From: an uncultured Gammaproteobacteria bacterium
GTDB lineage: Bacteria > Patescibacteriota > Microgenomatia > UBA12405
Reading direction: 5' to 3'
Length of the DNA stretch: 64,000 nucleotides
Assembly (NCBI GenBank): GCA_964537905.1
Contig: CAZICU010000001.1
Location: forward strand, 15,046-79,045
The notes under the pieces: model-generated
Databases searched by the model: none
Told to the model about the DNA's origin: nothing
What the model saw: only the letters and a program-made list of their open reading frames with translations
Made by a program: the position numbers and the translations under genes
Part shown: positions 1-64,000 of the stretch, one piece after another
How the letters are laid out: each line of letters starts with the position of its first letter
Numbering within the stretch: the first letter of the stretch is position 1

Positions 1-1378
1 CACTAGAACGACAGATTTGTACATAATCTCCATTACACCGTTTATCTCCAATAGGTGTACATTTAGTCAAGGTACAAGAACTAGTATTACATTTCCAGGT
101 AAATTTCGTTGGTTCTTCAACTGGATTTTGTGCCTGTAAACCACTCTTACATCCATATGCAGTTCCATAATCACACCAATCACCATCAGCAGGAGCTGAT
201 AAGGTGCATTTACAACAAGATTTAGTACTACATGCAGAATTACTAGTATTTACAGACTCACATAAACTTTTAATTCCCAAACATTGATCCGCCGGAACTT
301 TACCTGCAGGACAAGTTTCACAATTTGAAACTACATCACATCCAGTAGCAGTCATACAATCTGATTGATTAGTATAAGTATAATCACTAGTAGTTCCACT
401 AGTACAATTATAATCACCAGTACTTGTATTACAGGTACCTTTTTTCCATTTGTATGTAGTTTTAAGTGAAGACGCACAACAAAAAGCACCAGCCTCATTA
501 CAAGTTTTATCAGGTACAGAAGTAAAAGTAGTAGTACTACCAATATTTGCCGTCATTTGAGCACAACTACCATTTTTTTCTGACCAACAATTTAAGTTAG
601 TTCCAGTACATTTATTAGTTGAAACTACATCACATCCAGTAGCAGTCATACAATCTGATTGATTAGTATAAGTATAATCACTAGTAGTTCCACTAGTACA
701 ATTATAATCACCAGTACTTGTATTACAGGTACCTTTTTTCCATTTGTATGTAGTTGTTTTATCACATCCAGTAGCAGTCATACAATCTGATTGATTAGTA
801 TAAGTATAATCACTAGTAGTTCCACTAGTACAATTATAATCACCAGTACTTGTATTACAGGTACCTTTTTTCCATTTGTATGTAGTTGTAGTAGTACTTG
901 GTACAGCACAACAAACAGGAGTACCTCCAGAACAACCCGCGTTTGCTATTACTTCACCATTTTCAGCATTACATATTGCTACAGTTCCAACACAAGCCCC
1001 ACCCCTAGAATTACAAGTAGATGTAGAGTTACAACACACCAAAGGACTTGCACAAAAACCAGTAGTGTTAGAAATCACTCCTCTACCCGTCGTAGTTACA
1101 CACGTCTGATTATTTTCACAAACACCACCAACTTTAGAACACTTTGACTGACAATTTGGCACTTTGTTAGCATCCCAATAACAACTAGAATTATTACTAC
1201 ACTCAGTGAGTATACCGCAAGCTGTACAATTTGTATTAGAACAACCTGTCCCAGTTGCCGCTTTACTTCTATTCTCTTGATTCTGTTGGACCAATTTTGT
1301 CGTTACCGGCAGGGCTACTGCCATTACTAACATCACTACCATTATTGCTATTGAAGCGATACCTTTTTGTTTATTCAT
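1..1378 (-). CDS. Cys-rich secreted repeat protein, paralogue A (3' end runs off window start); N-term MNKQKGIASIAIIMVVMLVMAVALPVTTKLVQQNQENRSKA..., >450 aa, contains 3 copies of a 42-aa TTYKWKKGTCNTSTGDYNCTSGTTSDYTYTNQSDCMTATGCD module
   Basis: Manual reverse-strand translation from ATG (complement of cat at 1376-1378) is open to position 1. N-terminal hydrophobic anchor plus conserved QENRSKA motif shared with ORFs 1577-1858 and 2997-3329. Very high Cys/Thr/Asn/Gly content. Confidence 0.6.
   Translation of the reverse strand, partial: MNKQKGIASIAIMVVMLVMAVALPVTTKLVQQNQENRSKAATGTGCSNTNCTACGILTECSNNSSCYWDANKVPNCQSKCSKVGGVCENNQTCVTTTGRGVISNTTGFCASPLVCCNSTSTCNSRGGACVGTVAICNAENGEVIANAGCSGGTPVCCAVPSTTTTTYKWKKGTCNTSTGDYNCTSGTTSDYTYTNQSDCMTATGCDKTTTYKWKKGTCNTSTGDYNCTSGTTSDYTYTNQSDCMTATGCDVVSTNKCTGTNLNCWSEKNGSCAQMTANIGSTTTFTSVPDKTCNEAGAFCCASSLKTTYKWKKGTCNTSTGDYNCTSGTTSDYTYTNQSDCMTATGCDVVSNCETCPAGKVPADQCLGIKSLCESVNTSNSACSTKSCCKCTLSAPADGDWCDYGTAYGCKSGLQAQNPVEEPTKFTWKCNTSSCTLTKCTPIGDKRCNGDYVQICRSS
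338..889 (-). repeat. Intragenic near-identical tandem repeats (~126 nt unit, copies at ~338-463, 632-757, 764-889) encoding the 42-aa module of paralogue A
   Basis: Identical string acatccagtagcagtcatacaatctgattgattagtataagtataatcactagtagttccactagtacaattataatcaccagtacttgtattacaggtaccttttttccatttgtatgtagtt occurs 3 times; copies 2 and 3 are directly adjacent, copy 1 is separated by a ~165-nt unique spacer. Confidence 0.85.
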
Positions 1379-1576
1379 TTTTTTAATATAAAAATTACTC
1401 AATGAAAAAGTAAACCACTTTTAAAAATTTAAGTCAATAAGTCATTTTTATAATTCTATTAATTGTCTTTTCTAAATAGTAAAATCAACTAAAAAATAAC
1501 CTCTTTCAAAAAAAAATAATCCCCCCAAATTAATCCCAAAAAACATCCCTTAAAAAACACTTTAAACAATCAAAAT

Positions 1577-1858
1577 TTACAACGTATTACAATCACCAGT
1601 CGTTGTATTACATCCTACATCTCCACAACCGATGATACTAACAAAACCAATTCCAGCTGAATTACAAGTTTGAGAATACCATTGATTCAAAGAATTTTTA
1701 AAACATTCCTTCACATTTGGAGTACAGACATTTTCTACTGTTGCTTTACTTCGATTTTCTTGAACTTGTTGAACTAACTTTATGGTTATTGGTAAAGCCA
1801 CTACCATTAATAAAACTACAATTACTGCTATTGAAGCGATACCTTTTTGTTTATTCAT
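1577..1858 (-). CDS. Small Cys-rich secreted protein, paralogue B (93 aa)
   Basis: ORF track. N-term MNKQKGIASIAVIVVLLMVVALPITIKLVQQVQENRSKAT is nearly identical to paralogue A. 8 Cys in the mature part. Confidence 0.6.
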   Translation of the reverse strand: MNKQKGIASIAVIVVLLMVVALPITIKLVQQVQENRSKATVENVCTPNVKECFKNSLNQWYSQTCNSAGIGFVSIIGCGDVGCNTTTGDCNTL

Positions 1859-1910
1859 TTTTTTTAATATAAAAATTACTCAATGAAAAAGTAAACCACT
1901 TTTTAAAATA
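1810..1910 (-). repeat. ~100-nt segment (5' UTR/promoter plus first codons) duplicated at 1330-1430 and 1810-1910, indicating tandem gene duplication of paralogues A and B
   Basis: ctattgaagcgatacctttttgtttattcattttttt(t)aatataaaaattactcaatgaaaaagtaaaccact is present upstream of and into both genes. Confidence 0.8.
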
Positions 1911-1922
1911 TCTGTCAACGAC

Positions 1923-2957
1923 TCACTTTAAAATTCTACTAATATCACCTACTGTAATTAACAAAATTAATCCCAAAAGCAACATCATTCCTAAATTGTT
2001 TACTACTATCTCTAATTTCTGGTTCACTTTCTTTTTAAAAATCATTTCATATAAAACAAAAATAATTCTGCCACCATCTAATGCTGGAAAAGGTAAAATA
2101 TTTACCACCGCCAAATTAACCGATACTATTCCAAAAAAATGAATCACTGCCAATAATCCCTGGTTTTTATTAATAGCCGAAGTTGCTTCATACATCCCAA
2201 TTGGACCGCTAACATCTTTTGGCACTTGTCCCATAAACAATCCCCCAATCATTTTAAATACCCCACCGGCAATAATTTTTCCCCAATAATAAGCTTCTTT
2301 AAACCCAGCCCAAATACCTTCATAGAATCGATACCAAGGTACTTTTATCATCTCTGTATTAGAAATGGCTACTCCCATACTTCCCTCACCTTCTGGTGGA
2401 TTTTCTCTCACAGCGACGGTTATTTTTTTATTATTAATTATTAATTCCACATCCTTACCCTTATATTTACCTACTTCATCAATCAATTCATTAGCTTTTT
2501 TTACTTCAATACCATTTACTTGAGTAATCACATCATTTTCTTTTAAACCAGATTTATCTGCTGGTGAATCTTTAGTTACTCCTACAATTATCACTTTATC
2601 AACTTCTTTGGGAACTCCAACTACAGTATAAACCACACTAAATATAGTTATTGCCAAAACTAAATTCATAATTACTCCACCCAAAACTATTATCATTTTC
2701 TGCCACGGTTTCTTATGATTAAACGCCTCTCCCCCTTTACCATCACCATCTTCCCCATACAATTTACAAAAACCTCCGATAGGCAACCAATTTAAACTAT
2801 AAATAGTTCCTCTTATTTTTTTACCAAAAATTCTAGGTGGCAAACCCAAACCAAATTCTTCTACTTTTACCCCTGTTTTTCGAGCAGCAATAAAATGCCC
2901 CCATTCATGAACCAAAACTAAAAGAGATAAAGCTAAAACAAAAATTAATAAATCCAT
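1923..2957 (-). CDS. rseP: Site-2 protease RseP/RasP (M50 zinc metalloprotease with PDZ domain)
   Basis: HEWGHF (HExxH) in the first TM helix, PDZ-like central region, C-terminal LDGG motif. 344 aa, typical RseP architecture. Confidence 0.85.
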   Translation of the reverse strand: MDLLIFVLALSLLVLVHEWGHFIAARKTGVKVEEFGLGLPPRIFGKKIRGTIYSLNWLPIGGFCKLYGEDGDGKGGEAFNHKKPWQKMIIVLGGVIMNLVLAITIFSVVYTVVGVPKEVDKVIIVGVTKDSPADKSGLKENDVITQVNGIEVKKANELIDEVGKYKGKDVELIINNKKITVAVRENPPEGEGSMGVAISNTEMIKVPWYRFYEGIWAGFKEAYYWGKIIAGGVFKMIGGLFMGQVPKDVSGPIGMYEATSAINKNQGLLAVIHFFGIVSVNLAVVNILPFPALDGGRIIFVLYEMIFKKKVNQKLEIVVNNLGMMLLLGLILLITVGDISRILK

Positions 2958-2996
2958 AAAATCATAGTATTTAAATTAAAGTCTTTCCACAATATT

Positions 2997-3329
2997 TTAT
3001 TTTTTATTAGCACTGCAACTAACCATAATATCTGCACTCGTTCCAATACAATTCCAATCGTAACTACCATCATCAGCTTCACTATCCATCCAATTTACTG
3101 CACCAGAAGCACAAGCAACTTGAACATCAGGCATTGCCTCAACAGTTGTTCCATTAACTTCCCCACAAACAGCCTCAATCTCACGAATAATCACTGGAGT
3201 ATTTTCTTCCATTTCACTTGTTGCTTTACTTCGATTTTCTTGGCTATTTTCTGCCAACCAAGTAGTCAATGGAATCGCCACCGCTAATAACAAGGCTCCT
3301 AACATTAAATACTTATTTTTTTTACTCAT
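2997..3329 (-). CDS. Small Cys-rich secreted protein, paralogue C (110 aa)
   Basis: N-terminal anchor followed by ENSQENRSKAT motif, as in paralogues A and B. 6 Cys. Confidence 0.55.
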   Translation of the reverse strand: MSKKNKYLMLGALLLAVAIPLTTWLAENSQENRSKATSEMEENTPVIIREIEAVCGEVNGTTVEAMPDVQVACASGAVNWMDSEADDGSYDWNCIGTSADIMVSCSANKK

Positions 3330-3363
3330 TATTTACTAAGAATAAACTAAATAAATATTTAGG

Positions 3364-3924
3364 TCAACCTCTGATTTCTTTTTCTTTTTTAGAAGCAATA
3401 TCTTCTAATTTTTTAATAAATTCGTCGGTTATTTTCTGTAATTCAGTTTCGTCTCGTTTAAATTCATCTTCCGATATTTCTTTTGATTGTTTGGCAGACT
3501 GTAAATCTGATCTAAAATCAGCTCTCGCATCGCGAATCATTACTCTTGCTCCCTCCAACTTTCTTCCCAATAATTTTACATAATCTTCTCTTTGTTCTAC
3601 TGTTAACATTGGTAAACTCATTCTAATTATTTGTCCATCGACTACTGGATTCATTCCTACATTAGCCGCCGCAATTCCATTAGAAATTTCTCTGATCAAT
3701 GTTTGATCCCAAGGTTGAAAAGTTAAAGATCTAACATCAGGCACTCCAATTGATCCCAATTCAATTAGTTTCATTTTTTGTCCACCATAAACTGTCACTA
3801 CCACATTTTCAATTAATCCCGGGGTTGCTCTACCAGTTCTGAGTGAAGCAATATCTTCTACAAATATAGAAACAATTTTGTCCATTCGGACTCTAACTTC
3901 TGCAAAATTTATCATATAAATCAT
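3364..3924 (-). CDS. frr: Ribosome recycling factor
   Basis: RRF hallmark segments (VRTGRATPGLIENVVVTVYGG, LPMLTVEQREDYVKL). Probable true start is the internal Met MINFAEV (3915). Confidence 0.9.
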   Translation of the reverse strand: MIYMINFAEVRVRMDKIVSIFVEDIASLRTGRATPGLIENVVVTVYGGQKMKLIELGSIGVPDVRSLTFQPWDQTLIREISNGIAAANVGMNPVVDGQIIRMSLPMLTVEQREDYVKLLGRKLEGARVMIRDARADFRSDLQSAKQSKEISEDEFKRDETELQKITDEFIKKLEDIASKKEKEIRG

Positions 3925-3971
3925 TATACCAAAAAATATAATTTATTTTAAAAAAACTTAATCCTGTAATA

Positions 3972-4535
3972 TTGAAAATACCTAATTTGTGGTATAAAAT
4001 ATCACACATGAGAAAAGAAACTATACCTGATATAAAAAATTTTCAATTACCCACACCATCTGTTTATAATATAGACAATATTAAAAATAGAATTAATGAA
4101 TTAGAGTCTATTTCTTTTGACTCTAGATCAACTAGTGAAACTAATTTATTAAATTATTATCAACAACTTTTTAAAGTTCCTCTTAATCCAACAGATAGAA
4201 ATTTAGAACAACAAAACAGTCTTATCAAAAAATGTTCTTTGGGTAGCAATGAATATGTAGAAGAACTATATAATACCTGTTTTATCAAAACAGATGAATT
4301 CGATCCAGAAAATAATAAATATTCCCAAATAAAAAAAATTAGTAGTTTGTTAAGTTATATTTTAGATAAAAATGAAGTGTTTGAAAATATATTAGAGTTA
4401 GTTAGTCCAATAGCCAATACAAAACCTTATAGACAAACAATTTTATCTAATTTCAGAGAATATTGGGCTCCAGACGAAGAACTAAAAAGAAAAGCAATCC
4501 TAAGAATGAAAGAAAAGTGGGATTTAGTTGATTAA
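3972..4535 (+). CDS. Hypothetical protein (187 aa), opposite strand, inserted between frr and tsf where pyrH normally sits
   Basis: ORF only; no recognisable motif. Confidence 0.35.
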   Translation: MKIPNLWYKISHMRKETIPDIKNFQLPTPSVYNIDNIKNRINELESISFDSRSTSETNLLNYYQQLFKVPLNPTDRNLEQQNSLIKKCSLGSNEYVEELYNTCFIKTDEFDPENNKYSQIKKISSLLSYILDKNEVFENILELVSPIANTKPYRQTILSNFREYWAPDEELKRKAILRMKEKWDLVD

Positions 4536-4559
4536 ACTAATAATAAAAGACAAACGATT

Positions 4560-5033
4560 TTAGATTTCGTATCTTTGAAACCTAGTTAATTTCATATTTT
4601 CCCCAAATTTGACCACTAAACCTTTTATTTTTTCTTCAATTGTAATTGAAGCATCTTTAATAAATTCTTGTTTTAAAAGTTGATCAACGTTTTCTGGATT
4701 CATTGCCGCAATTTGTAAACAGATATCTTTTGTTAATTCCATGAAATCTTCATGTTTAGCTACAAAATCAGTTTCACAAAGCAACTCAACCATAACTCCA
4801 ATTTTACCTGTAGAATGGGTATAAGTAGCTACTCTCCCCTGGTGAGTTTCTCTTTCAGTTTTGGTCTCTGCTTTTTTAAATCCTTTTTCTTTTAAAATTT
4901 GTTTGGCTTTAGTTTCATCACCATCAGCTTCTTCCAAAGCGGCTTTAATTTCCATAATTCCCAATCCAGTTTCATTTCTGATTTTTTTAACTAATTCAAT
5001 TATTTTTTTATTATCCATAATTTTTTTAAACAA
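4560..5033 (-). CDS. tsf: Elongation factor Ts (short form, 157 aa)
   Basis: N-terminal UBA-like IRNETGLGIMEIKAALEEADGDETKAKQILKEKG, typical of EF-Ts. Confidence 0.85.
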   Translation of the reverse strand: MFKKIMDNKKIIELVKKIRNETGLGIMEIKAALEEADGDETKAKQILKEKGFKKAETKTERETHQGRVATYTHSTGKIGVMVELLCETDFVAKHEDFMELTKDICLQIAAMNPENVDQLLKQEFIKDASITIEEKIKGLVVKFGENMKLTRFQRYEI

Positions 5034-5081
5034 TTTTTAATTTTTCCATTAGCTACTTACTACTAGCTAATTACTAATTAA

Positions 5082-5999
5082 CTATTTAGTACCTGCTGCT
5101 TTAATTGCTTTTCCAATTTCTTCAACCAAAAGATTAACACTTTTAACTGAATCATCATTGGCTGGAATAGCAAAATCAACTTTATAAGGATTGGCATCAG
5201 TATCACTAATAGCCACTACCTTAATTTTTCTTAATTTAGCTTCTTTTACTGCTGTTTTTTCACAACCAGCATCAACTACAAAAAGAATATCAAATAATCT
5301 TTCTAAACTAGTCAAACCACCAACAATCTTTTCTAATCTAGCAACTTCTTTGTTCATATCCGAAAGTTCTTTTTTAGTACTTTCAACAAATTTTCCCGAT
5401 TCTAAACCACTTTTAAGATCAACTAATTTTTTGACGTCTTTTTTAATTTGATCCCAATTAGTAATTGTTCCACCTAACCATCGATCAGTTACATAAGGTA
5501 CACCAGCATTTAAAGCTACTCTTCGAACCACCTCTCTTGACTGTCTTTTGGTTCCTACTAAAACTATCTGTTTATTATTTCTTTTTTGGTTATAAATAAA
5601 ATTACAAGCTTTTTGTAATCCTTCCAAAGTTTTTACCAAATCAATTACTTCAATTCCATCTTTTTTACCATAAATAAAATCACGAGCTTTTGGATTAGTT
5701 TTAGAAACTTTATGACCTAAATGACAACCCGCATTCAATAAATCTTTTAATCCAATGGTTAAATCATAATTTTTATCTTCTTTAGCCGCCGTAGCTTTAG
5801 CCAAGGATGGCTTCTCTTCAACTGCATTCACTTTATTTTCCAAAATCTTTTTCTCTTCCAATTTCTTTTCGTTCATTTTCTTGATGTTTTCAGCTGAAAT
5901 CTTACTTTGATTTTTAGCTTTAACCACCAATGCTTTTTTAACCAAAGATTTACCGCTTCGGTTGACGGTTTTAGTTATATTTTTTTTGGCTTCTGCCAT
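5082..5999 (-). CDS. rpsB: 30S ribosomal protein S2 with ~70-aa Lys/Glu-rich N-terminal extension
   Basis: LLNAGCHLGHKVSKTNPKARDFIYG and TDRWLGGTITNW motifs. Positioned in the rpsB-tsf-frr operon order. Confidence 0.9.
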   Translation of the reverse strand: MAEAKKNITKTVNRSGKSLVKKALVVKAKNQSKISAENIKKMNEKKLEEKKILENKVNAVEEKPSLAKATAAKEDKNYDLTIGLKDLLNAGCHLGHKVSKTNPKARDFIYGKKDGIEVIDLVKTLEGLQKACNFIYNQKRNNKQIVLVGTKRQSREVVRRVALNAGVPYVTDRWLGGTITNWDQIKKDVKKLVDLKSGLESGKFVESTKKELSDMNKEVARLEKIVGGLTSLERLFDILFVVDAGCEKTAVKEAKLRKIKVVAISDTDANPYKVDFAIPANDDSVKSVNLLVEEIGKAIKAAGTK

Positions 6000-6002
6000 A
6001 TT

Positions 6003-6115
6003 TTTTTATTCCGATTTATCGGAATCCTCCTTACTTGTCCGCCGAAATTTTAATGAAGGCGGATTAATTTCGATACCGGGTATTACTCCCAGGATTCTTG
6101 TATCGAAACAAAATT
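6003..6115 (-). promoter_or_regulatory. Structured rpsB 5' leader: SD (aggagg, complement) separated from the AUG by a perfect hairpin ttccgatttatcggaa; second hairpin tccgcc...ggcgga
   Basis: Inverted repeats read directly. The SD-to-start distance (~27 nt) is only compatible with initiation if the hairpin forms. Confidence 0.3.
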
Positions 6116-6173
6116 TTTAATCTAGAAATTATAACATAACCCTATTTCAACAAAAAATTGTTAAAATACTTTC

Positions 6174-8378
6174 ATGTCTGACAATGGTTTTATTGTCCTA
6201 GAAATTCGATTACCTCAACAAAACGAGTTTACTTTTGAGGCCATGTCTTCTTTATTGTCTAATTTTACCCAATTTTCCAAACTTTCTTTTGCTGAAAAAT
6301 TAGTTGGAAAGAAAAAAACTATTGCTTCTTTAGAAATTGTTTTAAAAGATGGCCAGCTTCGTTTTTTTGTTGTTATTCCCAAAACTGAAATTGATTTTTT
6401 TAGATCTCAAATTTTAGCTCAATATTCCAGCGCTATTACCAGAGAAAGTTCTGATCACATCGCTGAATTTTTAACTCCAACTTTAACTGACCCTAACCAA
6501 CCAAATTCTCCTTTAAACATTATTTCTCCCTCTTTTACTCAACTTGGTTTAGGTAGATCTTACAGTTATCCCCTAAAAACTACTAAAGATTTCCGAGATA
6601 CTGACCCTTTAAACTCAGTTTTAGCTCCCCTATCTCGATCAAACAATATCAAAGATTTTTTTGTCTTTCAAATTGTCCTTTCCTCTGCCCCAAAAAATTG
6701 GCAAGGCAGCATTATTAGTACTATTCAAAACGGAATTTTAGTCGACAAAGAACGCAACATTCGCACCGCCCATCCTGACAAAATGATTTTTGAACAAAAA
6801 ATCCAATTTCCCGGAATTTTTGCTCAAATTAACTTTCTTTCAAATAATCCTGGTTTAATCTCTTCTGTTTCTTCTTCATTTGGAGCTTACACTAATCCTC
6901 GAGGTAATTTTATTAAAAATTATCCTCCTAATTTTTTTACTAAAAACAAACTTCTTAAAGCTATCAAAAACAGAGAAATTTTTTCTGGCCTCAAAGGTCA
7001 AATTTTTAACACCGAAGAACTTTCCGCCATTTGGCATTTCCCTAATCAAATCACCAAACTTCCTAATATTGCTTGGGGAAAAAATCTTTATTCTGATCCT
7101 CCAGAAAATTTACCAATTGCTGACAATACGACTCCCGAAGAAAAATCTCAAATTACTTTTTTTGCCAAAACTGAATTTAGAAATAAAGATTCTATTTTTG
7201 GTATCAAACAAGGAGAAGACCGTCGCCGTCATACCTACATCATCGGTAAATCAGGTACTGGTAAAACCACTCTTATTGCCAATATGGCCATTGATGATAT
7301 TCGCAAAGGTCGAGGTGTGGCTGTTATCGATCCTCATGGTGATTTATGTAACACTATTCTCGATTATGTCCCTAGTTCCCGTATTAATGATGTTTGTTAT
7401 TTTAATCCTGCCGACCCCGAATACGTTTACCCTCTCAACGTTCTTGAAGCCAAAAATGATTCTCAAAAAGAACTAATTGCCTCCGGTGTTCTCTCTATTT
7501 TTAAAAAACTTTACGGTACTGTTTCCTGGGGACCACGACTTGAACATATCTTACGCAATGCTGTTTTAACTTTAGTCAATTCGCCCGGTTCAGATCTTAC
7601 TCATATCGTTGAAATTTTAACCAATAAAAATTTTCGAGAAAAATGTGTTTCTCAACTTACCAATCAAACTCTTATCAATTTCTGGCGCAACGAATTTGAC
7701 CGTATGGATCCAAAATTTCAAAATGAAGCTGTGTCTCCTATTTTAAATAAAGTTGGTCAATTTATTGCTTCGACTAACATTCGCAATACCGTCGCCCATG
7801 CTAAATCAAAAATAAATATTCAGGAAATCATGGATAATAAAAAGATTTTAATTGCCGATTTATCTACTGGTCGTCTTGGTGAAGACAATTCTTCTCTTCT
7901 TGGAGCCATGATTATCACTCAAATTCAACTTTCCGCCATGAATCGGGTTTTTCAAGCCGCTGAAGATCGTTCTGATTTTTATCTTTACGTCGATGAATTT
8001 CAAAATTTTGCTACCGAAGCTTTTATTAAAATCCTTTCTGAAGCTCGCAAATTTAAACTTAACCTTATCATTGCCAACCAATATATGTCTCAATTAGACA
8101 GGACTATTCAAGACGCCATTTTAGGCAACGTTGGTTCTATTATTTCTTTTGTTGTCGGTAATCAAGATGCTTTTATTTTAGCCAAAGAATTCGGTTCTGC
8201 CTTCCCCCCCGAAGACTTAGTTAAAATTGGTAAATATCAAGTCATTTGTAAACTTTCTATCGATTCCGAAACCACCCAACCATTTTATGCCACCACTTTA
8301 CCTCCTTTATCTTGTAAAAATCAACAACGAGACAAACTAATCAGAACTTCTCAAGAACATTGGGGTAAAAAGAAATAA
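6174..8378 (+). CDS. Soluble TraD/TrwB/VirD4-type (type IV coupling protein-like, TraG-D_C/DUF87) P-loop ATPase, 734 aa, no N-terminal TM
   Basis: Walker A YIIGKSGTGKTT followed by AVIDPHGDL (cf. TrwB VIVDPNGD). Walker B YVDEFQNF and the LIIANQYMSQL motif typical of T4CP C-termini. Confidence 0.6.
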   Translation: MSDNGFIVLEIRLPQQNEFTFEAMSSLLSNFTQFSKLSFAEKLVGKKKTIASLEIVLKDGQLRFFVVIPKTEIDFFRSQILAQYSSAITRESSDHIAEFLTPTLTDPNQPNSPLNIISPSFTQLGLGRSYSYPLKTTKDFRDTDPLNSVLAPLSRSNNIKDFFVFQIVLSSAPKNWQGSIISTIQNGILVDKERNIRTAHPDKMIFEQKIQFPGIFAQINFLSNNPGLISSVSSSFGAYTNPRGNFIKNYPPNFFTKNKLLKAIKNREIFSGLKGQIFNTEELSAIWHFPNQITKLPNIAWGKNLYSDPPENLPIADNTTPEEKSQITFFAKTEFRNKDSIFGIKQGEDRRRHTYIIGKSGTGKTTLIANMAIDDIRKGRGVAVIDPHGDLCNTILDYVPSSRINDVCYFNPADPEYVYPLNVLEAKNDSQKELIASGVLSIFKKLYGTVSWGPRLEHILRNAVLTLVNSPGSDLTHIVEILTNKNFREKCVSQLTNQTLINFWRNEFDRMDPKFQNEAVSPILNKVGQFIASTNIRNTVAHAKSKINIQEIMDNKKILIADLSTGRLGEDNSSLLGAMIITQIQLSAMNRVFQAAEDRSDFYLYVDEFQNFATEAFIKILSEARKFKLNLIIANQYMSQLDRTIQDAILGNVGSIISFVVGNQDAFILAKEFGSAFPPEDLVKIGKYQVICKLSIDSETTQPFYATTLPPLSCKNQQRDKLIRTSQEHWGKKK

Positions 8379-8425
8379 AACCAAACCTTGACAATCTCCG
8401 TATATGTCACTTATAATATAAAAAT

Positions 8426-8869
8426 ATGAGTGAAAAAATTATTGATATTTCCAATACAAAACAAGAATATTGGGAAAGTATTTTATCAGGAGAAGGATTA
8501 GGTGAAAATCTTTCCCCTACTAATTCAGATCAACCAAAAAATTTTCAAGACGGAAATATTGATATCAATAAAGACGATAAAGACATTGAAGGTTATTATT
8601 TCTCAAAAACCAATAATAAAGGTTGTAATGGTTGTAATCCAAGAATAATGCATTTTGAAGGATGTTGTTCAAGAGAAGTAGCTGAAAGTCATGGTTATAA
8701 GTACTACTCTGTCGAAGACCTAACCGATCATGTAATATATGACATTTGTGAATTTTTAACTCGAAACGAAGATGGAATTTGGAGATGTGAAAATTATTTT
8801 AAACGTCCCCAAAAATGCCGTTCTTTTGAATGCGATACTTCAATTGGACACAGGATTAGAAAAAATTAA
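8426..8869 (+). CDS. Hypothetical Cys-rich protein (147 aa)
   Basis: ORF; C-terminal half has 9 Cys (CNGCNPR..GCC..C..C..C..C). Confidence 0.4.
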   Translation: MSEKIIDISNTKQEYWESILSGEGLGENLSPTNSDQPKNFQDGNIDINKDDKDIEGYYFSKTNNKGCNGCNPRIMHFEGCCSREVAESHGYKYYSVEDLTDHVIYDICEFLTRNEDGIWRCENYFKRPQKCRSFECDTSIGHRIRKN

Positions 8870-8871
8870 TT

Positions 8872-10878
8872 TTACGGTTTCTTCCACCCCGCCCACTTAC
8901 AAATCGGATAATTAGAACAACCATAAAATTTTCTCCCCGTTTTAGTTTTTCTGACTACTCCCTCAGCCCCACATTCTGGACATTTAAATCCCGCATTTTC
9001 TTGGTATTGGCGACTATATTTACAATCTGGAAATCGATTACACGATACAAATTTACCAAATCGACCCAATCTAATTACCAAATCTCCTTCTTTACACTCC
9101 GGACACTTTTCTCCTAATTTTTCTGTTTCTACTTTTACTCTTTCTCCATCTTTATTAGCTTTTTTAACTTCTTTTTCAAAATCTTTCCAAAATTTTTTCA
9201 TCATTTCTTTCCAATTCAATTTATTCAAAGCAATTTTATCCAAAGAGGTTTCCATTTCCGCTGTAAATGGCAATGATAAAATATCTTCAAAATTTTTCAC
9301 TAAAAATTCATTGGTTGCTTTTCCTAAAACTGTTGGTTTAAATTTTCCCTCATCTCTTTCAACATACTGACGCATAATAATTGTGGAAATAATTGGAGCG
9401 TAAGTACTAGGTCGACCAATCCCTTGTTTTTCCAAAGACGATACTAAACTAGCATCACTATATCGAGGCATCGACATCGTTTCATTATTTTCATAACCAA
9501 TTTTTTTAGCTATTATTTTTTCTCCCTCATTCAATTCTGGTAAAATTTGATCCTCATGTTTTTCTCCACTAATTTTCAAAAAACCATCGAACAACATTCT
9601 TACTCCTTTTGATTGAAAAATAGCATTATTTACAGAAAAATTAATTGTCGTATTTTTCATCTTTGCCGCCGCTCCCTGAGTCGCCACCGCCCTTTTCCAT
9701 ATTATATCGTACAATTTAATCTCTCTTGAGTCAGCTCCTTCAATGTTACGAATTGATACATTTGTTGGTCTAATCGCTTCATGTGCTTCTTGGGCGTTTT
9801 TACTATTATTTTTATAAACTCTTATTTTCTCTGATAAATATTTTTTTCCTAATTCTTTTTCAATAAATTTTCTAAATTCTCCAATCGCTTTTTCTGATAA
9901 ATAAACTGAATCAGTTCTATGGTAACTAATTAAACCCTTTTCATAAAGTTGCTGAGCCACACTCATCGTTTGTTTACCCGACCATCCCATTCGTCGTGCC
10001 GCCGCTTGTTGTAGTTTTGATGTCGTAAATGCTGGTAATGGTGTTTTTAATATTTCTTTACCTGTTACACTTTCTACTAAAAATTCTTTCTTTAAACCGT
10101 CAACAAATTTTTTAACTTCTTCTTCAGTTTTAAAAACAGATTTAGAATAGGTATAATCACCATCAAATAATTTCAATTTAGTACTAATAAAAACATTTTT
10201 ACCATCAACTTTAATTAAATCGGCTCGAAAAGTTTCTTTTTTATTTAAATCTGACCAAACAGTATAAAATTTTTCTTTCTTAAAATTTTCAATTTCTTTC
10301 TCTCTTTCACAAATTAATCTTACCGCCACTGATTGAACTCTCCCTCCAGACAAACCTCGTCTGACTTTTTTCCATAAAATCGGTGATAAACTATATCCCA
10401 CTACCCTATCCAAAACTCGTCGAGCTTGTTGAGCATTAACCAAATCCATATCAATCTCCCGAGCATTTTTTAAAGCTTCCTCGACTGCTTCTTTAGTAAT
10501 TTCATGAAAAGTAATTCTAGTAATTCTTTCAGAAATTCGATTATTTGATTTTGTTTGTTTCTTGGATTTTGGTGATTGGTTATTTTCTAATATCCAACGA
10601 ACATGCCAAGAAATAGCCTCTCCTTCACGATCAGGATCAGACGCCAACAATATCATTTCTGCTTCTTTTGCTGATTTAATTAATTCATCAACTACCTTTT
10701 TTTTCTTTGAATCAATTTGATATTCAATTTCAAAATTTTTAGCCAAATCTACCGCCATTTTATTCTTAGGTAAATCTCGTATATGACCCACTGTTGCCAC
10801 CACTTTAAAATCTTTTCCCAAATATCTTCCAATAGTTTTTGCTTTTGTCGGTGACTCAACTATTAATAATTTTTTCAT
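8872..10878 (-). CDS. topA: DNA topoisomerase I with C-terminal zinc ribbons
   Basis: TOPRIM N-terminus KKLLIVESPTKAKTIGRYLG, active-site region ISYHRTDS, C-terminal CPECK..C / CPECG..C fingers. Confidence 0.9.
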   Translation of the reverse strand: MKKLLIVESPTKAKTIGRYLGKDFKVVATVGHIRDLPKNKMAVDLAKNFEIEYQIDSKKKKVVDELIKSAKEAEMILLASDPDREGEAISWHVRWILENNQSPKSKKQTKSNNRISERITRITFHEITKEAVEEALKNAREIDMDLVNAQQARRVLDRVVGYSLSPILWKKVRRGLSGGRVQSVAVRLICEREKEIENFKKEKFYTVWSDLNKKETFRADLIKVDGKNVFISTKLKLFDGDYTYSKSVFKTEEEVKKFVDGLKKEFLVESVTGKEILKTPLPAFTTSKLQQAAARRMGWSGKQTMSVAQQLYEKGLISYHRTDSVYLSEKAIGEFRKFIEKELGKKYLSEKIRVYKNNSKNAQEAHEAIRPTNVSIRNIEGADSREIKLYDIIWKRAVATQGAAAKMKNTTINFSVNNAIFQSKGVRMLFDGFLKISGEKHEDQILPELNEGEKIIAKKIGYENNETMSMPRYSDASLVSSLEKQGIGRPSTYAPIISTIIMRQYVERDEGKFKPTVLGKATNEFLVKNFEDILSLPFTAEMETSLDKIALNKLNWKEMMKKFWKDFEKEVKKANKDGERVKVETEKLGEKCPECKEGDLVIRLGRFGKFVSCNRFPDCKYSRQYQENAGFKCPECGAEGVVRKTKTGRKFYGCSNYPICKWAGWKKP

Positions 10879-10973
10879 TTTAATTTTTACTTTATAACTT
10901 GATAACTTTCTACTTTCTACTTTTTAAACTAAGTTTCATTGTTATCTATAATACTCTCTCTGTCAACTACAAA

Positions 10974-11270
10974 TCATTCATCAATATTTCTTCTTCGATT
11001 TGAAACAATTACCTTTTCTTCTTCAGATACTCTTAAAACCATCTGTTTAATATCCATTGTTAAAATTCTTTTAAAAGTTGCTTCTTCTGGTTCAGAATAA
11101 TTTATTCCAGAAAAACCTTTACATTCTTCACCTTTTCCATCGTACACTTCAAGAGAATATTGACCTTTACGTTTATCATCAAAATCTACCGCTTTTCTTA
11201 ATTCCTTTTTAGTCTCTAAATATTCTTTAATTCCATCTATAATCATCCCTGCAGATTCTATAAATCTCAT
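10974..11270 (-). CDS. Hypothetical protein (98 aa)
   Basis: ORF only. Confidence 0.3.
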   Translation of the reverse strand: MRFIESAGMIIDGIKEYLETKKELRKAVDFDDKRKGQYSLEVYDGKGEECKGFSGINYSEPEEATFKRILTMDIKQMVLRVSEEEKVIVSNRRRNIDE

Positions 11271-11301
11271 ATAAAAAATAATATCACTTTTGTTAAATTA
11301 T

Positions 11302-12936
11302 TTATTCTGACATTTCTTTTGTCTCTTTGTGTCTTGGTACTACTGTCTCTGGTTCATTAAACCATTCTTTTAAAATATCTCCCACAATTGGCGCCGCTAT
11401 ATCCGATCCTTCACCCCCTTTTTCTACCATCACTGTAATTGAAATTTGAGGATTATCGGCTGGAGCAAAAGCTGTTAACCAAGCGTGAGCATCTTTACTT
11501 CCATCTCCCACTTCAGCTGTCCCCGTTTTACAAGCAATTTCAGTTTTAAAATTAAAAAGTGGCCAAGCTGTACCTCCAGTTTTACAAGCTTGTTTCATTC
11601 CTTCTATTATTGTTATCCAATTAGTTTCTTTAATTCCAATATTTTGACACTCACTTTTTGTCTCTTTCAAAATACTCATTTGACACTTATTCCCTTTATT
11701 AGCAATAATATTGGTCATTTGATTAACTTGCAAAGGAGTCACGTCTAAATCACCCTGACCAATAGACAAATGATAAGTATTACCCAAATACCAAGGTTCA
11801 CCTTTTACTTTTCTTTTCCAATCATCGTCAGGTACCACTCCTTCTACTTCTCCAGAAATTTCCACTCCCGTTTTTGTTCCAAAACCATATTTTATTGCCC
11901 ATTCTTTTATATTATCTACCCCCAACATTTCTCCTAATTTATAGAAAAAAATATCATTCGATCTTTTTATTGCTTTTGTTATATCAACCATTCCATCAGA
12001 TTTTCCACTCCAAGTCTTATAACTATAATCTCCAACTTTTAAAACTCCCACATCTTCTATTAAAGTCTCTTTATTAATTAATCCTGTTTCCAAACCAGCA
12101 GTTGCTGTCACAATTTTAAATACTGATCCAGGATGATATCTGGCTGAAATTGCTCGATTTAACAAAGGTAAATTATCTTTATCGTTTAAATACATAGAAA
12201 TATCTTTATTATTTTGTTCCGAAAAAGAATTTGGATTAAATGCCGGACTAGAAACTAAAGCAATTATTTTACCCGTACTTGGTTCACTCATTATTACCAC
12301 CGCTTTTTTACCTCCCAAAAGTTTATAAATTTTATCTTGCCAATAAGCATCAACCGATAATGCCAACGAGGGTTTTATTTCTGGCTCTTCTCGCCCTAAT
12401 TCCCTAATATAATTACCCAATGCATCAACTTCTATTATTCTTTTTCCATTATTTCCCCTAATATCACAATCCAAAAAATTTTCAATTCCCCCTCGGCCAA
12501 CCAAATCATTTCTATAAAATTTATTTCCACATCTATTATCTTTAATATCTTTATCTGATACTTTTCCCACATAACCAGTCAACATCGACATTGATTCTCC
12601 ATATGGATATTCTCTATTTATTTCATAAGCCAAATCTTTACCTTCAAATTGATATCCATCAAAATCACCACTTTTTTGATAAATTTTTGTTTCATTGTCA
12701 ATTTTAAAATACTGATAAATTGTTTGAGCCACTGTTCTTCCTTTTCGATCGACTATTTCTCGCCGTGGAGCTGGAATTACCGTTTCTAATACTTTATTAT
12801 TTCGTGCCACTTGACTGTAATATTTACCTTTAATCAAATTTAATCTCAAAATTGCTACCGTTAAAATTAACAAGCTTAAAATTAATCCAAATTTTAATAT
12901 CCAAAATTTCCAAAAATAAACCACCTCATCTTTCAT
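11302..12936 (-). CDS. mrdA: Penicillin-binding protein 2 (class B transpeptidase)
   Basis: N-terminal TM, SVFK (SxxK), SxN-like and KTGT (CKTGTAE) motifs. Adjacent to mreB. Confidence 0.8.
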   Translation of the reverse strand: MKDEVVYFWKFWILKFGLILSLLILTVAILRLNLIKGKYYSQVARNNKVLETVIPAPRREIVDRKGRTVAQTIYQYFKIDNETKIYQKSGDFDGYQFEGKDLAYEINREYPYGESMSMLTGYVGKVSDKDIKDNRCGNKFYRNDLVGRGGIENFLDCDIRGNNGKRIIEVDALGNYIRELGREEPEIKPSLALSVDAYWQDKIYKLLGGKKAVVIMSEPSTGKIIALVSSPAFNPNSFSEQNNKDISMYLNDKDNLPLLNRAISARYHPGSVFKIVTATAGLETGLINKETLIEDVGVLKVGDYSYKTWSGKSDGMVDITKAIKRSNDIFFYKLGEMLGVDNIKEWAIKYGFGTKTGVEISGEVEGVVPDDDWKRKVKGEPWYLGNTYHLSIGQGDLDVTPLQVNQMTNIIANKGNKCQMSILKETKSECQNIGIKETNWITIIEGMKQACKTGGTAWPLFNFKTEIACKTGTAEVGDGSKDAHAWLTAFAPADNPQISITVMVEKGGEGSDIAAPIVGDILKEWFNEPETVVPRHKETKEMSE

Positions 12937-12940
12937 ATAT

Positions 12941-14047
12941 TTATAAAGTTATTAACTTTACCTGATTTAAAAGTGAATTATCTTCAATCAATCTACCACA
13001 ACCTCTAATCACTGACATTCCTGAATCGTCACCCAAAATTGTACATATTTTAGTTTCTCCTTCTATTATTTCTTTTAAATTAGCCACTTTTGCTCCTTCA
13101 CCCACTAGTATAATTCCTTTTTTAACTATATCTTCCATTAATTCTGGTGGAGTTTCATCTAAAACTAACTTAACCAATTTTGCAATTTTACTTAACTCAA
13201 AACTAATAGCTTCCAATATTTCCGATTTTGTCAATTTAATCTCACCCGGAAGACCAGTTTCCAAACTCCTACCTCTTATTAAGCCATCATTTTTAAAATT
13301 TATTTTTACTTTTTCTGCACTATTTTGACCTACTAATAGGCCATATTTCATTCTCACATAATTAATTATCGCTGTATCCAATTCATCTCCCGCCACTTTT
13401 ATTCCCTTACCTATTACCACTCCCCCCATTGATACCACACTAACTTCAGTTTTACCTCCACCCACATCCACTATTACCGATCCAGATTGAGTTTCTAGTG
13501 ATAAATTTAAACCCAATGCCGCTAATAAAACTTCTTCTATTAAAATTACTTCACCGGCTCCAGAAGCAATTAAAACCGACTTTATAGCTCTTTTTTGGAC
13601 CTGATTAATAAAACTTGGTATTCCAACTATAACTCTTGGTTTAAAAATTTTGGGATATTTTGAAGGAACTTCATAAACCAATTTAAAATAATAGCTCATT
13701 AAACTTTCCAAAGCTTCCAAATCAGCAATTATGCCATTTTTAATTGGACTGACTACTTCTATCTGTTTTGGTTCTCGATTCCACATCATTTTAGCTTTTA
13801 ATCCATAAGCTATCGGTCTAGTTAAATTTTCTTTTGGAGCTGATAATCCAGTCCATCTTTTTCTTTTCCTTCTCGCCAACATGGTTGGCTCATCAATCAC
13901 TACCCCTCTATCTTTAAGATAAATTAAAGTGTTACTACTTCCCAAATCAATTCCAATATCCCAACTCAAAGACATAAACAAATTCTTTAATAAACTAATT
14001 TCTTTTTTAAAAAGCTTCACTTTAAAATTATAACAATTTATCGTCAC
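12941..14047 (-). CDS. mreB: Rod shape-determining protein MreB (actin-like). Likely true start is Met at 13975 (MSLSWDIGIDLGSS)
   Basis: DIGIDLGSSNTLIY phosphate-1 motif, VDVGGGKTEVSVVSMGG, GEGAKVANL. Contains an insertion after the first strand. Confidence 0.8.
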   Translation of the reverse strand: MTINCYNFKVKLFKKEISLLKNLFMSLSWDIGIDLGSSNTLIYLKDRGVVIDEPTMLARRKRKRWTGLSAPKENLTRPIAYGLKAKMMWNREPKQIEVVSPIKNGIIADLEALESLMSYYFKLVYEVPSKYPKIFKPRVIVGIPSFINQVQKRAIKSVLIASGAGEVILIEEVLLAALGLNLSLETQSGSVIVDVGGGKTEVSVVSMGGVVIGKGIKVAGDELDTAIINYVRMKYGLLVGQNSAEKVKINFKNDGLIRGRSLETGLPGEIKLTKSEILEAISFELSKIAKLVKLVLDETPPELMEDIVKKGIILVGEGAKVANLKEIIEGETKICTILGDDSGMSVIRGCGRLIEDNSLLNQVKLITL

Positions 14048-14073
14048 TCAAATTCAGTTACAATAAATTAATC

Positions 14074-16032
14074 ATGAAATTATTAAATCAATCAATTAAA
14101 GTTCTTTTTGCTTGCCTTTTTTTAATTACTCCTTTAATTTTGTGTTTTTCTAATTCCGAACTTTTTGAAATCCCCAAAATGCATTTCATTTATTTAATCA
14201 CCATACTAACCACTACTCTTCATCTAATAAATTGGTCTTTAGGTCAAATTAAACTTTTTCATAAAAATAAATTAAATTGGTTTTTAATTATTTTTCTCAT
14301 TTCCCAAATAATTTGCACTATCACTTCAATTGATATTTATACTTCTCTTCATGGTTATTATTCTCGTCTCAATGGTGGTTTATTTTCTCTTATTGCCTTC
14401 AGTAGTATTTTTTTAATTCTCCCCCTTTATCTAAACGATAAATTCAAAAATACTCTTATCAATTTAATTCTTTTATCAGGTTTTTTTGTGGCTATTTTTG
14501 GTATTTTAGAACATTTTGGTATTGATAAAAATTTTTGGGTTCAAGATGTTCAATCTAGAGTTTTTTCTACTCTTGGTCAACCCAATTGGCTAGCCGCTTA
14601 TCTTTGTCTCCTCCTTCCTTTTTCTATTTATAAATTTCAAAATTCTATAAATAAATTTTCTGCTACTAGCTATTTACTACTTACTACTATCTATTATCTA
14701 ACTCTTCTCTTTACCAAATCCAAATCTGGTATTCTGGCCGCCGTTATTTCTTTAACAATATTTTTCATTTTTACTTTTTTTCAAAAAAAATCTCTCAAAA
14801 AATCATTAATTATTAATTATTCATTATTAATTGTTTTATCTCTATTAATTTCTAATCCTATCAAAGATTTCCTCTTCCCTCATAAATTAGACATTAGAAA
14901 TTCGACATTAGAAATTAATAATTTAAACGTTACTTCCAGTGGTAATATTCGCAAAATTGTTTGGCTTGGCAGTTGGGAATTATTTAAAAAATTTCCCTTA
15001 GTTGGCACTGGAGTCGAAACATTTGCTTATTCTTATTATTGGACTAGACCCATAGAACACAATCTCACTTCAGAATGGGATTTTCTTTATAACAAGGCTC
15101 ACAACGAGTATTTAAATTATTTAGCTACTACCGGTCTGGTCGGCACCATTCCTTATTTACTTTTTATTTTGGCGGTATTGATTGTTCTAATTAAAAAGAT
15201 ACTAAATACCAAATACTTAATACTCGATATTGCTATTTTATGTTCATTTATCAGTATTTTAATTACTAATACTGCCGGTTTTTCTATTTCCATTGTCTCT
15301 TTGTTTTTCTTTACTTTACCTCTATTTAGTTTTAAATATCAGGAAGATCAATCACATTTTAAAACTAAAAAAATTCTCATTCCCCTAGTTTTATTTTTTT
15401 CATTTTATAGTCTCAATCAACTTATTCGTTCTTATTTTGCTGATGTTTATTTTTCCAAATCACAAACCAAAGACAATCACCAAGACTATGAAACTGCTTA
15501 TCAATTAATCTCTCAAACTAATCAACTTAAACCAAAAGAACCTAATTATTATATCCATCTTGGTTTATTATCAGCAAAAATGGCCCTTCTTACCAACGAT
15601 CAAAAGTATATTGATCAAGCTATCAAATATGCTGATTTATCAGTTACCTCATCTCCAGCCAATATAAATTTTTGGAAACTTCGATCTCAAGTTTATTATT
15701 ATCTTTCTAGTCTTGATCAAAAATATTTTACTAAAACCATTGAATCTATGTTGCAAGCTTCAAAATTTGCCCCAACTGATGCCAAAATTTATTTTAATCT
15801 AGGTCAATTTTTAGAAACTGCTTCATTCATCGATGAAGCTATTATTTACTATCAACAAGCTATCGATGTTAAATCAAATTATGATCATGCTTATTTTGCT
15901 CTCGGTCAAATTTATTTTGATCAAAAAAAATATGATCTTGCCAAAACCAATTTAGAACAAACCCTCAAATACGCCCCCACCAACACCGCCGCCCAAAAAC
16001 TCCTCGACAAAATCAAAAAGCTGAAAAACTGA
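14074..16032 (+). CDS. Polytopic membrane protein with O-antigen ligase (Wzy_C) domain and C-terminal TPR repeats
   Basis: Many TM helices, Wzy_C-like NIRKIVWLGSWELFKKFPLVGTGVETF, TPR-like C-terminal third. Confidence 0.6.
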   Translation: MKLLNQSIKVLFACLFLITPLILCFSNSELFEIPKMHFIYLITILTTTLHLINWSLGQIKLFHKNKLNWFLIIFLISQIICTITSIDIYTSLHGYYSRLNGGLFSLIAFSSIFLILPLYLNDKFKNTLINLILLSGFFVAIFGILEHFGIDKNFWVQDVQSRVFSTLGQPNWLAAYLCLLLPFSIYKFQNSINKFSATSYLLLTTIYYLTLLFTKSKSGILAAVISLTIFFIFTFFQKKSLKKSLIINYSLLIVLSLLISNPIKDFLFPHKLDIRNSTLEINNLNVTSSGNIRKIVWLGSWELFKKFPLVGTGVETFAYSYYWTRPIEHNLTSEWDFLYNKAHNEYLNYLATTGLVGTIPYLLFILAVLIVLIKKILNTKYLILDIAILCSFISILITNTAGFSISIVSLFFFTLPLFSFKYQEDQSHFKTKKILIPLVLFFSFYSLNQLIRSYFADVYFSKSQTKDNHQDYETAYQLISQTNQLKPKEPNYYIHLGLLSAKMALLTNDQKYIDQAIKYADLSVTSSPANINFWKLRSQVYYYLSSLDQKYFTKTIESMLQASKFAPTDAKIYFNLGQFLETASFIDEAIIYYQQAIDVKSNYDHAYFALGQIYFDQKKYDLAKTNLEQTLKYAPTNTAAQKLLDKIKKLKN

Positions 16033-16040
16033 TAGGCTGA

Positions 16041-16610
16041 CTAACTGAATATCTTAATATCTGCTTTCATCATTTCTTTCCCATTCCATTTATAAAATTT
16101 TCCACCCTCTTTTTTAATATAATCCACAAACAATCTTCCTTTCAAATGATCACTTTCATGTTGCCAAACAATTGCCTCAAAACCCTCTAATCCTTTTTTC
16201 TTTAAAATAAACTTTTTCCCAATTAATTCTTGCCATTCAACTTCTATTTTTAACCATCTTTTAACTGTTCCAAAATAATTTGGAAACGACAAACATCCCT
16301 CCAAAAAATCTTCCTTGGCCGACGTAGCGCCAGCGTAGGCGGCTTCTTTTTCTATCAATGGATAAACTCTTTCTCCCCAAGTTTTTATTAATTTTGGATT
16401 AAAATAAACTTTTACTTCTCCGTTTATTTTCATTCCAAAAAAATTTTTTGACACCCCAATTTGCGGCGCCGCCAAACCAGCCGCATTTTCCCCTTCTGCC
16501 AAAAGTTTTTTTAATTCCTCAATTTCTTTAGCAGTGGTCTGATCAATTTCAATTACATCACTAACTTTTTGACGTAAAACATCGTTAGGATAAAGAATAA
16601 TTTTTATCAT
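16041..16610 (-). CDS. def: Peptide deformylase
   Basis: GLAAPQIG, EGCLSFP, QHESDHLKG motifs. Confidence 0.9.
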   Translation of the reverse strand: MIKIILYPNDVLRQKVSDVIEIDQTTAKEIEELKKLLAEGENAAGLAAPQIGVSKNFFGMKINGEVKVYFNPKLIKTWGERVYPLIEKEAAYAGATSAKEDFLEGCLSFPNYFGTVKRWLKIEVEWQELIGKKFILKKKGLEGFEAIVWQHESDHLKGRLFVDYIKKEGGKFYKWNGKEMMKADIKIFS

Positions 16611-16683
16611 TAATGTATTTTATCAAATTTCCAAATGAGTACGGTATAATTTATTACTACTTCTCTACTAAAAATTAAATATT

Positions 16684-17556
16684 ATGATCAATACTATTTT
16701 CTTCGGTTCTTCCGAATACTCTGTCATTATTCTTAAAAAACTTCTCGAAATTAAAGATCTTCAAGTTTCTGCCGTTTTTAGTAAAACCGACAAACCTGTC
16801 GGTCGTCAACAAAAAATTATCCCTAATCCCGTCGCCACTTTTACTAAAACCAATAATCTACCTCTTTTTCAAATAGAAGAGTTCAGTCCTGAAGTTAAAT
16901 TAAAAATTAAAAATTTGCAACCAGACCTCGGCCTAGTTGTCGCCTTTGGTCCCCCTTATTTCGATCAACAAACCATCGATATTCCCAAATATAAAATTGT
17001 TAATATTCATCCTTCACCTTTACCCAAATACCGTGGTGCCACTCCCGGCCCTTGGCAAATTATCAATGGTGAAATTCAAAGCGCCGTCAGTTTTTTTCAA
17101 ATCGATGTTCTTCCCGATCATGGCCCCATTATCACTCAATTACCTTTTGAAATTTCCTCTACTGAAACTGCTACCAGTTTTTACACCAAAGCTTTCGATC
17201 TCGCCGCTCAAAATCTTACTATTATCCTTAAATCTTATATCTCAAATCCTGAATTATTAATACCTCAGGATCATTCTCAAAAAACTTATTTTCCCAAATT
17301 TGACAAAGATAAAGCCAAAATAAATTGGTCTTGGGATCAAGCTAAAATCGAACGTTTTATCAGGGCTTTAAACCCTTGGCCTATTGCTTGGACCTATGTC
17401 ACCAACCAAAAATGTCAACAATTAAAAATGAAAATCTTCAGTTCAACTTTTAACTTTAAACTTTCTACTTTAGACTTAAATCAAGTCCAAATCGAAGGTA
17501 AAAATATCACTTCTTGGTCTGAAATTTCCAAATACTATTCTATAAAAAAATCCTAA
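16684..17556 (+). CDS. fmt: Methionyl-tRNA formyltransferase
   Basis: IFFGSSEYS N-terminus, VNIHPSPLPKYRGATP formyltransferase motif. Divergent from def. Confidence 0.85.
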   Translation: MINTIFFGSSEYSVIILKKLLEIKDLQVSAVFSKTDKPVGRQQKIIPNPVATFTKTNNLPLFQIEEFSPEVKLKIKNLQPDLGLVVAFGPPYFDQQTIDIPKYKIVNIHPSPLPKYRGATPGPWQIINGEIQSAVSFFQIDVLPDHGPIITQLPFEISSTETATSFYTKAFDLAAQNLTIILKSYISNPELLIPQDHSQKTYFPKFDKDKAKINWSWDQAKIERFIRALNPWPIAWTYVTNQKCQQLKMKIFSSTFNFKLSTLDLNQVQIEGKNITSWSEISKYYSIKKS

Positions 17557-17914
17557 CCTACGGTAAAATTAGTTTTTTATTTTTAGTTTAGACATTAAAT
17601 ATTAGATATTAGAAATTATTTTTTTACCCTATCTTTAGGTAATTTCAAATACCTGTTTTAAAATTTAATGGAAAAATTCATCATTAATCACATATCTTTT
17701 TTCTGCTAGCTTAGGCAATTTTGTAATTTTATATAAAAAATAATTATTAATTATTAATTTTTAATTTTTAATTAATGTCCCAATAATAGGCAATAAATAA
17801 TTTTAATTTATCAAAATTTTATTTATTTAAAATCGAATCATCCCCAAGGTTAGGCATTTCACTTTTTGACAAAATTTTAAAAACCTCTTTAATTATTATT
17901 AAGGAGGTAAAAAT

Positions 17915-18028
17915 ATGCCAGTCAAAAAGAAAGCTACTAAAAAAGTCGCCAAGAAAAAAGTTGTTAAGAAAAAAGCTGCTAAAAAAACAGCCAAGAAAAA
18001 AGTCGCCAAAAAAACCAAGAAAAAATAA
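17915..18028 (+). CDS. 37-aa lysine-rich microprotein MPVKKKATKKVAKKKVVKKKAAKKTAKKKVAKKTKKK (histone H1/Hc1-like low-complexity basic protein)
   Basis: Strong SD aaggaggt 7 nt upstream of ATG. Followed by an intrinsic terminator. TTGACA hexamer ~45 nt upstream. Below the ORF-track size cutoff. Confidence 0.5.
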   Translation: MPVKKKATKKVAKKKVVKKKAAKKTAKKKVAKKTKKK

Positions 18029-18044
18029 TAAACTTGGATTATTT

Positions 18045-18080
18045 AAAAAACGGTACTTTCAAAATAGAGTGCCGTTTTTT
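18045..18080. terminator. Bidirectional intrinsic terminator between the K-rich microprotein gene and rpmB (convergent)
   Basis: aaaaaa-cggtact-loop-agtgccg-tttttt: 9-bp stem (one G.U), flanked by an A-tract and a T-tract. Confidence 0.6.
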
Positions 18081-18267
18081 ATTGCTTAGCCTCTTTTTTA
18101 AGCTTTTTCAAACACTTAGTACAAAAAACTCCGCTAATTTTATCCTCTCCCACCGACAAAGTAACTTTTTGAATGTTAGCTTTATAGGTTCTTGGAGTTC
18201 GATTTTGGGCATGTGATCTATTTCGACCAACTTTTGTCCCTTTGTTGCATAAACTACATGTTCTCAT
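18079..18267 (-). CDS. rpmB: 50S ribosomal protein L28 (62 aa; ORF-track N-terminal extension not believed)
   Basis: MRTCSLCNKGTKVGRNRSHAQNRTPRTYKANIQKV matches the bL28 core (..C..C..G...G.NRSHA.N.T.R). Confidence 0.8.
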   Translation of the reverse strand: MRTCSLCNKGTKVGRNRSHAQNRTPRTYKANIQKVTLSVGEDKISGVFCTKCLKKLKKEAKQ

Positions 18268-18306
18268 AGTAAGGTATAATATCACAATCATTCTTTTTTT
18301 TGGAAT

Positions 18307-18942
18307 ATGGAAAGTTTTATTTTTAAAATTATCTCTTTTATCTGTCTCATCATTGCTATTACTATCCACGAATTTTTCCATGCTCTAGCTGCTGACCATA
18401 TGGGTGATCCTACTCCCCGATCTCACGGTCGCCTTACTCTAAATCCATTAGCTCACGCCGATCCTATTGGTACATTTTTTCTACCTTTGATTAATCTGAT
18501 GACTGGTTTACCTACCATCGGTTGGGCCAAACCAGTTCCTATTGATCCATTTAATTTTCGTCATCCCAAAAAAGATGAGATTATAGTTTCTTTGGCTGGT
18601 CCAGTTAGTAATCTTTTTCTCGCCATTATTGCTTCTCTTTGTTTCCGATTTATTCCTTTATCTCAAATTTTTTATATCTTTTTTTATTCACTTACTCTCA
18701 TCAATGTTTCTCTTTTCATTTTTAATCTAATTCCCATCCCTCCACTTGACGGTTCTCACCTTCTTCTCAATCTACTTCCAGAAAAATCACGAATCCAATG
18801 GCAAGAAATATTTGACCGATATGGTTTTTTACTAATTATAGTTCTGGTCTTTTTCCCTGTTTTTAATGGTCAAAGTCTAATCAGTCTAATTATGATTCCC
18901 GCCATTAAGTTTCTTCTTAGTTTACTTTTACCAATTCTTTAA
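18307..18942 (+). CDS. Site-2 protease family (M50B) membrane metalloprotease
   Basis: HEFFHALAADHMGD (HExxH in TM1), multiple TM helices, PPLDGSHLL motif. Confidence 0.7.
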   Translation: MESFIFKIISFICLIIAITIHEFFHALAADHMGDPTPRSHGRLTLNPLAHADPIGTFFLPLINLMTGLPTIGWAKPVPIDPFNFRHPKKDEIIVSLAGPVSNLFLAIIASLCFRFIPLSQIFYIFFYSLTLINVSLFIFNLIPIPPLDGSHLLLNLLPEKSRIQWQEIFDRYGFLLIIVLVFFPVFNGQSLISLIMIPAIKFLLSLLLPIL

Positions 18943-19162
18943 GATTCTTTATCATTTTTTCAATATCTTTATTATTCATTCCGTGAACTATTGCTCCTTC
19001 TTCCAATGTTTCCCTTCCTGCCGCCATGCACCCAATACAATGAAATCCATATTCTTCCATCAAAACATTGCCTAATTCTGGGTAATTTTCTATCAAATCC
19101 TCAATCATCATTTTTTTATTTATTTCCATTTTTTGTTTTTTCATAAAGCAATTATACTCCAA
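18917..19162 (-). CDS. Small DUF1858-like redox-disulfide protein (81 aa)
   Basis: FHCIGCMAAG CxxC-containing fold typical of hybrid-cluster-associated DUF1858 proteins. Confidence 0.45.
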   Translation of the reverse strand: MEYNCFMKKQKMEINKKMMIEDLIENYPELGNVLMEEYGFHCIGCMAAGRETLEEGAIVHGMNNKDIEKMIKNLKELVKVN

Positions 19163-19503
19163 TAAAATTATTAAAAATTAACGCATTTCCACCGCAAAAA
19201 ACAAAAAATCTAAAAACTGATAGACTGACAAACAATTTCATTGTTGTTAAACTTAATCGTCCTACCTCAAGCATCCACTTTAAGAAGGTGTTTTTTCTAG
19301 CTAAACTTCTTAAAAGGAGAACTTGTGCCTGACTAGACTTGTTCTTGCCAGACCAGTTTTCCCCACGTTTTTATAGCGTGGAAAAGCCACTATTGAAGTC
19401 GCTTTGGGTGGGACAACTCTTTTCGTTTAAATAGGACTAAATTTGAAGTGAAACGACAAATTTTGCCTATTTACACGATCCCGATTTATCGGGAAAATAC
19501 ATT

Positions 19504-20370
19504 ATGAAAAAACCTTATTTTTCCATTATTATTCCCTGTCTTAACGAAGAACATTTTCTTCCCAATTTATTAAAAAACTTAAATTCCCAAACTTTCAAAG
19601 ATTTTGAAGCTATTATTATTGACGGCAATTCCGAAGATAAAACTGCCAAAGTTGCTACAGAATTTTCCGCCAAATATCCCCTTCATCTCCATTCCACCAC
19701 CACTCGCAATGTTTCCTTCCAAAGAAATCTGGGTGCCAAAAAAGCAGTTGCTGATATTTTAATTTTTTTTGATGCTGACACTCAAATTCCCCCAAATTAC
19801 CTTAAAAAAATTGCTCAAGCTTTCGAAAAGAAACATCCTCATTTTGTAACTACCTACATTAAAGCCGATTCCCATAAACCATCAGAAAACATGTTTGCTT
19901 TTTTTAGTAATTCAATTATGAAGACTGGAGAAATTTTTAAACTTCCCTATTCTTACGGAGCCATGCAAGCCGTTAAAAAAGGAGCTTTTTTTGATGTTGG
20001 TGGTTACGATCCTAATATTAAATTTGGAGAAGACAGTGAATTACTTCAAAGAATTTATAAATATAATTACAAATTTACACTTCTCTCCACCCCTCGCTAT
20101 GTCTTTTCACTTCGTCGTCTTCGTTCTGAAGGCACCCTTAAACCATTTATTCAATATTTACAATTAAATTTCCATATCCTTCTAAAGGGTTTTAAAGTTC
20201 CATCAAAAATTAATTATCAAATGGGAGGAACTCAGTACGATATCAAAAAAATAGAAAATGCTAAAGAATCTCAAATTTTTAAAACCTTTTTTATTAAAAT
20301 TAAAAAAATTATTAAAAAGCAAAATTCCCACGCCCAAGAAATTATCGACAAAATATTTTCTTCAGACTAA
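19504..20370 (+). CDS. Family 2 glycosyltransferase
   Basis: FSIIIPCLNEE...AIIIDGNSED..DAD GT2 (GT-A) motifs. Confidence 0.7.
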   Translation: MKKPYFSIIIPCLNEEHFLPNLLKNLNSQTFKDFEAIIIDGNSEDKTAKVATEFSAKYPLHLHSTTTRNVSFQRNLGAKKAVADILIFFDADTQIPPNYLKKIAQAFEKKHPHFVTTYIKADSHKPSENMFAFFSNSIMKTGEIFKLPYSYGAMQAVKKGAFFDVGGYDPNIKFGEDSELLQRIYKYNYKFTLLSTPRYVFSLRRLRSEGTLKPFIQYLQLNFHILLKGFKVPSKINYQMGGTQYDIKKIENAKESQIFKTFFIKIKKIIKKQNSHAQEIIDKIFSSD

Positions 20371-20411
20371 ATTCTAAAACGAATCGGAACACTTGATATA
20401 ATAAATTCATT

Positions 20412-20483
20412 GCCTGAGTAGCTCAGTGGTAGAGCAATCCTTTTGTAAAGGAAAGGTCGTGAGTTCGACTCCCACCTCAGGCT
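20412..20483 (+). tRNA. tRNA-Thr (anticodon UGU)
   Basis: Manual cloverleaf: acceptor GCCTGAG/CTCAGGC, D-arm GCTC-AGTGGTA-GAGC, anticodon loop TTTGTAA, variable loop AGGTC, T-loop TTCGACT. CCA not encoded. Confidence 0.8.
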
Positions 20484-20529
20484 CATTTTTATAAATTATT
20501 TTGATACAATATCAAAGTATTAATAGTCT

Positions 20530-20602
20530 GCCCGGATAGCTCAGTTGGTAGAGCATCCCCTTGGTAAGGGGAAGGTCATGAATTCGAGTTTCATTCCGGG
20601 CT
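20530..20602 (+). tRNA. tRNA-Thr (anticodon GGU)
   Basis: Acceptor GCCCGGA/TCCGGGC, D-arm GCTC-AGTTGGTA-GAGC, anticodon stem TCCCC/GGGGA with loop TTGGTAA, T-arm ATGAA-TTCGAGT-TTCAT. Confidence 0.85.
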
Positions 20603-20606
20603 CAAA

Positions 20607-20891
20607 ATGAATGGATATATTTATGTCCTTCAATCTCTTAAAAATGGCCGATTTTATATTGGCAGTACCAATAATTTAGAAAGAAGATTAATTGAACATA
20701 ATCAAGGAATAAGTACTTATACTAGTTTTACTAAACCTTTTGAAATGATTTTTTCTCAAAAATTTGACAATTTAATAACTGCCAGAAAAATAGAATTTAA
20801 ACTAAAGCAATTTAAAAGCAAAAAAGTTATAATAGACATCATTAAGTCAGGAGTGATTAGAATTGATGAATTCTCCAACATTAGTTGGTAG
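20607..20891 (+). CDS. Small GIY-YIG nuclease family protein (94 aa), copy 1
   Basis: YIYVLQSLKNGRFYIGSTNNLERRLIEHN is a GIY...YIG..R..EH catalytic motif. ATG begins 4 nt after the tRNA-Thr(GGU) discriminator. Stop TAG lies inside the downstream tRNA fragment D-loop (agttggTAGagca). Confidence 0.75.
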   Translation: MNGYIYVLQSLKNGRFYIGSTNNLERRLIEHNQGISTYTSFTKPFEMIFSQKFDNLITARKIEFKLKQFKSKKVIIDIIKSGVIRIDEFSNISW

Positions 20892-20942
20892 AGCAGTCCG
20901 ATTGGTTCGGACAGGTCGTGGATTCGAGTTCCACTCCAGGCT
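20883..20942 (+). pseudogene. tRNA 3' fragment (D-loop to acceptor 3' end; positions ~14-73), lacking 5' acceptor and D-stem strand
   Basis: agttggtagagca-GTCCG-attggtt-CGGAC-aggtc-GTGGA-ttcgagt-TCCAC-tccaggc-t. The 5' side is replaced by GIY-YIG ORF1 coding sequence. Confidence 0.65.
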
Positions 20943-20946
20943 CAAA

Positions 20947-21231
20947 ATGAATGGATATGTTTATGTCCTTCAATCTTTAAAAAACAATAGATTTTATATT
21001 GGCAGTACTACCAATATTCAAAGAAGATTAATCGAACATAATTCTGGCCGAAGCACTTATACTAGTTTCTCAAGACCTTTCGAACTAATTTTTTCTCAAA
21101 AATTTGACTCCATCACTATTGCTAAAAAGATAGAATTTAAAATTAAGCAATTTAAAAGTAAAAAAGTTATAATAGACATCATTAAGTCAGGAGAAATTAG
21201 AATTGATGAGTTCTTCAACATTAGTTGGTAG
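20947..21231 (+). CDS. Small GIY-YIG nuclease family protein, copy 2 (~80% identical to copy 1; ORF-track N-terminal extension is translated tRNA fragment)
   Basis: MNGYVYVLQSLKNNRFYIGSTTNIQRRLIEHN. Starts 4 nt after the tRNA-fragment 3' end. Ends EFFNISW* with TAG in the next tRNA fragment. Confidence 0.75.
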   Translation: MNGYVYVLQSLKNNRFYIGSTTNIQRRLIEHNSGRSTYTSFSRPFELIFSQKFDSITIAKKIEFKIKQFKSKKVIIDIIKSGEIRIDEFFNISW

Positions 21232-21281
21232 AGCAGTCCGAAGTATCGGACAGGTCATGAATTCGAGTTTCATTCCGGGCT
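21223..21281 (+). pseudogene. Second tRNA 3' fragment; T-arm and acceptor 3' strand identical to tRNA-Thr(GGU) 20572-20602, anticodon loop degenerate (6 nt)
   Basis: agttggtagagca-GTCCG-aagtat-CGGAC-aggtcatgaattcgagtttcattccgggc-t. Confidence 0.65.
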
Positions 21282-21369
21282 CACATCAGTTTATAAAGTC
21301 AAAAGTTTTTAAAGTTTCTAAATTAAATTACTTTATAACTTTATAACTTTATAAACTTTCAACTGATTT

Positions 21370-21452
21370 GGAGGGGTGCTCCGAATGGTAAGGAACTTGT
21401 TTTGAAAACAAGCGTCAGCAATGACATGCAGGTTCAACTCCTGTCCCCTCCG
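21370..21452 (+). tRNA. tRNA-Ser (anticodon UGA), class II with long variable arm
   Basis: Acceptor GGAGGGG/CCCCTCC, 3-bp D-stem, anticodon stem CTTGT/ACAAG with loop TTTGAAA, long variable arm, T-arm GCAGG-TTCAACT-CCTGT, discriminator G. Confidence 0.7.
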
Positions 21453-21567
21453 CCTTCGCCCGACGAAGTGATAACGTAGGCGGGTAATATTCAATATTCT
21501 TAGCCCAATAAAAGTAATTTTGTTTCCTGCTTCAGCGGACAATGTCCGCATTAATGTAAAATTAATT

Positions 21568-21831
21568 GTGCAATATGTTTATATTTTAAGATGTAGTAAT
21601 AATCATCCATACATTGGGTGTACTGATAATTTAAAAGAAAGAATCGAAAGACATAATAATGGTTATGTTCCAGCCACAAAAGAATTAAGACCACTTAAAT
21701 TAATTTGGTATTCATGTTTTGAAGATAAATATTTAGCATTTAATTTTGAAAAATATTTAAAAACTTGTTCTGGTAGAGTATTAATCAATAAAAGATTAAT
21801 TACCAATATCACGAAACCAAATGTGAAGTAG
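21568..21831 (+). CDS. Small GIY-YIG nuclease family protein, copy 3 (divergent; GTG start at 21568 or TTG at 21520)
   Basis: VYILRCSNNHPYIGCTDNLKERIERHN GIY-YIG motif. Stop followed 5 nt later by ctgttcccctccgcc, a copy of the tRNA-Ser acceptor 3' strand. Confidence 0.6.
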   Translation: MQYVYILRCSNNHPYIGCTDNLKERIERHNNGYVPATKELRPLKLIWYSCFEDKYLAFNFEKYLKTCSGRVLINKRLITNITKPNVK

Positions 21832-21835
21832 ATCT

Positions 21836-21850
21836 GTTCCCCTCCGCCAA
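21836..21850 (+). repeat. 15-nt remnant of tRNA-Ser 3' end (ctgt-t-cccctccgcc) immediately downstream of GIY-YIG copy 3
   Basis: Compare tRNA-Ser 21440-21454 ctgtcccctccgcc. Confidence 0.5.
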
Positions 21851-21881
21851 GATTTTAACCAATTTATTTAGAAAATATTTT

Positions 21882-22853
21882 TTAATTGATTTTATTTAAG
21901 TATTTATACATATTATTTCTTAGTTCAGTAGCCACGATTCTAGCCTCATCATTATTATTAATTCTCTTAGATCCAATAGGGACTGGATTAATACAGAAAC
22001 CTTCATGAATATTATACCCGTGAACACCAATTATTGTAGGAAAATTAAGTTTCTCAATAATTTGAGCCGTTTGTTCAGATACTTCGTATGGAGTTAGATT
22101 ACAATTTTGATTTAATTCTTCTTGTTTTTTCATCCAAATTTCATATGGAGTATTGGGTTTAATTTGAAGACCCATAAAAGTAATCCAGTCTGGTCTAGTT
22201 TCATTTAAAATTCTGGCAGTATCTTCAACATGCTTATTAAAATAAGACATACCACCTAAACCAGGCATAACCATAGTTGAATTTAAAATATTTCCTCGAT
22301 TTAAAATTTCACCAGCACGAGCAACCTGATCAGAGTCATAACCCTTACCTGCAATTTTAAGAACTTCACTATTACCACTTTCCAAGCCCCAATAAACCAA
22401 TTTTTTTGGATAAGAGCGACCAGATCTTCTAAAATCTTCCATACCTTCTCTTCCTTTTTTCAAGATATCTTGAGTGTTACCGTAAACAGATAGACGAATC
22501 AAATCAAAACCATTTTTCTTAAAAACTTCATTTATGTGACTACTTGCTTCTATTAATTTTTCAATATCAACATTTAAAGCATTACCAGCCCCAATAAAAG
22601 CTCTATAAATCGTTGTTTTATTAGAGACAAAATTCATTACTGAGTGAACATGCGCTTTAAAAATTTCTATTTTTTTTTCTTTATAATTTGGTCCATCATA
22701 AATATTACAAAATGTACAACGACCATGACTACAACCAGTAGTCAATTCAAATTGGACAACATGCGGACCTCTTTCGGATGGTGGCGGAACCATATGCTCC
22801 CTACTAAAACCCTTTCTTCCAATTAATCTTTCACAATAAGGTATATTTGGCAT
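21882..22853 (-). CDS. Radical SAM protein, YhcC/YtqA (TIGR01212)-like
   Basis: TTGCSHGRCTFCNI (GC...GCTFCN signature of the YhcC family) and WGLESGNSEVL...MPGLGG distal motifs. ~320 aa. Confidence 0.55.
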   Translation of the reverse strand: MPNIPYCERLIGRKGFSREHMVPPPSERGPHVVQFELTTGCSHGRCTFCNIYDGPNYKEKKIEIFKAHVHSVMNFVSNKTTIYRAFIGAGNALNVDIEKLIEASSHINEVFKKNGFDLIRLSVYGNTQDILKKGREGMEDFRRSGRSYPKKLVYWGLESGNSEVLKIAGKGYDSDQVARAGEILNRGNILNSTMVMPGLGGMSYFNKHVEDTARILNETRPDWITFMGLQIKPNTPYEIWMKKQEELNQNCNLTPYEVSEQTAQIIEKLNFPTIIGVHGYNIHEGFCINPVPIGSKRINNNDEARIVATELRNNMYKYLNKIN

Positions 22854-22996
22854 AAGTTCGATATTTTATCAAAATAGTTATTTTTTTTCAAACTATAGGC
22901 TTTTTTTTAATTTTACAACAAAAATCAAACTAAAATTTATTTTATTATTTTTTGTTTACAGACAGAAATTATTATAAGGACAAAAATATTTCAACT

Positions 22997-23017
22997 CCTG
23001 TCCCCTCCGCTCACCAA
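22997..23017 (+). repeat. 21-nt direct duplicate of the tRNA-Ser 3' end (ttcaactcctgtcccctccgc), ~1.5 kb downstream of the tRNA
   Basis: Exact match to tRNA-Ser 21432-21452 (T-loop through acceptor 3' strand); att-like scar. Confidence 0.6.
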
Positions 23018-23025
23018 CAAAAACA

Positions 23026-23409
23026 TTGCTTCTAACTTTGCTATTATTATTTATGTCATCTGTTTTACAAACTATTTATCTTCTTTTATTAATTATTATT
23101 CTTGCCGCTATTGGTTTATCTATCAGTAAACTTATGCAAGAAAATAGTCATTACGTTGCTCACGAAGAAAAATTTATTGTTCCAGAAGTCACTCCTGGAG
23201 AAATAAAAAATATCGACTGGCAAACAACAGATAAACTTATGTCTAATTGTCAAGTTAAAGTTGTTTTTCAAAAACATACTTTAGAAGTGACTGTTCGAGA
23301 TAAAGATGGTCAAATTTATCAAACTACCGAACCTAAAATTGATGCTATTTTTGATCTTGCCAAAAAATATCAAGGTCCTTGTGACATTGTCCAAATGATC
23401 ACTGAATAA
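23026..23409 (+). CDS. Hypothetical N-terminally anchored protein (127 aa)
   Basis: ORF with one N-terminal TM. Confidence 0.35.
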   Translation: MLLTLLLLFMSSVLQTIYLLLLIIILAAIGLSISKLMQENSHYVAHEEKFIVPEVTPGEIKNIDWQTTDKLMSNCQVKVVFQKHTLEVTVRDKDGQIYQTTEPKIDAIFDLAKKYQGPCDIVQMITE

Positions 23410-23467
23410 TGCTAAAATAAATTACATCAAGTGTAATTCACAAATTAAAAGTTAATTGGAGGTTTTT

Positions 23468-23773
23468 ATGAACATCAGGATTAACGGTATTAATTTAATT
23501 ATTTCTCTCAAAATTCGCCGGACAATTCAAACCAAATTTGTCCAAAAATTAGATCAGCTTTTGCCTCAATTTAATAATGAGTTAAAAACCGCTTCATTGA
23601 TTATTCAAAAAGATAAAAAATACAAAAATTACACGGCTAAATTTGATATGAGTCTACCTGGTCTCAAAAATCCTCTTCATGCTGAAGTTACTCATCATGA
23701 ACTTACTTCTGCTATCGTTGATTTACGTGAAGCGATTGAAAGGCAAATTAAAAAATACAAACATGCTGATTAA
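23468..23773 (+). CDS. hpf: Ribosome hibernation promoting factor / RaiA (short form)
   Basis: MNIRINGINL..., beta-alpha-beta-beta-beta-alpha pattern, ~100 aa, conserved basic residues typical of YfiA/HPF. Confidence 0.6.
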   Translation: MNIRINGINLIISLKIRRTIQTKFVQKLDQLLPQFNNELKTASLIIQKDKKYKNYTAKFDMSLPGLKNPLHAEVTHHELTSAIVDLREAIERQIKKYKHAD

Positions 23774-23813
23774 TTGATTGCTAATCAACTGTTTTTAGTT
23801 TAAAATACCACTC

Positions 23814-23993
23814 ATGTCTAAATCTAAAAAAACACCTAGAATTTTGATCGCCTTAGTTTGCTCCGTTTGTGGGGCTCAAAATTATTTAACCGAAAAAAAT
23901 AAAACTAACACTCCTGATAAATTGAAATTTATCAAATATTGCCGTTGGTGCAAGAAAAAAACTGAACATAAAGAGTCAGCTAAACTCAAATAA
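23814..23993 (+). CDS. rpmG: 50S ribosomal protein L33 (59 aa, zinc ribbon)
   Basis: ILIALVCSVCGAQNYLTEKNKTNTPDKLKFIKYCRWCKKKTEHKE: C..C...C..C bL33 pattern. Below ORF-track cutoff. Confidence 0.8.
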   Translation: MSKSKKTPRILIALVCSVCGAQNYLTEKNKTNTPDKLKFIKYCRWCKKKTEHKESAKLK

Positions 23994-24008
23994 CATGGTA
24001 TTTTGTAA

Positions 24009-24035
24009 GGGCGGGTCTTGTGCCCGCCTTTTTTG
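24009..24035 (+). terminator. Intrinsic terminator after rpmG; stem-loop is a REP-like GGGCGGG-tcttgtg-CCCGCC palindrome related to hairpins in the RAYT gene at 59.1-59.6 kb
   Basis: gggcgggtcttgtgcccgcc followed by tttttt. Confidence 0.7.
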
Positions 24036-24038
24036 TTT

Positions 24039-24992
24039 ATGAATCAAAAAATACTATCAAACCTAGAAAGTATCTACATCTCTCCTCTCGAAAGTTGTAA
24101 TCTCACCTGCAAATATTGTTACACTCATAAAACCACTAATGTTTTATCTAACCAGCAAATTCTAACTTTTATTGATCAATATTCTGGTTTTATTCATAAA
24201 TCTTATTCTTTGAATCTTAAATCTATCGTATTATGTGGTGGCGAAGTCTTTTTACTTCCAGATTTTCCTGAATTAATCAATACTTTGATCGATAAAGATA
24301 TATTTATCACCATAATCACCAATGGTACTATTGACCGACTTCAAAAAATAAAAAAGCCCGATAATTGCCAAATTTTAGTTTCTCTCGATGGACCAAAAGA
24401 TATTCATGATCAAAATCGCGGTTCTGGTAATTTTAATAAATCCATTAAATATATCAAACACGCTCATAAATTAGGCTTTCCTGTCGGTATTATGTTTTTA
24501 ATCACCCAAGACTCCTATCCTTACAAAGATTTCTTTCCCTCTTATTTATCTAAAATACTAGCGAACCAGCGAACCAGCGAACTAAGTTTTACCTATCTTA
24601 CCGATCGCAAAATATCTCTAACCAACGACCAATGTCTTGATATTAAACTTCACTACCCTACTTTCCCCAACAAAAATTTTGGTTGTTATCAAATCAGTCT
24701 TCAATCCAACGGTAACATTACTGGTTGTTGTGAATCTTCTATTTCTCTGGGAAAAATCATTGACAATCCTCAGGTTTATGTTTCTAAATTTATCAATTCT
24801 CTTTCAAAATGTTCTAATTGTAAAATTTCAACATTAAATAATTCATTAAAAATTAAATGTTATGGTTGTTGCGATCCATCATATTTGTGTGGTTACCCTC
24901 AAGAATTCCATCAAAACTCCTGTCAAGATATAATAAAATTATTTAACACAAAACCCTCCTGTCCCGACCAAAGTTGGGACATCCTCCCTTAA
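24039..24992 (+). CDS. Radical SAM / SPASM-domain protein (anSME/peptide-maturase-like), true start MNQKILSN
   Basis: CNLTCKYCY (CxxxCxxC), LCGGEVFLLPD, VSLDGPKDIHDQNRGSGNFNKSIKYIKHAHKLG, C-terminal Cys-rich SPASM/twitch region with ~12 Cys. Confidence 0.7.
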   Translation: MNQKILSNLESIYISPLESCNLTCKYCYTHKTTNVLSNQQILTFIDQYSGFIHKSYSLNLKSIVLCGGEVFLLPDFPELINTLIDKDIFITIITNGTIDRLQKIKKPDNCQILVSLDGPKDIHDQNRGSGNFNKSIKYIKHAHKLGFPVGIMFLITQDSYPYKDFFPSYLSKILANQRTSELSFTYLTDRKISLTNDQCLDIKLHYPTFPNKNFGCYQISLQSNGNITGCCESSISLGKIIDNPQVYVSKFINSLSKCSNCKISTLNNSLKIKCYGCCDPSYLCGYPQEFHQNSCQDIIKLFNTKPSCPDQSWDILP

Positions 24993-25096
24993 AAAAGGAG
25001 GAAGTCTTTAATTTAAATATTTATTGTTTTAACGACTGCTCCCTTTTTTAAGGGGAGCTGTCGAACAAAGTGAGACTGAGGGGTTTAAAATACATT

Positions 25097-26107
25097 ATGA
25101 ATTTTCAATCTCATTTCATCCATGAATGGACCATTCAAGCTATTAGAAAATTTTTTATCGACCGAAATTTTCACGAAGTCGATACTCCCACTCTTTTGGC
25201 CAAAATTCCTATTGAACCCAATTTATATTCTCTCCAAACTAAATGGACTCAGCGTAATTTTACTTTTTACCTCCCTACTTCTCCCGAAAGCGCTCTCAAA
25301 CGACTTATCGCAAACGGTATTGGTAATTGTTTTACTGTTGCCAAAGTTTTTCGTGACCTCGAAGATATTGGACCGACTCACAATTTAGAATTTTCCATGC
25401 TCGAATGGTACGAAATTGGTAAAACTTATCACCATATTGCCATCACCACTAAAGAATTAATTCTAAACACTCTTTACCACATTCAACAAAAATTGAATAT
25501 TCCCCAAACTAATATTATTAGTTATCAAGGTAAGAATATTGATCTTGGTGGCGATTGGTATCAATTTACTCTCAAGGAATTGTTTCAAAAATATGCTCAT
25601 ATCGATTTATCTCAAAATTTAACCGCTGACCAAATTATTGCCACTGCCAAATCCAAAGGTTACAACATTGATAATGTCACCACTTGGGAACCACTCTATA
25701 CTCAAATTTTTATTAATGAAATTGAATCAAAAATTCCCCAAGACAAACCGTTCATTATTTTTGACTATCCCACTCAGACTTCTCCACTCTGCCAAGTTTG
25801 CCCAGATTCTCCAGGATTCAGTCAGCGTTTTGAATTTTATATCGGCGGTATGGAAATTGGCAATGCTTACACCGAATTAACTGATTCTAAAATTTTACAA
25901 GATAATTTTGACACTGAAACCAAATTTAGACAGGAAAATAATTTATCCCTTCATCCTTACGATCAAAAATTTATCGACGCTTGCGGTCAAATGCCACCAT
26001 GCGCTGGCATTGGTTTAGGTGTTGACCGACTTGCCATGCTCATTGCTGACTCTCAATATATCGAAGATGTTCTTTATTTCCCTACTTCCCAGTTAATTCA
26101 AGAATAA
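25097..26107 (+). CDS. epmA: Elongation factor P--(R)-beta-lysine ligase (EpmA/PoxA/GenX), truncated class II LysRS paralogue
   Basis: IRKFFIDRNFHEVDTPTLL, LPTSPESALKRLIANGIGNCFTVAKVFRDLEDIGPTHNLEFSMLEWY (class II motifs 1 and 2), CAGIGLGVDRLAMLI (motif 3). Closely mirrors E. coli EpmA. Confidence 0.75.
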   Translation: MNFQSHFIHEWTIQAIRKFFIDRNFHEVDTPTLLAKIPIEPNLYSLQTKWTQRNFTFYLPTSPESALKRLIANGIGNCFTVAKVFRDLEDIGPTHNLEFSMLEWYEIGKTYHHIAITTKELILNTLYHIQQKLNIPQTNIISYQGKNIDLGGDWYQFTLKELFQKYAHIDLSQNLTADQIIATAKSKGYNIDNVTTWEPLYTQIFINEIESKIPQDKPFIIFDYPTQTSPLCQVCPDSPGFSQRFEFYIGGMEIGNAYTELTDSKILQDNFDTETKFRQENNLSLHPYDQKFIDACGQMPPCAGIGLGVDRLAMLIADSQYIEDVLYFPTSQLIQE

Positions 26108-26125
26108 TTATAATTAAAATATAAT

Positions 26126-26281
26126 ATGAGTAAACCCGCATCCAAATCAAAACCAGACAATCGGTCTACTATTATTAAAGGTTTTGTTAAACCAACAGTC
26201 CCCGATTTCCCTGGAAACAAATCTCCCGTCAATTTTAAACCAAACGCCAGAATGGGAACCATCAATCGCGGTCGTCGTTAA
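26126..26281 (+). CDS. Small basic hypothetical protein (51 aa), ends ...ARMGTINRGRR
   Basis: Short ORF found by eye; weak resemblance to the C-terminus of bL34 only. Confidence 0.2.
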   Translation: MSKPASKSKPDNRSTIIKGFVKPTVPDFPGNKSPVNFKPNARMGTINRGRR

Positions 26282-26616
26282 GCTTTAATTCTTTTTTGAA
26301 TTAGCTTATCAATCCAATATAATTTTTGAACCCCATTTTCTAATTTAAAGTAGTGGAAAATATACGGCACTAATAATATTAATATTAATCCGTCTATTAA
26401 CAACAAAATTGCTTGTGGATAAATTAAAACAAACATCGTTACTACTACAAAATTAATCGCAAAAGCTAAGGTCACCAAGAGATGAATCAATCTTTCGTGT
26501 TGTAAAAATTTTATTGTTTCCCGATGATGAACTAGAATAATTTTCCACCCTTTAGTTTCCTTATTCTTTAATTTTTCGTTAATTTCACTCAAATAACGAT
26601 TTAAAAAATCAACCAT
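26278..26616 (-). CDS. Hypothetical membrane protein (112 aa, 2 TM)
   Basis: ORF with two hydrophobic helices. Confidence 0.35.
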   Translation of the reverse strand: MVDFLNRYLSEINEKLKNKETKGWKIILVHHRETIKFLQHERLIHLLVTLAFAINFVVVTMFVLIYPQAILLLIDGLILILLVPYIFHYFKLENGVQKLYWIDKLIQKRIKA

Positions 26617-26641
26617 ATTTAAATTTTACACTTTTTTGCTT

Positions 26642-27130
26642 CTATTGTTTTTTATATTCCTGAACTTCATCATGGACAAATTCCAATTTAACTCCTACTT
26701 TTTTAAACATTTCTTCAGTCTCTGCTCCAGCATGATATTTTCTTTCACAAACCACTCTTACAATTCCACAATTAATCAACAACATGGCACAAGTTCGACA
26801 AGGAGTCATTCGACAATAAACTGTGGCTCCATCAATTGCTACCCCCAATTTAGCCGCCTGACAAATGGCATTTTGTTCCGCATGAACTGTCCTCACACAA
26901 TGTTCAGAAATAGTGCCATCATCATTCAAAGCTTTTTTAATTTGATGACCCACTTCATCACAATGTGGTAAACCCTTTGGTGAGCCAACGTAACCAGTCA
27001 CTAAAATTTGTTTATTCTTAACAATCACACAACCACTTTTACCTCGATCACAAGTCGCTCTTTTAGAAATCGCTTCCATCACTTCCATAAAATACTCATC
27101 CCAACTTGGTCTTTTATTTAATTTGGTCAT
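26642..27130 (-). CDS. dCMP deaminase (ComEB/CMP-dCMP deaminase zinc-binding)
   Basis: HAEQNAI ... PCRTC zinc-binding motifs. ~160 aa. Confidence 0.8.
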   Translation of the reverse strand: MTKLNKRPSWDEYFMEVMEAISKRATCDRGKSGCVIVKNKQILVTGYVGSPKGLPHCDEVGHQIKKALNDDGTISEHCVRTVHAEQNAICQAAKLGVAIDGATVYCRMTPCRTCAMLLINCGIVRVVCERKYHAGAETEEMFKKVGVKLEFVHDEVQEYKKQ

Positions 27131-27695
27131 AAATTTCCTCGATTTGTTGATTTAAAAAATTAATATCTTTATGATTTACTATTGTAAAATCCGCCATAGC
27201 AATTGGACCACCTTTATGTGAATTTTCTATTTCAGCATAATCTCTTGTCTTGGCTTCTTCTTTAGTAAGAGACCTATTTCTTAAATTTTTATCATCAACC
27301 CCCGACACTCGTATTGAAATTCTTTCATATCTTAATTCTGGCGGCGCCCAAACCGCAATTACTTTCATTGCTTCACCAAAATGTTCCTTCAAAACCTTAT
27401 ATTCTTCCCAACTATACAATCCATCAGCCACTACATCTCCCTTTTTAATTAATTCATCAATTTTTGGTAAATTCAAAATTGCAAAAGCTGCCATTCCGTA
27501 TTCAGCTCTCAATCCTTCTCTCACTGTTCTTTCATTAACTTCGTTTACTTCCAAGCCTCTTTTTTTTACTTCATCCAAAGTTATCTGACCAAATCTTATA
27601 TACTGAAAACCATTTTTTACAAAAAAATCCGTAACTACACTCTTCCCTGCTCCGCACATTCCCGCAATACAAATAATTTTATTCATTTTAACCAA
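27114..27695 (-). CDS. P-loop nucleotide kinase (dephospho-CoA kinase / dNMP kinase-like)
   Basis: IICIAGMCGAGKSVV Walker A at the N-terminus. ~190 aa. Overlaps the dCMP deaminase start by 17 nt. Confidence 0.5.
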   Translation of the reverse strand: MVKMNKIICIAGMCGAGKSVVTDFFVKNGFQYIRFGQITLDEVKKRGLEVNEVNERTVREGLRAEYGMAAFAILNLPKIDELIKKGDVVADGLYSWEEYKVLKEHFGEAMKVIAVWAPPELRYERISIRVSGVDDKNLRNRSLTKEEAKTRDYAEIENSHKGGPIAMADFTIVNHKDINFLNQQIEEIYDQIK

Positions 27696-27745
27696 TTTAT
27701 CAAAAAAATAATTCTAAAACAATCTGTCAATTAATTAAAAAAAAT

Positions 27746-28075
27746 CTAACGCTTATTTTTATTAGATAGTTTTGTCAACAACGCCTCCGCCTCAATCGTT
27801 CCCATTTTATCTATTCCAAAATCTTCAAATATTTTTTCTGGTATTAACAATACTTCATTTTTATCCAAATCTTTATTACACAAACCTCTTTTTACAAATT
27901 CATCACCAATACCCTTAATCCCAAACTGTTCCAAGATCTTATCTTCAGGAGAATTACAAGTGTAATGAACCACACCTTTATCTGTTCTACAAGTTCCCTC
28001 AGGTCTGCCTTCACTATTAATTTTAAAAGTATTGCTGGTGGTGGGTTTAATTCTTAATTCGACTGTTTTTTCCAT
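27746..28075 (-). CDS. Hypothetical protein (109 aa)
   Basis: ORF only. Confidence 0.3.
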   Translation of the reverse strand: MEKTVELRIKPTTSNTFKINSEGRPEGTCRTDKGVVHYTCNSPEDKILEQFGIKGIGDEFVKRGLCNKDLDKNEVLLIPEKIFEDFGIDKMGTIEAEALLTKLSNKNKR

Positions 28076-28266
28076 AACTCATTATATTAATAATATATCC
28101 AAAAACCAACAATAAATATCTTTTGTGCTATTCAGCCAAAAATCATCCCGATTAATCATGATTATATAAGTGCAGGTCCTAGTTGAATATATCAGAACCT
28201 ATTTTAGAAATTAAGATTCACAGAATAAAACGAATACAAACAAACTTTCCTCATGATTATGTATAA

Positions 28267-29301
28267 TTGGCTATGAATGGCGAACCAAATGAGTCTCTTA
28301 TTGGTCAAGTGAATTTACCTCAAGAAAAACCAAAATTATTAATCACTATAGATAAAATTAACTTGACACCAAAATATGAAAGTTCAATTCCTCAAAATAT
28401 AACTACTGCCATCTTACAAAAAGAACAATTGCCAAATGAATTACCAATACTTGGTTCATCTATGATTGAAGATTTTATAATAAGTAAATTTAATCAAGGT
28501 ATTTCTAATCCCAACCAAATTGCTGAAAAATTTACTACCGAAAATATAATGGATAGTGTAAAAAAATATATTGAACAAGTAAAACTATATTCAGAAAAAC
28601 TAAATTGGGAAGAAATATTTTCTACTGATGATATGGAAGCGGTTAGAAAAAGTGTATGCCAAGAAATGAAAAATCTCGGGATGACAGATCAACAGATTAT
28701 GAAAATTCAATCATTAAATATAAATATTACAGAAAATATAGGGGTTTCAACTGCCGCACCTCAAGGCATTGAAAGTGTAGATATTAGTCGTCTTCAAGTG
28801 GTCAGGAGAGCAATTGATTATACACAAGTGTTTGGTAATACAATACCTATTGAACAAGTTATAAAAACAATAATGGGTACTACCATAGGTCATGAACTTG
28901 GACATAAAGTAGATCAATCTGCAAATCACGCAACTAATCGTATTTCGTCAGATATTAATTGGAAAAAGAATAATGAAAATCATGAAAATAGAAGTGAAAG
29001 ATTTGCTGAATATTGGGCTTTAGTTGCTGAAAATATTCCAACAGAAAAAATTAGACAACACGAATGGTTAATCCAAGTTAATAAAGTGGCTCAATTATGG
29101 GATGTAATTTATAAATACAATCAATCGCATGAAGATAAAGCAGATTTGATGGATATTTTTAGAAAAATTGATGGAAAAATTAATGATAGTGACGTTGCCG
29201 CTTTATTTGGTGCTAGAAAACAATTATATAATAATAATGAAGTTGAAAATTATGCATCACCTTATACAAGAGATATTGTGGCTATGTCAGTAAAACAATA
29301 A
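28267..29301 (+). CDS. Hypothetical protein with HExxH (TIGHELGHKVD) metallopeptidase-like motif
   Basis: ORF; single HExxH. Confidence 0.4.
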   Translation: MAMNGEPNESLIGQVNLPQEKPKLLITIDKINLTPKYESSIPQNITTAILQKEQLPNELPILGSSMIEDFIISKFNQGISNPNQIAEKFTTENIMDSVKKYIEQVKLYSEKLNWEEIFSTDDMEAVRKSVCQEMKNLGMTDQQIMKIQSLNINITENIGVSTAAPQGIESVDISRLQVVRRAIDYTQVFGNTIPIEQVIKTIMGTTIGHELGHKVDQSANHATNRISSDINWKKNNENHENRSERFAEYWALVAENIPTEKIRQHEWLIQVNKVAQLWDVIYKYNQSHEDKADLMDIFRKIDGKINDSDVAALFGARKQLYNNNEVENYASPYTRDIVAMSVKQ

Positions 29302-29334
29302 ATAAAATCGGTATTTACAAGCTTTTTTCTTATG

Positions 29335-29406
29335 CAGGCCCATGAGGATTCGAACCTCAAATGGAGATTTTGGAGATCCCAGTGATAACCATTTCACTAT
29401 GGGCCT
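29335..29406 (-). tRNA. tRNA-Trp (anticodon CCA)
   Basis: Reverse complement AGGCCCA-TA-GTGA-AATGGTTA-TCAC-T-GGGAT-CTCCAAA-ATCTC-CATT-TGAGG-TTCGAAT-CCTCA-TGGGCCT-G folds as a canonical cloverleaf. Confidence 0.8.
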
Positions 29407-29508
29407 AAGTCAGATTGTTAAAATGATACCACTTGCCTACCGGCAGGCAGGTTTCACCACAGACCAAAATATATTTTTAGAGTATCGAATTCTACCTTAA
29501 TTTAATCC

Positions 29509-30129
29509 CTATTTCAAAGTCAAAATCTTTTTTATTCCTTCCAAAATATCATTCGGGTTTTCAGCTATAAAATCAGTCTTATTTTTCTCTAATCTCTCTT
29601 TTTCATGCATTCCCCAAATAACTCCAATTGCTTTTATCTTTGTCTCATGAGCCTCTTTTACATCACCCACACTATCAGTCACCAACAAAGTTTCTTGTGG
29701 TTTAATTTTATATTTATCCAAAATAATTTTAATTTTTTCTACTTTACTTGGATTAAAATTCTTTCCCAAAATTTCTGTAAAATATTTATCTAAATTATGT
29801 TTCTCTAAGAAAATTTTTATCGAATTTTCATCCGCCCCAGACACAATTATCAGTTTATAACCTTGTAAATCCAATTCTTTAATCACCCTATCTATACCCT
29901 CAACTGGCACTAATTGAACAATTTCTTCTCGATATCTTTCAAAATAATGTTCAAAATAAGAATTATCAATATTGTCTCGCAATTTTTTATCATAAACATT
30001 TCCATCACACCAATCTTGCATTTCTCCATAAGTAATATCTGACATATGTTCTTTGGTAATTTCCCACGACAATTGACAGCTATTTACTATCACCCCATCA
30101 AAATCAAAAAGAATTATTTTATTATTCAT
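29509..30129 (-). CDS. HAD-superfamily hydrolase (true start MNNKIILFDFDGV; ORF-track extension overlaps tRNA-Ala)
   Basis: FDFDGVIV motif I, ...SGADE.. motif II region, K...VTDSVGDV motif III/IV. Confidence 0.7.
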   Translation of the reverse strand: MNNKIILFDFDGVIVNSCQLSWEITKEHMSDITYGEMQDWCDGNVYDKKLRDNIDNSYFEHYFERYREEIVQLVPVEGIDRVIKELDLQGYKLIIVSGADENSIKIFLEKHNLDKYFTEILGKNFNPSKVEKIKIILDKYKIKPQETLLVTDSVGDVKEAHETKIKAIGVIWGMHEKERLEKNKTDFIAENPNDILEGIKKILTLK

Positions 30130-30131
30130 TG

Positions 30132-30204
30132 TGGACCCAAGGGGACTCGAACCCCTGACCTTCCCCATGCCATGGGGACGCGCTACCAACTACGCTATGG
30201 GCCC
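30132..30204 (-). tRNA. tRNA-Ala (anticodon GGC) with G3:U70 identity pair
   Basis: Reverse complement GGGCCCA-TA-GCGT-AGTTGGTA-GCGC-G-TCCCC-ATGGCAT-GGGGA-AGGTC-AGGGG-TTCGAGT-CCCCT-TGGGTCC-A. Confidence 0.8.
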
Positions 30205-30284
30205 AAAAGATTAGCAATTCTAGCAAATTTCTACCCCACATTCTACTGGTTTAATCATTAGCTATTGTGCTACCATAGCTTAAT

Positions 30285-31154
30285 ATGTCTATTCAAAAAG
30301 CTGTCATCACCGCCGCCGGTCGCGGCACTCGTTTTCTTCCCGTTGTCAAAATTTACCCCAAAGAACTTGTTCCTATTCTCGATAAACCTAATATTCAAAT
30401 TTTAGTCGAAGAAATTATCGGCGCCGGTATTAATAATATCTGTATTGTTCACCGTCCTGGTGAAAATTCTATCGAAAAATACTTTACTCCCGATCTTGAA
30501 TTAGAAAAATATCTTCAAGCCAACAATAAGATGGAATTTCTTCAAAGTCTTCAAAAAATCTGGGCTGAAGCCAAATTAGAATTTATCCCTCAAGATCCTA
30601 ATCTTCCTTACGGTAATGCCTCTCCAGCTTTAAGTGCCAAAGATTTTATCGGTACTGATGATTTTGCCTATGTTTTTGGCGATGATTTAATCGTTGAAAA
30701 CACTCCTGGGCAATATTTAGCCAAAATGATCACTACTTTTGAACAAAACCATGCCGATGTTGTCGTCTCAACTCAAGAAATGCCCACAGAAGAGATGAAG
30801 CGCTACGGTGCCGTCGTTCCCCACACTAATCCTTCGATTCCCAATCAAATCAGTGCCCTTTTAGAAAAACAAGATCCCCCACCATCCAATTTTGCCGTTC
30901 TTGGTCGATACGTCGTTTCCAATAAAATTATGACTGTTCTTCAAACCCAAGGTATTTCTAAAGACAACGAACTCTGGTGGGCTGATGCCGCCAACAGTTT
31001 AGCTAAAAGTGGAATCGCTATTAACGAACCTATAACCAACGGCATTTGGATGACCACTGGCGATCCTATTCGCTGGCTCAAAGCCAATATCGTCTTTGCC
31101 CTTAACGACCCTAAATACAAAGATGATCTTACCCAATTCATCAAAACTTTGTAA
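30285..31154 (+). CDS. galU: UTP--glucose-1-phosphate uridylyltransferase
   Basis: KAVITAAGRGTRFLPVVKIYPKELVPILDKPNIQ N-terminal nucleotide-binding motif. 289 aa. Confidence 0.8.
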   Translation: MSIQKAVITAAGRGTRFLPVVKIYPKELVPILDKPNIQILVEEIIGAGINNICIVHRPGENSIEKYFTPDLELEKYLQANNKMEFLQSLQKIWAEAKLEFIPQDPNLPYGNASPALSAKDFIGTDDFAYVFGDDLIVENTPGQYLAKMITTFEQNHADVVVSTQEMPTEEMKRYGAVVPHTNPSIPNQISALLEKQDPPPSNFAVLGRYVVSNKIMTVLQTQGISKDNELWWADAANSLAKSGIAINEPITNGIWMTTGDPIRWLKANIVFALNDPKYKDDLTQFIKTL

Positions 31155-31407
31155 TCAGTAATTTTAGATTATTGATCTAATATTCACATTCTTATCGAAT
31201 AGTATTTAATTTGGTTTTAAAATAATTTTTGTATCCTATAACTTGACTTTTCTGATATTAAATGATACATTTCTCATATAATAATCATCTAGATTATTAG
31301 CAGGCGTCCAGTGAAAGCAGGCATTTGCGCTTACTTCCCCTCTTCGCCGTTCTTTAAAAATTCGTGATTTATTTGAAAAAGTTTGTAAAACAAAAATTTT
31401 CCTTCTT

Positions 31408-31467
31408 ATAATATATGCCATCTTGGGCTTAAATCTTAAATCTTAAACCTAGAATGGCATATATTAT
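31408..31467. repeat. Perfect 14-bp inverted repeat (ataatatatgccat / atggcatatattat) flanking tandem aaatctta units
   Basis: Read directly; forms a long hairpin in the intergenic region upstream of the 31590 gene. Confidence 0.4.
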
Positions 31468-31589
31468 AAATAAATATATAAGAAAGGAGGCTCAATTTTA
31501 ATTCCCTTTTTTCAGGAGGAATCTGAAAATCAGTTAAGTCCGGGTGTTACATAAGACGGTATAAACCGCCCACCCAGAAAGGAATAATC

Positions 31590-31799
31590 ATGGCAACAAA
31601 AGCAACCGCATTAGCCAAAATCGAAGAGGCAAAACAAGAGATCAATAATATCGAAGAAAAACCAATCGAAGAACAGGTTTTGGATTTAAATAATAAGATT
31701 GATTATCTTCAAAAACTTATCATTGCCGGAATCGTAATCGCATCAATCGGAATGATCGGCATATTCATTTTTCTCACAATAATCTACGTCATACTTTAA
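31590..31799 (+). CDS. Small coiled-coil protein with C-terminal TM anchor (69 aa)
   Basis: ORF; hydrophobic C-terminus. Confidence 0.35.
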   Translation: MATKATALAKIEEAKQEINNIEEKPIEEQVLDLNNKIDYLQKLIIAGIVIASIGMIGIFIFLTIIYVIL

Positions 31800-31817
31800 T
31801 TTAAGAAAGGAAAAAAC

Positions 31818-32381
31818 ATGAAAAAAAATTTTGTTGTCATCCTCATCCTTACAACAGCAATACTGTTGTTCAGTTGCGGTGTTAAAACCGAACGGACAAC
31901 CACCGAAACCGCCGCAACCACCGCAACCACCGAAACCGCCGCAACCGCAGCAATTAAGATCTCCGCACCTCCCCCCGAGATGATTGAACCCGCCGAACCA
32001 AAGTTAAATCTCAATGAACCACTTATTGGAACGTTAGACGACTTCGGGGTTTTGGTAACAAGAACAGTAAACTGTGCGGTCAGCGGCCAAGTCTTGGACC
32101 AGTCTTTAAACGAGGGCGAAATCATTGTTGGGAATTGCTTTGCAATTCACGACAACGGCTGGATCTCCCAAGAGGGTAATAATGTTTTCTATGTGATAGC
32201 CCCCAAGGGAGGGATCAGGGTTCGCGCAACTGTTTATGATGGAGTTTTCTTCATCATTGATGCTCATAAAATTACCCTGAACCAATCCATCGCCGCCATG
32301 ACATTGGTATTAAAGGAAGGATTCAACGCAACTAATATCCAATATCACCAACTCAAGGATTACGGCGATCCCGTTAAATAG
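31818..32381 (+). CDS. Lipoprotein with Thr/Ala/Glu repeat linker
   Basis: Signal peptide with lipobox LLFSC, TETAATTA repeats, locally GC-rich. Confidence 0.5.
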   Translation: MKKNFVVILILTTAILLFSCGVKTERTTTETAATTATTETAATAAIKISAPPPEMIEPAEPKLNLNEPLIGTLDDFGVLVTRTVNCAVSGQVLDQSLNEGEIIVGNCFAIHDNGWISQEGNNVFYVIAPKGGIRVRATVYDGVFFIIDAHKITLNQSIAAMTLVLKEGFNATNIQYHQLKDYGDPVK

Positions 32382-32501
32382 CAAATTTTCATCAAATAAC
32401 ATCACGGATAGGTGAAATAGAATGAAATCGAGTGATTGAATTATATTTTGACTTTATTGTCATCTTATAACCAAACCATTCTTTCTCATTGCTATTTCAC
32501 T

Positions 32502-32556
32502 CCCGTCTCCCGCCGTTGCGGGACTGATGAGCCCCGCTTACTGCTGGGCGAAACGG
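32502..32556 (+). ncRNA. Candidate type III hammerhead ribozyme in the 5' leader of the GT2/YfhO operon
   Basis: cccG-U-C(cleavage)-[UCCCGC-cguu-GCGGGA stem I]-CUGAUGA-[GCCCCGC-uuacu-GCUGGGC stem II]-GAAA-CGG. All invariant core residues (C3 U4 G5 A6 G8 A9 G12 A13 A14, A15.1:U16.1, C17) present. Confidence 0.6.
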
Positions 32557-32568
32557 AAAACTAAAATT

Positions 32569-33441
32569 ATGAAAATTATTAAAAAACCATTAATTACTGT
32601 CTATATGCCAGTTTTTAATGCCGCCAAATTTCTTGATCAATCAATCCAAAGTATTCTTAATCAAACCTTTTCTGATTTTGAATTTATCATTATCGATGAC
32701 GCTTCTACCGATAATTCTTGGAAAATCATTAAATCTTATGCCAAAAAAGATTCTCGAATCATTGCTATTAAAAATCATATTAATTTAGGCGTTAGCTTAA
32801 CTTCTAATATTGCTATTTCCAAAGCCAAAGGTAAATTTTTAGCCCGTATGGACGCCGACGATATTTCTTTTACCGACAGATTAGAAAAACAAATTCAATT
32901 TTTAACCAAAAATAAGAAAGTTGTCGCTGTTGGTGGTCAATGTGTCGTTATTGATGAATTTAATAATGTTATTGGTGATAAAAACTTCCCTACTCAACCT
33001 AAAAAACTCAAAGAAATGATTTTCTGGGCTATCCCTATGCAACAACCATCTATAATGATTAATCTTGGTAAATTACCCAAAAATTTTGTTTGGTATACTC
33101 CAAATCAATCTTCTGCCGAAGAAGTTAATTTAATGTTTCGTTTTATGCTTTATGGTCAAATTTCTAATCTTGAATACAACTTACTTTTCTATCGTCATTT
33201 AAACGGCAGTCTATCTCACAAAAATCCTAAAGATACTTTCAAATTAACTCTTAAAAGTCGTTTGGACGCTATTAATTTAGGTTTTAAACCAAGTTTAAAA
33301 GCCGTTATTTTAAATCTAATGCAAATAATTATTATTGGATTAATTCCCAACAATTTAATTAATGAAATTTGGTACCATATTCGTGGTATCAAAAAGCCTA
33401 CCGGTCTTACTGTTGGTTCATTTGCTCAATCTCAGCTATAA
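32569..33441 (+). CDS. Family 2 glycosyltransferase (CsbB/polyprenol-phosphate sugar synthase-like); true start MKIIKKPLITVYMPVFN
   Basis: VYMPVFNAAKFL...FIIIDDASTDNS...MDADD GT2 motifs. Upstream ORF-track extension is translated ribozyme sequence. Confidence 0.75.
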   Translation: MKIIKKPLITVYMPVFNAAKFLDQSIQSILNQTFSDFEFIIIDDASTDNSWKIIKSYAKKDSRIIAIKNHINLGVSLTSNIAISKAKGKFLARMDADDISFTDRLEKQIQFLTKNKKVVAVGGQCVVIDEFNNVIGDKNFPTQPKKLKEMIFWAIPMQQPSIMINLGKLPKNFVWYTPNQSSAEEVNLMFRFMLYGQISNLEYNLLFYRHLNGSLSHKNPKDTFKLTLKSRLDAINLGFKPSLKAVILNLMQIIIIGLIPNNLINEIWYHIRGIKKPTGLTVGSFAQSQL

Positions 33442-33449
33442 TTTGACTA

Positions 33450-36044
33450 GTGAAACTCTTTTTTAAAAAAAATTTTTATCCATTAGCTTTAGGTCTAATT
33501 GTTTCTTTTCTTTGTTGGCGCAACTTTACCCCCAATACTTTTTTAACCGGATGGGACAATCTCATGCCCGAATTAAATATTTGGCTCAATCTTAAACGCT
33601 CATTCTTTGCAGTTTGGCAAAACTATCAAGGTCTCGGTTTAGTTGGCGGTATGGCTCATAGCACTGATTTAATTCGTCAACTCATTATTCTGCCTTTCAC
33701 TTTTATCCTTCCTCTTAATCTTGTTCGATACCTTTGGCATTTTGCCATGATTTTTTTAGGTACTTTTGGCGTCTATTTTGGTCTTTCAAAAATCATCAAA
33801 TTAAAACCATCTTCTTCATTCATTGCCGCTCTTTTTTACCTTCTCAGTTTTGGTTCAGTTCAAAATTTTTGGGTTCCGCTAGAAACATTTTCCTGTTTTT
33901 GGGGATTTTTTCCTTGGCTTATTTTTTCTCTTTTAGATTATCTAAAAAATCCTACAACTTCTAAGCTTAGTAAACTTTTAATTTTTAATTTACTCGCTAT
34001 CCCTAGTTTTTATGTCCAAACTGTTTTTATTGTTTATCTTTTAGTCTTATTTATTATTTTTATAATTTATCCCAAATCTTTTTTTACCCTTATCAAAATT
34101 GGACTGATTAATTCTTTTTGGCTTCTCCCACTTATCTATTTTCTTACCACTAATTTAAATGGACCAGCTAATGGATTTGGTAATCTTATGTCTAATGATG
34201 AAACTTTTTTAAGAAATTTTTATCGAGGCGGTATTTTAGATTTCCTTTTACTTCGAGGCTATTACTACGATTTTCCAAAAAATTACGGTTTTTTAATGAA
34301 TATTTGGCGTCAATTCTTTTCTTCCCCTATCCCAATCATCACTGGTATTCTTCTTGGTCTTTCAGCCATTAGTGGTTTTATTATTACTTCTATTAAGAAA
34401 AATAAGACTATTTTTGATAAATTTTTAATCGGTTTATTTTTACTTTCCGCTATTGCCTTACTTTCTCAAATTCCTCCATTTGCTCAAATTAACTATCTTC
34501 TTCGACAAATTCCTTTGATTAATCAAATATTTCGCTCCCCTTTTACCAAATTTATTACTCCAGCCGTTTTTGTTTTCTCTTGTTTAATTGCTAATTTAAT
34601 TGAAAAAATTTCTCTTAAATTTCAAAAATATATCTCCCTTTTAGCTTTTATTTCTATAATAATTTTTTCTTTTCCTAGTTTTAACGGTCATTATATTTCC
34701 CCTGACATGAGAAAAAATATTCCCCAAGAATATTTTGATCTAATCAATTTTTTTAAAATTCAAAATCCAAATGGACGTATTGCTAATTTACCTCAAGGCT
34801 CTTTTTGGGGTTGGACTAATTATCGTTTTGGTATTAGTGGTTCCGGATTTCTTTGGTATGGCATCGAACAACCAATTTTAGATCGAGCCTTTGATGTTTG
34901 GAACCTCAAAAACGAACAATATTATTGGGAGCTCAACACTGCTCTTCAAAAAGATAATTATTTAGAATTAAATAAAATTTTTGAAAAATATGCCATTCAA
35001 TACGTTATTTTTGATAATAATGTCTTTTTCCCTGATGAAAAAATTTACAACAACATCGCCATTACCACCAAAGAAAAATTAGATAATTTATCTTCACTTC
35101 AAAAAATTGCTGAATTTGGTCAAATCACTGTCTACCAGACTCCCTTTATTACTCAAAAATATTTTGTTAATAATCCAGTTTCTATCAATAAATTTAATTT
35201 TTATTATTCCGACCCAGCTTTCTCTAAATTTAATAACTATATCAATAGTCATCAAATTAACTATCACTTCCCTTTTGTTAATTTATTTACTAATCGTCTT
35301 CTTTCTGAGCAAGAATTTTCAGTTTCTAAAAATGAAAGTTCAATTATAATAAATTTTCAAAATCAAAACCTTAGTTTTAATCTCGATAATTCAGCTAATG
35401 CTGAATACAATATTGGTCTTCCAAATGAAAAAACATCTTTAACTGTTTACAATTTTCCCCAAGCAAAACTTAATCAAAATTATTTAGTTGAAGTTAATTA
35501 TAAATTTATTTCTGGGCTTCCCAGTCAAATTAGTGTTGTTTCCACTAATTATCGTCACAAATATTTTGATACCAAACTCAAAAAATCTACCACCGATACC
35601 ACTTCTTGGTTTATCATTCCAGCTCACGAAACTGAAGATTTCCAACCAGGAATTGATATTATTTTTAATAATTCTTATCTTTCAGAAATTCCCAGCCAAA
35701 ACCAAATAAATTTTGTTAAAATTTATCCTTTTGATTTAAATTCCTTAATAAACCAATATCAATTTCTTTCCCCACCTCAACCATCAACTTACATTTTTTA
35801 TCCTCAATCTTATTCTTCTGGTTGGCTCGCTTTCTACTTCGATGGCCTAAAACCAATTTTTCTCAAAAATCATGTTCTTGCCAACAACTGGGCCAATGCT
35901 TGGCTTGTCGGCCAAGACTACGAAGTTGTCGGCGGAGAATTACCAAAAATATATGTTCTCTTCTGGCCTCAAATTTTTCAATATATTGGTCTAATCATCA
36001 CCGCCACCACTCTGATTTTGGTTTTAAAAAAATCTAAAAAATAA
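33450..36044 (+). CDS. YfhO-family polytopic membrane glycosyltransferase (GT-C-like), 864 aa
   Basis: ~13 N-terminal TM helices, large extracytoplasmic domain, C-terminal TM. Size and pairing with a CsbB-like GT2 matches the B. subtilis csbB-yfhO arrangement. Confidence 0.55.
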   Translation: MKLFFKKNFYPLALGLIVSFLCWRNFTPNTFLTGWDNLMPELNIWLNLKRSFFAVWQNYQGLGLVGGMAHSTDLIRQLIILPFTFILPLNLVRYLWHFAMIFLGTFGVYFGLSKIIKLKPSSSFIAALFYLLSFGSVQNFWVPLETFSCFWGFFPWLIFSLLDYLKNPTTSKLSKLLIFNLLAIPSFYVQTVFIVYLLVLFIIFIIYPKSFFTLIKIGLINSFWLLPLIYFLTTNLNGPANGFGNLMSNDETFLRNFYRGGILDFLLLRGYYYDFPKNYGFLMNIWRQFFSSPIPIITGILLGLSAISGFIITSIKKNKTIFDKFLIGLFLLSAIALLSQIPPFAQINYLLRQIPLINQIFRSPFTKFITPAVFVFSCLIANLIEKISLKFQKYISLLAFISIIIFSFPSFNGHYISPDMRKNIPQEYFDLINFFKIQNPNGRIANLPQGSFWGWTNYRFGISGSGFLWYGIEQPILDRAFDVWNLKNEQYYWELNTALQKDNYLELNKIFEKYAIQYVIFDNNVFFPDEKIYNNIAITTKEKLDNLSSLQKIAEFGQITVYQTPFITQKYFVNNPVSINKFNFYYSDPAFSKFNNYINSHQINYHFPFVNLFTNRLLSEQEFSVSKNESSIIINFQNQNLSFNLDNSANAEYNIGLPNEKTSLTVYNFPQAKLNQNYLVEVNYKFISGLPSQISVVSTNYRHKYFDTKLKKSTTDTTSWFIIPAHETEDFQPGIDIIFNNSYLSEIPSQNQINFVKIYPFDLNSLINQYQFLSPPQPSTYIFYPQSYSSGWLAFYFDGLKPIFLKNHVLANNWANAWLVGQDYEVVGGELPKIYVLFWPQIFQYIGLIITATTLILVLKKSKK

Positions 36045-36050
36045 TAAATA

Positions 36051-36133
36051 CGTCATTGCGATCCGCCAACTGGCGGAGAAGCAATCTCCACTCCACGTCA
36101 TTGCGATCCGCCAACTGGCGGAGAAGCAATCTC
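36051..36133. repeat. 38-nt direct repeat x2 (cgtcattgcgatccgccaactggcggagaagcaatctc), each containing the palindrome tccgccaactggcgga
   Basis: Exact duplicate at 36051-36088 and 36096-36133. Confidence 0.8.
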
Positions 36134-36185
36134 ATTGAAATTGCCACATCGCTATTGTAACTGCTCCCCGCCATGACATAATTTA

Positions 36186-36219
36186 TTTGTAGAGTGCAGG
36201 CATGCCTGCACTCTACAAA
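36186..36219. terminator. Perfect 17-bp-arm palindrome tttgtagagtgcaggca/tgcctgcactctacaaa, likely bidirectional terminator between convergent yfhO-like and glyA
   Basis: Read directly; flanked by T/A runs. Confidence 0.5.
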
Positions 36220-36239
36220 TTGCTACTTATTACTAACTA

Positions 36240-37394
36240 CTAGCTATTTACTATCTTCACTATTCTCTCCCCTAATTCTTCAAATTCTTTTTCTTTCCAC
36301 CCCTTAGTCGTCATAGCTGGCGTTCCAATTCGAATTCCTGATGGTTTTAACGGGCTTCCTTGCTCATGTGGAATAGTATTAGCATTACACACAATCCCAT
36401 TGTCTTCTAATTTTATTGCCATTTCCTTACCTTTTTCTTTACCCATATCTACCACCATCAAATGATTTTCTGTACCAAACACTCTCAATCCATTTTTCTT
36501 TAAAGTTTCTGCCAATATTTGAGCATTTTTAACTACTTGTTTGGCATAATCTTTAAACTCTTGAGTATCTGCCTCGGCAAAAGCCACCGCTAAAGCCGCA
36601 ATATTATTTTCATGAGGCCCACCTTGCATCCCCGGAAACACTGCCTTGTCAATTTTTTCCGCCAATTTAAGGTCTTTTTCCAAGCCTTTTTTAGTTACTC
36701 CTATAAATGCTCCTCGTGGTCCTCGTAAACTTTTATGAGTCGTACTCATAATTAAATGAACATAAGGTACTGGACTGGGGTGAACTCCACCCACAATTAA
36801 GCCAATAATATGTGACACATCAGCTACCAACCAAGATCCCACTTTATCAGCAATTTCTCCAAATCTTTTAAAATCCAAAATCCACGGGTAAGCCGTTGTT
36901 CCCGCCATAATCATTTTAGGTTTTTCTGCCAGTACCAATTCTTCTAATTTGTCATAATCAATTCGCCCATCTTCTTCTACATTATACTGGACACTTTCAA
37001 AATATTTTCCCGAAAAAGTAATCTTTGGATGACCATGAGTCAAATGACCTCCAGCCGATAATTTAAGTCCACAAATTTTATCCCCTCTTTCCAGAAGCGC
37101 CATTTGAATGGCACTATTGGCTGGACTGCCAGAATATGGTTGGACATTTAAATGTTCTACTCCCAACAATTTTTTACCCCTATCAATGGCTAAATTTTCT
37201 ACTTCATCAATAAATTTATTTCCTTGATAATAGCGTCGACCTGAATAACCTTCGGCATATTTATTAGTCAAACAACTTCCCAAAGCCATTTTAACTTCTT
37301 CTGAAGCAAAATTTTCTGATGGAATCAAAGACACTACTGAATCTTGCCTTTCTTGTTCTTTTTGAATTAAATCTCTAATTTGTTTATCGATCAT
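36240..37394 (-). CDS. glyA: Serine hydroxymethyltransferase
   Basis: SENFASEEV, GGHLTHGHP, PLP-Lys region STTHKSLRGPRG. Confidence 0.9.
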   Translation of the reverse strand: MIDKQIRDLIQKEQERQDSVVSLIPSENFASEEVKMALGSCLTNKYAEGYSGRRYYQGNKFIDEVENLAIDRGKKLLGVEHLNVQPYSGSPANSAIQMALLERGDKICGLKLSAGGHLTHGHPKITFSGKYFESVQYNVEEDGRIDYDKLEELVLAEKPKMIMAGTTAYPWILDFKRFGEIADKVGSWLVADVSHIIGLIVGGVHPSPVPYVHLIMSTTHKSLRGPRGAFIGVTKKGLEKDLKLAEKIDKAVFPGMQGGPHENNIAALAVAFAEADTQEFKDYAKQVVKNAQILAETLKKNGLRVFGTENHLMVVDMGKEKGKEMAIKLEDNGIVCNANTIPHEQGSPLKPSGIRIGTPAMTTKGWKEKEFEELGERIVKIVNS

Positions 37395-37460
37395 AAAACT
37401 CCTTTTTTAAAAAACTAACTCAAAACCAGCAATCTAAACTCTCTATATCATGAATTCATT

Positions 37461-38150
37461 TTACAACAAATTTCTTCTCTTTAATTCATTCCAAATAATC
37501 TGATTAATTTCTTCCATTGGAAGTAATTTATTATCTCGACAACAATCAATAATCACCCATCTTTCAGGTTCTTTATCTACCATTTTTTTATATTCCTTAG
37601 CTGTTTCCATTTGATGATTAAAATTTGCTTCAGCCTGATCCATTACTTCTTTTCCTGTATAATTTCTTTTGGCTTTTTTTAAAACATTTTCTCGACAAAT
37701 TTCTGGCTCTACTGACATTACTAATATCAAATCTGGTTTAATAATTCCCATTTGATTATAACCAGCTTCCCAAAGCCAATTAGCATATTCTTCTCTTTGG
37801 TTTTCTGGTTTTTTAGCAATTTGATGAACATTTGAAGTAAAATATCTGTTCGATACTACCATTTTTCCTTTTTTCAACGCTGGTCCAATTATTCTTTTAC
37901 TTCCATCAGTTTCATCCAACATATACGGCAAAACAGCTAAATAAGGGCTAATGGTAAATAACTCTCCAAACTCTCCAGTCAATAATCGACCCGCCTGTTT
38001 TCCCCAAAAACTTGTTTCATAGTGAGGATAATCATCAGTTACCACGTCAATTCCCTCTTTTTTTAATCTTTCTACCAGTAATTCTGTTTGTGTTCCTTTT
38101 CCAGAACCATCAATCCCCTCAAGAACAATAAATTTTCCTTTAGTTTTCAT
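37461..38150 (-). CDS. tmk: Thymidylate kinase
   Basis: FIVLEGIDGSGKGTQ P-loop, DRY-like SNRYFTS region. Confidence 0.85.
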   Translation of the reverse strand: MKTKGKFIVLEGIDGSGKGTQTELLVERLKKEGIDVVTDDYPHYETSFWGKQAGRLLTGEFGELFTISPYLAVLPYMLDETDGSKRIIGPALKKGKMVVSNRYFTSNVHQIAKKPENQREEYANWLWEAGYNQMGIIKPDLILVMSVEPEICRENVLKKAKRNYTGKEVMDQAEANFNHQMETAKEYKKMVDKEPERWVIIDCCRDNKLLPMEEINQIIWNELKRRNLL

Positions 38151-38859
38151 CTTTTAATTTGGCTCCTTTAATATTTTTCCAAATACCACAAGACATTTTT
38201 CCTTGGTCGCAAATTTTTTCCGATACACATGGTGGACCGGCATTTTCAAAAATAATTGGCGCCACTTCTTTAACCAAATCCAACATTTGTTTAGCCACTT
38301 CTCTTATTTCCCACTGAGCTCTAGTGCATGATCTGACACTAAAGAAATGCAATAATTCTCGAGCATTCATTGTCATTACTATTTTTACTTGTACTGATTG
38401 TGGTTGACAAAATCTGGCATCTTCAGCCGGAATTCCGGCATCAATCAATTCATTGTAAAGTTCTTGGGAATTTTCTAAATGTTTCAAATATTTTTCCAAC
38501 AACTTTTTATTTTCCAAGTTTCTAATTTTTGGTGGCACCCTGTAAGCCGCATCTCCTCGTTTGACATATCTTCCCGATTGAATCGAAAACGAAGCAATTC
38601 TGTGACGAATCAAATGAATTTCTGTCACTCGGCTTACTCCGTCGATGGCAAAAGTAAAACTAGCATGTTCCAATGTTGACGTATGTCCCGAACTAATTAC
38701 CTGTTTTATTAATCTTCGTTTAACTTCTTCTGTTGTTTTTTCCTTTAGTTCTTTAGCTCCCACCGAAGCATAACATTGTCTAATCGCCGCCACTACATTC
38801 TGCTCTGGATCAGAGGTATAACCTATTAACTCTACTTTAAGTTTATCTTCTTTTGCCAT
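38140..38859 (-). CDS. thyX: Flavin-dependent thymidylate synthase ThyX
   Basis: ThyX signature RHRIASFSIQSGRY (RHRxxSxxxxSxR). Confidence 0.85.
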   Translation of the reverse strand: MAKEDKLKVELIGYTSDPEQNVVAAIRQCYASVGAKELKEKTTEEVKRRLIKQVISSGHTSTLEHASFTFAIDGVSRVTEIHLIRHRIASFSIQSGRYVKRGDAAYRVPPKIRNLENKKLLEKYLKHLENSQELYNELIDAGIPAEDARFCQPQSVQVKIVMTMNARELLHFFSVRSCTRAQWEIREVAKQMLDLVKEVAPIIFENAGPPCVSEKICDQGKMSCGIWKNIKGAKLKDEN

Positions 38860-38943
38860 TAACCATTTTTTCCAAATTTTTAACTCTGAACCAATTTAAT
38901 CTAAAAACCAATTTTATTCAATTCACTAAAACTAGGTCAAGTA

Positions 38944-39888
38944 TTAACAAAACGGACACTTTTCTCCCATATACCAGCAACCACATTTTTCACATTCTTT
39001 ATATCCATCTGGTACTTCTCCAAATTTCACTTGACCATCAGCCAAAATATAATAACCAATTTTTTCCCCAAACTCACCTATTCTAGTTGTAACTGCACAT
39101 CCATAACTATCTACTTGAGATACTTTTTGCATTTCTCCATACATATAATTTCTCAAATCATATCTACTTAAAACTTCACCACCTTTAATCATATATCCCT
39201 TAGATATTGCCTTATAACAAGCTGAATATAATCGAAAAATTAAATTAGAATTTTCTGTTAATTTTTGACCAAAATTATCTTTAAATTCATTTATATAATC
39301 TTTAACTACGCTTTCAATTAACTCCATACTACAAGAATTTTTTACTTCACTTAATCTAAACAAATCAAATAATTCATTTAATTTTAAATCTGAACTAATA
39401 GGAGAGGCTAAAATTTTAAAATTATCTTCTACTTTTGGTTCTCCAGATAAAAATGATCTTATTTGATTCATACTTTCAAAATCATTTTTAACTACAATTC
39501 TATTCCAAACAACTCGACCATCATCTACTACTCGCCAAAAATCAACACAATCACTTGGATAATAATATTTTTCATTTTTTGGACTAAATCCAATCCATGT
39601 TGAATCAGGATTTTCTCTCAAACCTTGTTCAATCTTTCTTATCGATTCAATTTCTTCATTCCTTCCCCCTCTAGCTGTCAACTCTACTATTTTCTGACCC
39701 GATTTAGGATCATACAAATTACCCTCATCATCAACTCGATATTCCAAAGTAAACTGAACCATTCCAAAATCTTCTGCTAGCTGAGTTTTTAATTCCTGAG
39801 CCAAATTCTCTCTTCTCCCCGACTCGTCAAGTCTTTCTAAAAATTTTTTTTCTTTTTCTGGTGAAAACCCAGTTGTTTCTTGATTCAT
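38944..39888 (-). CDS. Uncharacterised protein with C-terminal CxxC...CxxC zinc ribbon (ATG at 39888; ORF track uses TTG at 39903)
   Basis: No family recognised. Sits between the pduO-like gene and thyX, immediately downstream of a cobalamin-riboswitch-like element. SD GGAGAG 8 nt before ATG. Confidence 0.45.
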   Translation of the reverse strand: MNQETTGFSPEKEKKFLERLDESGRRENLAQELKTQLAEDFGMVQFTLEYRVDDEGNLYDPKSGQKIVELTARGGRNEEIESIRKIEQGLRENPDSTWIGFSPKNEKYYYPSDCVDFWRVVDDGRVVWNRIVVKNDFESMNQIRSFLSGEPKVEDNFKILASPISSDLKLNELFDLFRLSEVKNSCSMELIESVVKDYINEFKDNFGQKLTENSNLIFRLYSACYKAISKGYMIKGGEVLSRYDLRNYMYGEMQKVSQVDSYGCAVTTRIGEFGEKIGYYILADGQVKFGEVPDGYKECEKCGCWYMGEKCPFC

Positions 39889-39904
39889 ATTTTTACTCTC
39901 CAAA

Positions 39905-40075
39905 TTGCTTACAACTTGGTCCTCGACTTTAGTCGGGATGCTCGAAAGTTTTGGTCATCCGGCTTCGACCGACGAAGCTTTGCGAAGGCGGTTTTTACAC
40001 CCCCATCTTTGCTCCGACAATCACACGGTTGCGGCACAGCTCAGGATTCTAACCTGATTCCCCATCACCCGCCAT
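39905..40075 (-). promoter_or_regulatory. Candidate cobalamin (B12) riboswitch, compact variant, with expression platform hairpins
   Basis: Minus-strand RNA AUGGGGAAUCAGGUUAGAAUCCUGAGCUGUGCCGCAACCGUGUGA matches the cobalamin core (GGGAA..GGUG.AAUCC...C.G..CCCGC.ACUGU.A). A canonical B12 box is not obvious. P1 GGCGG/CCGCC. Downstream alternative pairings CUUCG/CGAAG. Confidence 0.5.
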
Positions 40076-40114
40076 AGTTTTAACGACAGCGGGCATTAAT
40101 AATTTATTTTATCA

Positions 40115-40612
40115 CTAAAATTTTGATCTCCACATAAAATATAAAAATTTTGAAGTTCTATTAAAATAAGTCAAAATATTTTCATCAAATTTTAATCCCT
40201 CTTCCTCTTCTCTAACTAATTTTAGAGTTACCACTCTTGTTTCTGCTTCTCTACAAGCAGTTCGACATAAATTAATTCTTGATTCTATTTCATTTTCACC
40301 TGGAATTAAAAAACTATCTAAATTGCCAATTCTATTTTGAAAAACCATAATATCTTCATCCAATTCACCTATTCTTTTTTTTCCATTTTTCCACTCACTA
40401 CCAGTAAATAAATTCCCCATCACTTCACGTAAATCACTTTGAATTTGTTTAAGTTTTCCATTTTCTTTTTTATTTTCTAAAACCACTCTTGCCAAACCTA
40501 ATCTTGCCTGAAATTCATCAATTCCTCCTACTGCTTTTACGAATGGCGAATCTTTATTTACATCAAGTAAACATTCTCCACAAGTTATTCCTTTATCTCC
40601 TTTTTCACTCAT
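40115..40612 (-). CDS. ATP:cob(I)alamin adenosyltransferase, PduO/MMAB type
   Basis: N-terminal MSEKGDKGITCGE...AVGGIDEFQARLGLAR mirrors the PduO motif (TGDKGETSL...G.VDELNS.IGLAR). Confidence 0.7.
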   Translation of the reverse strand: MSEKGDKGITCGECLLDVNKDSPFVKAVGGIDEFQARLGLARVVLENKKENGKLKQIQSDLREVMGNLFTGSEWKNGKKRIGELDEDIMVFQNRIGNLDSFLIPGENEIESRINLCRTACREAETRVVTLKLVREEEEGLKFDENILTYFNRTSKFLYFMWRSKF

Positions 40613-40673
40613 AATTTTATATATAATTTTAATTTTATTAGATTTTTAATATTTTAATTTAAAAATTAAAAAT

Positions 40674-43181
40674 TTATGAGCATTTTGAATAACCACAAAA
40701 CACATTTGTACATTTAAAACAGCCTTCTTCAGCTCGAAGTGGACTACCACAATCAGGACAAGCTCCAAATTTAGTTTCTGCCTGAGTCAACTCATCATTA
40801 CTTTTAACTACATCTATTTGATTTAAATCATTTTGATCACCAAAAATACTTAATTGTTCACCTCGAGAAATTTCCAAAACCGATTTACCAACTGCATCAA
40901 ACATACTCAAAACTGCTCCATTTCCCATTCCTGTTTTTTGCCCACAAGAAATTCCAATTAATTCACCCGAAATTTCATCTAAATTTGCCCCGTATTTCAA
41001 AGCCAAAGAAGCTAATCTTCCAGTCACTTCTGCCGAAGCCGCTAAATATCCTCCAGATTTACCTAAATTAACAAAAACTTCTACTGGACCATCCCCTTCT
41101 TCGTAAAAAATCGAAGTATAAACGCTACCCACATCACATTTTTTCTTGACTCTAATACCACTTGCCACGATTGGTGTTGCTTTTTTCTTTGGTGGTGCAA
41201 CAATCATTTTTTCCTCATTTTTTTCATCTTTACTTTTTATCTTTTGAATTATTTCAGAAGATCTTGAACCACTTCTATAAATAGTAATTCCTTTAGTTCC
41301 TAGAGAGTAAGACTTTAAATAAGCTTTTCTTACATCATCCACTGTCGCTGTTTCTGGTAAATTAATTGTCTTTGACACTGCATTATCAGTAAATTCTTGA
41401 AAGGCCGCCTGAACTTTTATATGCCATTCTGGATCAATTTCTAATGCTGTTGTAAAAACTTTTTTAATATCTTCAGGAACTTCATCTATTCCCTTCAAAA
41501 TTCCCCCATTTTTAACAACCTTTTCTATTAATTCTTCAGAATAAATTCCTCTTGTTTTCAATTCTTCTATCAGAACTGCATTTAAATAATAAAGTGTCTT
41601 TCCTTCAACTGTATTTTTTTGATATCCCAAAGAAAATACTGGTTCAATCCCTGAACTAGCATCCGCCAAAACACTAATTGTTCCTGTTGGAGCAATTGTC
41701 GTCAAAGACATATTTCTTGGTTTATAATCAGTTCCAGCAAACAAACTTACTTCCCATGATGGGAATACACCTCTGGTTTTAGCCAATTCACAAGTTGCTT
41801 CTCTGGCCGATTCAGTCACAAATTTCATTATTTTCTTAGCCCAAGCAATTCCTTCTTCTGAATCATATTTCACTCCTAATTTAAATAAAGTATCCGCAAA
41901 ACCCATCACCCCAAATCCAATTCTTCTAAATTTACTCACTGTTTCCCTAATTTTTTGAACTGGAAATTCATTTATTTCCACTACGTTATCTAAAAAATGC
42001 ACCCCCATAAAAATTACTTTCTTTAATTCCTCCCAATTAATATCGCCCTTTTTAAGGGAGATGTCAGCACTAGCTGACAGAGGGTTTTGAAGGACGAACT
42101 TTGCCAAATTTACACTCCCTAAATTACAGGCATCATAGGGCAAAAGTGGTTGTTCTCCACATGGATTAGTCGCTTCAATTCGACCCACACTTGGTACTGG
42201 ATTTGAAGTTTTATCATTCATTCTATCAATAAAAACCAAACCTGGATCACCAAATTGCCAAGCCAATCTCGTCACTAAATTAAAAACTTTATAAGCATTT
42301 AATTTCATTGTTGCCTCTTTAGTTCTAGGATTTATTAGTTCATATCCTTCACCTTCTTGAGTTGCTTTTGCCCAATCATAAAGTTTTTTAGTGCCTGCTT
42401 CTATTTCTCTTAATCTAACCTCTGTATTACGACTTCCTTCGGCTTGTCTTATTTCTTCTACTATATCTTCTGGAACTAAATCGTCAGTCACAAATTTTTT
42501 GTCCGACTCAATTTTACTCATAAAAACATCCGTCACCGCCAAAGAAATATTGAAATTAGTCAAAGTCCATTCGTCTAATTTTGATACTGCAAATCTTAAT
42601 ACATCAGGATGATCAATCGACAACATTCCCATATTAGCCCCTCGTCTCATTCCTCCTTGTTTAATTTGAGCTGTTACATCATTATAAGCTTGCATAAAAC
42701 TCACCGGTCCAACAGTCGTTCCTCCACTCGACTTAATATAATCACCACTTGGTCTTAATCTCGAAAAAGAAAAACCAGTTCCTCCACCACTTTTATGAAT
42801 CATGGCCATATTTGTCATGGTTTCTAAGATTGATTCCATTGAATCATCAATTGGCAGCACAAAACAACCTGACAATTGTTGATGTGTTCCACCAGCATTT
42901 ACCAAACAAGGAGTATTTGGCAAAAATTTCTGTTCTGCCATCAAATAATAAAAATCCTTCGATAATGCTTCAATTTCTGTCTCACTTTTACCAAAGTTTT
43001 TATCTCCTCCAGCTATTGCTCTAGCCACCCTCCAAAAAATATCTTTTACCTTTTCATAAGCTTTTCCTTCCTCATTTTTTCTGGAATATCTTGTTTCTGC
43101 AATATATTTAGCATTTTCCGACAATTGCGGTTCCATTAATCCTTGATTATTAATATTTTGACGAATATCTGTATCTGTCAT
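40674..43181 (-). CDS. nrdJ: Adenosylcobalamin-dependent ribonucleotide reductase (class II, NrdJ) with C-terminal zinc ribbon
   Basis: LSGCFVLPIDDSMESI, catalytic NPCGEQPLLPYDACNLGSVNL, C-terminal CPDCG..CFKC. Confidence 0.9.
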   Translation of the reverse strand: MTDTDIRQNINNQGLMEPQLSENAKYIAETRYSRKNEEGKAYEKVKDIFWRVARAIAGGDKNFGKSETEIEALSKDFYYLMAEQKFLPNTPCLVNAGGTHQQLSGCFVLPIDDSMESILETMTNMAMIHKSGGGTGFSFSRLRPSGDYIKSSGGTTVGPVSFMQAYNDVTAQIKQGGMRRGANMGMLSIDHPDVLRFAVSKLDEWTLTNFNISLAVTDVFMSKIESDKKFVTDDLVPEDIVEEIRQAEGSRNTEVRLREIEAGTKKLYDWAKATQEGEGYELINPRTKEATMKLNAYKVFNLVTRLAWQFGDPGLVFIDRMNDKTSNPVPSVGRIEATNPCGEQPLLPYDACNLGSVNLAKFVLQNPLSASADISLKKGDINWEELKKVIFMGVHFLDNVVEINEFPVQKIRETVSKFRRIGFGVMGFADTLFKLGVKYDSEEGIAWAKKIMKFVTESAREATCELAKTRGVFPSWEVSLFAGTDYKPRNMSLTTIAPTGTISVLADASSGIEPVFSLGYQKNTVEGKTLYYLNAVLIEELKTRGIYSEELIEKVVKNGGILKGIDEVPEDIKKVFTTALEIDPEWHIKVQAAFQEFTDNAVSKTINLPETATVDDVRKAYLKSYSLGTKGITIYRSGSRSSEIIQKIKSKDEKNEEKMIVAPPKKKATPIVASGIRVKKKCDVGSVYTSIFYEEGDGPVEVFVNLGKSGGYLAASAEVTGRLASLALKYGANLDEISGELIGISCGQKTGMGNGAVLSMFDAVGKSVLEISRGEQLSIFGDQNDLNQIDVVKSNDELTQAETKFGACPDCGSPLRAEEGCFKCTNVFCGYSKCS

Positions 43182-43624
43182 TTTTTCTTAAATTCAACTA
43201 ATAATTTTTTAAATTCTTCAATAGAATTTAGGTCTAAATAAACCGAGGCAAATCGAATGTAAGCCATTGGATCAACTCCTTTTAATTTTTCCATCAACAT
43301 TTTTCCAATTTCTCGTGACGGAATTTCAATATCCTTCCAATTCAAAAGTTTCATTTCAATTTCATCAATAATTTTTTCTCTCTCCTCAGCTGTCATCCGC
43401 CAACAAGCTTTTTCCAAACACCTTTCTAGTTTATTTCTTGAATAATCTTCTACTTTTCCTGATTTTTTAATTACTTTTAAGCTGATATTTTCCACTCTTT
43501 CATAAGTTGTAAACCGCTTTTTACATTTAACACATTCCCGTCGTCGTCGAGTCGCTTTTCCATCCTCTGCCTCACGACTTTCCAACACATTACTTTCATC
43601 AAAACCGCAATATGGACAAATCAT
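43178..43624 (-). CDS. nrdR: Transcriptional repressor NrdR
   Basis: MICPYCGFDESNVLESR...RRRECVKCKKRFTTYE zinc ribbon plus ATP-cone. Confidence 0.9.
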   Translation of the reverse strand: MICPYCGFDESNVLESREAEDGKATRRRRECVKCKKRFTTYERVENISLKVIKKSGKVEDYSRNKLERCLEKACWRMTAEEREKIIDEIEMKLLNWKDIEIPSREIGKMLMEKLKGVDPMAYIRFASVYLDLNSIEEFKKLLVEFKKK

Positions 43625-43668
43625 ATATTTTCGTCTAAGTTTTCAGCTTATTTTAAATTTTTAATAAA

Positions 43669-43684
43669 CCACTATTGCTAGTGT
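43669..43684. promoter_or_regulatory. NrdR-box-like palindrome ccACTAttgcTAGTGt upstream of nrdR
   Basis: Compare consensus acACTAtatatAGTGt. A second box is not clearly found. Confidence 0.35.
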
Positions 43685-43870
43685 GTACGCAACATAATAC
43701 ACGCTACCCTTAGACACCAACAATACCACAAACCATATCAACTTTTTTTCTTGCGCCAATTTCGCGGTGAATAAATTTTTAGTTTCCCAAAAGTTTCCAA
43801 ACCGCATATCCAAAACAACCACAAGCAAAAATAAACCAAATTATTTCCATCGTTTTATTAATTTTTTCTT

Positions 43871-46405
43871 TTATTTTATTTTTCCTAACCATTTTCTTAT
43901 TTGTCTTTTAATATAAACCAAAGACATTAATAATAATAATAAATAAGCCAAAGTTTCTTTTTTAACTACTTTAATATCATCATTAATTGGACTTTCATAA
44001 ACATAATCATCTTCCGCTCCCAACACTTGTCCTCTCTCTAAAACTATTTTTCTTTTTACCCAAAAATTAGTTTCCGCCACATTTGAGCTGACTTCATTAT
44101 TATTTTCGTCTAATCCTACAATCCAAGTTTTAGTAGTGTATTTACCTCCAGCTTCACTCATCACCATTCCAAAATCCATTTTACCGGCTCTATTAATCTC
44201 AATATCTCCTAAATATAAACCATTTTCTGACCATAAATTTCCCTGTTCATCAAAAATTTGATGAATCAAAATTGCTTCCTTCATTTTTCCCTCTCCCACG
44301 TTTTTTACTTCAATCAAAAAAGTCACCGTATCATTTGGTAAGACATAATTATTAACATTATTTTTTGCTTCCAACACTATTTTTGTTTGGCGATCAGAAA
44401 CGTTGTTTTTGCTTTCCTCATTTTGTTCCCTTTTTTCAATTATCGGATACCAAATTATTGTTGCCCAAACACTTTGATTATTATTTAAATTAGATTCAGT
44501 TGTTTTTGTCTGAACCATGGCTAATATCTCTACCTGAACATCTTTTTTTTCTAATCCATCAAGTTTTGCCGTCAAATTAAAACTATTGTTAGTATTAGCC
44601 GCTAAATTATTTATTTTCCATTTTAATTTATTTCCTTCTCGTACCAATGGTAAACCACTATTATCAGCGACATAAATAAGTTCTTTTGGTAAATCAATTT
44701 CCAAATCTGCTTCATTTGCTATTTCATATCCCAAATTACTATAATTTATTAGATAAATTATTTCCTCTCCACTTTGACCACCTTTCTTGTCAGCACTCAA
44801 ACCCACTGTCAAATCCGGATAAGCAAAAATTATATCCCCTTTCCAATTACCCAAAACATTTATCATTCCCCAAAACCAATCACTCCCCCAAACATTTACA
44901 TTTATTAAATTAGTTAAATTAGCAATTGACCACGCCGACCCACTATTAATAGTACCGTTATTAGCTCCACTTATTTGATTTCCGCCTGAATCCGCCGTCA
45001 CTAAAATTGAATTATTTACTTGAGCGATATTATTATTTATTATCAAATCATTTTCATTCTGACAATTTAAACATCCATCCTCATTTAATACAAACAAAAG
45101 TTGATTATTACTAATGTCTTCAACTGATCCTGGAAAACTCCAATTATAAATTTTACCGCTACTTTCCCCTAAAACATTTAACTGTAACCACATCTGGTTG
45201 TTCACTTCAGCATTTAAATTTATTACCGACAAATCATTACTATAAGCCTGAGCCGTTCCTGTTTCAATCGTTGAATTATTTACATTTATGGTTGCATTAT
45301 TGCCACTATTTGAATCCGTAACAACCGTATTATTCAAAACCGCTTGATTATTATTTATCGTCACCGATCCATCTGAATTGCCACTAATTTCCCTTGTTTG
45401 GAATTTTTCCGGATTAGGTAAAACAATATCGCCTAAATTTTCTCCCAACACATTGATCACTCCAATAAAAAATTGGCCTCCAACCAAATTTGTATTTACT
45501 AAATTAATTACATTAGCCACCGCTGTTGCCTTTCCCGTCACTATTAAAACTTCATCTCCTCCAACCACAGTATTATTTCCACTGGTCGCTACCACTGTCA
45601 CCACATTATTTAAATTAGCCAAATTTTTATTACTAATAATCACCATTTTTTCATCATTTGATCCGGCTTCAATTATCATTGCTCCCTCTCCTGCCATTAA
45701 CTTTAACCACATTTGATTTAAATCCAAATTGGCCCATTCTTGGTCAAAATTATTAATTAAATAAATTCCTAAATTTGTCCCTACCACATTAGTATTTATC
45801 AAATTAATCACATTAGCATAGGCATTTGCCTCACCACTATTTACTGAAACATTAGCCTTACTAGTTATTGTTTCATTTTCTCCAGTGGTCGCTAATGATT
45901 CATTTTCTGTTGTTACTTCAGCTTGATTATTATTTTCTATTTTCTCCACTTCAGATTTTATTTCTTCCTCGGAAGTATCAATTATTGTTGTTGCCACCTC
46001 TAAATTATTTGTATTAACTTGATTCTGATTTGTTGTTCCCGCCGTCGCTCCACCAGTATCAATATTTATCTCCGTATCATTGTCATTACTGCTTTGATTT
46101 TCTCCAGTGGTTGCCACTGAATTATTCTCCACTTCTAAATTAGCTTGATTATTATTTTGATTACTACAATCTATTTCCAATTGACAACCATCAACCGTTC
46201 CTGTCGTTTTTCCTGAATTATTATTAACCTCATTATTCGATTCTACTTCAGCCACTGCCTCTCCAGTAACAATTGACTGCTCTGCTATCGGAATTTCTGT
46301 TGTTTCAGATGTCACTTGTGGTGGTACTTCGGATGATACCTCTGTCGTTTCTTCGGCTTGAATTGGTGACCACAAAAATCCCCATAGCAGAAAAATCAAA
46401 CTCAA
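43871..46405 (-). CDS. Large secreted/cell-surface protein (844 aa): signal peptide, E/T/N-rich region, 4 copies of a ~45-aa A(N/Y)ANVINL(I/V)NTN(V/L)VG module, C-terminal hydrophobic anchor
   Basis: ORF; internal repeats read from the translation. C-terminal LAYLLLLLMSLVYIKRQIRK anchor. Confidence 0.55.
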   Translation of the reverse strand: MSLIFLLWGFLWSPIQAEETTEVSSEVPPQVTSETTEIPIAEQSIVTGEAVAEVESNNEVNNNSGKTTGTVDGCQLEIDCSNQNNNQANLEVENNSVATTGENQSSNDNDTEINIDTGGATAGTTNQNQVNTNNLEVATTIIDTSEEEIKSEVEKIENNNQAEVTTENESLATTGENETITSKANVSVNSGEANAYANVINLINTNVVGTNLGIYLINNFDQEWANLDLNQMWLKLMAGEGAMIIEAGSNDEKMVIISNKNLANLNNVVTVVATSGNNTVVGGDEVLIVTGKATAVANVINLVNTNLVGGQFFIGVINVLGENLGDIVLPNPEKFQTREISGNSDGSVTINNNQAVLNNTVVTDSNSGNNATINVNNSTIETGTAQAYSNDLSVINLNAEVNNQMWLQLNVLGESSGKIYNWSFPGSVEDISNNQLLFVLNEDGCLNCQNENDLIINNNIAQVNNSILVTADSGGNQISGANNGTINSGSAWSIANLTNLINVNVWGSDWFWGMINVLGNWKGDIIFAYPDLTVGLSADKKGGQSGEEIIYLINYSNLGYEIANEADLEIDLPKELIYVADNSGLPLVREGNKLKWKINNLAANTNNSFNLTAKLDGLEKKDVQVEILAMVQTKTTESNLNNNQSVWATIIWYPIIEKREQNEESKNNVSDRQTKIVLEAKNNVNNYVLPNDTVTFLIEVKNVGEGKMKEAILIHQIFDEQGNLWSENGLYLGDIEINRAGKMDFGMVMSEAGGKYTTKTWIVGLDENNNEVSSNVAETNFWVKRKIVLERGQVLGAEDDYVYESPINDDIKVVKKETLAYLLLLLMSLVYIKRQIRKWLGKIK

Positions 46406-46454
46406 AACCCAAAATATCTTTTTGGTTATAATTTTAAAAATAAATTTTATTTTC

Positions 46455-46480
46455 CCTCATCCACCGGAAGTTCCCTCCCG
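46455..46480 (-). terminator. Hairpin ccaccgg-N10-ccggtgg between the two surface-protein genes
   Basis: 7-bp GC stem followed by A/T-rich run on the transcribed strand. Confidence 0.35.
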
Positions 46481-46505
46481 GTGGATTTAAGAAACAAACT
46501 TTTAG

Positions 46506-47066
46506 TTAGTCTTGCCAAGTGATTGGTCTAACATTCACCAAAGTTCGACTAGAAACATTTGATCCAGCATTTCCAGTTACAATTGTGCTTCCTCCGACTA
46601 AATTTAAAGCTCCAGCCGCAACTCCAATAGACTTTTCTACCGTCGTTACGTTAGCTTGTTGATTAGTCCCAGAATCTGCATCTGCCTCGGTTATACCTTT
46701 AACCTCAACCGTATTAATTTTTGTTGGAGTTGTCATACAACCATAACAATAAGTCATACCACAACCACAAGCATCAGCATTAGCAATAGTCAAAGAACTG
46801 GCATTTGCATAAGCATTACCAGTAATAATAGTCTGACGATTCAAACCGCTAGCCGACAAAGCTAATACTTCTACTGATTTTGTTACCTCCGTCTGATTAG
46901 CTTGTACATTGCCGCCTGTATTTGCAGTTGCCACTGTTTGTGAGTTAATTTTTACTGTATTCACTTCTGGCATTTGAAAACTAGGCATATAATATGCCAT
47001 AGCTGGAACAGCAAAAGCCAACAAAGCTAGAGTAATTCCACCTAAACTAATTATCTTTTTTAACAT
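46506..47066 (-). CDS. Secreted protein (186 aa) with two copies of the TGNAxxNxSSxTxxN module found in the 844-aa neighbour
   Basis: Signal peptide ALLAFAVPAMA; repeat similarity by eye. Confidence 0.45.
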   Translation of the reverse strand: MLKKIISLGGITLALLAFAVPAMAYYMPSFQMPEVNTVKINSQTVATANTGGNVQANQTEVTKSVEVLALSASGLNRQTIITGNAYANASSLTIANADACGCGMTYCYGCMTTPTKINTVEVKGITEADADSGTNQQANVTTVEKSIGVAAGALNLVGGSTIVTGNAGSNVSSRTLVNVRPITWQD

Positions 47067-47306
47067 TATTTCTTCACCTCCTCAAACTAAATTAATAATT
47101 TTAGGACGCCAAAAAATATCTCGATCAAAACAACCATAAAAAAGAATGTTCCACTATCCTGCAATTTAATGCCTTTTTCTCTTCAAACAAATCACCTATA
47201 ACTAATCTAAAATAAATATCCACAACAACAACGTTGTAGCACTATTAAAAAAACTTGTCAATTTTAACTTTATACCTAAATTTTATAATTATATAAGAAA
47301 AATCCA

Positions 47307-48239
47307 TCAAAAAGCATCTGCTTTTTTTCTTTTTTTATTAGAGATTTCATTACCAGGAATTCTTTTTAAAGCAGTATCATATGTCAACAAAAATAAATCA
47401 ATTCCATTATTTATCTGATCAGAAGTCAATCCTCTAGTTATATCTAGACCTAAATGTTTTAATTTACTTATTAAGGATAAAGCAAATGCTGAAGCATTTC
47501 TCTCTTCCTCTTTTATCAATTGCTTTCCATAAATTAATTTTTGATCTATTTCATTTGTTTTTTTGTTTAAAGAAATACTCTCTTTCTTTAAACTTTCAAC
47601 TAAAGGACTTTTTATAAACTTTTCAGTTTCTACCATTTTAAATTGATATTTATGACCAAATTCATGGAATAATGCAAATAAGTTAAAAAAAGCACCTAAC
47701 CCTCGACCAAATTTCAAATCAATCATCTTCATTTGAGTTTCATTTTCATTCCAAACCACCACACCACCAGTTTCGTCAGTCACAAATCTTGAAGATCTAA
47801 ATAATTTATTTTCATAAACAATAGAAGTTCGATTCTTACCTGATTTATATAAATATCTTAATGGTTCTACACTAAAAAAATTACCTGATTCTTTATCAAT
47901 AATTTTGATATCACCAGAAAACATTCTTTTTGATTCAGGATAATATTCCAGTCTTTGCAAAACAATAATTCCATTACTACTTTGTCTAAAATATATTTTT
48001 TCATTTGGATTCTCTTTATCAGGAGTAAAAATTTTCAAACCATAAAAATCTTTATTTTTATCATAAACATCTCTATCTTTATCAAACAACGGATTATCTA
48101 TCGAGAACACACTTATGGTATTTAATCTTTTTTCTTGATCTTTTTTAAAATCTGGCTTTCTTAAATCAAAATCGGCTACAGGTATTACTGATTCTCCACT
48201 CTCCATAGTTTTTATATTAACATTTTGCTCTAAAAACAC
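47307..48239 (-). CDS. Hypothetical protein with HExxH motif (FHEFGHK)
   Basis: ORF; single HExxH. Confidence 0.35.
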   Translation of the reverse strand: MFLEQNVNIKTMESGESVIPVADFDLRKPDFKKDQEKRLNTISVFSIDNPLFDKDRDVYDKNKDFYGLKIFTPDKENPNEKIYFRQSSNGIIVLQRLEYYPESKRMFSGDIKIIDKESGNFFSVEPLRYLYKSGKNRTSIVYENKLFRSSRFVTDETGGVVVWNENETQMKMIDLKFGRGLGAFFNLFALFHEFGHKYQFKMVETEKFIKSPLVESLKKESISLNKKTNEIDQKLIYGKQLIKEEERNASAFALSLISKLKHLGLDITRGLTSDQINNGIDLFLLTYDTALKRIPGNEISNKKRKKADAF

Positions 48240-48287
48240 AATTAAACAAACCTAAAGCCAAACTCTATACTATAAAAATTACATAAA

Positions 48288-48854
48288 TTATTCAAAATCT
48301 ATGTAAAATCTTTTTTTTCCACATTTCAAACATTTAAATAAATATCCTTGTATATCCCCATGATTTCTCATAAATTCTTCCAAATTATCTTTTTCAATTC
48401 TCAAAATATCCAAAACTTCTTGGATATCATCAGGAACAATATCTTCAATAAATTCTCCAATTTCAACACCACTAACTTGGCCTATTTTACCTATAAATTC
48501 ACAAAAATCACCACAATGATCCATCCAATGATCTTCTTGTATTGAATAAAAACCAGGTGTTTTTTTTGTTAATTCATTTTTGTAATCATCATTTTCAACA
48601 TCACATTCATCAATAGTTGTAAATTCACCTTCATATTTTTTTGCCGCCGAACCATCAGCAATACAATTTGGACAAATTCTTCTTTCTTCTCCCTCATATT
48701 CATATGAATAAAAAGGACCAAAATAAGAATAATTCGAATGTTTACCACAAACAGGACATTCTGTTTCTTTTAACTCTATCGAACCGGTTTTTAAGGGATC
48801 TGGGTGGTATTTAAATTTAGGTAAATCAGTAGTAACTTTTTTATTATCTTCCAT
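48288..48854 (-). CDS. CbrC/UPF0167 family protein
   Basis: FKYHPDP...CPVCGK...Y.GP.Y...CPNC..G.A..K...HCG.F.E.IG...YLFKCLKCGKK mirrors the E. coli CbrC (YieJ) pattern. Confidence 0.55.
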   Translation of the reverse strand: MEDNKKVTTDLPKFKYHPDPLKTGSIELKETECPVCGKHSNYSYFGPFYSYEYEGEERRICPNCIADGSAAKKYEGEFTTIDECDVENDDYKNELTKKTPGFYSIQEDHWMDHCGDFCEFIGKIGQVSGVEIGEFIEDIVPDDIQEVLDILRIEKDNLEEFMRNHGDIQGYLFKCLKCGKKRFYIDFE

Positions 48855-48917
48855 TTCTAATAATAAATTTTTAACCTATTTCAATATATCACAATCAAAG
48901 CTTGATATAATACACTC

Positions 48918-49193
48918 ATGCAAAAAATCATTAAATTTTTAAAAGAGGTTGCAGTTGAATTAAAAAATATCACTTGGCCCAAAAAAGATACTTTAATTCA
49001 GCTTACAATTGTGGTAATATCTATCTCGATTATCATTTCCCTTATTTTAGGTAGTTTTGATTATCTTTTTACCAATTCTATTGGACTTATTGGTAAATTA
49101 AAAAATAATAATTCAAATCAAACGATTCAATCGATTGAACCTTCGATTATTCCTTTACCAACGGATGCTTCTACCGCTGGAATTAAAAAATAA
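48918..49193 (+). CDS. secE: Preprotein translocase subunit SecE
   Basis: FLKEVAVELKNITWPKKDTL followed by a single TM; immediately precedes nusG. Confidence 0.7.
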   Translation: MQKIIKFLKEVAVELKNITWPKKDTLIQLTIVVISISIIISLILGSFDYLFTNSIGLIGKLKNNNSNQTIQSIEPSIIPLPTDASTAGIKK

Positions 49194-49195
49194 TT

Positions 49196-49792
49196 ATGCC
49201 AAAAACATCTAATAAAACTATTCAAAAAGAGTTTCTTTTTAAACTCTCTTCTCGTGAACCTTCTTTTGATGCCGCTTGGTATGTCATCAATACCTATTCC
49301 GGTCACGAATATAAAGTTATAGAAGCTCTCAAAACCCGTATCAAAACTATGGGTCTTGAAGACCAAATTTTTCAAGCCATTATCCCAATTCAAAGCAAAA
49401 TGGTTATTCGACGGGGTCAAAAAGTTAAATCTCAAGAAAAAACTTTTCCTGGTTATGTTTTAATCCAAATGTCACTTTCCGATGATTCTTGGATTACTGT
49501 CCGGACTACTCAAGGAGTTACTGGATTTATTGGAGCTGACAACAAACCCCAAGCTATTTCTCAAGTCGAAGTCGACAAAATTCTTAATCATACCGAAGAA
49601 GAAAAACCAAAATACGAAACTCCATTTTCTATTGGCGATATCGTCAAAATTACCAGCGGTCCCTTTGCTGACTTTATTGGTACTATTGATAGTATCGACC
49701 AAGAAAAAGGTAAAATTCGCTGTTTAGTTTCTTTCTTCGAACGAGAAACTCCAGTCGAACTCGACTTTTTACAAGTTTCCAAAGAGTTGTAA
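49196..49792 (+). CDS. nusG: Transcription termination/antitermination factor NusG
   Basis: WYVINTYSGHEYKV NGN domain, C-terminal KOW (GDIVKITSGPFADFIGTI). Confidence 0.9.
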   Translation: MPKTSNKTIQKEFLFKLSSREPSFDAAWYVINTYSGHEYKVIEALKTRIKTMGLEDQIFQAIIPIQSKMVIRRGQKVKSQEKTFPGYVLIQMSLSDDSWITVRTTQGVTGFIGADNKPQAISQVEVDKILNHTEEEKPKYETPFSIGDIVKITSGPFADFIGTIDSIDQEKGKIRCLVSFFERETPVELDFLQVSKEL

Positions 49793-49836
49793 TTTTATTA
49801 CTACTCGCTACTTACTAATTAACTAATTTACTAATC

Positions 49837-50262
49837 ATGCCTAAAAAAATTAAAGCCATCGTTAAAATCGCTATTCAAGCAGGTTCAGCTAATCCAGCTC
49901 CTCCAGTCGGTACTGCTCTTGGTCCTCATGGTATTAAAATCATGGATTTCTGTAATGAATTCAATGAAAAAACCAAAGATCAACGAGGTTCAGTTATTCC
50001 TGCCTTGGTCACTATTTATGAAGATCGATCCTTCGAATTTATTCTAAAAAGACCTCCAGTTCCAGATATGATCAAAAAAGCAGCTGGTATCCAAAAAGGT
50101 ACTGGCACTGCTGGCAAAGAAAAGGTAGGTAAATTAACCATGTCTCAGGTTACAGAGATAGCTACCAATAAAATGCCTGATTTAAATACCAAAGATATTG
50201 AAGCCGCCAAAAGATCAGTCATTGGCACTGCCAAATCTATGGGGGTAGAAATAGTCCAATAA
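49837..50262 (+). CDS. rplK: 50S ribosomal protein L11
   Basis: KIAIQAGSANPAPPVGTALGPHGIKIMDFCNEFN. Confidence 0.9.
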   Translation: MPKKIKAIVKIAIQAGSANPAPPVGTALGPHGIKIMDFCNEFNEKTKDQRGSVIPALVTIYEDRSFEFILKRPPVPDMIKKAAGIQKGTGTAGKEKVGKLTMSQVTEIATNKMPDLNTKDIEAAKRSVIGTAKSMGVEIVQ

Positions 50263-50377
50263 CCAAGATACAAGAAACAAACATTATTAGTTACAAACTG
50301 AAAACTCAATAACCAAATATCAAGAAACAAACATTATTGTTTGGAATACTTGAAATTTGTATTTTGGGATTTCAAAA
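50258..50377 (+). repeat. Intercistronic element: partial copy (50258-50290) plus full copy (50308-50377) of aataaccaaRataMcaagaaacaaacattattgtttggaatacttgaaatttgtatYttggga
   Basis: Near-identical to 58408-58472 downstream of rplJ. Contains two hairpins (caaaca/tgtttg; aatac/gtatt). Confidence 0.75.
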
Positions 50378-50399
50378 TTTATAAATTAAATTTTGTATT

Positions 50400-51161
50400 A
50401 TGAGCAAAACCTCACAAGAAAACAAAAAGAAAGCTCTCAAAGAGCAAGAAAGTGTGGAAGTTCAAAGCACCGAAGGATTAAATCCTGAGATTGCCGAAGG
50501 ACAAAAGGCCGAAGAAACTACTACTGAAGTTTCAGAAACTCCAGCCGAAGAATCCCACAAAATTAAAACCGCCAAAGTTCGTGGCAAAAAATACCAAACT
50601 GCCAAGAAAAAAGTCGATGTTAATAAATATTATTCCTTAAAAGAAGCTATTTCTTTAGTTAAAGAAACTTCTTTTTCAAAATTCGACGGTAAAATCGAAG
50701 CTCACGTCACCACTTATGATATTGGTAACGTCGGTGAAATTACTTTTCCTCATTTAGAAACCGCTAGCAAAAAAATTGTTGTCCTCAATGACACTATTTT
50801 AACTGAAATCAAAGACGGTCAAGTAAATTTTGACATCATTATTGCTACTCCAGCTACTATGCCAAAATTATTACCTTTTGCTCGTGTTTTAGGCCCCAAA
50901 GGTTTAATGCCCAATCCTAAAAACGGAACGCTAACCGATGATCCAGAAACTGCTGTCAAACGTTTGTCAGTAGCCAAAACTATGGTCAAAACCGAGAAAA
51001 AAGCCCCTATTGTTCATATAGTAGTCGGTAAAATTTCTCAACCAGTCGATGAATTAACCGCTAACATCGAAGAACTTATCAAAGTAGTCAAATCCAACAA
51101 AATCAAAAAATTGGCTCTCTGTGCTACCATGGGTCCTTGTGTTAAAGTTGAGGTTAAGTAA
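50400..51161 (+). CDS. rplA: 50S ribosomal protein L1 with ~80-aa acidic/K-rich N-terminal extension
   Basis: L1 core KFDGKIEAHV...GPKGLMPNPK... Confidence 0.85.
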   Translation: MSKTSQENKKKALKEQESVEVQSTEGLNPEIAEGQKAEETTTEVSETPAEESHKIKTAKVRGKKYQTAKKKVDVNKYYSLKEAISLVKETSFSKFDGKIEAHVTTYDIGNVGEITFPHLETASKKIVVLNDTILTEIKDGQVNFDIIIATPATMPKLLPFARVLGPKGLMPNPKNGTLTDDPETAVKRLSVAKTMVKTEKKAPIVHIVVGKISQPVDELTANIEELIKVVKSNKIKKLALCATMGPCVKVEVK

Positions 51162-51281
51162 AACTTGACCGAAATTCCGCCATTGTAAGACTAAAATTAA
51201 ATAAAATTTTATTTTAAATCTAATTTCCCCTCCCAAAAGGAGGGGTTTTTGTGATTCTTAATTTTTCCGCTAAAATAGATA

Positions 51282-52001
51282 ATGGTCTCTTCTTTTAATC
51301 AACTTATTTATTTTTTTATTATATATTCTTTCCTCGGTTGGATTATTGAAATTATTTATACTTTTTTCAAAAGAAAAAAATTTATCAATCGTGGTTTTCT
51401 TTTTGGTCCATTTTGTCCTATTTATGGTTTTGGAATTATTTTTTTGATTAATCTCCTCCAGCCTTTTTTTTCTCAGCCTCTATTAATTTTTATTGGAACA
51501 ATTATTATCACTTCCACTATCGAATATTCCACTGGTTTTATTTTAGATAAAATTTTTCATACCCATTGGTGGAATTACTCTCAAGAACCATTTAATTTAA
51601 ATGGTTACATTTGTCTTCGTTTTTCTTTATATTGGGGAATTTTTGGCACATTATTTCTTTATTTTATTCATCCATATATCCAAAATTTAGTTATCAAATT
51701 AGATTTAAATAATTTTTGGTGGCTACCAAATTTGATAATTATTTATCTTCTTATTGATTTCGGTTTTACTTTAAAATCACTTATTAAAATCAAAGCTATT
51801 TATAAAAATTTCAATAAAGTTAAAAAACATTATCTCAATATTCGTCAAGAGTTTTATCAACACAATTTAAATCTTCTTGATTTTAAAAACGTCAAAAAAG
51901 ATTTTTCAAAAAACCGTAAAATGCTTCGTCGAAAAATTAAAAAATTCCATCTTGTCAAAGCTTTCCCTAATTTATATTTGATAAATAAACCCAAAAAATA
52001 A
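51282..52001 (+). CDS. Hypothetical polytopic membrane protein (239 aa)
   Basis: ORF; ~6 TM. Confidence 0.4.
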   Translation: MVSSFNQLIYFFIIYSFLGWIIEIIYTFFKRKKFINRGFLFGPFCPIYGFGIIFLINLLQPFFSQPLLIFIGTIIITSTIEYSTGFILDKIFHTHWWNYSQEPFNLNGYICLRFSLYWGIFGTLFLYFIHPYIQNLVIKLDLNNFWWLPNLIIIYLLIDFGFTLKSLIKIKAIYKNFNKVKKHYLNIRQEFYQHNLNLLDFKNVKKDFSKNRKMLRRKIKKFHLVKAFPNLYLINKPKK

Positions 52002-52006
52002 TAGCC

Positions 52007-52960
52007 CTATTTCAAAGCTAATTCAATCATTTTATCCAAAAGTTGCGGATAATCAATTCCAACTGCTTTAGCTTCTTTTGGTAGTAAAGAATTTGGTGTT
52101 AACCCTGGAATAGTATTCATTTCTAAAACTACTGGTTTAGTTCCTTCTTTAACTATAAAATCAACTCTAATAAATCCCCGAGAATTCGTTACTTCAAAAA
52201 CTTTCAAAGAATATTCTTGAATTTTTTTAGTTATTTCCTCATTTAACCTAGCTGGGACAATTTCTTCACATTTACCATCAGTATATTTTGCCTCATAATC
52301 AAAAAAATTATTTTTAGGACAAATTTCTATCACTGGCAAAGCTATTGGATCTTGGTTACCTATTACACCAGAAGAAACTTCCATTCCTGAAACAAATTCT
52401 TCAATTATCGCCGTTCTTTCAAAACCAAAAACTAAATCCAAAGCTTTATCTAAATTATTTAAATCATCTAAAATAGTGACTCCGACACTTGATCCCTGAC
52501 TTGCAGGTTTCACTACCCATTTATTTCCTAATTCTTTGATTCCATCCAGATCAACTAATTCCCCTTTTGTTACGTTTAACCCTTTTGGTACCGGTATTCC
52601 ATTTTTTTCTACTAATTCCAAAAATTTAATTTTATCTATTCCAATTTGCGACGCTTCTGATCCACAACCAGTAAATTTAATTCCTTCATCTTCAAATATT
52701 TTTTGGATTATTCCCCCCTCACCTATTCCACCATGCAAAGCAATAAAAACCACCTCTGGGAAAATAGTTTTGATTTTTTTCAAATCCAATTCAGATGTTT
52801 CCATTATCATCGGAATTACTTCGTATTTTTCTCTATTCAAATTTTTTAAAACCTCATTTCCTGAAGACAAAGAAACCTCATGTTCTGAACTTCCACCTCC
52901 CATTAACACCAATACTTTAATTTTTTGCATATGAATTTCATTATACCTGATAAAATACAT
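52007..52960 (-). CDS. ddl: D-alanine--D-alanine ligase
   Basis: GGGSSEHEVSLSSG N-terminus, ATP-grasp motifs, EMNTIPG. Confidence 0.85.
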   Translation of the reverse strand: MYFIRYNEIHMQKIKVLVLMGGGSSEHEVSLSSGNEVLKNLNREKYEVIPMIMETSELDLKKIKTIFPEVVFIALHGGIGEGGIIQKIFEDEGIKFTGCGSEASQIGIDKIKFLELVEKNGIPVPKGLNVTKGELVDLDGIKELGNKWVVKPASQGSSVGVTILDDLNNLDKALDLVFGFERTAIIEEFVSGMEVSSGVIGNQDPIALPVIEICPKNNFFDYEAKYTDGKCEEIVPARLNEEITKKIQEYSLKVFEVTNSRGFIRVDFIVKEGTKPVVLEMNTIPGLTPNSLLPKEAKAVGIDYPQLLDKMIELALK

Positions 52961-52962
52961 TA

Positions 52963-54168
52963 GTGAAAAAAAAACTTTCTTCGTTCGTTCTCAATTATAT
53001 TCGTTTCTTTGCCAAGCTCCAGCTTGCCAAAGTCCGTTTTCTTCAAAAAAGAAAACATAAACAATTAGATATTGTAGGTATCACCGGCTCTGCTGGCAAA
53101 AGTTCGACTCTTTTAGCCTGTCAATCCGTTTTCCCTAAAAACATCAAAGTCAAAACCAACAATGGCTGCAATTCTGAATCTGGTCTTCCTTTAAGTTTTC
53201 TTGATCTCAAAATTAATAATTACAATTTTTTTTCTTGGTTAAAAATTATTTTCCTTTCCCCACTTCAATATCTTATTAATTGGAAAACTTACGATATTTT
53301 AATTTTAGAAATGGGTATTGATTCTCCCCTTTGGCCTAAAAATATGGATTATCTTTTATCTATTGTTAAACCCAATATTGGCATTTTTCTCAATGTTAGC
53401 TCGGTTCATATAATGTCTTTTAAATCACTCGATCAAATTGCTGTCGAAAAAGCTAAATTAGTTAATCAAGCCCAAATTGCTATTATTAATTCTCAAGATA
53501 AATTAGTTGTTAAACACACTATTAATAATAATATTATTAAACTTATTCCTACTAATATTAAATTTAAAAAATTCTTTTTACCTTCAATTTATGATATTAG
53601 TTTTGGTGCCGCTCTTTCATTAGCTAAACTTTTTAATCTTCCCCAAAAACAAGCCATCGAAAATATTCAAAATAATTTTTCCTTGCCTCCTTCCCGTTCT
53701 TCAATTTTATCAGGAATCAAGAATACTACTATCATTGATAGCTCTTACAACTCCTCTCCACTTGCCTGCCAGGAATTACTTAAATTTCTTTCACAATTTA
53801 AAACCAAAAGGACAATTGCCGTATTAGGAGATATGCGAGAATTGGGCAAATCTAGTCAGTTTGAACACCATCGTATTTACGAAATTGCGATTCAATCAGC
53901 CGATTTAATTATCACTGTTGGTCCAGAAACTACCAAATATTTTGGTGATAAATCTCAAAAATTTACCTACTGGTGGCAAGCAGTCAATTATCTCCAAGAG
54001 ACTATCAAAGGTGGTGAAACCATTTTAATCAAAGGTTCTCAAAATACTATTTATCTGGAAGAATTAGTCAAAACTATCTTATCTGATCCAAAAGATTCTT
54101 CAAAACTCTGTCGTCAATCGTCTTGGTGGCTCAAAACCAAAGCCAAATTCAAACAAAAAAATAAATAA
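52963..54168 (+). CDS. murF: Mur ligase family protein, probably UDP-MurNAc-tripeptide--D-Ala-D-Ala ligase
   Basis: GITGSAGKSST P-loop, Mur ligase central and C-terminal domains; adjacent to ddl. Confidence 0.7.
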   Translation: MKKKLSSFVLNYIRFFAKLQLAKVRFLQKRKHKQLDIVGITGSAGKSSTLLACQSVFPKNIKVKTNNGCNSESGLPLSFLDLKINNYNFFSWLKIIFLSPLQYLINWKTYDILILEMGIDSPLWPKNMDYLLSIVKPNIGIFLNVSSVHIMSFKSLDQIAVEKAKLVNQAQIAIINSQDKLVVKHTINNNIIKLIPTNIKFKKFFLPSIYDISFGAALSLAKLFNLPQKQAIENIQNNFSLPPSRSSILSGIKNTTIIDSSYNSSPLACQELLKFLSQFKTKRTIAVLGDMRELGKSSQFEHHRIYEIAIQSADLIITVGPETTKYFGDKSQKFTYWWQAVNYLQETIKGGETILIKGSQNTIYLEELVKTILSDPKDSSKLCRQSSWWLKTKAKFKQKNK

Positions 54169-54172
54169 TACT

Positions 54173-54748
54173 TTACCCTTTAAAATCTCTATCTTTTTTC
54201 ATTTCTCTTTCAATCAAATTTCTCAAAAACACTGCCTTGGGAATCATTCTTTTTTGTCCTACCCAATCTAAATAATTCAAAATCCTTGGACTAACAAAAA
54301 AATTAAATCTCATGTCGACCAAAGCTTTGGCTTTTTTAATTGATTCTCGAATAATTTTTTCTAAATCATCTTCAGTATATTCTGCCAAAATTAATTTGGG
54401 ATTAGTAATCCCTTTTATAAAAATTGGGTTAGCTTCATTTTTATACAAAGCAATTACTGGTTTATTTTCTTTTAAAGCTTGGCTAATAATATAACCCATC
54501 GACATACTATGTCCCGAAACTTCCATTATTACGATATCCGTTTTATGAATAGATTTTAATACTTGTTCATAATTATTCTTTTTTATTTGAATCGGAGCTT
54601 GACTTAAATCTTCCACTCCCAATTTAACCCATTTCCACACTGTATCACTCACCATTTTATGGTCCTCAGCGATAAATTTATACATCTTAGAATAAAGATC
54701 GATATTTTTCCCTACTAATCTTGAAGAAGCCACAAAATATATCTGCAT
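54173..54748 (-). CDS. Hypothetical protein (191 aa), nucleoside 2-deoxyribosyltransferase-like Rossmann N-terminus
   Basis: Weak; IYFVAS.. N-terminal strand only. Confidence 0.3.
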   Translation of the reverse strand: MQIYFVASSRLVGKNIDLYSKMYKFIAEDHKMVSDTVWKWVKLGVEDLSQAPIQIKKNNYEQVLKSIHKTDIVIMEVSGHSMSMGYIISQALKENKPVIALYKNEANPIFIKGITNPKLILAEYTEDDLEKIIRESIKKAKALVDMRFNFFVSPRILNYLDWVGQKRMIPKAVFLRNLIEREMKKDRDFKG

Positions 54749-54774
54749 AACTTATTTTACTATATTTTTAAACC

Positions 54775-54915
54775 CTTTGTTCCTTCGGGATATTTCCCTT
54801 TAAAAGGGCAATTGTTTTCCTCAAAAATTTTCTAAAACCTAACCCTCACCCTGCCATGGGCAGGGTAAAAGAATATTCCCCTCTTATGAAAGAGGGGGTT
54901 AGGGGGAGATGGAAA
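54775..54915. other. Cluster of GC-rich hairpins in an AT-rich spacer (ccctgccatgggcaggg; cccctcttatgaaagagggg; cccttt-aaaaggg)
   Basis: Three palindromes read directly; located between two minus-strand genes. Confidence 0.5.
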
Positions 54916-55981
54916 ATTTTTCTTTAAAAAATTCCACATCCATTTTTATCACCTCATCCCAAGACTGTTTTAAATTATGATCATTATCTTGTCGAATATC
55001 CAATTCCACCTCTTTTCCCAACTTTTCCAATCTGTTTTGCAAATCTCGTTGCCAACTGACTTGACACCAAACATCAGCAGTTCCTTGATGAATCAAAATT
55101 GGGGCATTTATCCACTCATAAAAATTATCAATCGAATAAAGCTTACTGTCATAATCTTGTTCAAAATCAGCAATTTTTTGTTTGACAATTTTTCCTCCTT
55201 CACTCTCATCCATAGTTTCCAAAATACTTTGGGGAAATGGATTAGTCATTGGCGCCCACAATACTGTCGGATAATTTTTCCCTGTTATTTCCAACACCGA
55301 AATAGCAATTTGGCCCCCATTACTATGAGACCAAATTCCAATTTTATTACTATCAACATAATCTAAATTTTTTACTGATTCAATCAAATCCAATACACTC
55401 ACTGGTTTTTCAAATCGAGCCTCTAAAATATCTTTTGATTCTGAAAAAGACTTACCATATCCCAAAAAATCCAAACTGACAGTTACAAAACCATTTCTAG
55501 CCAATTCGTCAGCCGCTTTCCAACTTCCAGAACCCACAAAATACCCCTCACTTTCTGCATATCCTCGAATCATAATTATTATAGGCCTACTCACCAAGAC
55601 TGCGGAGCTGTCGGTGGGCACATTCATCATTCCACTTATTTTCTTTCCATTACTTTCAAATAAAATCTCATAACTCTTAAAATTATTTTCTTTTGTAACT
55701 CCTTCTTTTTTATAAGCCTTCAACAATTTTTTTCTTGCCTCATCCAACACAATACTTTCTCCCACAATTTTAATTTCCCCAGCTTTATTTTCTCTTTTTC
55801 TTAAATTTTCAAAATTATATTGAGCCAAATAACCTATATTTTTTTGCTTTACTGTTTTAGTTATCTTTCCACTACTTTTTGGCGATAACCAAGTAACTTC
55901 TTTTGATAAAAATTTTTCAATTCCTATCCCCAATCCAACAAATAAAATAAAAATCAGAATTATTTTAATAATTTTCATCAC
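54899..55981 (-). CDS. Alpha/beta hydrolase (dienelactone hydrolase/S9-like) with N-terminal anchor
   Basis: GIWSHSNGG nucleophile elbow (GxSxG), later D and H. Confidence 0.6.
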   Translation of the reverse strand: MMKIIKIILIFILFVGLGIGIEKFLSKEVTWLSPKSSGKITKTVKQKNIGYLAQYNFENLRKRENKAGEIKIVGESIVLDEARKKLLKAYKKEGVTKENNFKSYEILFESNGKKISGMMNVPTDSSAVLVSRPIIIMIRGYAESEGYFVGSGSWKAADELARNGFVTVSLDFLGYGKSFSESKDILEARFEKPVSVLDLIESVKNLDYVDSNKIGIWSHSNGGQIAISVLEITGKNYPTVLWAPMTNPFPQSILETMDESEGGKIVKQKIADFEQDYDSKLYSIDNFYEWINAPILIHQGTADVWCQVSWQRDLQNRLEKLGKEVELDIRQDNDHNLKQSWDEVIKMDVEFFKEKFSISP

Positions 55982-56092
55982 TCTTAATTTATACCAAAGT
56001 TTATTTAGAAATTAGACATTAGATATTAGAAATTTCATTTTTTATCCTATAATACTTGATTTGTTCAATTTAATAAGTTATAATCTCCTACT

Positions 56093-56737
56093 ATGTCTTC
56101 AGAGTTATCAATGACATCTGCTACTTTTTTTCACCTTTGGGGTGATTCCTTTGAATCTAATCAAAATTTTAATGATGATTATTGTTTAACCGCTCCTGAA
56201 CTCAAATGTTCATATAAATCAGAAGAAATCAAAGACGCATTTAAACCTATAATTGAAAGTATTAATAAATATTTTCCTTCATTAACTAATAAAAAAATTT
56301 TAGAAATCGGTGGTTCATCGGGCTTATTTTCTCAATATCTTCAAGATCAAAGTGCTGACGTTACTATGTTAGAAATACAAGAAAAATTTGTGGAAAAAGC
56401 CAAAGAAAGAGGCATTAACGCCAAAGTTTACACCGGTCTTAATTTTGATGATGTTATTAAAGGTCAATCTTTCGATATAATTGTTGCCAATCGTGTCTTT
56501 GAAGATATTGTTATGCCAGAATATAAGGCTCAAAATTTAGTTCGAGAACTTTATTCTCATCATCTCAATCCATCAGGAATCATCGTTATTGGAACTAAAC
56601 AACCAGAAGCTGTTTGGAAATATAATTCCACTCCTTCTATGAATTTTAAAACCAAAGAATCATTTTCTTATCGCCATTCTTATATTAAACAGGTCGATGT
56701 TTATCAAAAACCAACTCAAGAAAGTACATCTCTTTGA
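56093..56737 (+). CDS. Class I SAM-dependent methyltransferase
   Basis: ILEIGGSSGLFS (motif I), DIIVANRV. Confidence 0.6.
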   Translation: MSSELSMTSATFFHLWGDSFESNQNFNDDYCLTAPELKCSYKSEEIKDAFKPIIESINKYFPSLTNKKILEIGGSSGLFSQYLQDQSADVTMLEIQEKFVEKAKERGINAKVYTGLNFDDVIKGQSFDIIVANRVFEDIVMPEYKAQNLVRELYSHHLNPSGIIVIGTKQPEAVWKYNSTPSMNFKTKESFSYRHSYIKQVDVYQKPTQESTSL

Positions 56738-56924
56738 CAAAAACCAAAATTTAAGCTAAAATCCTATAATATAAAATTTAAAAAAATGAAAAATAGCTTT
56801 TCAATTTTTTTTAAAATTTTATCTCGCACCTTACCAGTTGGTAATTGTTTTAAACAAAAAAATATCTCAAACAATATTTCAATTAAAATTTCAGACGCAA
56901 GTCTGTTTATATAGATAACGTTAT

Positions 56925-57164
56925 TTGACAAAAAACAAAATATTTATTGAAGAAAGAGGGACTTTAATGTCGAAAGTTTCTGTAACTGTTAGCTGGGATG
57001 GTTTACCCCCAATCAACGCTGAGGAGATTATATCTCGTATTCCTTATACCCTTGGTATTGAAATAAATCCAGCAAATCCAACGACAATAAAGATCGAAAA
57101 AACACAAATTCCAAAACTTCAAACGTATTTAAAACCATTTGGCCTCGAGGTCCATAATGAATAA
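56925..57164 (+). CDS. Hypothetical small protein
   Basis: ORF only; probable start MSKVSVTV at 56967. Confidence 0.3.
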   Translation: MTKNKIFIEERGTLMSKVSVTVSWDGLPPINAEEIISRIPYTLGIEINPANPTTIKIEKTQIPKLQTYLKPFGLEVHNE

Positions 57165-57280
57165 GATTACCAACTGACGTCAGGCCCTAGATATTAAATA
57201 ATAATAGGTGAATCTAAAATTCATCAATTTTCATTATTTTTTATCTAGGGCTTTTTTCACGCCAAAATTTGTAAAACATA

Positions 57281-57604
57281 TTGCATTTATTTAAAATCAG
57301 TCTTATAATATCGGTAATGTTCGAAAAAGATAATAAAGGTTTAAACACAGAAACAGAAAAATGTACTGCACAACTTCTTTGTGACTTCGATAAACTTATT
57401 AAAGCTCTTAATGAAACTGGTGAAAAGCTCTCTCCTGTTTCATTAAACGATATAAAAGAAAAAATTTTTACTCTTACTGGACAACCTGATCCAAAAAGAA
57501 ACGAAGAAACGATATCACCAGAATATTTACAAGATATTAAATATACTAAATTTCTTAAAGATTTAAAAAAAAGACCTGAAAAACCTAATCAAAAACTATC
57601 GTAA
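57281..57604 (+). CDS. Hypothetical small protein
   Basis: ORF only. Confidence 0.3.
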   Translation: MHLFKISLIISVMFEKDNKGLNTETEKCTAQLLCDFDKLIKALNETGEKLSPVSLNDIKEKIFTLTGQPDPKRNEETISPEYLQDIKYTKFLKDLKKRPEKPNQKLS

Positions 57605-57699
57605 GAATAAGTTTGTTTTTGTAAGATTATAAATCTATCCCATAATTTGAAATAAGTTTTAAATAAGCAACTAGGGTCTTTCGCATTTATAAGTATATT

Positions 57700-57856
57700 T
57701 TTTTAATTATTTCTGTTATAATTCCCCATCTAACCGAAGACAGCAGGTTTAGTATTCCGAAACTTTAGTGAAGGATACTCATAAATCCCGCCGAGGCAAA
57801 ACAATTTATTTTGTTTTTATATAATCCTCGCTTCTTCGGCGAGGCTTTTTTTTGTT
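57700..57856 (+). promoter_or_regulatory. rplJ (L10) leader with terminator/antiterminator alternative hairpins
   Basis: cccgccgaggc (57787-97) can pair with either arm of the terminator hairpin cctcgc-ttcttc-ggcgagg (57826-44) followed by ttttttttg. Confidence 0.45.
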
Positions 57857-57896
57857 TTACTAAAAACTAAAAAGCTAATTACTAATTAACTAAAGA

Positions 57897-58412
57897 ATGC
57901 CAAATCAAGCCAAAATCGATCAAGTCGCTGATATTACCAGCAAGCTTGAAAGTGCTAAGTCTTGTGCTTTGATTCAGTATCAGGGTCTCAACGCCGCTGA
58001 CGTTTCCGCTCTTCGCGATAACGTTCGCGCCGCTGGTGGTAAAATTGAAGTTGTCAAAAACAGCCTTATTGCTCGTGCTTTTGCCAACATCGGTATTACT
58101 CTTCCTGAAACTTTGACTGGCCCAACCGCCATCACCTTCTGTAACGAAGATGAAGTTAATCCTCTCAAAGAGGTTGACAAAGTCAATAAAAGCCATGATT
58201 TCATCACCTTCAAATATGGTATCTACGACAAAAAACTTCTCGGATTTGATGAACTTAAAGCTTTCATCTCCCTTCCATCCAAATCAGCCCTTATGGCTCA
58301 ACTTTTAGGTGGATTGATCAATCCTTTACAACGTCTTGCTTATGGTTTGAGATACAACCAAACCCAACTCGCTTTAGCTCTTAAAGCCGTTGCCGATAAA
58401 AATAACCAATAA
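57897..58412 (+). CDS. rplJ: 50S ribosomal protein L10
   Basis: L10 fold; precedes rplL. Confidence 0.9.
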   Translation: MPNQAKIDQVADITSKLESAKSCALIQYQGLNAADVSALRDNVRAAGGKIEVVKNSLIARAFANIGITLPETLTGPTAITFCNEDEVNPLKEVDKVNKSHDFITFKYGIYDKKLLGFDELKAFISLPSKSALMAQLLGGLINPLQRLAYGLRYNQTQLALALKAVADKNNQ

Positions 58413-58472
58413 CCAAATAACAAGAAACAAACATTATTGTTTGGAATACTTGAAATTTGTATCTTGGGAATT
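58408..58472 (+). repeat. Second full copy of the ~65-nt intercistronic element (see 50258-50377), beginning at the rplJ stop codon
   Basis: aataaccaaataacaagaaacaaacattattgtttggaatacttgaaatttgtatcttgggaatt. Confidence 0.75.
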
Positions 58473-58509
58473 AAATCATAATTAATTATTAATTAAAAAA
58501 TTTATAAAT

Positions 58510-58899
58510 ATGGAACTTTCTGCAAAATTGCAAAAAATATTAGATTCTATTGCTGAACTTTCAGTTTTAGAATTGTCCCAACTCGTTAAAGGTATCGAAG
58601 AAAAATTCGATGTCAAAGCCGTCGCCGCTGCCTCACCCGCCATAGCTTCAGCGCAGGCAGGTCCTGCTGCTGCTCCGGCTGAAGAAAAGAGTGAATTTGA
58701 TGTTGTTATTACCTCTGGTGGTGCCAACAAAATCGCTGTTATCAAAGTTGTCCGTGAATTCAAACCAGAATTAGGTTTAAAAGAAGCTAAAGATATGGTC
58801 GATGCTTGTCCCGCTAATTTAGGTACTATGAAAAAAGAAGCTGCTAATGATGCCAAAGCTAAATTAGAAGCTGCTGGAGCACAAGTCGAGCTCAAATAA
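58510..58899 (+). CDS. rplL: 50S ribosomal protein L7/L12
   Basis: MELSAKLQKILDSIAELSVLELSQLVKGIEEKF, A-rich hinge, conserved C-terminal domain. Confidence 0.9.
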   Translation: MELSAKLQKILDSIAELSVLELSQLVKGIEEKFDVKAVAAASPAIASAQAGPAAAPAEEKSEFDVVITSGGANKIAVIKVVREFKPELGLKEAKDMVDACPANLGTMKKEAANDAKAKLEAAGAQVELK

Positions 58900-58913
58900 G
58901 TTTTACTTTTGTA

Positions 58914-58941
58914 GCTAATTAAAATCCCCCGTTCTTCGGGG
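58914..58941 (+). terminator. Intrinsic terminator after rplL
   Basis: atcccccg-ttcttc-gggggat followed by tttttta. Confidence 0.7.
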
Positions 58942-58947
58942 GATTTT

Positions 58948-59607
58948 TTATTTATCAAAATTAATTGGATTATTTTTTATATATTTTTTGTACCCTAAAT
59001 ATTCCTTTTCATTTCTTATAATTCTTTCAAAGAAATTACGTTGCCATAATCGTTTTTCAAATTTTGGCCAATTATTTTCTTTAACATTTTTAATGTATTC
59101 GTTGGTGGTTAATGATTTTAATTCACCAATAATCATCCCCAATGTTTTATTATTTGTAGGGGCGGGTTTTATGCCCGCCCTAATTGTGGTCGCCCTTATA
59201 TTTATGCCCGTGGTCGCCCTTATATTTGTGCCCACCATTTCATTATTATTTTTGGCAGGCACAAGACCTGCCCCTACATTATTAAATTTATTTTTAATTA
59301 CCACAATCATATGTACATGGTCAGGCATTAATACATATTCATCCAATTCAATAAATTTATTTTTAATAAAATATTCGACAATAATTTTTTCAACCATCGT
59401 TCCGACATTACCCAAAATCATTTTCTTTTCCATCAGGGCAAGCACAAGACCTGCCCCTACATTTTCAATTTTAATTTGACCAATTTTCCCAAAAATATTT
59501 TTTCGATTTTCACAACATATCGTCACCAAATAATACCAATTTTTCGAATAATCATATCCTTTCAATCTTATTGATTTTCGGTGTCCAGACATAAAAAATA
59601 ATATCAT
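58948..59607 (-). mobile_element. REP-associated tyrosine transposase (RAYT, IS200/IS605 TnpA-like HuH Y1) gene carrying ~70 aa of in-frame REP-derived insertions
   Basis: RKSIRLKGYDYSKNWYYLVTICCENRKNIFGKI N-terminus, HuH motif MPDHVHMIV, catalytic-Tyr region WQRNFFERIIRNEKEYLGYKKYIKNNP. Inserts NVGAGLVLAL and NVGAGLVPAK...GIKPAPT correspond to GC-rich palindromes. Confidence 0.65.
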
Positions 59608-59637
59608 TTTTTGTACGGGCGACTCGTGTGGTCGCCC
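59156..59637. repeat. REP-like GC-rich hairpins: 59156-59180 gtaggggcgggttttatgcccgccc; 59254-59277 and 59436-59460 (inverted orientation) ggcaRgcacaagacctgcccctac; 59617-59637 gggcgactcgtgtggtcgccc; plus direct repeat gtggtcgcccttatatttRtgccc x2 at 59186-59233
   Basis: Read directly. Same architecture as the rpmG terminator hairpin 24009-24028. Confidence 0.7.
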
Positions 59638-59643
59638 TCATAC

Positions 59644-60123
59644 TTATACTTTCTCCAAAAAATCACCCCAACCAATCTTAGTGTAAGTTTCCTTACATTC
59701 TTTCTCCAACACTCCCCCAACCACTTCCGGCTCATCACTAAAAAATGGTTTAATTTTTGATAAATCCTTATCTTGCAAAATATTCCATTTATTATGCCCC
59801 CCCATATTTGGCGACTTAACTCCGTAAACTACTTTTTTAAAGTGTAATTCTCTCATCATAAATGAACACATTGGACAAGGTTCACAATTAGAATAAATTT
59901 CACAATCACTCAAATCTTTAGTTTTTAATTTCTTCTGAGCTTTCCTCATCGCCATAATTTCAGCGTGACTGGTTACATCATGATTTTTCTCATTAGCATT
60001 AGTCACTGCCACAATTATTTTTCCCTTTCTCACAATCAAACTTCCAAATGGTGCTTCACCTTTTTTCACCGACTTTTCTGCCAAAGAAATACACTTTTTT
60101 ATATAATACTCGTCAGTTTTCAT
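59644..60123 (-). CDS. tadA: tRNA-specific adenosine deaminase (TadA)/CDA-family zinc deaminase
   Basis: HAEIMAMRKA ... CEPCPMCSFMM zinc-binding motifs. 159 aa. Confidence 0.7.
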   Translation of the reverse strand: MKTDEYYIKKCISLAEKSVKKGEAPFGSLIVRKGKIIVAVTNANEKNHDVTSHAEIMAMRKAQKKLKTKDLSDCEIYSNCEPCPMCSFMMRELHFKKVVYGVKSPNMGGHNKWNILQDKDLSKIKPFFSDEPEVVGGVLEKECKETYTKIGWGDFLEKV

Positions 60124-60163
60124 TTTTTAATTATATCTCAGTTTTTAAAAATCCAAAAATAGT

Positions 60164-61171
60164 CTAGTATTTCATTTTTCTCATTTCAATAAATTTCAAC
60201 AAAGCAAAAACGCACTTATGTTCTTCTGGTAGTGTATCTAATTCACTTTCCTTAACCTCAACCGGATCTCTCAAATAAGGTTCTCCATCCATATCCATTT
60301 CCAAAAATGTTTCCAGTGGTAATTTATAATTTATTGACTGTCTAATTTCCAATGTTTTATTTTTTTCATCCAGATAGGCAATACCTTTCATCCGTTCCAC
60401 TTCTTTACCATCAATTATCAACACTATTTCATGTGGATCATCTTTTCCCATATCATTTTCATCCAATTTTACTGGATAAAAATCATTTGGAGTTTCTATA
60501 TTTCTAGTCAAATAATCATATTTAATTTGATATTGATTATTTTCATCATAAACTTGAGGACATTTTTCTTTTAATTTTTCTTTTAATATTTCAACTTGTT
60601 CCCATTTTTCCCGAATAGCCTTTTCTTTATTTTCTTCTTCTGTATAAAAAACCGGTACTCTTCTTTTTCCTCTGAATAATGTTTGTATAAACAGTATTTC
60701 CTCATTTAACTCATTTAAAGTCACTTCTTTTAAAGGACCATCACATCTGCCAGCTGCTCCGGTTACATAACCAGGATCAGAAGGTGCCGCCTCATCTCTT
60801 TTCAAAAAAAGATAAGTTTTTTCACCCTGATTATCTTCAACTGAAAACCAAACACCACTAGAAAATAACCATCCTTTGCTACCATCTCCTCCTCTAATTT
60901 CATTCACTGTCGGTGAATTGGGTATATCTAAATCATTTTTCCATTTATCGTTAAATACCACCGTTGGATAAGTCGAATCTACCTCAATGTACCATGAATT
61001 TCCCTCTTGTCTAATATTTCGAGCCAAAGCATAAACTTTATCACAACCCTTTTGTGTTTCTTTTAATGAATTTCTTAATAGTTCGGCTGAATTAGATATT
61101 TGCAAACGATATCTGTCTACTTCAATAGCCTTCTCAGAATTCAAATTTTCAATAGAATGTGTCATAAACAA
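60164..61171 (-). CDS. Hypothetical protein (335 aa)
   Basis: ORF only. Confidence 0.35.
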   Translation of the reverse strand: MFMTHSIENLNSEKAIEVDRYRLQISNSAELLRNSLKETQKGCDKVYALARNIRQEGNSWYIEVDSTYPTVVFNDKWKNDLDIPNSPTVNEIRGGDGSKGWLFSSGVWFSVEDNQGEKTYLFLKRDEAAPSDPGYVTGAAGRCDGPLKEVTLNELNEEILFIQTLFRGKRRVPVFYTEEENKEKAIREKWEQVEILKEKLKEKCPQVYDENNQYQIKYDYLTRNIETPNDFYPVKLDENDMGKDDPHEIVLIIDGKEVERMKGIAYLDEKNKTLEIRQSINYKLPLETFLEMDMDGEPYLRDPVEVKESELDTLPEEHKCVFALLKFIEMRKMKY

Positions 61172-61224
61172 AGTATTATAACATATCTCATATATTATAA
61201 GACAATAATCTTCAAAAAATCAAA

Positions 61225-62280
61225 TCATAATAACTCTATTCTATTTTCTTCCTTTAATTTATCCACTACTTGACCCACTTTTCCTGTTTGGTCTTTTTTT
61301 GTAATTAATAAACCATCAGGAGTATCGATAACCACTAAATCCTCTACTCCAATCAAAGCAATATATTTTTTATTTTTTCTATAAACAAAATTATTTTGAG
61401 CTTCAATTTCAAAAATATCAGTTGCTTGATAGATATTTTTTTCTTTCATATAATTCGCTACTGATTCCCAAGTCCCAAAATCTACCCAATTAAAAGGCAA
61501 TTCCACCACCAATGCTTGATTATTTTTGTAAACAATTTTAGTTACTTCCTCAATTGCTCCTTTTGGCATTTTGCCATATTCTAGGGAAATATTACCACCA
61601 TTAGCAATCTCCACCAATGGCTGATACCACTCTGGTTTATAAGTTTGGTACATTTTTAATAAATTATTTGGAGTCATGGTCGTATGGTTAGCATGAAGTA
61701 ATAATTTATCTGTTCCCAAATATTGATTAATTTTTTCTTCTTCGGTTCTGTCAATATAATCAGCTACTTCATAAATTTTAACTCCATTTTCTTCTGAAAC
61801 TAAATTACCTTTAACTAAATAATCAACCCCTTTTATTACTGATTCTGGTACAAAGCCACCAGTTAAATATTTACCCGTCTCCCCCGCTAATTTTTCCGCT
61901 TCATCAATCATACTCAAAAAATTTTCATCTGATTCTCTTAAAACATCCGCTTGAACCAAAATAAACGGTTCATCACCAAAACCTCTTTTAATCAATTGAG
62001 CTGCCGCAAATCCAGTTGCCGGACCTTGATTTCTCATTTCCGGTTCGGCAAAAATATTTCCTTCAGGAATTTCTGATTTTAAATTTTTGGCAATTTTAGC
62101 TTGAACTTCATTTGTTTGCAAAAATATTTCTTCTGGACTAAACTTCTTCCTCAAAGCTTCATAATTCAATTCAAATAATGATTTATTACCAATTAATGGT
62201 AAAAAATGTTTTGGCATGGTACTTCGACTCATCGGCCACATTTTTGAACCGACTCCCCCACAAATTATTACTGCTTTCAT
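61225..62280 (-). CDS. Mannose-1-phosphate guanylyltransferase (GDP-mannose pyrophosphorylase)-like nucleotidyltransferase
   Basis: MKAVIICGGVGSKMWPMSRSTMPKHFLPL nucleotidyltransferase N-terminus. Confidence 0.7.
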   Translation of the reverse strand: MKAVIICGGVGSKMWPMSRSTMPKHFLPLIGNKSLFELNYEALRKKFSPEEIFLQTNEVQAKIAKNLKSEIPEGNIFAEPEMRNQGPATGFAAAQLIKRGFGDEPFILVQADVLRESDENFLSMIDEAEKLAGETGKYLTGGFVPESVIKGVDYLVKGNLVSEENGVKIYEVADYIDRTEEEKINQYLGTDKLLLHANHTTMTPNNLLKMYQTYKPEWYQPLVEIANGGNISLEYGKMPKGAIEEVTKIVYKNNQALVVELPFNWVDFGTWESVANYMKEKNIYQATDIFEIEAQNNFVYRKNKKYIALIGVEDLVVIDTPDGLLITKKDQTGKVGQVVDKLKEENRIELL

Positions 62281-62289
62281 AAATTATTA

Positions 62290-63306
62290 TTAATTTTTAA
62301 TTTTAATATAATTATTTATATTTTCCACCGTCGTCTTTACAATCCTTTCTATCGCCTCTATAGTATTAAAAGCATTGTGTGGTGTAAAAACCACATCATC
62401 CCGATCTCGAAGTAAATGAAAACTTAAAATATCTTGTAAACTATCTTTTGACGTTTTATTACTCATCACTACACTCATACTATCTACCAACATTTCTTCT
62501 TCAGTCACATCCAATCCTGCTCCAGCCAAAATTTTATTATTCAAAGCCCAAACTATGGCTTCTGCTTCAACCACCGCTCCCCTGGCCGTATTTACCAAGA
62601 AACTTCCTTTCTTCATTAATTTGATATTGTTTTTATTAATCATATGATAAGTTTCCGGAATCGCTGGCACATGTAACGTTACAAAATCTGCATTTTTCAA
62701 ACAAGTTTCCAAATCAGTATATTTAAAACCAGTCTTTTTTTCTAATTTAGGATCTCTATATTCATCCACTCCCAAAACCTTCATTCCCAAGCCTCTAGCG
62801 ATCTTAATTACATTTTGTCCTATCTTTCCGCATCCAATCACTCCAAGTGTTTTTCCATACAAATCTACCCCAGTTAAACCTTCCGGACTAAACTCCCCTT
62901 CTTCCACCGATTGATGAGCTACTACTATTTTTTTTGTTATTGCCAACAATAATGCAAAAGTATATTCGGCTACTGTGTTCGATCCATAAATAGGCACATT
63001 AGCTATCTCAATTTTATTTTTTTTACAAAAATTACCATCGATATGATCCATTCCTGTCGATCTAGTGGCAATCATTTTTAAATTTGGTAATTTTTCCAAA
63101 ATTTTTTCGTCAAACTTGGAATAAATAAACGGTGAAATTATTTCATATTTAGAAGCTAACTCCAAATTATCTTGAACTTCCTCTTTATAAATTCCTACCC
63201 CAAAAGTATCTAGATTATTTATTTCTCTCTCAATTATTTCTTTTTCCCAACTTTTAACTCCAAAAAAGGCAATTTTAAAATCTTTCTTATTATCAATCAT
63301 AAACAA
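62290..63306 (-). CDS. D-isomer-specific 2-hydroxyacid dehydrogenase (D-LDH/PGDH family)
   Basis: GVIGCGKIGQNV NAD-binding motif, catalytic R..E..H pattern. Confidence 0.8.
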   Translation of the reverse strand: MFMIDNKKDFKIAFFGVKSWEKEIIEREINNLDTFGVGIYKEEVQDNLELASKYEIISPFIYSKFDEKILEKLPNLKMIATRSTGMDHIDGNFCKKNKIEIANVPIYGSNTVAEYTFALLLAITKKIVVAHQSVEEGEFSPEGLTGVDLYGKTLGVIGCGKIGQNVIKIARGLGMKVLGVDEYRDPKLEKKTGFKYTDLETCLKNADFVTLHVPAIPETYHMINKNNIKLMKKGSFLVNTARGAVVEAEAIVWALNNKILAGAGLDVTEEEMLVDSMSVVMSNKTSKDSLQDILSFHLLRDRDDVVFTPHNAFNTIEAIERIVKTTVENINNYIKIKN

Positions 63307-63497
63307 TTGTACCTCATTTAAACCTAATTTAAACCCTTCCTTGTTTATTCATCAAAAAAAGAAATTCAAAAATTTAGTTTTCCCCCGTCTTATCAAAGAA
63401 TGGAGTTAGAGGAAAGATTTCATTCTTGACACACTAATATCCAATGTGATTAACTGAATACAGTTAAACATTATTTTGATACAAGAGGAGCCACCAA

Positions 63498-63755
63498 ATG
63501 GATTATCAAACAGAATCACAAGACAACCTTGTGAAACAATCATCCGCCCCAAAAAAAATCAATGGCGTCTCTATCGACAACTTGCCTGATCTTTTGACTG
63601 TTGCCGAAGTCGCTGATCTTCTTCGTGTCAGCAAACTCACCATCAAACGCTGGGGTAAACGAGGTAAACTTCCGGCTATCCGCATCAACGCTCGTGGTGA
63701 TCGTCGCTACCGCAAAGAAGCTGTTCTCTGGCTATTAGGAATTCAAACCGAATAA
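63498..63755 (+). CDS. Excisionase-family helix-turn-helix DNA-binding protein; locally GC-rich
   Basis: LLTVAEVADLLRVSKLTIKRWGKRGKLPAIRI Xis/AlpA-like HTH. Codon usage and GC differ markedly from neighbours. SD agaggag; TTGACA ~70 nt upstream. Confidence 0.55.
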   Translation: MDYQTESQDNLVKQSSAPKKINGVSIDNLPDLLTVAEVADLLRVSKLTIKRWGKRGKLPAIRINARGDRRYRKEAVLWLLGIQTE

Positions 63756-63780
63756 ATAATATCCTGCCCAATTATTTGGT

Positions 63781-64000
63781 TTATTTATTTAAACTTTGAA
63801 ATAATTCTTGTTTAATCAATGATTGATATGGAATATCCATTTTATTTGCCTTAACCTTTAGTCTTTCAATTAAACCGATTGGTAATCTTATTGTTACTAA
63901 TTTAGTCGTTAATTTCAAATTTGGAAACAAAACCCCTCTCTTGGCTTTACTTAAATCAAAATAATCTGAAAAATTAGCCTTCTCCCAAAACTCAAACTCC
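63781..64000 (-). CDS. Partial ORF (C-terminus only; continues past window end) resembling BrnA-type ribbon-helix-helix antitoxin
   Basis: Reverse translation ...KRGVLFPNLKLTTKLVTIRLPIGLIERLKVKANKMDIPYQSLIKQELFQSLNK*; compare BrnA ..ITIRLD.DVLEWFK..G.GYQT.IN..LR. Confidence 0.4.
   Translation of the reverse strand, partial: EFEFWEKANFSDYFDLSKAKRGVLFPNLKLTTKLVTIRLPIGLIERLKVKANKMDIPYQSLIKQELFQSLNK

Follow-up and report, generated by a model that had tools for sequence, protein, structure and literature searches.

The YSIRK-G/S, KxYKxGKxW and autotransporter ESPR sequences are long Sec-type leaders in which a lineage-specific motif supplements the usual n/h/c layout, and they head many unrelated surface proteins. 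The Vlp, Vsp and Vsa families of Mycoplasma consist of clustered genes with near-identical promoters, 5'UTRs and signal peptides, unrelated mature regions, and perfect in-frame repeats that allow size variation. Among CPR/Patescibacteria, which are mostly uncultivated epibionts, host attachment and interaction are largely unknown. In a Saccharibacterium, an essential protein of the envelope has been reported to carry a dockerin (PMC10633639).

We followed up an original prediction made for a 64-kb window (the whole stretch of DNA that was analysed). It described three minus-strand genes, here called A, B and C, which combine a hydrophobic anchor and a QENRSKA motif with unrelated mature regions, and it named the gene interleaved among them as that of the intramembrane protease RseP. 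All of these were found, at the following positions:

<1-1378, minus strand: gene A, leader plus Cys-rich mature region; 459 residues are visible and the 3' end lies outside the window
335..461, minus strand: repeat copy 3 of A in gene order, module at A residue 307
629..755, minus strand: repeat copy 2 of A in gene order, module at A residue 209
761..887, minus strand: repeat copy 1 of A in gene order, module at A residue 165
1259..1378, minus strand: leader of A, MNKQKG-IASIAIMVVMLVMAVALPVTT-KLVQQN-QENRSKA, fitting the family consensus, with QENRSKA at 1279-1259
1385..1437, minus strand: promoter-like element of A, TTGACT-N17 (ending ..GTGG)-TTTACT, then TATATT 7 nt before the ATG
1577-1858, minus strand: gene B, 93 residues, leader (1858-1742, QENRSKA 1762-1742) plus a 54-residue mature peptide with 6 Cys
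1866..1918, minus strand: promoter-like element of B, TTGACA-N17-TTTACT ... TATATT, beginning 5 nt past the rseP stop codon
1923..2957, minus strand: rseP, site-2 intramembrane metalloprotease (M50, HExxH, one PDZ domain)
2997-3329, minus strand: gene C, 110 residues, leader (3329-3222, QENRSKA 3242-3222) plus a 74-residue domain with 4 Cys
3364..3924, minus strand: frr, ribosome recycling factor, upstream member of the conserved rpsB-tsf-frr-rseP cluster, 34 nt from C

The products of A, B and C each run from a basic N-terminus through a hydrophobic stretch of ~21 residues to QENRSKA, and these three are the only instances of the motif in the window. Their mature parts show no mutual resemblance, and Cys makes up 12.2% of the mature part of A (51 Cys among 419 visible residues), 11.1% of that of B and 5.4% of that of C. 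We found no relative of A in Pfam, NCBIfam or PDB, and hardly any relatives of its mature part are seen at the orthologous position in other genomes; A holds the slot that is the lineage's conserved "after rseP" position. C, whose domain has the pattern CG..NG...P...C..G..NW.D...DG.Y.W.C, belongs to a small-protein family with members at tsf|frr, frr|rseP and post-rseP positions in related genomes. Matches to TIGR00054 (E 2.4e-63), Peptidase_M50 and one PDZ domain identify the interleaved gene product as RseP.

Searches beyond the window demonstrated that the leader is not confined to these three paralogues. In an exhaustive profile search with a limit of E<=1e-3 it heads at least 425 protein clusters (50% identity), of which 86 pass E<=1e-10, and all 150 matches listed fall at the extreme N-terminus (first 61 residues). 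DNA scans with locus-independent patterns recovered 167 leader ORFs in 112 loci from Shapirobacteria-type genomes and metagenomes. The leader is ~36-45 residues long, with the consensus [KR]G[IFL][AS]Q[IL]..x.GMLL.A[VI][ASG]LP[VI][AT]TKLVQQN-Q[ED]NR[SGN]xA-A. Across 143 leaders aligned from the best 150 profile matches, each position between Gly(-28) and Ala(+7) carries 1.75-4.3 bits of information, and from +8 on the value stays below 0.9 bits; R(+3) and A(+6) never vary, P(-10) occurs in 139 leaders and G(-28) in 135. Because this set was chosen by the leader profile, leader conservation within it is partly circular, whereas the drop after +7 and the DNA scans are not. All synonymous codons are used at invariant residues (CAA 31 and CAG 26 for Q; AGA, CGA, AGG and CGG for R; GCA, GCG, GCT and GCC for A), indicating selection on the peptide and not on RNA. 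Thus, the shared N-terminus is a specialised leader under protein-level selection rather than a duplication artefact. No Pfam or NCBIfam model matches it, so that family proteins are currently annotated just as hypothetical, and we found no paper that describes it. Jointly with the functional reading given below, we consider it probable that A, B and C belong to one large multigene family, which is restricted to Shapirobacteria (Microgenomates, CPR) and defined only by its leader.

The mature parts of the family are mutually unrelated (length 47-1516 aa, median Cys 8%), and orthologous positions across genomes hold unrelated mature sequences. The domains found by Pfam in 100 members, namely Dockerin_1 (28), Big_2 (12), Cohesin (2) and TSP_1 (2), are extracellular and agree with the secreted or surface nature that had been proposed. 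The dockerin Ca-loop motif lies inside the last ~70 residues in 65 of 147 members, and the share of the family ending in a dockerin is ~28-44%; Pfam detected no dockerin in B or C, and A continues past the window edge before its C-terminus. After the island, related genomes encode a conserved, cohesin-like membrane protein without the leader (Pfam Cohesin E 0.0027, sub-threshold; its only three PDB matches are cohesins, E 0.005-0.27), and next an fn3 protein whose Dockerin_1 match is weak and sub-threshold.

The explanation that we favour, and regard as probable, is that the leader is a cleavable export and sorting signal, specific to the lineage, on a family of diversifying surface proteins, some of which would be displayed by cohesin-dockerin binding. 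The basic N-terminus and hydrophobic helix would route the protein through Sec with its N-terminus inside, and cleavage would take the leader off at, or close to, the point where conservation drops sharply. The cut may fall at [S/G/N]-x-A|A after the motif or at A-x-[A/S/G]|LP in the helix; in the latter case the 18-residue LP...RSKA segment would be a pro-peptide or sorting tag. What is released would be a Cys-rich, presumably disulfide-bonded extracellular module, and dockerin-ending members (about a third to half) may be held at the surface by cohesin-bearing proteins encoded in the same island of related genomes. The mature parts appear to diversify very quickly, as suggested by the unrelated orthologous positions, the perfect repeats and the common promoter-plus-leader cassette, and leader genes accumulate co-oriented within and right after the rpsB-tsf-frr-rseP cluster. 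Such diversification resembles that of variable surface-protein families in other bacteria that are reduced and depend on a host. The family likely functions in adhesion or in interaction with the host or other cells.

The leader has the n/h layout of a Sec-type signal peptide, with K/R in the first 12 residues and a hydrophobic stretch from -27 to -7. Two candidate sites are compatible with the -3/-1 rule, the inner of which had previously been missed. At the motif site, [S/G/N]-x-A|A, position -1 is A in 143/143 and position -3 is S110/G10/T1/N17/R3, so 20 of 143 members (~14%) have N or R there; ~13 residues separate the helix from the motif Ala, which is long for a signal-peptidase c-region. 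At the inner site, A-[VI]-[ASG]|L-P, which lies inside the hydrophobic stretch, -3 is A in 132/143 and -1 is A, S or G in 140/143. Since a generic signal peptidase does not need the conserved Q-E-N-R, another partner must read the motif. Ordinary short signal peptides (46506-47066, ...AFAVPAMA|YY) and a lipobox protein (31818-32381) occur elsewhere in the window, and the leader is therefore a separate class.

With ~21 residues, the hydrophobic stretch could also span the membrane as a permanent anchor. The proteins would then be uncleaved type II (N-in) membrane proteins, and KLVQQNQENRSKAA would be a conserved juxtamembrane stalk that binds the wall, an S-layer or a partner. Helix and stalk are both conserved, as expected of a structural or interaction element, and a low-confidence AF2 model of C shows residues 4-30 as a single helix. 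We nevertheless find this rather unlikely, as conservation ends abruptly after A-A, as it does at leader/mature junctions, and two good candidate -3/-1 sites are present. In addition, the C-terminal dockerin of nearly half of the proteins would be redundant in membrane-anchored ones, and the cohesin-like neighbour, which is the presumed anchor, has a different N-terminal helix without the motif.

The gene rseP belongs to an ancient housekeeping cluster found in many bacteria. The proposed association of the leader genes with rseP proved to be a conserved feature of the lineage: 118 of the 167 leader ORFs (71%) share a locus with rpsB, tsf, frr or rseP, all 118 co-oriented, with 73 directly after rseP, 20 in tsf|frr and 8 in frr|rseP. 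The remaining 49 are in loci without these markers. One reading, which is compatible with a cleavable surface-protein leader, is that the remnant left after an outer cleavage, an N-in helix whose short tail ends in ...RSKA, would be a dedicated RseP substrate. RseP would then either clear a heavy leader load or free a peptide for signalling, the role that Eep plays in the making of enterococcal pheromones. In one study, S2P homologues reportedly participate in pheromone production. Besides the conserved co-oriented linkage, this reading fits the helix-destabilising G(-19) and P(-10) of a single-pass helix whose N-in orientation is predicted by the positive-inside rule, and RseP is known to clear signal peptides from the membrane (PMC8144685). 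However, A and B have promoter-like elements of their own, leader genes are also found in tsf|frr and elsewhere, including the marker-free loci, and RseP, as an intramembrane cutter, cannot read the external QENRSKA, except possibly via its PDZ domain. These points, and the housekeeping character of the cluster, make a dedicated coupling rather unlikely.

A more specialised proposal, which we regard as unlikely, is that the leader is the recognition element of an undescribed N-terminal sorting system of the CPR. Signal peptidase would cut at A-x-A|LP, and the 18-residue LP(V/I)(A/T)TKLVQQNQENRSKA tag left behind would be read by dedicated machinery; the co-located RseP (for example through PDZ) would help to process the leader or to free it as a peptide signal. 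If true, this would amount to an N-terminal equivalent of sortase, exosortase and rhombosortase systems.

The original prediction further held that the leader matches none of four known classes, and we found this to be correct for three of them. There is no lipobox, as Cys is not among the top residues at any position between -28 and +7 of the 143 leaders and none is present in the leaders of A, B or C; double-glycine or RiPP leaders do not fit a 21-residue hydrophobic helix and an A-A end; and the only trace of an LPXTG sortase signal is an N-terminal LP[VI][AT]T after the helix, at the wrong end and in the wrong order, while family C-termini are dockerins or unrelated sequences and not sortase signals. 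The YSIRK and KxYKxGKxW models likewise gave no match in NCBIfam scans. For type IV prepilins the claim stood at the HMM level (the N-terminal methylation-site models PF07963 and TIGR02532 do not match A, B, C or 100 family members) and for the missing Glu+5 (P, F or V in the 143 aligned leaders), but the [KR]-G-hydrophobic sequence at -28 of A/B-type leaders does resemble a prepilin-peptidase site. Such leaders might be non-canonical class III signals, cut after Gly(-28) by a prepilin peptidase, with a helix like pilin alpha-1 and the variable modules on a fibre or pseudopilus. In 135 of 143 members, A and B included, [KR]-G is followed by I, F or L, the conserved helix with Gly and Pro kinks and the hypervariable, disulfide-containing C-terminal part form a pilin-like layout, and there are weak single matches to ComGE (E 0.097), GspH (0.0095) and ComGC (0.039). 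A prepilin is still very unlikely, given the lack of Glu+5 and of methylation-model matches, the C-type leaders (C and C-like) that have the motif but not the Gly, protein lengths of up to 1516 aa, and conserved neighbours among which no pilus-machinery genes were recognised.

Gene A contains, as had been claimed, three identical repeats of ~126 nt encoding a 42-residue, 4-Cys module; 335-461, 629-755 and 761-887 are identical across 127 nt. Pairwise, exact identity reaches 137 nt between the 335-461 and 629-755 copies and 129 nt between the 629-755 and 761-887 copies, and only the latter two are in tandem (132-nt period). Exact internal repeats of at least 40 nt were present in 16 of 40 leader ORFs (40%) compared to 4 of 165 other ORFs (2.4%) at the same loci, and perfect repeats within genes characterise the leader family as a whole. 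The ~100 nt of identity and very recent tandem duplication suggested for A and B held only in part. A near-identical segment of ~84 nt does exist, consisting of two exact runs of 39 nt (1346-1384 in A) and 45 nt (1378-1422 in A), which a 1-nt indel in the poly-A tract ahead of the ATG puts out of register. The segment runs from the promoter-like element through the 5'UTR to about codon 11, and the remainder of the two leaders is ~75% identical with numerous synonymous changes, so that recent duplication applies to this segment and not to the whole genes. Identity limited in this way suggests gene conversion, or duplication of a cassette rather than of whole genes. The promoter-like element of A, near-identical to that of B, is kept upstream of post-rseP leader genes in other genomes.

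The source is a short-read MAG, for which the copy number of the perfect repeats in A is not guaranteed, and assembly might have created both these repeats and the A/B duplication. Perfect repeats that exceed read or k-mer length are error-prone; moreover, identical RseP occurs in six independent assemblies, and the four contigs shown all end 23-49 nt past the rseP stop, where the A/B duplicated segment starts. An artefact is nonetheless highly doubtful: the repeats are in frame, encode complete 42-residue modules and have differing junctions, similar exact repeats recur in leader ORFs of many independent assemblies at the frequency given above, and the rseP-B arrangement was independently confirmed by another locus (L001). 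Finally, it is extremely improbable, and largely refuted by the size range, that the small members B and C are bacteriocin-like or RiPP precursors matured by the rseP product. In favour, both are short and rich in Cys and follow a conserved leader, some RiPPs are matured by M50 proteases, RseP weakly matches a daptide protease model (E 7.9e-4; cutoff 300 bits) and one family member matches a bacteriocin-like model (6e-4). Against this, proteins as long as 1516 aa, with dockerin and Ig-like domains, carry the same leader, its membrane-spanning helix is unlike double-glycine or RiPP leaders, modification enzymes and ABC exporters were not found adjoining the genes, and RseP is a housekeeping orthologue (TIGR00054).

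Taken together, these results offer a single short leader as a sequence handle for retrieving surface or secreted proteins from Shapirobacteria-type genomes, where it marks hundreds of fast-evolving, Cys-rich and often dockerin-tagged proteins. The family points to cohesin-dockerin display and repeat-driven diversification in this group, and the linkage to rseP gives a testable hypothesis on S2P proteases and leader processing.

Compared with known RseP/S2P substrates (RseA, FecR, remnant signal peptides and Eep-processed pheromone precursors), the leader has a similar, predicted N-in helix with helix breakers and would have a short external tail after a first cut, and its genes adjoin rseP; however, it is associated with no anti-sigma domain, and the linkage may be merely positional. 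It recalls type IV prepilins in its short basic N-terminus ending in Gly, its conserved helix with Gly and Pro and the variable disulfide-containing domain, but differs in lacking Glu+5 and an HMM match, in the C-type without Gly, and in the extra conserved QENRSKA. Like YSIRK-G/S, KxYKxGKxW and ESPR, it is a long leader, probably of Sec type, on many unrelated proteins; in contrast to these, its motif lies in the h and c regions or juxtamembrane and not in the n region, its sequence is unrelated, and its lineage is the CPR. With Mycoplasma Vlp, Vsp and Vsa it shares a reduced host-dependent bacterium, clustered genes, a common promoter and leader, and perfect in-frame repeats. This likeness is one of gene layout only, no phase-switch element having been found here, and the leader is without a lipobox or Cys, while the mature regions are Cys-rich and often end in dockerins. 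Finally, the cargo differs from that of cellulosome-like assemblies, being Cys-rich modules instead of glycoside hydrolases, and the cohesin neighbour is sub-threshold; what is shared with cohesin-dockerin systems, including non-cellulosomal ones, is the same C-terminal type I dockerin with two Ca-binding loops and the presence of cohesin-like proteins nearby.

Three minus-strand genes around rseP, designated A, B and C, begin alike: a basic N-terminus leads into a hydrophobic stretch of about 21 residues and then the heptad QENRSKA. They are the only ORFs with this leader in the 64 kb window (32% G+C). They are placed among the genes of the rpsB-tsf-frr-rseP cluster as follows:

5082-5999, minus strand, rpsB
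4560-5033, minus strand, tsf
3364-3924, minus strand, frr
2997-3329, minus strand, gene C, between frr and rseP
1923-2957, minus strand, rseP
1577-1858, minus strand, gene B
1378 to beyond position 1, minus strand, gene A

The original prediction of three Cys-rich genes with an anchor and a QENRSKA motif around rseP was confirmed with small corrections only. The mature parts of A, B and C are mutually unrelated, with Cys contents of 12.2%, 11.1% and 5.4%, respectively. No Pfam or NCBIfam model matched any of the three, and when the C family and A's mature part were compared with PDB sequences, no match was significant. C is a member of a small-protein family with the pattern CG..NG...P...C..G..NW.D...DG.Y.W.C; its AF2 model, made with 9 homologues, was unusable (pLDDT 41.6). 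In protein clustering, the window RseP groups with one named Candidatus Shapirobacteria (Microgenomates, CPR).

To survey the leader more widely, we scanned one genome per species with a degenerate DNA pattern and found 57 leader ORFs in 35 loci, most of which bear Shapirobacteria titles; scanning metagenome contigs as well brought in 77 more loci. These scans, together with an exhaustive HMMER search in which a six-sequence leader profile was run against 1.84 billion representative proteins, took the place of word-index homology searches, which returned almost no matches with B or a 56-sequence leader alignment and are ill-suited to a short leader on long proteins. At E≤1e-3 the profile matched 425 clusters, of which 86 reached E≤1e-10. 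With 425 clusters and 112 loci carrying it, the leader is not restricted to three paralogues. It stands at the extreme N-terminus in all 150 of the matches listed from the 425 clusters. The leader appears from these searches to be lineage-specific, seen in Shapirobacteria-type genomes, with more divergent variants that carry no taxonomic names. The Shapirobacteria-type locus (RseP 66-80% identical) also occurs in many MAGs deposited as 'uncultured Gammaproteobacteria' (for example loci L002, L007 and L009), on one contig labelled Paludibacter and on two labelled Parcubacteria; it is likely that the records were mislabelled or the contigs mis-binned.

We aligned 143 of the 150 listed proteins on the motif, counting its Q as position 0. 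Between Gly(-28) and Ala(+7) each position carries about 1.75-4.3 bits of information, and from +8 on every value is under 0.9 bits. The residues R(+3) and A(+6) never vary, and Q(0), P(-10), A(-14) and G(-28) were found in 138, 139, 132 and 135 of the 143 leaders. All synonymous codons are in use at the invariant residues; therefore, selection acts on the peptide. An RNA-level reason for B and C sharing the motif nucleotide for nucleotide was ruled out by this free synonymous variation and by Rfam and tRNA scans of window positions 1-4000, in which no RNA element was found. Two ORFs in the tsf|frr slot, P0010 (47 aa; L007, approximately 2776-2917) and P0008 (43 aa), consist of a complete leader with a stop 3-8 residues later; they represent either family members that have decayed or leader peptides that stand alone.

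The best-supported reading is that the sequence acts as a specialised Sec-type export and sorting leader that would be removed from the protein. Two candidate cleavage sites satisfy the -3/-1 rule, one inside the hydrophobic stretch, between A-[VI]-[ASG] and L-P, and the other at the conservation boundary, between [S/G/N]-x-A and A. A cut at the first would leave an 18-residue LP...RSKA tag; alternatively, the protein would be cut at the second. A generic signal peptidase has no need of Q-E-N-R, so the strong conservation of these residues implies some further reader. In L017, one of the related loci, a 54-nt tandem duplication inside a leader (6059-6165; 2.0 copies, 92% matches) repeats a unit of approximately LPV(A/V)TKLVQQNQENRSQ(A/T), that is LP...RSQA, offset by about one codon; the segment nearly duplicated runs from one candidate signal-peptidase site to the other. 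This duplication hints that LP...RSQA may be a discrete module. A rival explanation is that the leader is an uncleaved anchor with a conserved stalk.

Another rival couples leader processing to RseP. Our census comprised 167 leader ORFs in 112 loci, some of them redundant. Of these ORFs, 118 were in loci with rpsB, tsf, frr or rseP, all co-oriented with those genes; 73 lay after rseP, 20 in the tsf|frr slot and 8, like gene C, in the frr|rseP slot. Several loci without these markers have the island's cohesin-like or fn3/dockerin neighbours (L024, L029, L033), or the match is at a contig end. The enrichment at the rseP locus is real because the scan patterns were leader-specific, not locus-specific, and the linkage is unusually strict. 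It may reflect function: S2P homologues reportedly take part in pheromone production, the leader helix has helix-breaking Gly and Pro, and RseP is known to clear signal peptides out of the membrane (PMC8144685). The linkage may also be positional only, since A and B have their own, conserved promoter-like elements and the rpsB-tsf-frr-rseP cluster is an ancient housekeeping operon. At a distance of 15 kb from rseP there is a second, short M50-family site-2 protease homologue (18307-18942, plus strand; 211 aa; HEFFH motif; Peptidase_M50 E 1.1e-15), a further candidate intramembrane protease in the same genome.

Beyond the leader, mature regions have a median of 8% Cys, with the first Cys a median of 7 residues past the motif (143 aligned). 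Pfam searches of 100 leader proteins found Dockerin_1 in 28, Big_2 in 12, and Cohesin and TSP_1 in 2 each, and a dockerin Ca-loop motif fell in the last ~70 residues of 65/147 members; the common architecture is therefore a leader, a variable Cys-rich region and a C-terminal dockerin. In related genomes a conserved set of genes comes after the leader-gene island, namely a cohesin-like gene, an fn3 gene, yqeY and ybeY; the counterpart of the cohesin-like/fn3 region in this genome lies beyond the window. The cohesin-like and fn3 neighbour genes, with homologues in about 10 loci, are at:

L015, 9534-10154
L009, 9042-9650 and 10337-11059

The cohesin-like neighbour is a 206-aa membrane protein whose likeness is weak (Pfam Cohesin E 0.0027); a PDB profile search gave three matches only, all cohesins (E 0.005-0.27). 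The fn3 neighbour, also a membrane protein (240 aa), has an fn3/purple-acid-phosphatase-N domain and matches Dockerin_1 weakly, below threshold. The cohesin-like protein begins with a plain helix without the leader motif, which fits the possibility that the leader marks released cargo, not an anchor.

Gene A contains three copies of a 42-aa, 4-Cys module:

335-461, minus strand, module copy
629-755, minus strand, module copy
761-887, minus strand, module copy

The three identical 126-nt repeats originally predicted are thus present, with exact identity over 127 nt, and only two are tandem, with a 132-nt period. No JGI metagenome contig matched an exact 32-nt probe from the repeat. Direct repeats within the ORF, exact over at least 40 nt, occurred in 16/40 leader ORFs (≥200 aa) and 4/165 other ORFs of the same sequences; therefore, perfect in-frame repeats are a trait of the leader family. 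The mature part of A is almost without relatives at the orthologous site after rseP in other genomes, though RseP there is 66-80% identical.

The very recent tandem duplication proposed for A and B stands for the promoter, 5'UTR and first codons, which are spanned by identical runs of 39 and 45 nt, and fails for the whole genes. Between the runs there is a 1-nt indel, in the poly-A tract that precedes the ATG, and deeper in the leader A and B show many synonymous differences. The recently copied unit thus appears to be a promoter-plus-leader-start cassette, not whole genes. The promoter-like elements (TTGACA/T-N17-TTTACT, then TATATT) are conserved across genomes. The poly-A tract has 7 A in gene A (1379-1385) and 8 in gene B (1859-1866), and because it lies 7-8 nt after the TATATT box, the transcripts may have little or no 5' leader, and an effect of the tract on expression is conceivable. 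An identical RseP is found on six contigs of independent public assemblies (Logan). The four displayed (L037-L040) all end 23-49 nt past the rseP stop, before B and A (window 1859-1929), where the duplicated segment that precedes A and B begins; short-read assemblies systematically break at the post-rseP island.

Elsewhere in the window, a 187-aa ORF without a Pfam match (3972-4535, plus strand) lies between tsf and frr on the opposite strand, in the slot occupied by C-like leader genes in other Shapirobacteria; four independent assemblies have it as a 175-aa gene call. A 734-aa DUF87/TrwB-type (HerA/VirB4/coupling-protein-like) ATPase (6174-8378, plus strand), divergent from rpsB, is kept at this position in 13 related loci. 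Ordinary housekeeping content includes a ribosomal protein L10 leader (57716-57863, plus strand; RF00557, 52 bits) and five tRNA genes (Thr, Thr, Ser, Trp, Ala) at 20412-21454 and 29334-30204.

Ordinary short signal peptides and a lipobox protein are encoded in the same window, and the leader is for this reason a distinct class. It fits the general description of a Sec-type leader and lacks features that define the prepilin, lipobox, double-glycine, LPXTG and YSIRK classes; in 100 family members it drew no match from Pfam or NCBIfam models, and literature searches (full text, motif strings and CPR signal-peptide motif) found nothing relevant. The earlier claim that it matches no type IV prepilin, lipobox, LPXTG or double-Gly leader needs one qualification, as Gly(-28) is prepilin-like. 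A non-canonical prepilin-like signal would account for this Gly, but Glu is missing at +5 and no HMM matched; a look for canonical pilin motifs (G-F-T-L-I-E type) in the window and the first 36 loci found none. That the genes encode peptide precursors is largely excluded by protein sizes of 47-1516 aa among the matches listed.

Taken together, these comparisons point to a diversifying surface-protein family headed by an undescribed leader specific to the lineage, of value for the size of the family, its clean modular architecture and a testable RseP hypothesis. In a cultivated Saccharibacterium, one of the essential proteins is a dockerin protein (PMC10633639). Among the closest known systems to this dockerin-bearing family are non-cellulosomal cohesin-dockerin systems and the motif-bearing specialised signal peptides YSIRK, KxYKxGKxW and ESPR. 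The family also resembles the variable surface proteins of Mycoplasma, in which a conserved promoter and signal peptide precede variable, repeat-bearing mature regions.

Follow-up and report, generated by a model that had tools for sequence, protein, structure and literature searches.

Three small GIY-YIG genes lie within a cluster of tRNA-Thr and tRNA-Ser genes in the 64-kb stretch of DNA analysed herein (the window), and two of them terminate inside partial copies of a tRNA, which raises the question of whether such genes are mobile DNA or ordinary residents of a tRNA operon. We consider it probable that they belong to a large group of minimal, selfish cassettes, which reside in or against tRNA genes and are spread by recombination.

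Organization of the tRNA-Thr/tRNA-Ser locus

The cluster opens with tRNA-Thr(UGU) (20412–20484; Rfam RF00005, 65.2 bits), followed by an intact tRNA-Thr(GGU) at 20530–20603 (Rfam 69.2 bits; 3' end at 20602/3, with the discriminator base at 20602) and, further downstream, by tRNA-Ser(UGA) at 21370–21454 (Rfam 50.5 bits), all of which are on the plus strand and are also called by ARAGORN. The tRNA-Thr(GGU) gene has a true anticodon arm (tcccc ttggtaa gggga) together with a T arm and acceptor that we refer to as type A. No terminator-like site was found within the tRNA cluster, and a listing of the ORFs between 19000 and 24500 comprised a GT2 gene, the three GIY-YIG genes, a radical SAM gene and small proteins. 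A sequence-only reading of the locus had proposed the three GIY-YIG genes, and all of them match Pfam PF01541 on the plus strand: ORF1 (94 aa, 20607–20891, E=6.8e-15), ORF2 (94 aa, 20947–21231, E about 7e-15) and ORF3 (87 aa, GTG start, 21568–21831, E about 7e-15).

The junctions of ORF1 and ORF2 with the surrounding tRNA sequence are as that reading had described them. The discriminator base at 20602 is followed by CAAA and then by the ATG of ORF1 at 20607, and an identical junction precedes ORF2, such that each ORF begins 4 nt past a tRNA 3' end. Both ORFs finish with ...AAC ATT AGT TGG TAG within the D-loop motif AGTTGGTAGAGCA, the TAG stop of ORF1 falling in the D-loop motif of the first of two downstream tRNA fragments. 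The window contains just three copies of this motif, at 20543, 20883 and 21223, against 0.07 occurrences expected by chance. The proposed alignment of the repeated units also held, in that TRF reports a tandem array on the plus strand at 20543–21283 with a period of 340 bp, 2.2 copies and 82% matches, whose unit is [tRNA positions 12-76 + CAAA + ORF]; the 340-bp units contain the nuclease ORF (94 codons) and no other gene.

The ORFs encode predicted single-domain nucleases

The three proteins score 55.5–55.6 bits against PF01541 (cut-off 22.6), which places them in the GIY-YIG superfamily. The catalytic positions (the GIY and YIG tyrosines, Arg and Glu) are conserved, as Y6, Y17, G19, R27 and E63 are the same in all of 37 sequences and H31 and N32 in nearly all, and an AlphaFold model of ORF1 (pLDDT 91) contains the expected beta-beta-alpha-beta-alpha-alpha elements. 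When compared with solved structures, the family profile matched 1zg2 (E=6.8e-16) and 1ywl (E=1.8e-13), while the top Foldseek matches were 1zg2 and Slx1. From these comparisons the protein is predicted to be a single-domain nuclease of the Slx1/UPF0213 type. Matches to TIGR01453 (20–27 bits) fell below its curated cut-off of 56 and covered residues 3–32 only, and matches to PHROG homing endonucleases covered residues 1–38 only. Unlike classical homing endonucleases of the I-TevI or SegA-G type, the 87–94 aa proteins consist of a catalytic domain without a C-terminal DNA-binding domain.

Estimates of dN/dS range from 0.05 to 0.29 overall and from 0.07 to 0.29 for ORF1, which points to purifying selection on the nuclease. 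Selection of this strength also fits a gene that is useful to its host, and the locus could in principle contain a UPF0213-type gene that is inherited vertically within tRNA operons, the array and fragments having arisen by local unequal crossing-over. The dN/dS values, the very large size of the family (28,676 cluster representatives), the lack of a terminator-like site in the cluster, and noted fusions of Slx1-like domains to a TrmH tRNA methyltransferase (PMC1564403) are all compatible with such a history.

Empty sites in close relatives and a probable recombination tract

We compared the locus with over 100 other genomes. In all occupied relatives of the 94-aa subfamily, the order is Thr(UGU), Thr(GGU), GIY ORF, fragment, Ser(UGA), and every protein ends N(I/L)SW*. 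Every occupied relative of the closest lineage has a single copy of the locus in conserved synteny, a pattern that holds down to about 70% protein identity and would also be expected from long vertical inheritance with rare losses. The search for empty sites that had been suggested for related genomes identified two, L103 and L104, which keep the synteny and possess neither ORF nor fragment. A quick neighbour-joining tree of one host protein (M50) places both among occupied genomes. The sequence-only reading had held that a fixed arrangement with no empty sites would count against mobility; the arrangement is indeed syntenic in all occupied close relatives, but the empty sites exist.

The two tandem ORFs differ in their affinities. 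ORF1 and ORF2 are 81% identical to each other, whereas ORF1 is 96% identical to its counterpart in L094 and the nearest relatives of ORF2 are P0009 (88%) and P0011 (86%). Since ORF2 is nearer to proteins of other genomes than to ORF1, these identities support separate origins of the two copies in different lineages, of which ORF1 would be the immigrant and ORF2 probably the resident. Consistent with this, nucleotide identity to L094 (blastn) is 69–75% left of an edge at 19422–19502, which was placed from blastn and protein identities, and 90–93% from GT2 through ORF1 and the first fragment; the host genes M50 and DUF1858 are only 54–58% identical to those of L094. Together, the empty sites and this tract are suggestive of the presence/absence polymorphism with co-converted flanks that marks classical homing endonucleases. 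The jump could also reflect ordinary recombination unrelated to the nuclease. Neither a circular or excised form of the cassette nor recent identical copies at different tRNAs of one genome were found, and movement in the closest lineage looks rare and like homologous recombination at a fixed site rather than free transposition.

Set against these observations, vertical inheritance without mobility is unlikely. It accounts for the syntenic, single-copy occupied relatives, but not readily for empty sites nested among occupied genomes, for the affinities of ORF1 and ORF2, or for the sharp change in identity relative to L094. It likewise sits poorly with divergent paralogues at different tRNAs of one locus (ORF1 and ORF3 are 32% identical), with an ORF3 relative at 83% identity that lies after another tRNA-Ser isoacceptor, with ORF3 relatives in CPR bacteria and Bacteroidota that are about 64% identical, and with a hairpin module, described below, that is kept irrespective of tRNA identity.

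A palindromic hairpin replaces the anticodon arm in the pseudo-tRNA fragments

The pieces downstream of ORF1 and ORF2 had been read as 3' portions of tRNAs, and both fragment 1 (20883–20946) and fragment 2 (21223–21283), on the plus strand, can be aligned to tRNA-Thr(GGU) over a stretch that starts near position 12 and reaches the 3' end. Both lack the 5' acceptor and D-stem strand, and loops of 6–7 nt replace the anticodon loop. Neither is called a tRNA by ARAGORN or Rfam, even at E<=10. In each fragment a hairpin GTCCG...CGGAC with the core CCGA...TCGG takes the place of the anticodon arm, as GTCCGATTGGTTCGGAC at 20896–20912 in fragment 1 and as GTCCGAAGTATCGGAC at 21236–21251 in fragment 2. 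The pattern GTCCG-N3-9-CGGAC occurs only twice in the window, in fragment 1 and at 21236, compared with 0.03 expected, and no wider dispersal of the hairpin was seen beyond these two sites in 64 kb.

Related nucleases at tRNA-Val, Asp, Arg and Thr have this hairpin next to them, and it accompanies the nuclease over differing tRNA identities and phyla. Near the ORFs, CCGAY...RTCGG occurs at 0.56 sites per kb versus 0.039, a 14-fold higher density, and it is present at 34 of 80 loci. The hairpin might act at the RNA level, in processing or stability, rather than as a DNA recognition site.

The fragments are also mosaic, as had been suspected from sequence. The T arm, acceptor (tccaggc) and anticodon-arm region of fragment 1 are all unlike those of tRNA-Thr(GGU), whereas fragment 2 combines a fragment-type hairpin with a type A T arm and acceptor that are the same as those of the intact gene; the sequence that follows fragment 2 on its 3' side (catcagtttataa...) recurs in L099. 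The left part of fragment 1 resembles the L094 fragment, the sole difference being TAG/TGG, and its 3' half is identical at 32/32 bases to the 3' half of an intact tRNA-Thr in L082 that we term type B. By these matches fragment 1 is a chimera of an L094-type D-loop and hairpin joined to a type B 3' half, the crossover lying past the hairpin and before the T arm and not at position 13/14.

The location of this crossover bears on the mechanism that the sequence-only reading had put forward, in which a unit comprising tRNA positions 14-76, aa and a stopless ORF inserts at D-loop position 13/14 of a tRNA gene, an intact tRNA is rebuilt from the 5' part of the host and the 3' part of the element, the 3' half of the host gene is shifted downstream and there provides the stop codon, and two rounds of insertion give the array. 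The anatomy of the window fits this proposal, as does the lack of an upstream pseudo-tRNA in the window and in L088. Most relatives, on the other hand, have an additional pseudo-tRNA upstream, which covers positions 1 to about 58 and contains this hairpin as well, and between it and the ORF lie a spacer that is conserved and an inner tRNA that is complete; the proposed insertion yields none of these. In L093, L094 and L099 a 22-nt hairpin breaks the upstream pseudo-tRNA precisely at position 11/14, which is again in its favour, and so is the observation that downstream fragments in other phyla often start at tRNA positions 9–20.

We nonetheless regard insertion of this exact unit as quite unlikely, because the anticodon arm of the host tRNA is never found in the downstream fragments, its place being taken by a palindromic hairpin common to elements at different tRNAs and in different phyla. 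From this it follows that the fragment, including the D-loop TAG, travels with the ORF, and the earlier view of the fragments as displaced host halves was not borne out. The chimeric structure of fragment 1 and the single-copy synteny of the relatives argue in the same direction. Two further observations favour the reading as selfish cassettes. In L099, one acceptor type (gcccgga/tccgggc) is common to the 5' end of the upstream pseudo-tRNA and the 3' end of the downstream fragment, as for two halves of a host tRNA, while the complete inner tRNA, as that of the element, has another (gcctgga/tccaggc). The hairpin variant is alike in the pseudo-tRNA and fragment of one genome and varies between genomes.

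The same design recurs across phyla

A same-strand tRNA with more than 15 identities abuts 65 of the 80 distant relatives, which come from many phyla. Flanking tRNA pieces numbered 60, versus 0 with a shuffled tRNA control, and include 5' parts and D-loop-to-T-loop segments in addition to 3' ends. The borrowing of a stop codon from tRNA sequence, which had been noted in the window, proved widespread; at 18 of the distant loci, U8-A9-G10 of an intact tRNA lying downstream serves as the stop. The same design was identified in Chloroflexi, Ignavibacteriota, Bacteroidota and Acidobacteriota, and tandem arrays are also present in two unrelated metagenome-assembled genomes (L010 and L037). The chromosomes that house the cassettes are cellular (CPR bacteria, Bacteroidota, Chloroflexi and others), and viral contigs contain essentially no close relatives; of 35 viral GIY-YIG relatives taken as a negative control, only 1 is situated close to a tRNA. 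The tRNA pieces, together with the empty sites, the two ORF lineages and the identity jump, support the earlier suggestion that the window contains mobile tRNA-coupled cassettes rather than a one-off arrangement.

A probable separate cassette type at tRNA-Ser

ORF3 is a member of a separate large clade linked to tRNA-Ser genes. It is separated from tRNA-Ser(UGA) by a leader on the plus strand (21455–21567) with a hairpin that is conserved in an alignment with relatives, where the leader also follows tRNA-Ser genes of other anticodons. In L103 and L104 the leader is present after tRNA-Ser without an ORF, and in the Sediminibacterium locus L180 the leader hairpin unit forms an 8-copy array. ORF3 represents a separate cassette type having its own hairpin leader. 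The tRNA-like sequence reported after ORF3 is present as an imperfect 15-nt copy of the tRNA-Ser 3' end, ctgttcccctccgcc, at 21836–21850 on the plus strand, and it is followed by a radical SAM gene on the minus strand (21882–22853; Pfam PF04055). A further copy of the tRNA-Ser 3' end (21433–21453) is exact over 21/21 nt, as had been claimed, and lies on the plus strand at 22990–23010, not at the 22997–23017 given previously. This 21-nt direct repeat bounds a 1.56-kb inserted block consisting of ORF3 and the radical SAM gene, which is missing after tRNA-Ser in L081, L094, L097 and L188.

Duplication of a tRNA 3' end is a classical signature of integrase islands, and the tRNA pieces could be att scars of decayed islands in which the GIY-YIG genes are leftover cargo. 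The exact repeat around a block that relatives lack resembles an att pair and matches the island signature, and insertion at a tRNA gene with a partial duplication that keeps the gene functional is a further likeness to tRNA-targeting integrases. A direct repeat of a tRNA 3' end was found at tRNA-Ser only, and for that repeat alone is the reading plausible. As an account of the whole locus it is very unlikely. No integrase was seen in Pfam searches of the GIY-YIG ORFs, GT2 and radical SAM or in ORF listings of the other 19–24.5 kb ORFs and the distant loci, and the units are as small as 340 bp, with the 94-codon ORF alone. Furthermore, the duplicated pieces extend beyond 3' ends to 5' and internal segments, and the replacement of the anticodon arm by a palindrome and the overlap of the ORF with tRNA sequence at its stop codon are too regular for decay.

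The window appears to be a contig of a metagenome-assembled genome, and as P0005, the protein spanning fragment 1 and ORF2, is on record from one contig only, the two-unit array is known from one assembly; the comparison data are likewise metagenome assemblies. That two strains' versions of the locus were mis-joined to create the array and the chimeric fragment is nevertheless highly improbable, given that the parental sequences share about 5–6 identical bases at the junction (cggac|aggtc), too few for a k-mer join, that assemblers usually collapse repeats rather than create them, and that comparable arrays occur in L010 and L037.

Comparison with known systems

The closest analogues are the Ssn nucleases with their flanking hairpin repeats and the tRNA-linked amplification by phage SegB. 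SsnA of Neisseria meningitidis is a 94-aa single-domain GIY-YIG protein (Ssn family, CDD cd10448) that cuts ssDNA a few nt 5' of a conserved sequence and hairpin repeat flanking ssnA, and its authors point to a resemblance to mobile elements (PMC11893778). As published, the Ssn system is similar to ours in having a lone 94-aa GIY-YIG domain with no DNA-binding domain and short, lineage-specific, GC-rich hairpin repeats on one or both sides (NTS-ssnA-NTS). The SsnA site is 5' of a hairpin, and here the junction lies immediately 5' of AGTTGGTAGAGCA and the hairpin; hairpin units also multiply in both, as in the Sediminibacterium array. The systems differ in that the hairpins described here lie inside tRNA-derived scaffolds beside a cognate tRNA gene, whereas tRNA is mentioned nowhere in the Ssn paper (PMC11893778). 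The genes here are flanked by the palindrome CCGA...TCGG and not by the SRM/NTS motif; the published SRM motif, HGTCWYN(0-2)YYVSBRHN(0-5)WNVSBRGN(0-2)RNCYNB, had 0 matches on either strand of the window. The nearest solved structures by sequence are, in our case, UPF0213 proteins.

SegB is encoded by a GIY-YIG gene among the tRNA genes of phages T4 and T6, cleaves the tRNA region, promotes the inheritance of segB and flanking tRNA genes, and has homologues associated with many tRNA isotypes (PMC2330249, PMC13096335). [quoted passage not shown] This outcome is close to the 340-bp [tRNA part + ORF] array in the window. SegB is over twice the length of the proteins described here and includes a DNA-binding region, in contrast to a bare catalytic domain of the Slx1/UPF0213 branch, and the cassettes are found in cellular chromosomes with essentially no close viral relatives. 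Pseudo-tRNA hairpin modules and a tRNA-supplied stop codon do not feature in the available portions of the SegB accounts (PMC2330249, PMC13096335).

By both sequence and fold, the best matches to the cassette proteins are the UPF0213 proteins BH0048 (PDB 1zg2) and EF2693 (PDB 1ywl) and Slx1, which share the same minimal domain. Slx1 is a structure-specific nuclease that acts on branched and stem-loop DNA, which would fit recognition of hairpin or cloverleaf DNA. Eukaryotic Slx1 differs in carrying a RING domain and having the partner Slx4, where the cassettes encode a single GIY-YIG domain. No genomic-context or mobility role for UPF0213 proteins was found in the literature searched, nor was any description of this tRNA-coupled hairpin/nuclease architecture, in agreement with the earlier impression of a new element class. 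Taken with their distribution, this suggests that the cassettes are a widespread and apparently undescribed form of selfish DNA, one that occupies tRNA genes but leaves them intact.

A model for tRNA-coupled cassettes

In the model we favour, wherein the activity of the nuclease, its target and the route of recombination are predicted, a cassette consists of an Slx1/UPF0213-like GIY-YIG gene of about 80–94 codons fused to tRNA-derived DNA. One side provides an intact tRNA of the targeted identity, and the other side, or both, a truncated pseudo-tRNA in which a short palindromic hairpin replaces the anticodon arm. The ORF begins a few nt past a tRNA 3' end and borrows its stop codon from tRNA sequence, namely the D-loop TAG in the window and U8-A9-G10 of an intact tRNA in many relatives. 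We infer that entry into a genome is by homologous recombination, for which the conserved tRNA arms may serve as portable homology. By analogy with Ssn and Slx1, the nuclease probably stimulates this recombination by cutting the tRNA gene or the hairpin module in single-stranded or extruded DNA. A crossover in the T arm/acceptor would leave an intact tRNA, the ORF and a hairpin fragment without positions 1–11, and one in the 5' region would give the mirror arrangement.

Judging from the mosaics, the window would have started with a resident type B tRNA-Thr(GGU), ORF2 and fragment 2. A second, L094-like segment containing GT2, the tRNAs, ORF1 and the hairpin may then have recombined in, with its left crossover near 19422–19502 and its right crossover within the resident tRNA, at a point between hairpin and T arm. 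The resident tRNA would in this way have been converted into fragment 1, giving rise to the two-unit array.

Architecture of the tRNA-Thr locus

Using ARAGORN, Rfam, Pfam and Tandem Repeats Finder, we confirmed the arrangement of tRNA genes and GIY-YIG ORFs that had been described from the sequence alone. ARAGORN and Rfam both identify tRNA-Thr(UGU) at 20412-20484 (65 bits in Rfam), tRNA-Thr(GGU) at 20530-20602/3 (69 bits), and tRNA-Ser(UGA) at 21370-21454 (50 bits), and the Pfam GIY-YIG catalytic domain is matched with E about 7e-15 by three small genes, ORF1 (20607-20891), ORF2 (20947-21231), and ORF3 (21568-21831). ORF1 is 81% identical to ORF2 but only 32% identical to ORF3. Tandem Repeats Finder describes 20543-21283 as a tandem array with a period of 340 (2.2 copies, 82% matches), the unit of which comprises tRNA positions about 12-76, CAAA, and an ORF. 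The start codons of ORF1 and ORF2 both lie 4 nt 3' of a discriminator base, and their C-terminal codons, AAC ATT AGT TGG TAG, fall within the D-loop motif AGTTGGTAGAGCA, which occurs at three sites in the 64 kb window against 0.07 expected. Located 3' of these two ORFs are fragment 1 (20883-20946) and fragment 2 (21223-21283), truncated pieces that align to tRNA-Thr(GGU), starting in the D loop and reaching the 3' end, and that are called as tRNA by neither ARAGORN nor Rfam. A promoter and terminator scan returned counts at shuffle level, with no terminators, and neither of the other two tRNAs in the window, Trp and Ala(GGC), has a GIY ORF nearby.

A weak GIY-like match at 34482-34661 falls within an 864-aa membrane protein and was judged spurious. 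We also abandoned a reading of the ORFs as leaderless mRNAs freed by tRNA 3' processing, as the lack of a Shine-Dalgarno (SD) motif before them is uninformative when only 8 of the 49 long ORFs in the window have an SD-like motif upstream. The scarcity of SD motifs and a window G+C of 32% fit a CPR/Patescibacteria (Microgenomates, Shapirobacteria-like) genome with little SD-led initiation. RNAalifold pairs the ORF codons K-S-G (AGTCAGGA) with the acceptor 3' strand of the fragment to give a tRNA-like fold; this was not relied on, because the pairs are all invariant, the codons are under coding constraint, and, by a hand estimate, ~0.5 7-bp matches of comparable quality are expected by chance in the upstream 60 nt.

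Empty sites occur among the close relatives

A protein search identified 16 homologues of ORF1 with 69-96% identity, of which 14 are exactly 94 aa and two are called with N-terminal extensions. All but one end in N(I/L)SW* and thus stop at the same D-loop TAG; the sole exception is L094, the comparison locus that is the closest relative of the window here, where TAG is changed to TGG and the ORF continues. Directly upstream of the tRNA-Thr cluster, L094 also has a 137-aa ORF (L094:2208-2621, minus strand) with a weak match to the homing-endonuclease-type Pfam family HNH_3, which is missing from the window.

Gene order is constant in all occupied loci retrieved, that is, those with a nuclease ORF at tRNA-Thr(GGU): tRNA-Thr(UGU), tRNA-Thr(GGU), 2-4 nt, the ORF, a tRNA fragment, and tRNA-Ser(UGA). 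Wherever the contigs of the relatives extend far enough, the L28, M50, and DUF1858 genes are found upstream as in the window. The sequence-only reading had proposed looking for empty sites in related genomes, and a scan anchored on the neighbouring M50 gene found two, in L103 and L104: here 58 or 41 nt separate tRNA-Thr(GGU) from tRNA-Ser, and both the ORF and the fragment are missing. In a neighbour-joining tree of M50, these two genomes are the sister of the window's clade and fall within the occupied set, from which it follows that the cassette was gained or cleanly lost inside the window's lineage. An arrangement both syntenic and fixed, which had been named in advance as speaking against a mobile unit, is therefore only half of what we see: the locus is syntenic, and single-copy in every occupied close relative, but L103 and L104 show that it is not fixed.

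Hairpins replace the anticodon arm in fragments and pseudo-tRNAs

In the window fragments, GTCCGATTGGTTCGGAC and GTCCGAAGTATCGGAC stand in place of the anticodon arm, and GTCCG-N3-9-CGGAC occurs in the 64 kb at these two sites only (0.03 expected). Most close relatives have three tRNA-Thr-derived pieces. The first is an upstream pseudo-tRNA, from position 1 to about 58, with the same kind of hairpin; roughly 25-35 nt further on, across a spacer with a short conserved motif common to the elements, is a complete tRNA with a true anticodon arm, followed by the ORF; and the last is a downstream fragment, spanning positions 12-76 or 12-55, that again has the hairpin. Within a genome the upstream and downstream hairpins are of one variant, and the variant changes between genomes (gtcccgccgctgcgggac in L093 and L099, gtccgaagtttcggac in L097, gtccgatgtttcggac in L188). 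The upstream piece of L099 starts exactly at the tRNA start of the empty-site locus L104, and the 5' acceptor strand of this piece (gcccgga) agrees with the 3' acceptor strand of the downstream fragment (tccgggc), while the complete inner tRNA is of the other acceptor type (gcctgga/tccaggc). In L099 a host tRNA appears to have been split by an insert carrying its own complete tRNA.

Further palindromes are present at these loci. Some pseudo-tRNAs have an extra hairpin exactly in the D loop (L093, L094, L099, and L100; e.g. L099:4062-4160), such as the 22-nt cctgctccgagccttcggagtca that separates positions 11 and 14, and at L030:3260-3330 a 62-nt GC-rich hairpin cluster occupies the D loop of a downstream tRNA-Ala copy. 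The spacer between tRNA-Thr(UGU) and tRNA-Thr(GGU) (20485-20529) contains the palindrome TTGATACAATATCAA (TTGGTACAATATCAAAG in some relatives), which is kept in L094, L099, L103, and L104, occupied and empty genomes alike, and may be a promoter or binding site.

The tandem copies have separate histories

The ORF1/ORF2 pair did not arise by recent duplication in place. ORF1 shares 96% identity with the protein of L094, and ORF2 is closer to the homologous proteins P0009 (88%) and P0011 (86%) than to ORF1 (only 81%); synonymous divergence between the two ORFs is 0.61, with a dN/dS of 0.19. Pairwise dN/dS values in the subfamily all lie between 0.05 and 0.29, indicating that both ORFs encode constrained proteins. 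At the DNA level, identity between the window and L094 is 69-75% as far as about 19420 and 90-93% from 19502, in the GT2 gene, across both Thr tRNAs, ORF1, and fragment 1, whereas the adjoining M50 and DUF1858 proteins are only 54-58% identical. Against L099 and L093, the nearest hosts, the identity of the window is about 78% on the left and about 74% over the stretch from ORF2 to tRNA-Ser.

Fragment 1 is chimeric. From the D loop through the hairpin it is the L094 fragment, the TAG/TGG difference aside, and the remaining 3' half (aggtcgtggattcgagttccactccaggctca) agrees with the corresponding half of the intact tRNA-Thr(GGU), at 32/32 bases in L082 and with one mismatch in L099. A chimera created during assembly is unlikely at this junction because the parental sequences have only about 5-6 bases in common there, although the two-unit array is known from one assembly only. 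The simplest history would start from a resident locus consisting of tRNA(type B), ORF2, and fragment 2, type B being one of two T-arm and acceptor variants of tRNA-Thr. An L094-like segment (GT2, tRNAs, ORF1, hairpin) would then have recombined into this locus, with a left crossover near 19.45-19.5 kb and a right crossover within the hairpin/T-arm interval of the resident tRNA, turning the latter into fragment 1.

tRNA-linked GIY-YIG cassettes recur across phyla

The fusion of a nuclease gene to tRNA and pseudo-tRNA modules recurs across phyla. A profile scan of one genome per species yielded 80 distant loci, with relatives 36-60% identical, mostly from CPR/Patescibacteria and also from Bacteroidota, Ignavibacteriota, Chloroflexi, Acidobacteriota, and further phyla. 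A same-strand tRNA lies within about 120 nt at 65 of the 80 loci, and more than 15 tRNA identities are represented beside the distant ORFs. By comparison, GIY-YIG relatives on viral contigs, all of them distant, adjoin a tRNA in 1 of 35 cases. At 18 of the 80 loci an intact tRNA downstream provides the ORF stop as its U8-A9-G10, and local alignment detected 60 extra tRNA-derived pieces no more than 600 nt from the ORFs versus none with shuffled tRNAs. One recurrent layout comprises a 5' pseudo-tRNA (1 to about 55), the ORF, and an intact tRNA, to which another 3' piece is often added downstream; in L012, tRNA pieces 1-55 and 56-73 lie on either side of the ORF and an intact tRNA-Gly. The mirror layout comprises an intact tRNA, the ORF, and a 3' fragment beginning at positions 9-20. 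Tandem arrays like that of the window follow tRNA-Pro in a Melioribacteraceae genome (L010) and tRNA-Ala in a Dehalococcoidia genome (L037), with the stop directly ahead of the fragment in both.

In all phyla with these fragments, the anticodon arm of the fragment has become a palindrome with a common core: GTCCGA...TCGGAC in CPR bacteria, beside tRNA-Val, Asp, Arg, and Thr; TCCCGAT...ATCGGGA in Bacteroidota; GGCCGA...TCGGCC in Acidobacteriota; and TCCCGACGCGTCGGGA in L010. The pattern CCGAY-N0-9-RTCGG is present in 34 of the 80 loci, at a density of 0.56 per kb within 350 nt of the ORFs and 0.039 in the rest of the loci, a 14-fold difference. Together, the common core and its concentration near the ORFs indicate that the hairpin tracks the nuclease rather than the identity of the tRNA.

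At E<=1e-3 the family profile matches 28,676 cluster representatives, and at the stricter E<=1e-10 it matches 7,678. Many of the best 150 of the 28,676 begin 20-40 or more residues ahead of the domain, and a few of the profile matches listed have two domains. The N-terminal extensions of the homologues P0005, P0008, and P0010 are translated tRNA sequence, and gene callers often start these small ORFs too far upstream, before or within the preceding tRNA or fragment, which looks like a systematic annotation artefact.

The nuclease is a bare GIY-YIG domain

AlphaFold predicts a GIY-YIG fold (beta-beta-alpha-beta-alpha-alpha; pLDDT 91) with no further domain, and both tyrosines, R27, and E63 are invariant. 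BH0048 and EF2693, both UPF0213 proteins, have the nearest solved structures by sequence and fold, with Slx1 next. The match to I-TevI is weak, homing-endonuclease models match only the first 30-40 or so residues, and the match to TIGR01453 falls under its curated cut-off.

A possible mechanism of spread

The comparisons show empty sites, mixing of lineages, mosaic crossovers inside tRNA sequence, and purifying selection. We infer that the cassette spreads by homologous recombination in which the conserved tRNA arms supply the homology. Crossing over in the T-arm/acceptor part would yield an intact tRNA, the ORF, and a hairpin fragment, one in the 5' part would yield the mirror form, and arrays would result from repeated entry or unequal exchange. 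The nuclease would probably start recombination by cuts in structured DNA of the tRNA gene or the hairpin. This route gains plausibility from two published systems. SsnA, a single-domain GIY-YIG enzyme of 94 aa, has a hairpin repeat next to its own gene and cuts single-stranded DNA a few nt 5' of this repeat (PMC11893778), and in phage T6 the tandem amplification of a tRNA-Tyr and segB unit depends on recombination and is driven by SegB (PMC13096335). In contrast to Ssn, the cassettes described here are tRNA-coupled, tRNA not being mentioned in the Ssn paper (PMC11893778), and the published Ssn motif is missing from the window.

The sequence-only reading had envisaged a unit of tRNA(14-76)+aa+ORF without its stop, inserted between D-loop positions 13 and 14. 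This exact model agrees with the anatomy of the window taken alone, but it would produce neither the hairpins that replace the anticodon arm, nor the chimeric fragment 1, nor the upstream pseudo-tRNAs. Judged by their sequence, the window fragments are not displaced host tRNA halves. Purely vertical inheritance of a gene useful to its host would explain the synteny and the purifying selection, but it is at odds with the empty sites, the two lineages within one array, the jump in identity to L094, and a hairpin that is independent of tRNA identity.

The openly searchable literature yielded no account of small GIY-YIG cassettes linked to tRNA genes in cellular genomes. On the features compared here, the cassettes would rate as a variant of the Ssn-like and homing-endonuclease-like selfish nucleases, and there is a real chance that they are a distinct class of element. 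A fuller reading, which we regard as possible and advance tentatively, is that they form an unrecognised, integrase-free class of mobile element of a few hundred bp, spread over many bacterial phyla. A bare Slx1/Ssn-like GIY-YIG nuclease would recognise either a palindromic hairpin set within a pseudo-tRNA or the tRNA gene itself as cloverleaf DNA, and the D and T arms, conserved in all tRNA genes, would provide portable homology for insertion. Such an element would keep or bring an intact tRNA, overlap an essential gene and take its stop codon from it, switch tRNA identity, and build tandem arrays; the overlap with an essential tRNA gene, stop codon included, would make the cassette hard to delete.

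If this mobile-element reading is true, a very small selfish element without an integrase would be using the tRNA gene both as a landing pad and as a shield against deletion. It would also place the tRNA-adjacent clade of the UPF0213/"GIY-YIG nuclease family protein" genes in a context and suggest a role for that clade that can be tested; these genes are among the largest uncharacterised groups of small bacterial proteins (>28,000 cluster representatives by profile). Many truncated tRNA genes and small tRNA-ORF tandem arrays, both a source of confusion in annotation, would be accounted for, as would N-terminally extended ORF calls that read through tRNA sequence. The cassettes would further offer cognate hairpin-nuclease pairs of diverse specificities, of the kind that the Ssn work has shown to be useful as single-strand DNA tools, and would tie in with the recent finding of tRNA gene amplification by a phage GIY-YIG enzyme.

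ORF3 lies in a separate block after tRNA-Ser

ORF3 belongs to a clade that is separate from, and larger than, that of ORF1 and ORF2, and in which identity between CPR and cultured Bacteroidota (Sediminibacterium, Marinifilum) is about 60-65%. Relatives that are 83% and 67% identical to ORF3 lie about 87-115 nt after tRNA-Ser genes with other anticodons (GCU, GGA) and are preceded by a conserved leader with a GCGGAC...GTCCGC hairpin. In the window, this leader of about 100 nt (21455-21567) separates tRNA-Ser from ORF3. It follows tRNA-Ser without any GIY ORF in L103 and L104, and in Sediminibacterium roseum (L180:1695-2450) it forms a tandem array of about 8 copies (8.2) of a 92-nt unit. Rfam, at E<=10, assigned no known RNA family to the leader, the fragments, or the hairpins.

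Between tRNA-Ser and an exact 21-nt repeat of its 3' end, the window contains the leader, ORF3, a 15-nt tRNA-Ser tail, and a radical SAM gene (21882-22853, minus strand; Pfam PF04055), and this block is missing after tRNA-Ser in L081, L094, L097, and L188. The tail 3' of ORF3 had been noticed from the sequence alone and is present; the 21-nt copy noticed with it is real as well, but lies at 22990-23010, 7 nt from where it had been placed. This outer repeat could be an old integrase-type att scar, although as an account of the cassettes integrase scars fit only the tRNA-Ser repeat, and no integrase is visible among the genes searched with Pfam (the GIY ORFs, GT2, and the radical SAM gene). A second ORF, at 24018-24992 on the plus strand, has a CxxxCxxC motif suggestive of a putative radical SAM enzyme.

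What the first reader, a model, noticed from the sequence alone, without database searches (positions are those of the whole stretch)
32502..32556. Near-canonical type III hammerhead ribozyme in the 5' leader of a csbB/yfhO-like glycosylation operon
The sequence cccGUC / UCCCGC-cguu-GCGGGA / CUGAUGA / GCCCCGC-uuacu-GCUGGGC / GAAA / CGG carries every invariant hammerhead core nucleotide in the right order: GUC cleavage triplet, CUGAUGA, GAAA, and the A15.1:U16.1 and G10.1:C11.1 pairs. Stem I is a perfect 6-bp hairpin, stem II is 7 bp with one C.U mismatch, and the open stem III is short (4 bp). It lies 12 nt upstream of the start codon of the GT2 gene (32569), which is followed by a YfhO-family GT-C gene. 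Self-cleavage would remove the 5' end of this mRNA. Bacterial hammerheads are known but are usually in phage-like or intergenic contexts. A ribozyme in the leader of a surface-glycosylation operon would be a notable regulatory or processing arrangement.
Basis: seen in the sequence. Interest (0 to 1): 0.7.

Follow-up and report, generated by a model that had tools for sequence, protein, structure and literature searches.

The report
Hammerhead ribozyme between two genes
The motif is a genuine, conserved type III hammerhead self-cleaving RNA in a Shapirobacteria-like (CPR) genome, but it is one of over 100 "long hairpin + hammerhead" units that follow many different genes, so it looks like a cut-mark between two messages rather than a switch for the glycosyltransferase gene.

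Summary
Window 32503-32556 (+) has every hammerhead core nucleotide, three helices in type III topology and a GUC cleavage site, and it ends 12 nt before the GT2 start codon.

Rfam Hammerhead_3 scores it 31.9 bits, below the 48.5-bit cut-off (E = 2.6e-5 on 251 nt). Comparative evidence settles it:
- 13 of 15 orthologous GT2 loci carry a hammerhead at the same spot with different stems.
- 15 of 16 base pairs show double compensatory changes.
- A model built without the window sequence finds it at 43 bits (E about 1e-11). The next best hit in 64 kb scores 12.8 bits.
- The 54 nt are identical in relatives whose GT2 coding DNA is 81% identical.

A GT2-independent metagenome scan gave 101 related hammerheads, and only 11 of 74 distinct ones precede GT2. 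The constant partner is an upstream same-strand gene ending about 80 nt away, followed by a long hairpin that abuts stem III. 23 are followed by a convergent gene. No promoter lies between the upstream lipoprotein-like gene and GT2.

My reading is an intercistronic, 3'-end self-cleaving punctuation mark that leaves hairpin-capped ends on both products. Cleavage itself is untested. The YfhO identity of the downstream gene is unverified. This is a new member of a known kind with a new, testable context.

The parts
31235..31271 (+). Conserved promoter-like motif CCTATAAC-TTGACT(31243-31248)-17 nt-TACATT(31266-31271). It is the probable start of the transcription unit that contains the hammerhead.
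   Evidence: The same motif TATCCTATAA(Y)CTTGACA-N17-TAYAAT occurs 42 times in the fetched loci (34 distinct copies). 28 of those 34 are followed by a hammerhead 0.45-2.5 kb downstream on the same strand. No such motif lies between the upstream gene and any hammerhead.
31818..32381 (+). Upstream gene: a 187-aa lipoprotein-like protein (N-terminus MKKNFVVILILTTAILLFSCG) with no family match.
   Evidence: The ORF was listed. It has no Pfam hit and only weak lipoprotein signal-peptide hits in NCBIfam. Proteins upstream of hammerheads are enriched for an N-terminal hydrophobic segment (42% vs 20%, p = 2e-4).
32411..32501 (+). Long imperfect hairpin. The outer helix is GGUGAAAUAGAAUGA / UCAUUGCUAUUUCACU. 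Its 3' arm ends 1 nt before stem III of the hammerhead.
   Evidence: Folding of 32405-32575 gives -53.1 kcal/mol, z = -5.5. An equivalent hairpin ends 0-5 nt before the hammerhead in 67 of 92 distinct relatives. The upstream 70 nt have mean z = -3.9 against -1.5 for the downstream 70 nt.
32503..32556 (+). Type III hammerhead ribozyme: stem III 32503-32506/32553-32556; stem I 32508-32513/32518-32523; core CUGAUGA 32524-32530; stem II 32531-32537/32543-32549; GAA 32550-32552.
   Evidence: It is identical (54/54) in L001 and L203, whose GT2 coding DNA is about 81% identical.
32507..32508 (+). Predicted self-cleavage site, between C17 (32507) and U1.1 (32508). The 5' product would end in a 2',3'-cyclic phosphate. 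The 3' product would start with a 5'-OH flush with the stem I hairpin.
   Evidence: This is inferred from hammerhead chemistry (established knowledge) and the GUC triplet. In relatives N17 is C, U or A and never G (0 of 76). Cleavage was not tested experimentally.
32557..32568 (+). A-rich 12-nt spacer AAAACUAAAAUU with no Shine-Dalgarno sequence.
   Evidence: In GT2 orthologues the gap between the hammerhead model end and the ATG is -1 to 14 nt.
32569..33441 (+). GT2 family glycosyltransferase gene (290 aa).
   Evidence: Pfam PF00535, E = 1.1e-33. Homologues are named Candidatus Shapirobacteria GT2 proteins. The longer ORF from the ATG at 32527 inside CUGAUGA is an artefact.
33450..36044 (+). 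864-aa polytopic membrane protein, co-oriented with GT2 and starting 9 nt after it. YfhO/GT-C identity is not verified.
   Evidence: The ORF was listed. At least 8 hydrophobic segments are predicted. It has no Pfam, NCBIfam or PDB match.

Best explanation
Window 32503-32556 is an evolutionarily maintained type III hammerhead self-cleaving ribozyme. It belongs to a large family of 'long hairpin + hammerhead' modules found in Shapirobacteria-like (Microgenomates/CPR) chromosomes and some of their phages.

Proposed mechanism:
1. Transcription starts at the conserved promoter near 31243. It runs through the long leader, the small ORF and the lipoprotein-like gene, then continues without a new promoter into GT2 and the 864-aa membrane-protein gene.
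2. Once the hammerhead is transcribed it cuts after C32507.
3. The upstream mRNA then ends in the stable hairpin 32411-32501 plus a 6-nt tail carrying a 2',3'-cyclic phosphate. This is a terminator-like 3' end that should resist exonucleases.
4. The GT2 mRNA begins with a 5'-OH flush against the stem I hairpin, followed by stem II and a short A-rich spacer before the AUG.

The element would therefore act as a self-cleaving punctuation mark. It uncouples the stability and expression of an abundant secreted-protein message from the enzyme genes behind it. Elsewhere in these genomes the same module simply ends a transcription unit.

What is shown: the motif, its conservation and covariation, the hairpin-hammerhead architecture, and the gene-context statistics. 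What is inferred: cleavage in vivo, co-transcription, and the stabilising effect of the hairpins.
For: The motif is real:
- The core and helices are present in the sequence, and Rfam RF00008 gives E = 2.6e-5.
- The independent model R2 scores 43.3 bits, E about 1e-11.
- 13 of 15 orthologous loci have a hammerhead at the same place with different stem sequences.
- 94.4% of cells are paired and 15 of 16 pairs show double changes, against 26-48% paired in slid controls. The same holds on 77 distinct sequences.
- C3, G5, A6, G8, A9, G12, A13 and A14 are invariant in the protein-selected set.
- N17 is never G, and loops L1 (UGNGUR) and L2 (RAAA) are conserved even though the search pattern left them free.
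- The hammerhead is 54/54 identical where the GT2 CDS is 81% and the intergenic region 71% identical.
- In L202 (GT2 97% identical) the hammerhead has been replaced by another variant next to a remnant of the old one, so a working hammerhead is kept at this site.

The punctuation / 3'-end role:
- The upstream gene is on the same strand in 94 of 109 cases and ends 40-170 nt before the hammerhead in 80 of 94 (median 81 nt).
- A strong hairpin ends 0-5 nt before the hammerhead in 67 of 92 cases.
- 23 of 104 hammerheads face a convergent gene.
- Only 11 of 74 pattern-selected hammerheads precede GT2.
- A conserved strong promoter lies 8-49 nt after some hammerheads and about 1.0-1.5 kb before most, and never between the upstream gene and the hammerhead.
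- In the orthologue L002, which lacks a hammerhead, the same long hairpin is followed by a run of 8 U, an ordinary intrinsic terminator.
- Same-strand arrays of 2-4 hammerheads flank single genes.

Precedent: hammerheads flanking genes were proposed to process polycistronic RNAs (PMC3088659). Ribozyme processing in bacterial 3' UTRs is discussed in PMC6765202.
Against: - There is no experimental or transcript-end evidence of cleavage.
- The window copy has loops (CGUU, UUACU) unlike the conserved L1/L2 of the main family, so fast cleavage at cellular Mg2+ is not assured.
- A few relatives carry core changes expected to impair activity: U15.1:A16.1 in L004b, L006 and L007, and CCGAUGA in L005.
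- The tight, conserved abutment to the GT2 start codon (-1 to 14 nt) suggests an extra, GT2-directed role that the punctuation model does not require.
- Co-transcription rests on motif searches. Generic promoter scans are at background level, and CPR promoters are uncharacterised.
- Gene contexts come from a crude ORF caller.
- The loci were fetched around hammerheads, which biases the promoter-to-hammerhead distances.
- Only one hammerhead occurs in the 64-kb window, so this is not a general 3'-end mechanism.
Confidence: 0.6

Rival explanations
1. A GT2-directed 5'-leader ribozyme. Uncleaved, stem III (stacked on the long hairpin) occludes the 0-15 nt before the AUG. Self-cleavage frees the short A-rich spacer and creates a hairpin-protected 5' end, switching on or tuning translation of GT2 and the membrane protein. 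This would resemble the glmS ribozyme or ribozyme-dependent translation in RNA viruses.
For: A hammerhead abuts the GT2 start codon in 13 of 15 orthologues, across 57-83% protein identity. The gap to the ATG is only -1 to 14 nt and lacks a Shine-Dalgarno sequence. GT2 is the single commonest downstream gene (25 of the distinct hammerheads). In L202 the hammerhead was replaced but kept in front of GT2. Self-cleavage enabling translation has been reported for RNA viruses (bioRxiv 10.1101/2024.05.16.594327).
Against: 85% of pattern-selected relatives are not in front of GT2. 22% face a convergent gene, and others are followed by a promoter or by more than 150 nt of spacer. Nothing suggests a ligand pocket. 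Two orthologues (L002, L009) do without the hammerhead. This role could also coexist with the punctuation role rather than replace it.
Confidence: 0.2
2. Ribozyme-assisted transcription termination. The hairpin pauses RNA polymerase, the hammerhead cuts the nascent RNA, and a 5'-to-3' exonuclease (RNase J type) chases and releases the polymerase. This would replace scarce intrinsic terminators.
For: The modules sit at unit ends facing convergent genes or just before the next promoter. L002 has a canonical terminator at the equivalent place. Terminator-like sites are no more frequent than chance in window 25-44 kb, 4 against 9.4 +/- 3.0 expected.
Against: In the window and 24 other distinct loci the downstream RNA must survive to express GT2. 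The 3' product starts with a hairpin flush with its 5' end, which should block a 5' exonuclease (inference). There is only one hammerhead in 64 kb.
Confidence: 0.1
3. A selfish or cassette-boundary element. The hairpin-hammerhead is carried with mobile or phage-derived 'promoter-leader-secreted gene' cassettes. It persists by duplication and recombination rather than through a host function. Its conserved 50 nt may serve as a recombination point.
For: L141 carries identical hammerheads, two of them sharing about 30 nt of identical flank. A viral contig has three hammerheads, and some neighbouring proteins have PHROG hits. The window and L202 differ by replacement of the whole upstream gene, with the junction at the hammerhead. 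Contigs break next to hammerheads, for example L153.
Against: The hairpins and the intervening genes are not repeated; only the hammerhead is. The position is orthologous across species, and both stem covariation and core conservation indicate selection on the folded, catalytic RNA. The window neighbourhood is housekeeping: NTP-transferase, SHMT, tRNAs and the L10 leader.
Confidence: 0.08
4. A chance hammerhead-like motif, or part of the GT2 coding sequence (the ORF from the ATG at 32527), with no RNA function.
For: The Rfam score is below the gathering threshold. An in-frame ATG inside CUGAUGA gives a 304-aa ORF.
Against: R2 gives E about 1e-11. Compensatory changes occur in all three helices. 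The N-terminal extension is not conserved, and in many orthologues the ORF cannot extend into the hammerhead. The element is 54/54 identical against 81% in the CDS.
Confidence: 0.02

Closest known systems
Hammerhead ribozyme type III (Rfam RF00008, clan CL00010)
   Same: The core is identical (CUGAUGA ... GAA; A15.1:U16.1; G10.1:C11.1; N17 = C). Helices I and II are capped and helix III is open. The element aligns end to end with the RF00008 model (positions 1-54 of 54). Two relatives reach the Rfam gathering score.
   Different: The window copy scores 31.9 bits against a 48.5-bit cut-off. It has a long, G+C-rich stem II with a C.U mismatch and unusual loops. It comes from a bacterial chromosome of a CPR lineage, not a viroid, satellite or eukaryotic repeat. 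It is always preceded by a long hairpin.
Clustered bacterial / prophage hammerheads flanking genes (Perreault et al. 2011, PMC3088659)
   Same: Same-strand hammerheads flank single genes or short gene blocks, and processing of polycistronic RNA into gene-length mRNAs was proposed for them. Relatives of the window element form arrays of 2-4, and some lie on phage-like DNA.
   Different: The window has a single copy in a housekeeping neighbourhood. It is vertically conserved in front of one orthologous gene. The upstream hairpin is obligatory, and the units start at a conserved promoter. The lineage (Shapirobacteria/Microgenomates) is not mentioned with hammerheads in the searchable literature.
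Engineered ribozyme insulators and 3'-UTR ribozymes (RiboJ-type hammerhead + hairpin; twister in bacterial 3' UTRs, Felletti et al., cited in PMC6765202 and PMC5502269)
   Same: A self-cleaving ribozyme next to a hairpin defines a clean mRNA end and decouples a gene from its transcript context. This is the behaviour I infer here.
   Different: Those are synthetic constructs. RiboJ is recalled from my own knowledge and was not checked here. The window element is natural, and its hairpin lies on the 5' side of the cut, protecting the upstream product.
glmS ribozyme (5'-UTR, metabolite-dependent)
   Same: It is a self-cleaving RNA just upstream of a cell-envelope-related gene, and cleavage yields a 5'-OH mRNA.
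   Different: glmS is confined to one gene's leader and needs GlcN6P. This family occurs after many unrelated genes, faces convergent genes, and is a plain hammerhead with no sign of a ligand site.
RNase-processed intercistronic hairpins that set segmental mRNA stability (e.g. E. coli papBA, Rhodobacter puf; own knowledge, not checked here)
   Same: A hairpin at the end of the upstream cistron plus an endonucleolytic cut gives different stabilities to the two halves of an operon transcript.
   Different: Here the cut would be made by the RNA itself rather than by RNase E or RNase III.

Membership tests
Hammerhead ribozyme, type III | Catalytic core C3-U4-G5-A6-N7-G8-A9 and G12-A13-A14 in the right order | tested here: met
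   CUGAUGA lies at 32524-32530 and GAA at 32550-32552. These positions are invariant in 16 protein-selected relatives.
Hammerhead ribozyme, type III | Three helices around the core, with I and II closed by loops and III open (type III topology) | tested here: met
   The sequence shows this directly. The Rfam alignment covers all model positions. The hammerhead fold lies within 0.7 kcal/mol of the MFE.
Hammerhead ribozyme, type III | Helices supported by compensatory substitutions in relatives | tested here: met
   15 of 16 pairs show changes on both sides, with 94% of cells paired against 26-48% in slid controls. 77 distinct sequences give the same result. Stem II was partly fixed by the search pattern in that second set.
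Hammerhead ribozyme, type III | Cleavage site N-U-H: U16.1 paired to A15.1, and N17 not G | tested here: met
   The window has GUC with the A15.1:U16.1 pair. In relatives N17 is C 43, U 22, A 11 and G 0. Exceptions with U15.1:A16.1 occur in L004b, L006 and L007.
Hammerhead ribozyme, type III | Rfam RF00008 curated gathering score (an operational threshold, not a biochemical feature) | tested here: not met
   The window scores 31.9 bits against 48.5, E = 2.6e-5 on 251 nt. Only 2 of about 25 relatives tested pass.
Hammerhead ribozyme, type III | Loop I - loop II tertiary contact that gives fast cleavage at physiological Mg2+ | tested here: inconclusive
   The main family has conserved L1 UGNGUR and L2 RAAA. 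The window variant has CGUU and UUACU with a longer stem II, and no clear complementary contact was found by eye.
Hammerhead ribozyme, type III | Site-specific Mg2+-dependent self-cleavage giving 2',3'-cyclic phosphate and 5'-OH ends | not testable with these tools
   This needs in vitro transcription and cleavage, or mapping of RNA ends.
Gene-specific 5'-leader regulatory ribozyme (glmS-like) | Confined to the leader of one gene family | tested here: not met
   Only 11 of 74 pattern-selected hammerheads precede GT2. 23 of 104 face a convergent gene.
Intrinsic (Rho-independent) terminator | G+C-rich hairpin immediately followed by a U tract | tested here: not met
   No terminator-like site was found in 31700-33000. 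The hairpin at 32411-32501 is followed by the hammerhead, not by U's. The orthologue L002, which lacks a hammerhead, does have hairpin + U8.
Prophage-associated clustered hammerheads (Perreault 2011) | Several hammerheads flanking genes, near integrase or phage genes | tested here: inconclusive
   Relatives form arrays (L141 x4, L107 x4, L081 x3), and some are phage-like. The window has one copy among housekeeping genes.
   GT2 is confirmed (PF00535). The 864-aa protein has at least 8 hydrophobic segments plus a C-terminal one but no Pfam, NCBIfam or PDB match.

The most novel reading that the evidence does not exclude
Shapirobacteria-like CPR bacteria and their phages use a dedicated 'long hairpin + type III hammerhead' module as a genome-encoded mRNA punctuation system. 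It makes the 3' ends of strongly promoted, mostly secreted-protein gene cassettes, and the 5' end of whatever cistron follows, here the GT2 / membrane-protein pair. This would be the first bacterial hammerhead family with a definable housekeeping role in chromosomal gene expression. A more extreme version is that gene-length RNAs excised between tandem hammerheads are circularised.
Probability: 0.4. Interest if true: 0.75.

Novelty: new member of a known kind. Interest (0 to 1): 0.55.

Why it matters
The biological role of genome-encoded bacterial hammerheads is still described as largely elusive (PMC6765202). This family has four features that make it a good place to ask the question:
- Its context is unusually regular: conserved promoter, leader, gene, long hairpin, hammerhead.
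- One site is vertically conserved, directly in front of a cell-envelope glycosyltransferase gene.
- Natural 'controls' exist: an orthologue with a plain terminator instead, an orthologue with a swapped hammerhead, and copies with core mutations.

The question 'what does a bacterial hammerhead do?' therefore becomes testable with reporters and RNA-end mapping. The work also shows that most of these ribozymes fall below Rfam's threshold and so go unannotated in CPR genomes.

Tried and rejected
- Rfam at gathering threshold found no hammerhead in the window. It appears only with the E-value threshold.
- Generic sigma-70 and terminator consensus scans were uninformative: 82 promoter-like hits against 78 expected. 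Only the family-specific promoter motif helped.
- My first descriptor script had an off-by-one error and returned nothing. It was fixed.
- The idea that the tandem hammerheads are multimers of a satellite or retrozyme-like unit was rejected. Only the hammerhead and up to about 30 nt of flank are repeated.
- The idea that the motif is the N-terminal coding extension of GT2 (ATG at 32527) was rejected.
- A small upstream ORF in the purine-rich tract of 'group B' loci is not conserved (read).
- A Shine-Dalgarno role for the stem II 3' strand (AAGGAC) fits only the loci where the ATG follows immediately, not the window.
- The look-up of encoding contigs could not locate P0001, so the source record was not identified.
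- Pfam, PHROGs and NCBIfam gave no function for most upstream proteins.
- Pfam, NCBIfam and PDB gave nothing for the 864-aa protein.
- The Felletti et al. paper could not be read.
- Literature searches for hammerheads in CPR, Patescibacteria, Microgenomates or Parcubacteria returned nothing relevant.

Full report
**1. The observation**

The window is about 32% G+C. Its GT2 homologues are named Candidatus Shapirobacteria / Patescibacteria.

At 32503-32556 (+) the sequence reads CCGU-C | UCCCGC-cguu-GCGGGA | CUGAUGA | GCCCCGC-uuacu-GCUGGGC | GAA | ACGG. All invariant hammerhead positions are present. Stem I has 6 perfect pairs. Stem II has 7 positions with one C.U mismatch and G10.1:C11.1. Stem III has 4 pairs including A15.1:U16.1. 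The cleavage triplet is GUC. Twelve nucleotides separate the element from the ATG at 32569.

Rfam's Hammerhead_3 aligns over its full length but scores 31.9 bits, below the 48.5-bit cut-off (E = 2.6e-5 for 251 nt). It is not reported at the gathering threshold. The hammerhead secondary structure is within 0.7 kcal/mol of the MFE.

**2. Comparative evidence that it is a real hammerhead**

A protein-guided search for GT2 orthologues in GTDB genomes gave 15 orthologous loci at 57-83% identity.

- In 13 of them a hammerhead lies directly upstream of the GT2 start, with different stem sequences. L002 and L009 lack it.
- On 16 such sequences, 94.4% of cells are paired and 15 of 16 pairs show changes on both sides. 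Slid controls give 26-48% paired, and 0 of 500 shuffles reach the observed values.
- C3, G5, A6, G8, A9, G12, A13 and A14 are invariant.
- Model R2, built from 24 relatives and excluding the window and its near-identical copies, finds the window element at 43.3 bits (E about 1e-11). The next hit in 64 kb scores 12.8 bits.
- L001 and L203 carry a 54/54 identical hammerhead. The GT2 coding DNA of L001 is 81% identical to the window's and the intergenic region 71%.
- L202 has a GT2 that is 97% identical at the protein level, but a different upstream gene and a main-family hammerhead. Just 5' of that hammerhead lies a remnant of the window-type 5' half (TCACCCTCCCGTCTCCACGTT). The ribozyme was exchanged but kept.

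**3. The element is not specific to the GT2 leader**

Extra copies already appeared 1.1-2.3 kb upstream in L004, L005 and L009.

I then ran a GT2-independent exact-pattern scan (TCGRNNCTGAYGAGTYCNNNNGRACGAA). The family model found 101 hammerheads in those loci, often 2-4 on one strand.

On 77 distinct sequences the helices again covary. N17 is C, U or A and never G. Loops the pattern left free are conserved: L2 is RAAA in 65 of 77, and L1 is UGNGUR. Only two relatives pass Rfam's threshold, so the family is largely invisible to standard annotation.

**4. Context statistics** (own ORF caller)

- The upstream gene is on the same strand in 94 of 109 cases. It ends 40-170 nt before the hammerhead in 80 of 94 (median 81 nt).
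- The downstream gene is on the same strand in 81 cases and convergent in 23. Where it is on the same strand, the distance ranges from overlapping to more than 800 nt.
- Only 11 of 74 distinct pattern-selected hammerheads are followed by a GT2 orthologue.
- Between the stop codon and the hammerhead there is almost always one long, strong hairpin whose 3' arm ends 0-5 nt before stem III (67 of 92).
- A second class has a purine-rich spacer of about 25 nt between hairpin and hammerhead.
- The upstream 70 nt have mean z = -3.9, against -1.5 for the downstream 70 nt (Wilcoxon p = 6e-12).
- In the window the hairpin is 32411-32501.
- Upstream proteins are mostly without family assignment. They are enriched for an N-terminal signal- or anchor-like segment (42% vs 20%, p = 2e-4). 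The window's upstream protein is lipoprotein-like.

**5. Transcription units**

A strikingly conserved promoter-like motif, TATCCTATAA(Y)CTTGACA-N17-TAYAAT, occurs 42 times in the fetched DNA, including window 31235-31271.

- 28 of 34 distinct copies are followed by a hammerhead 0.45-2.5 kb downstream, mostly 1.0-1.5 kb.
- It lies 8-49 nt after some hammerheads (L004b, L005b, L110, L113).
- No strong promoter match lies within the 150 nt before any hammerhead.

In the window, GT2 and the 864-aa gene therefore appear to be co-transcribed with the lipoprotein-like gene, with the hammerhead sitting between the cistrons. In L002, which lacks the hammerhead, the equivalent long hairpin is followed by U8, an ordinary intrinsic terminator.

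**6. Mechanism proposed**

Self-cleavage after C32507 would have two consequences:
- The upstream message would end in the long hairpin plus a 6-nt tail with a 2',3'-cyclic phosphate.
- The GT2 message would start with a 5'-OH flush with the stem I hairpin, followed by a short A-rich, Shine-Dalgarno-less spacer.

Both ends are of the kind known to slow exonucleolytic decay. That step is inference from general knowledge of bacterial mRNA decay.

The module would thus act as self-cleaving punctuation. It would uncouple the fate of an abundant secreted-protein message from the enzyme genes behind it. Elsewhere it would simply end a unit in front of a convergent gene or the next promoter.

This agrees with, and sharpens, the proposal that clustered bacterial hammerheads process polycistronic RNAs (PMC3088659; reviewed in PMC6765202, which calls bacterial ribozyme roles largely elusive).

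**7. Rival explanations**

- **GT2-directed leader role** (cleavage-activated translation). This is favoured by the conserved -1 to 14 nt abutment to the start codon and by the retention of a hammerhead in L202. It cannot explain 85% of the family. It may coexist with the punctuation role.
- **Torpedo-type termination.** This fits copies that face convergent genes. It does not fit the GT2 sites or the hairpin-flush 5' end.
- **Selfish or cassette-boundary element.** This is suggested by identical copies in L141, by phage-borne copies and by the L202 exchange. Only the hammerhead is repeated, however, and selection clearly acts on the fold and the core.
- **Chance or coding origin.** This is excluded by the comparative data.

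**8. What is unverified**

- Cleavage itself has not been tested.
- The window variant's loops (CGUU / UUACU) differ from the family's conserved loops.
- Co-transcription is inferred.
- The downstream 864-aa protein has no YfhO or GT-C match, although it is a polytopic membrane protein.
- No paper linking hammerheads to CPR lineages was found.

**9. Verdict**

- The ribozyme is a new member of a known class.
- Its regular hairpin-hammerhead context in CPR genomes is new and gives a testable handle on an open question.
- Interest: 0.55.

Noticed in passing
window 31235-31271; also 41 other places in fetched loci (e.g. L004 1739, L005 387, L012 1182): A highly conserved promoter-like motif TATCCTATAA(Y)CTTGACA-N17-TAYAAT, often with TG before the -10 element. 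It stands in front of the gene units that end in a hammerhead, and 8-49 nt after some hammerheads.
   Followed up: partly
window 31272-31589 (hairpin 31407-31469); L003 1800-2100; L004 1775-2120; L005, L007, L008, L110, L113, L012: Long (240-600 nt) conserved, apparently structured 5' leaders lie between that promoter and the secreted-protein genes, in at least two sequence types. The window and L003 share blocks and a long hairpin with compensatory changes. Rfam has no match. This may be an undescribed leader RNA.
   Followed up: no
L202 1400-1500 versus window 32495-32560: In a genome whose GT2 is 97% identical, the upstream gene and the hammerhead variant are different. A remnant of the window-type hammerhead 5' half (TCACCCTCCCGTCTCCACGTT) sits just before the new hammerhead. 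This points to replacement by recombination at the ribozyme.
   Followed up: partly
L002 2890-2990: This GT2 orthologue has no hammerhead. The same kind of long hairpin is followed by AGC-U8, a canonical intrinsic terminator, at the equivalent position.
   Followed up: partly
L010, L011, L013, L014, L015, L098, L142, L144 (about 25 nt before the hammerhead): A conserved purine-rich tract GGAAAGAAAGAAGAAAGAGAU lies between hairpin and hammerhead in loci where the GT2 ATG follows the hammerhead by only 0-5 nt. Its role is unexplained. It could be a Shine-Dalgarno sequence brought next to the AUG by the folded ribozyme, or a protein-binding site.
   Followed up: partly
L004 1660-1712, L006 956-1008, L007 1871-1923, L005 1431-1483: Natural core variants. 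U15.1:A16.1 replaces A:U in three loci, giving an AAC triplet. CCGAUGA (U4 to C) occurs in one. Both changes are expected to weaken a canonical hammerhead, yet they sit in otherwise well-conserved copies.
   Followed up: no
L141 3810-6549; L107 459-3835 (-); L081 1663-3312: Same-strand arrays of 3-4 hammerheads spaced 0.3-1.3 kb apart. In L141 three copies are identical, and two of them share about 30 nt of upstream flank. L081 is an IMG/VR viral contig. L141, L107 and L086 each have a similar gene (N-terminus MFEKYLxxIGLSxKEAxVY) about 1-2.5 kb upstream of the array.
   Followed up: partly
window 25000-44000: Intrinsic-terminator-like sites are fewer than chance expectation (4 against 9.4 +/- 3.0), and the four found lie inside ORFs. 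Canonical terminators seem scarce in this stretch.
   Followed up: no
window 20412-21452, 29335-30204, 57716-57863: Rfam finds five tRNA genes and a ribosomal protein L10 leader, consistent with a chromosomal housekeeping neighbourhood.
   Followed up: no
L001, L005-L007, L012-L014 (record titles): Several contigs with clear Shapirobacteria-like GT2 loci are titled 'uncultured Gammaproteobacteria' or 'Candidatus Methanoperedens'. These are probably mislabelled or mis-binned MAG records.
   Followed up: no
L153 75-127 and 3290-3342 (contig length 3349); L108, L110: Some metagenome contigs end within a few nucleotides of a hammerhead, and L153 does so at both ends. This is what assembly breaks at a repeated sequence would produce, and it hints at several near-identical copies per genome.
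   Followed up: no
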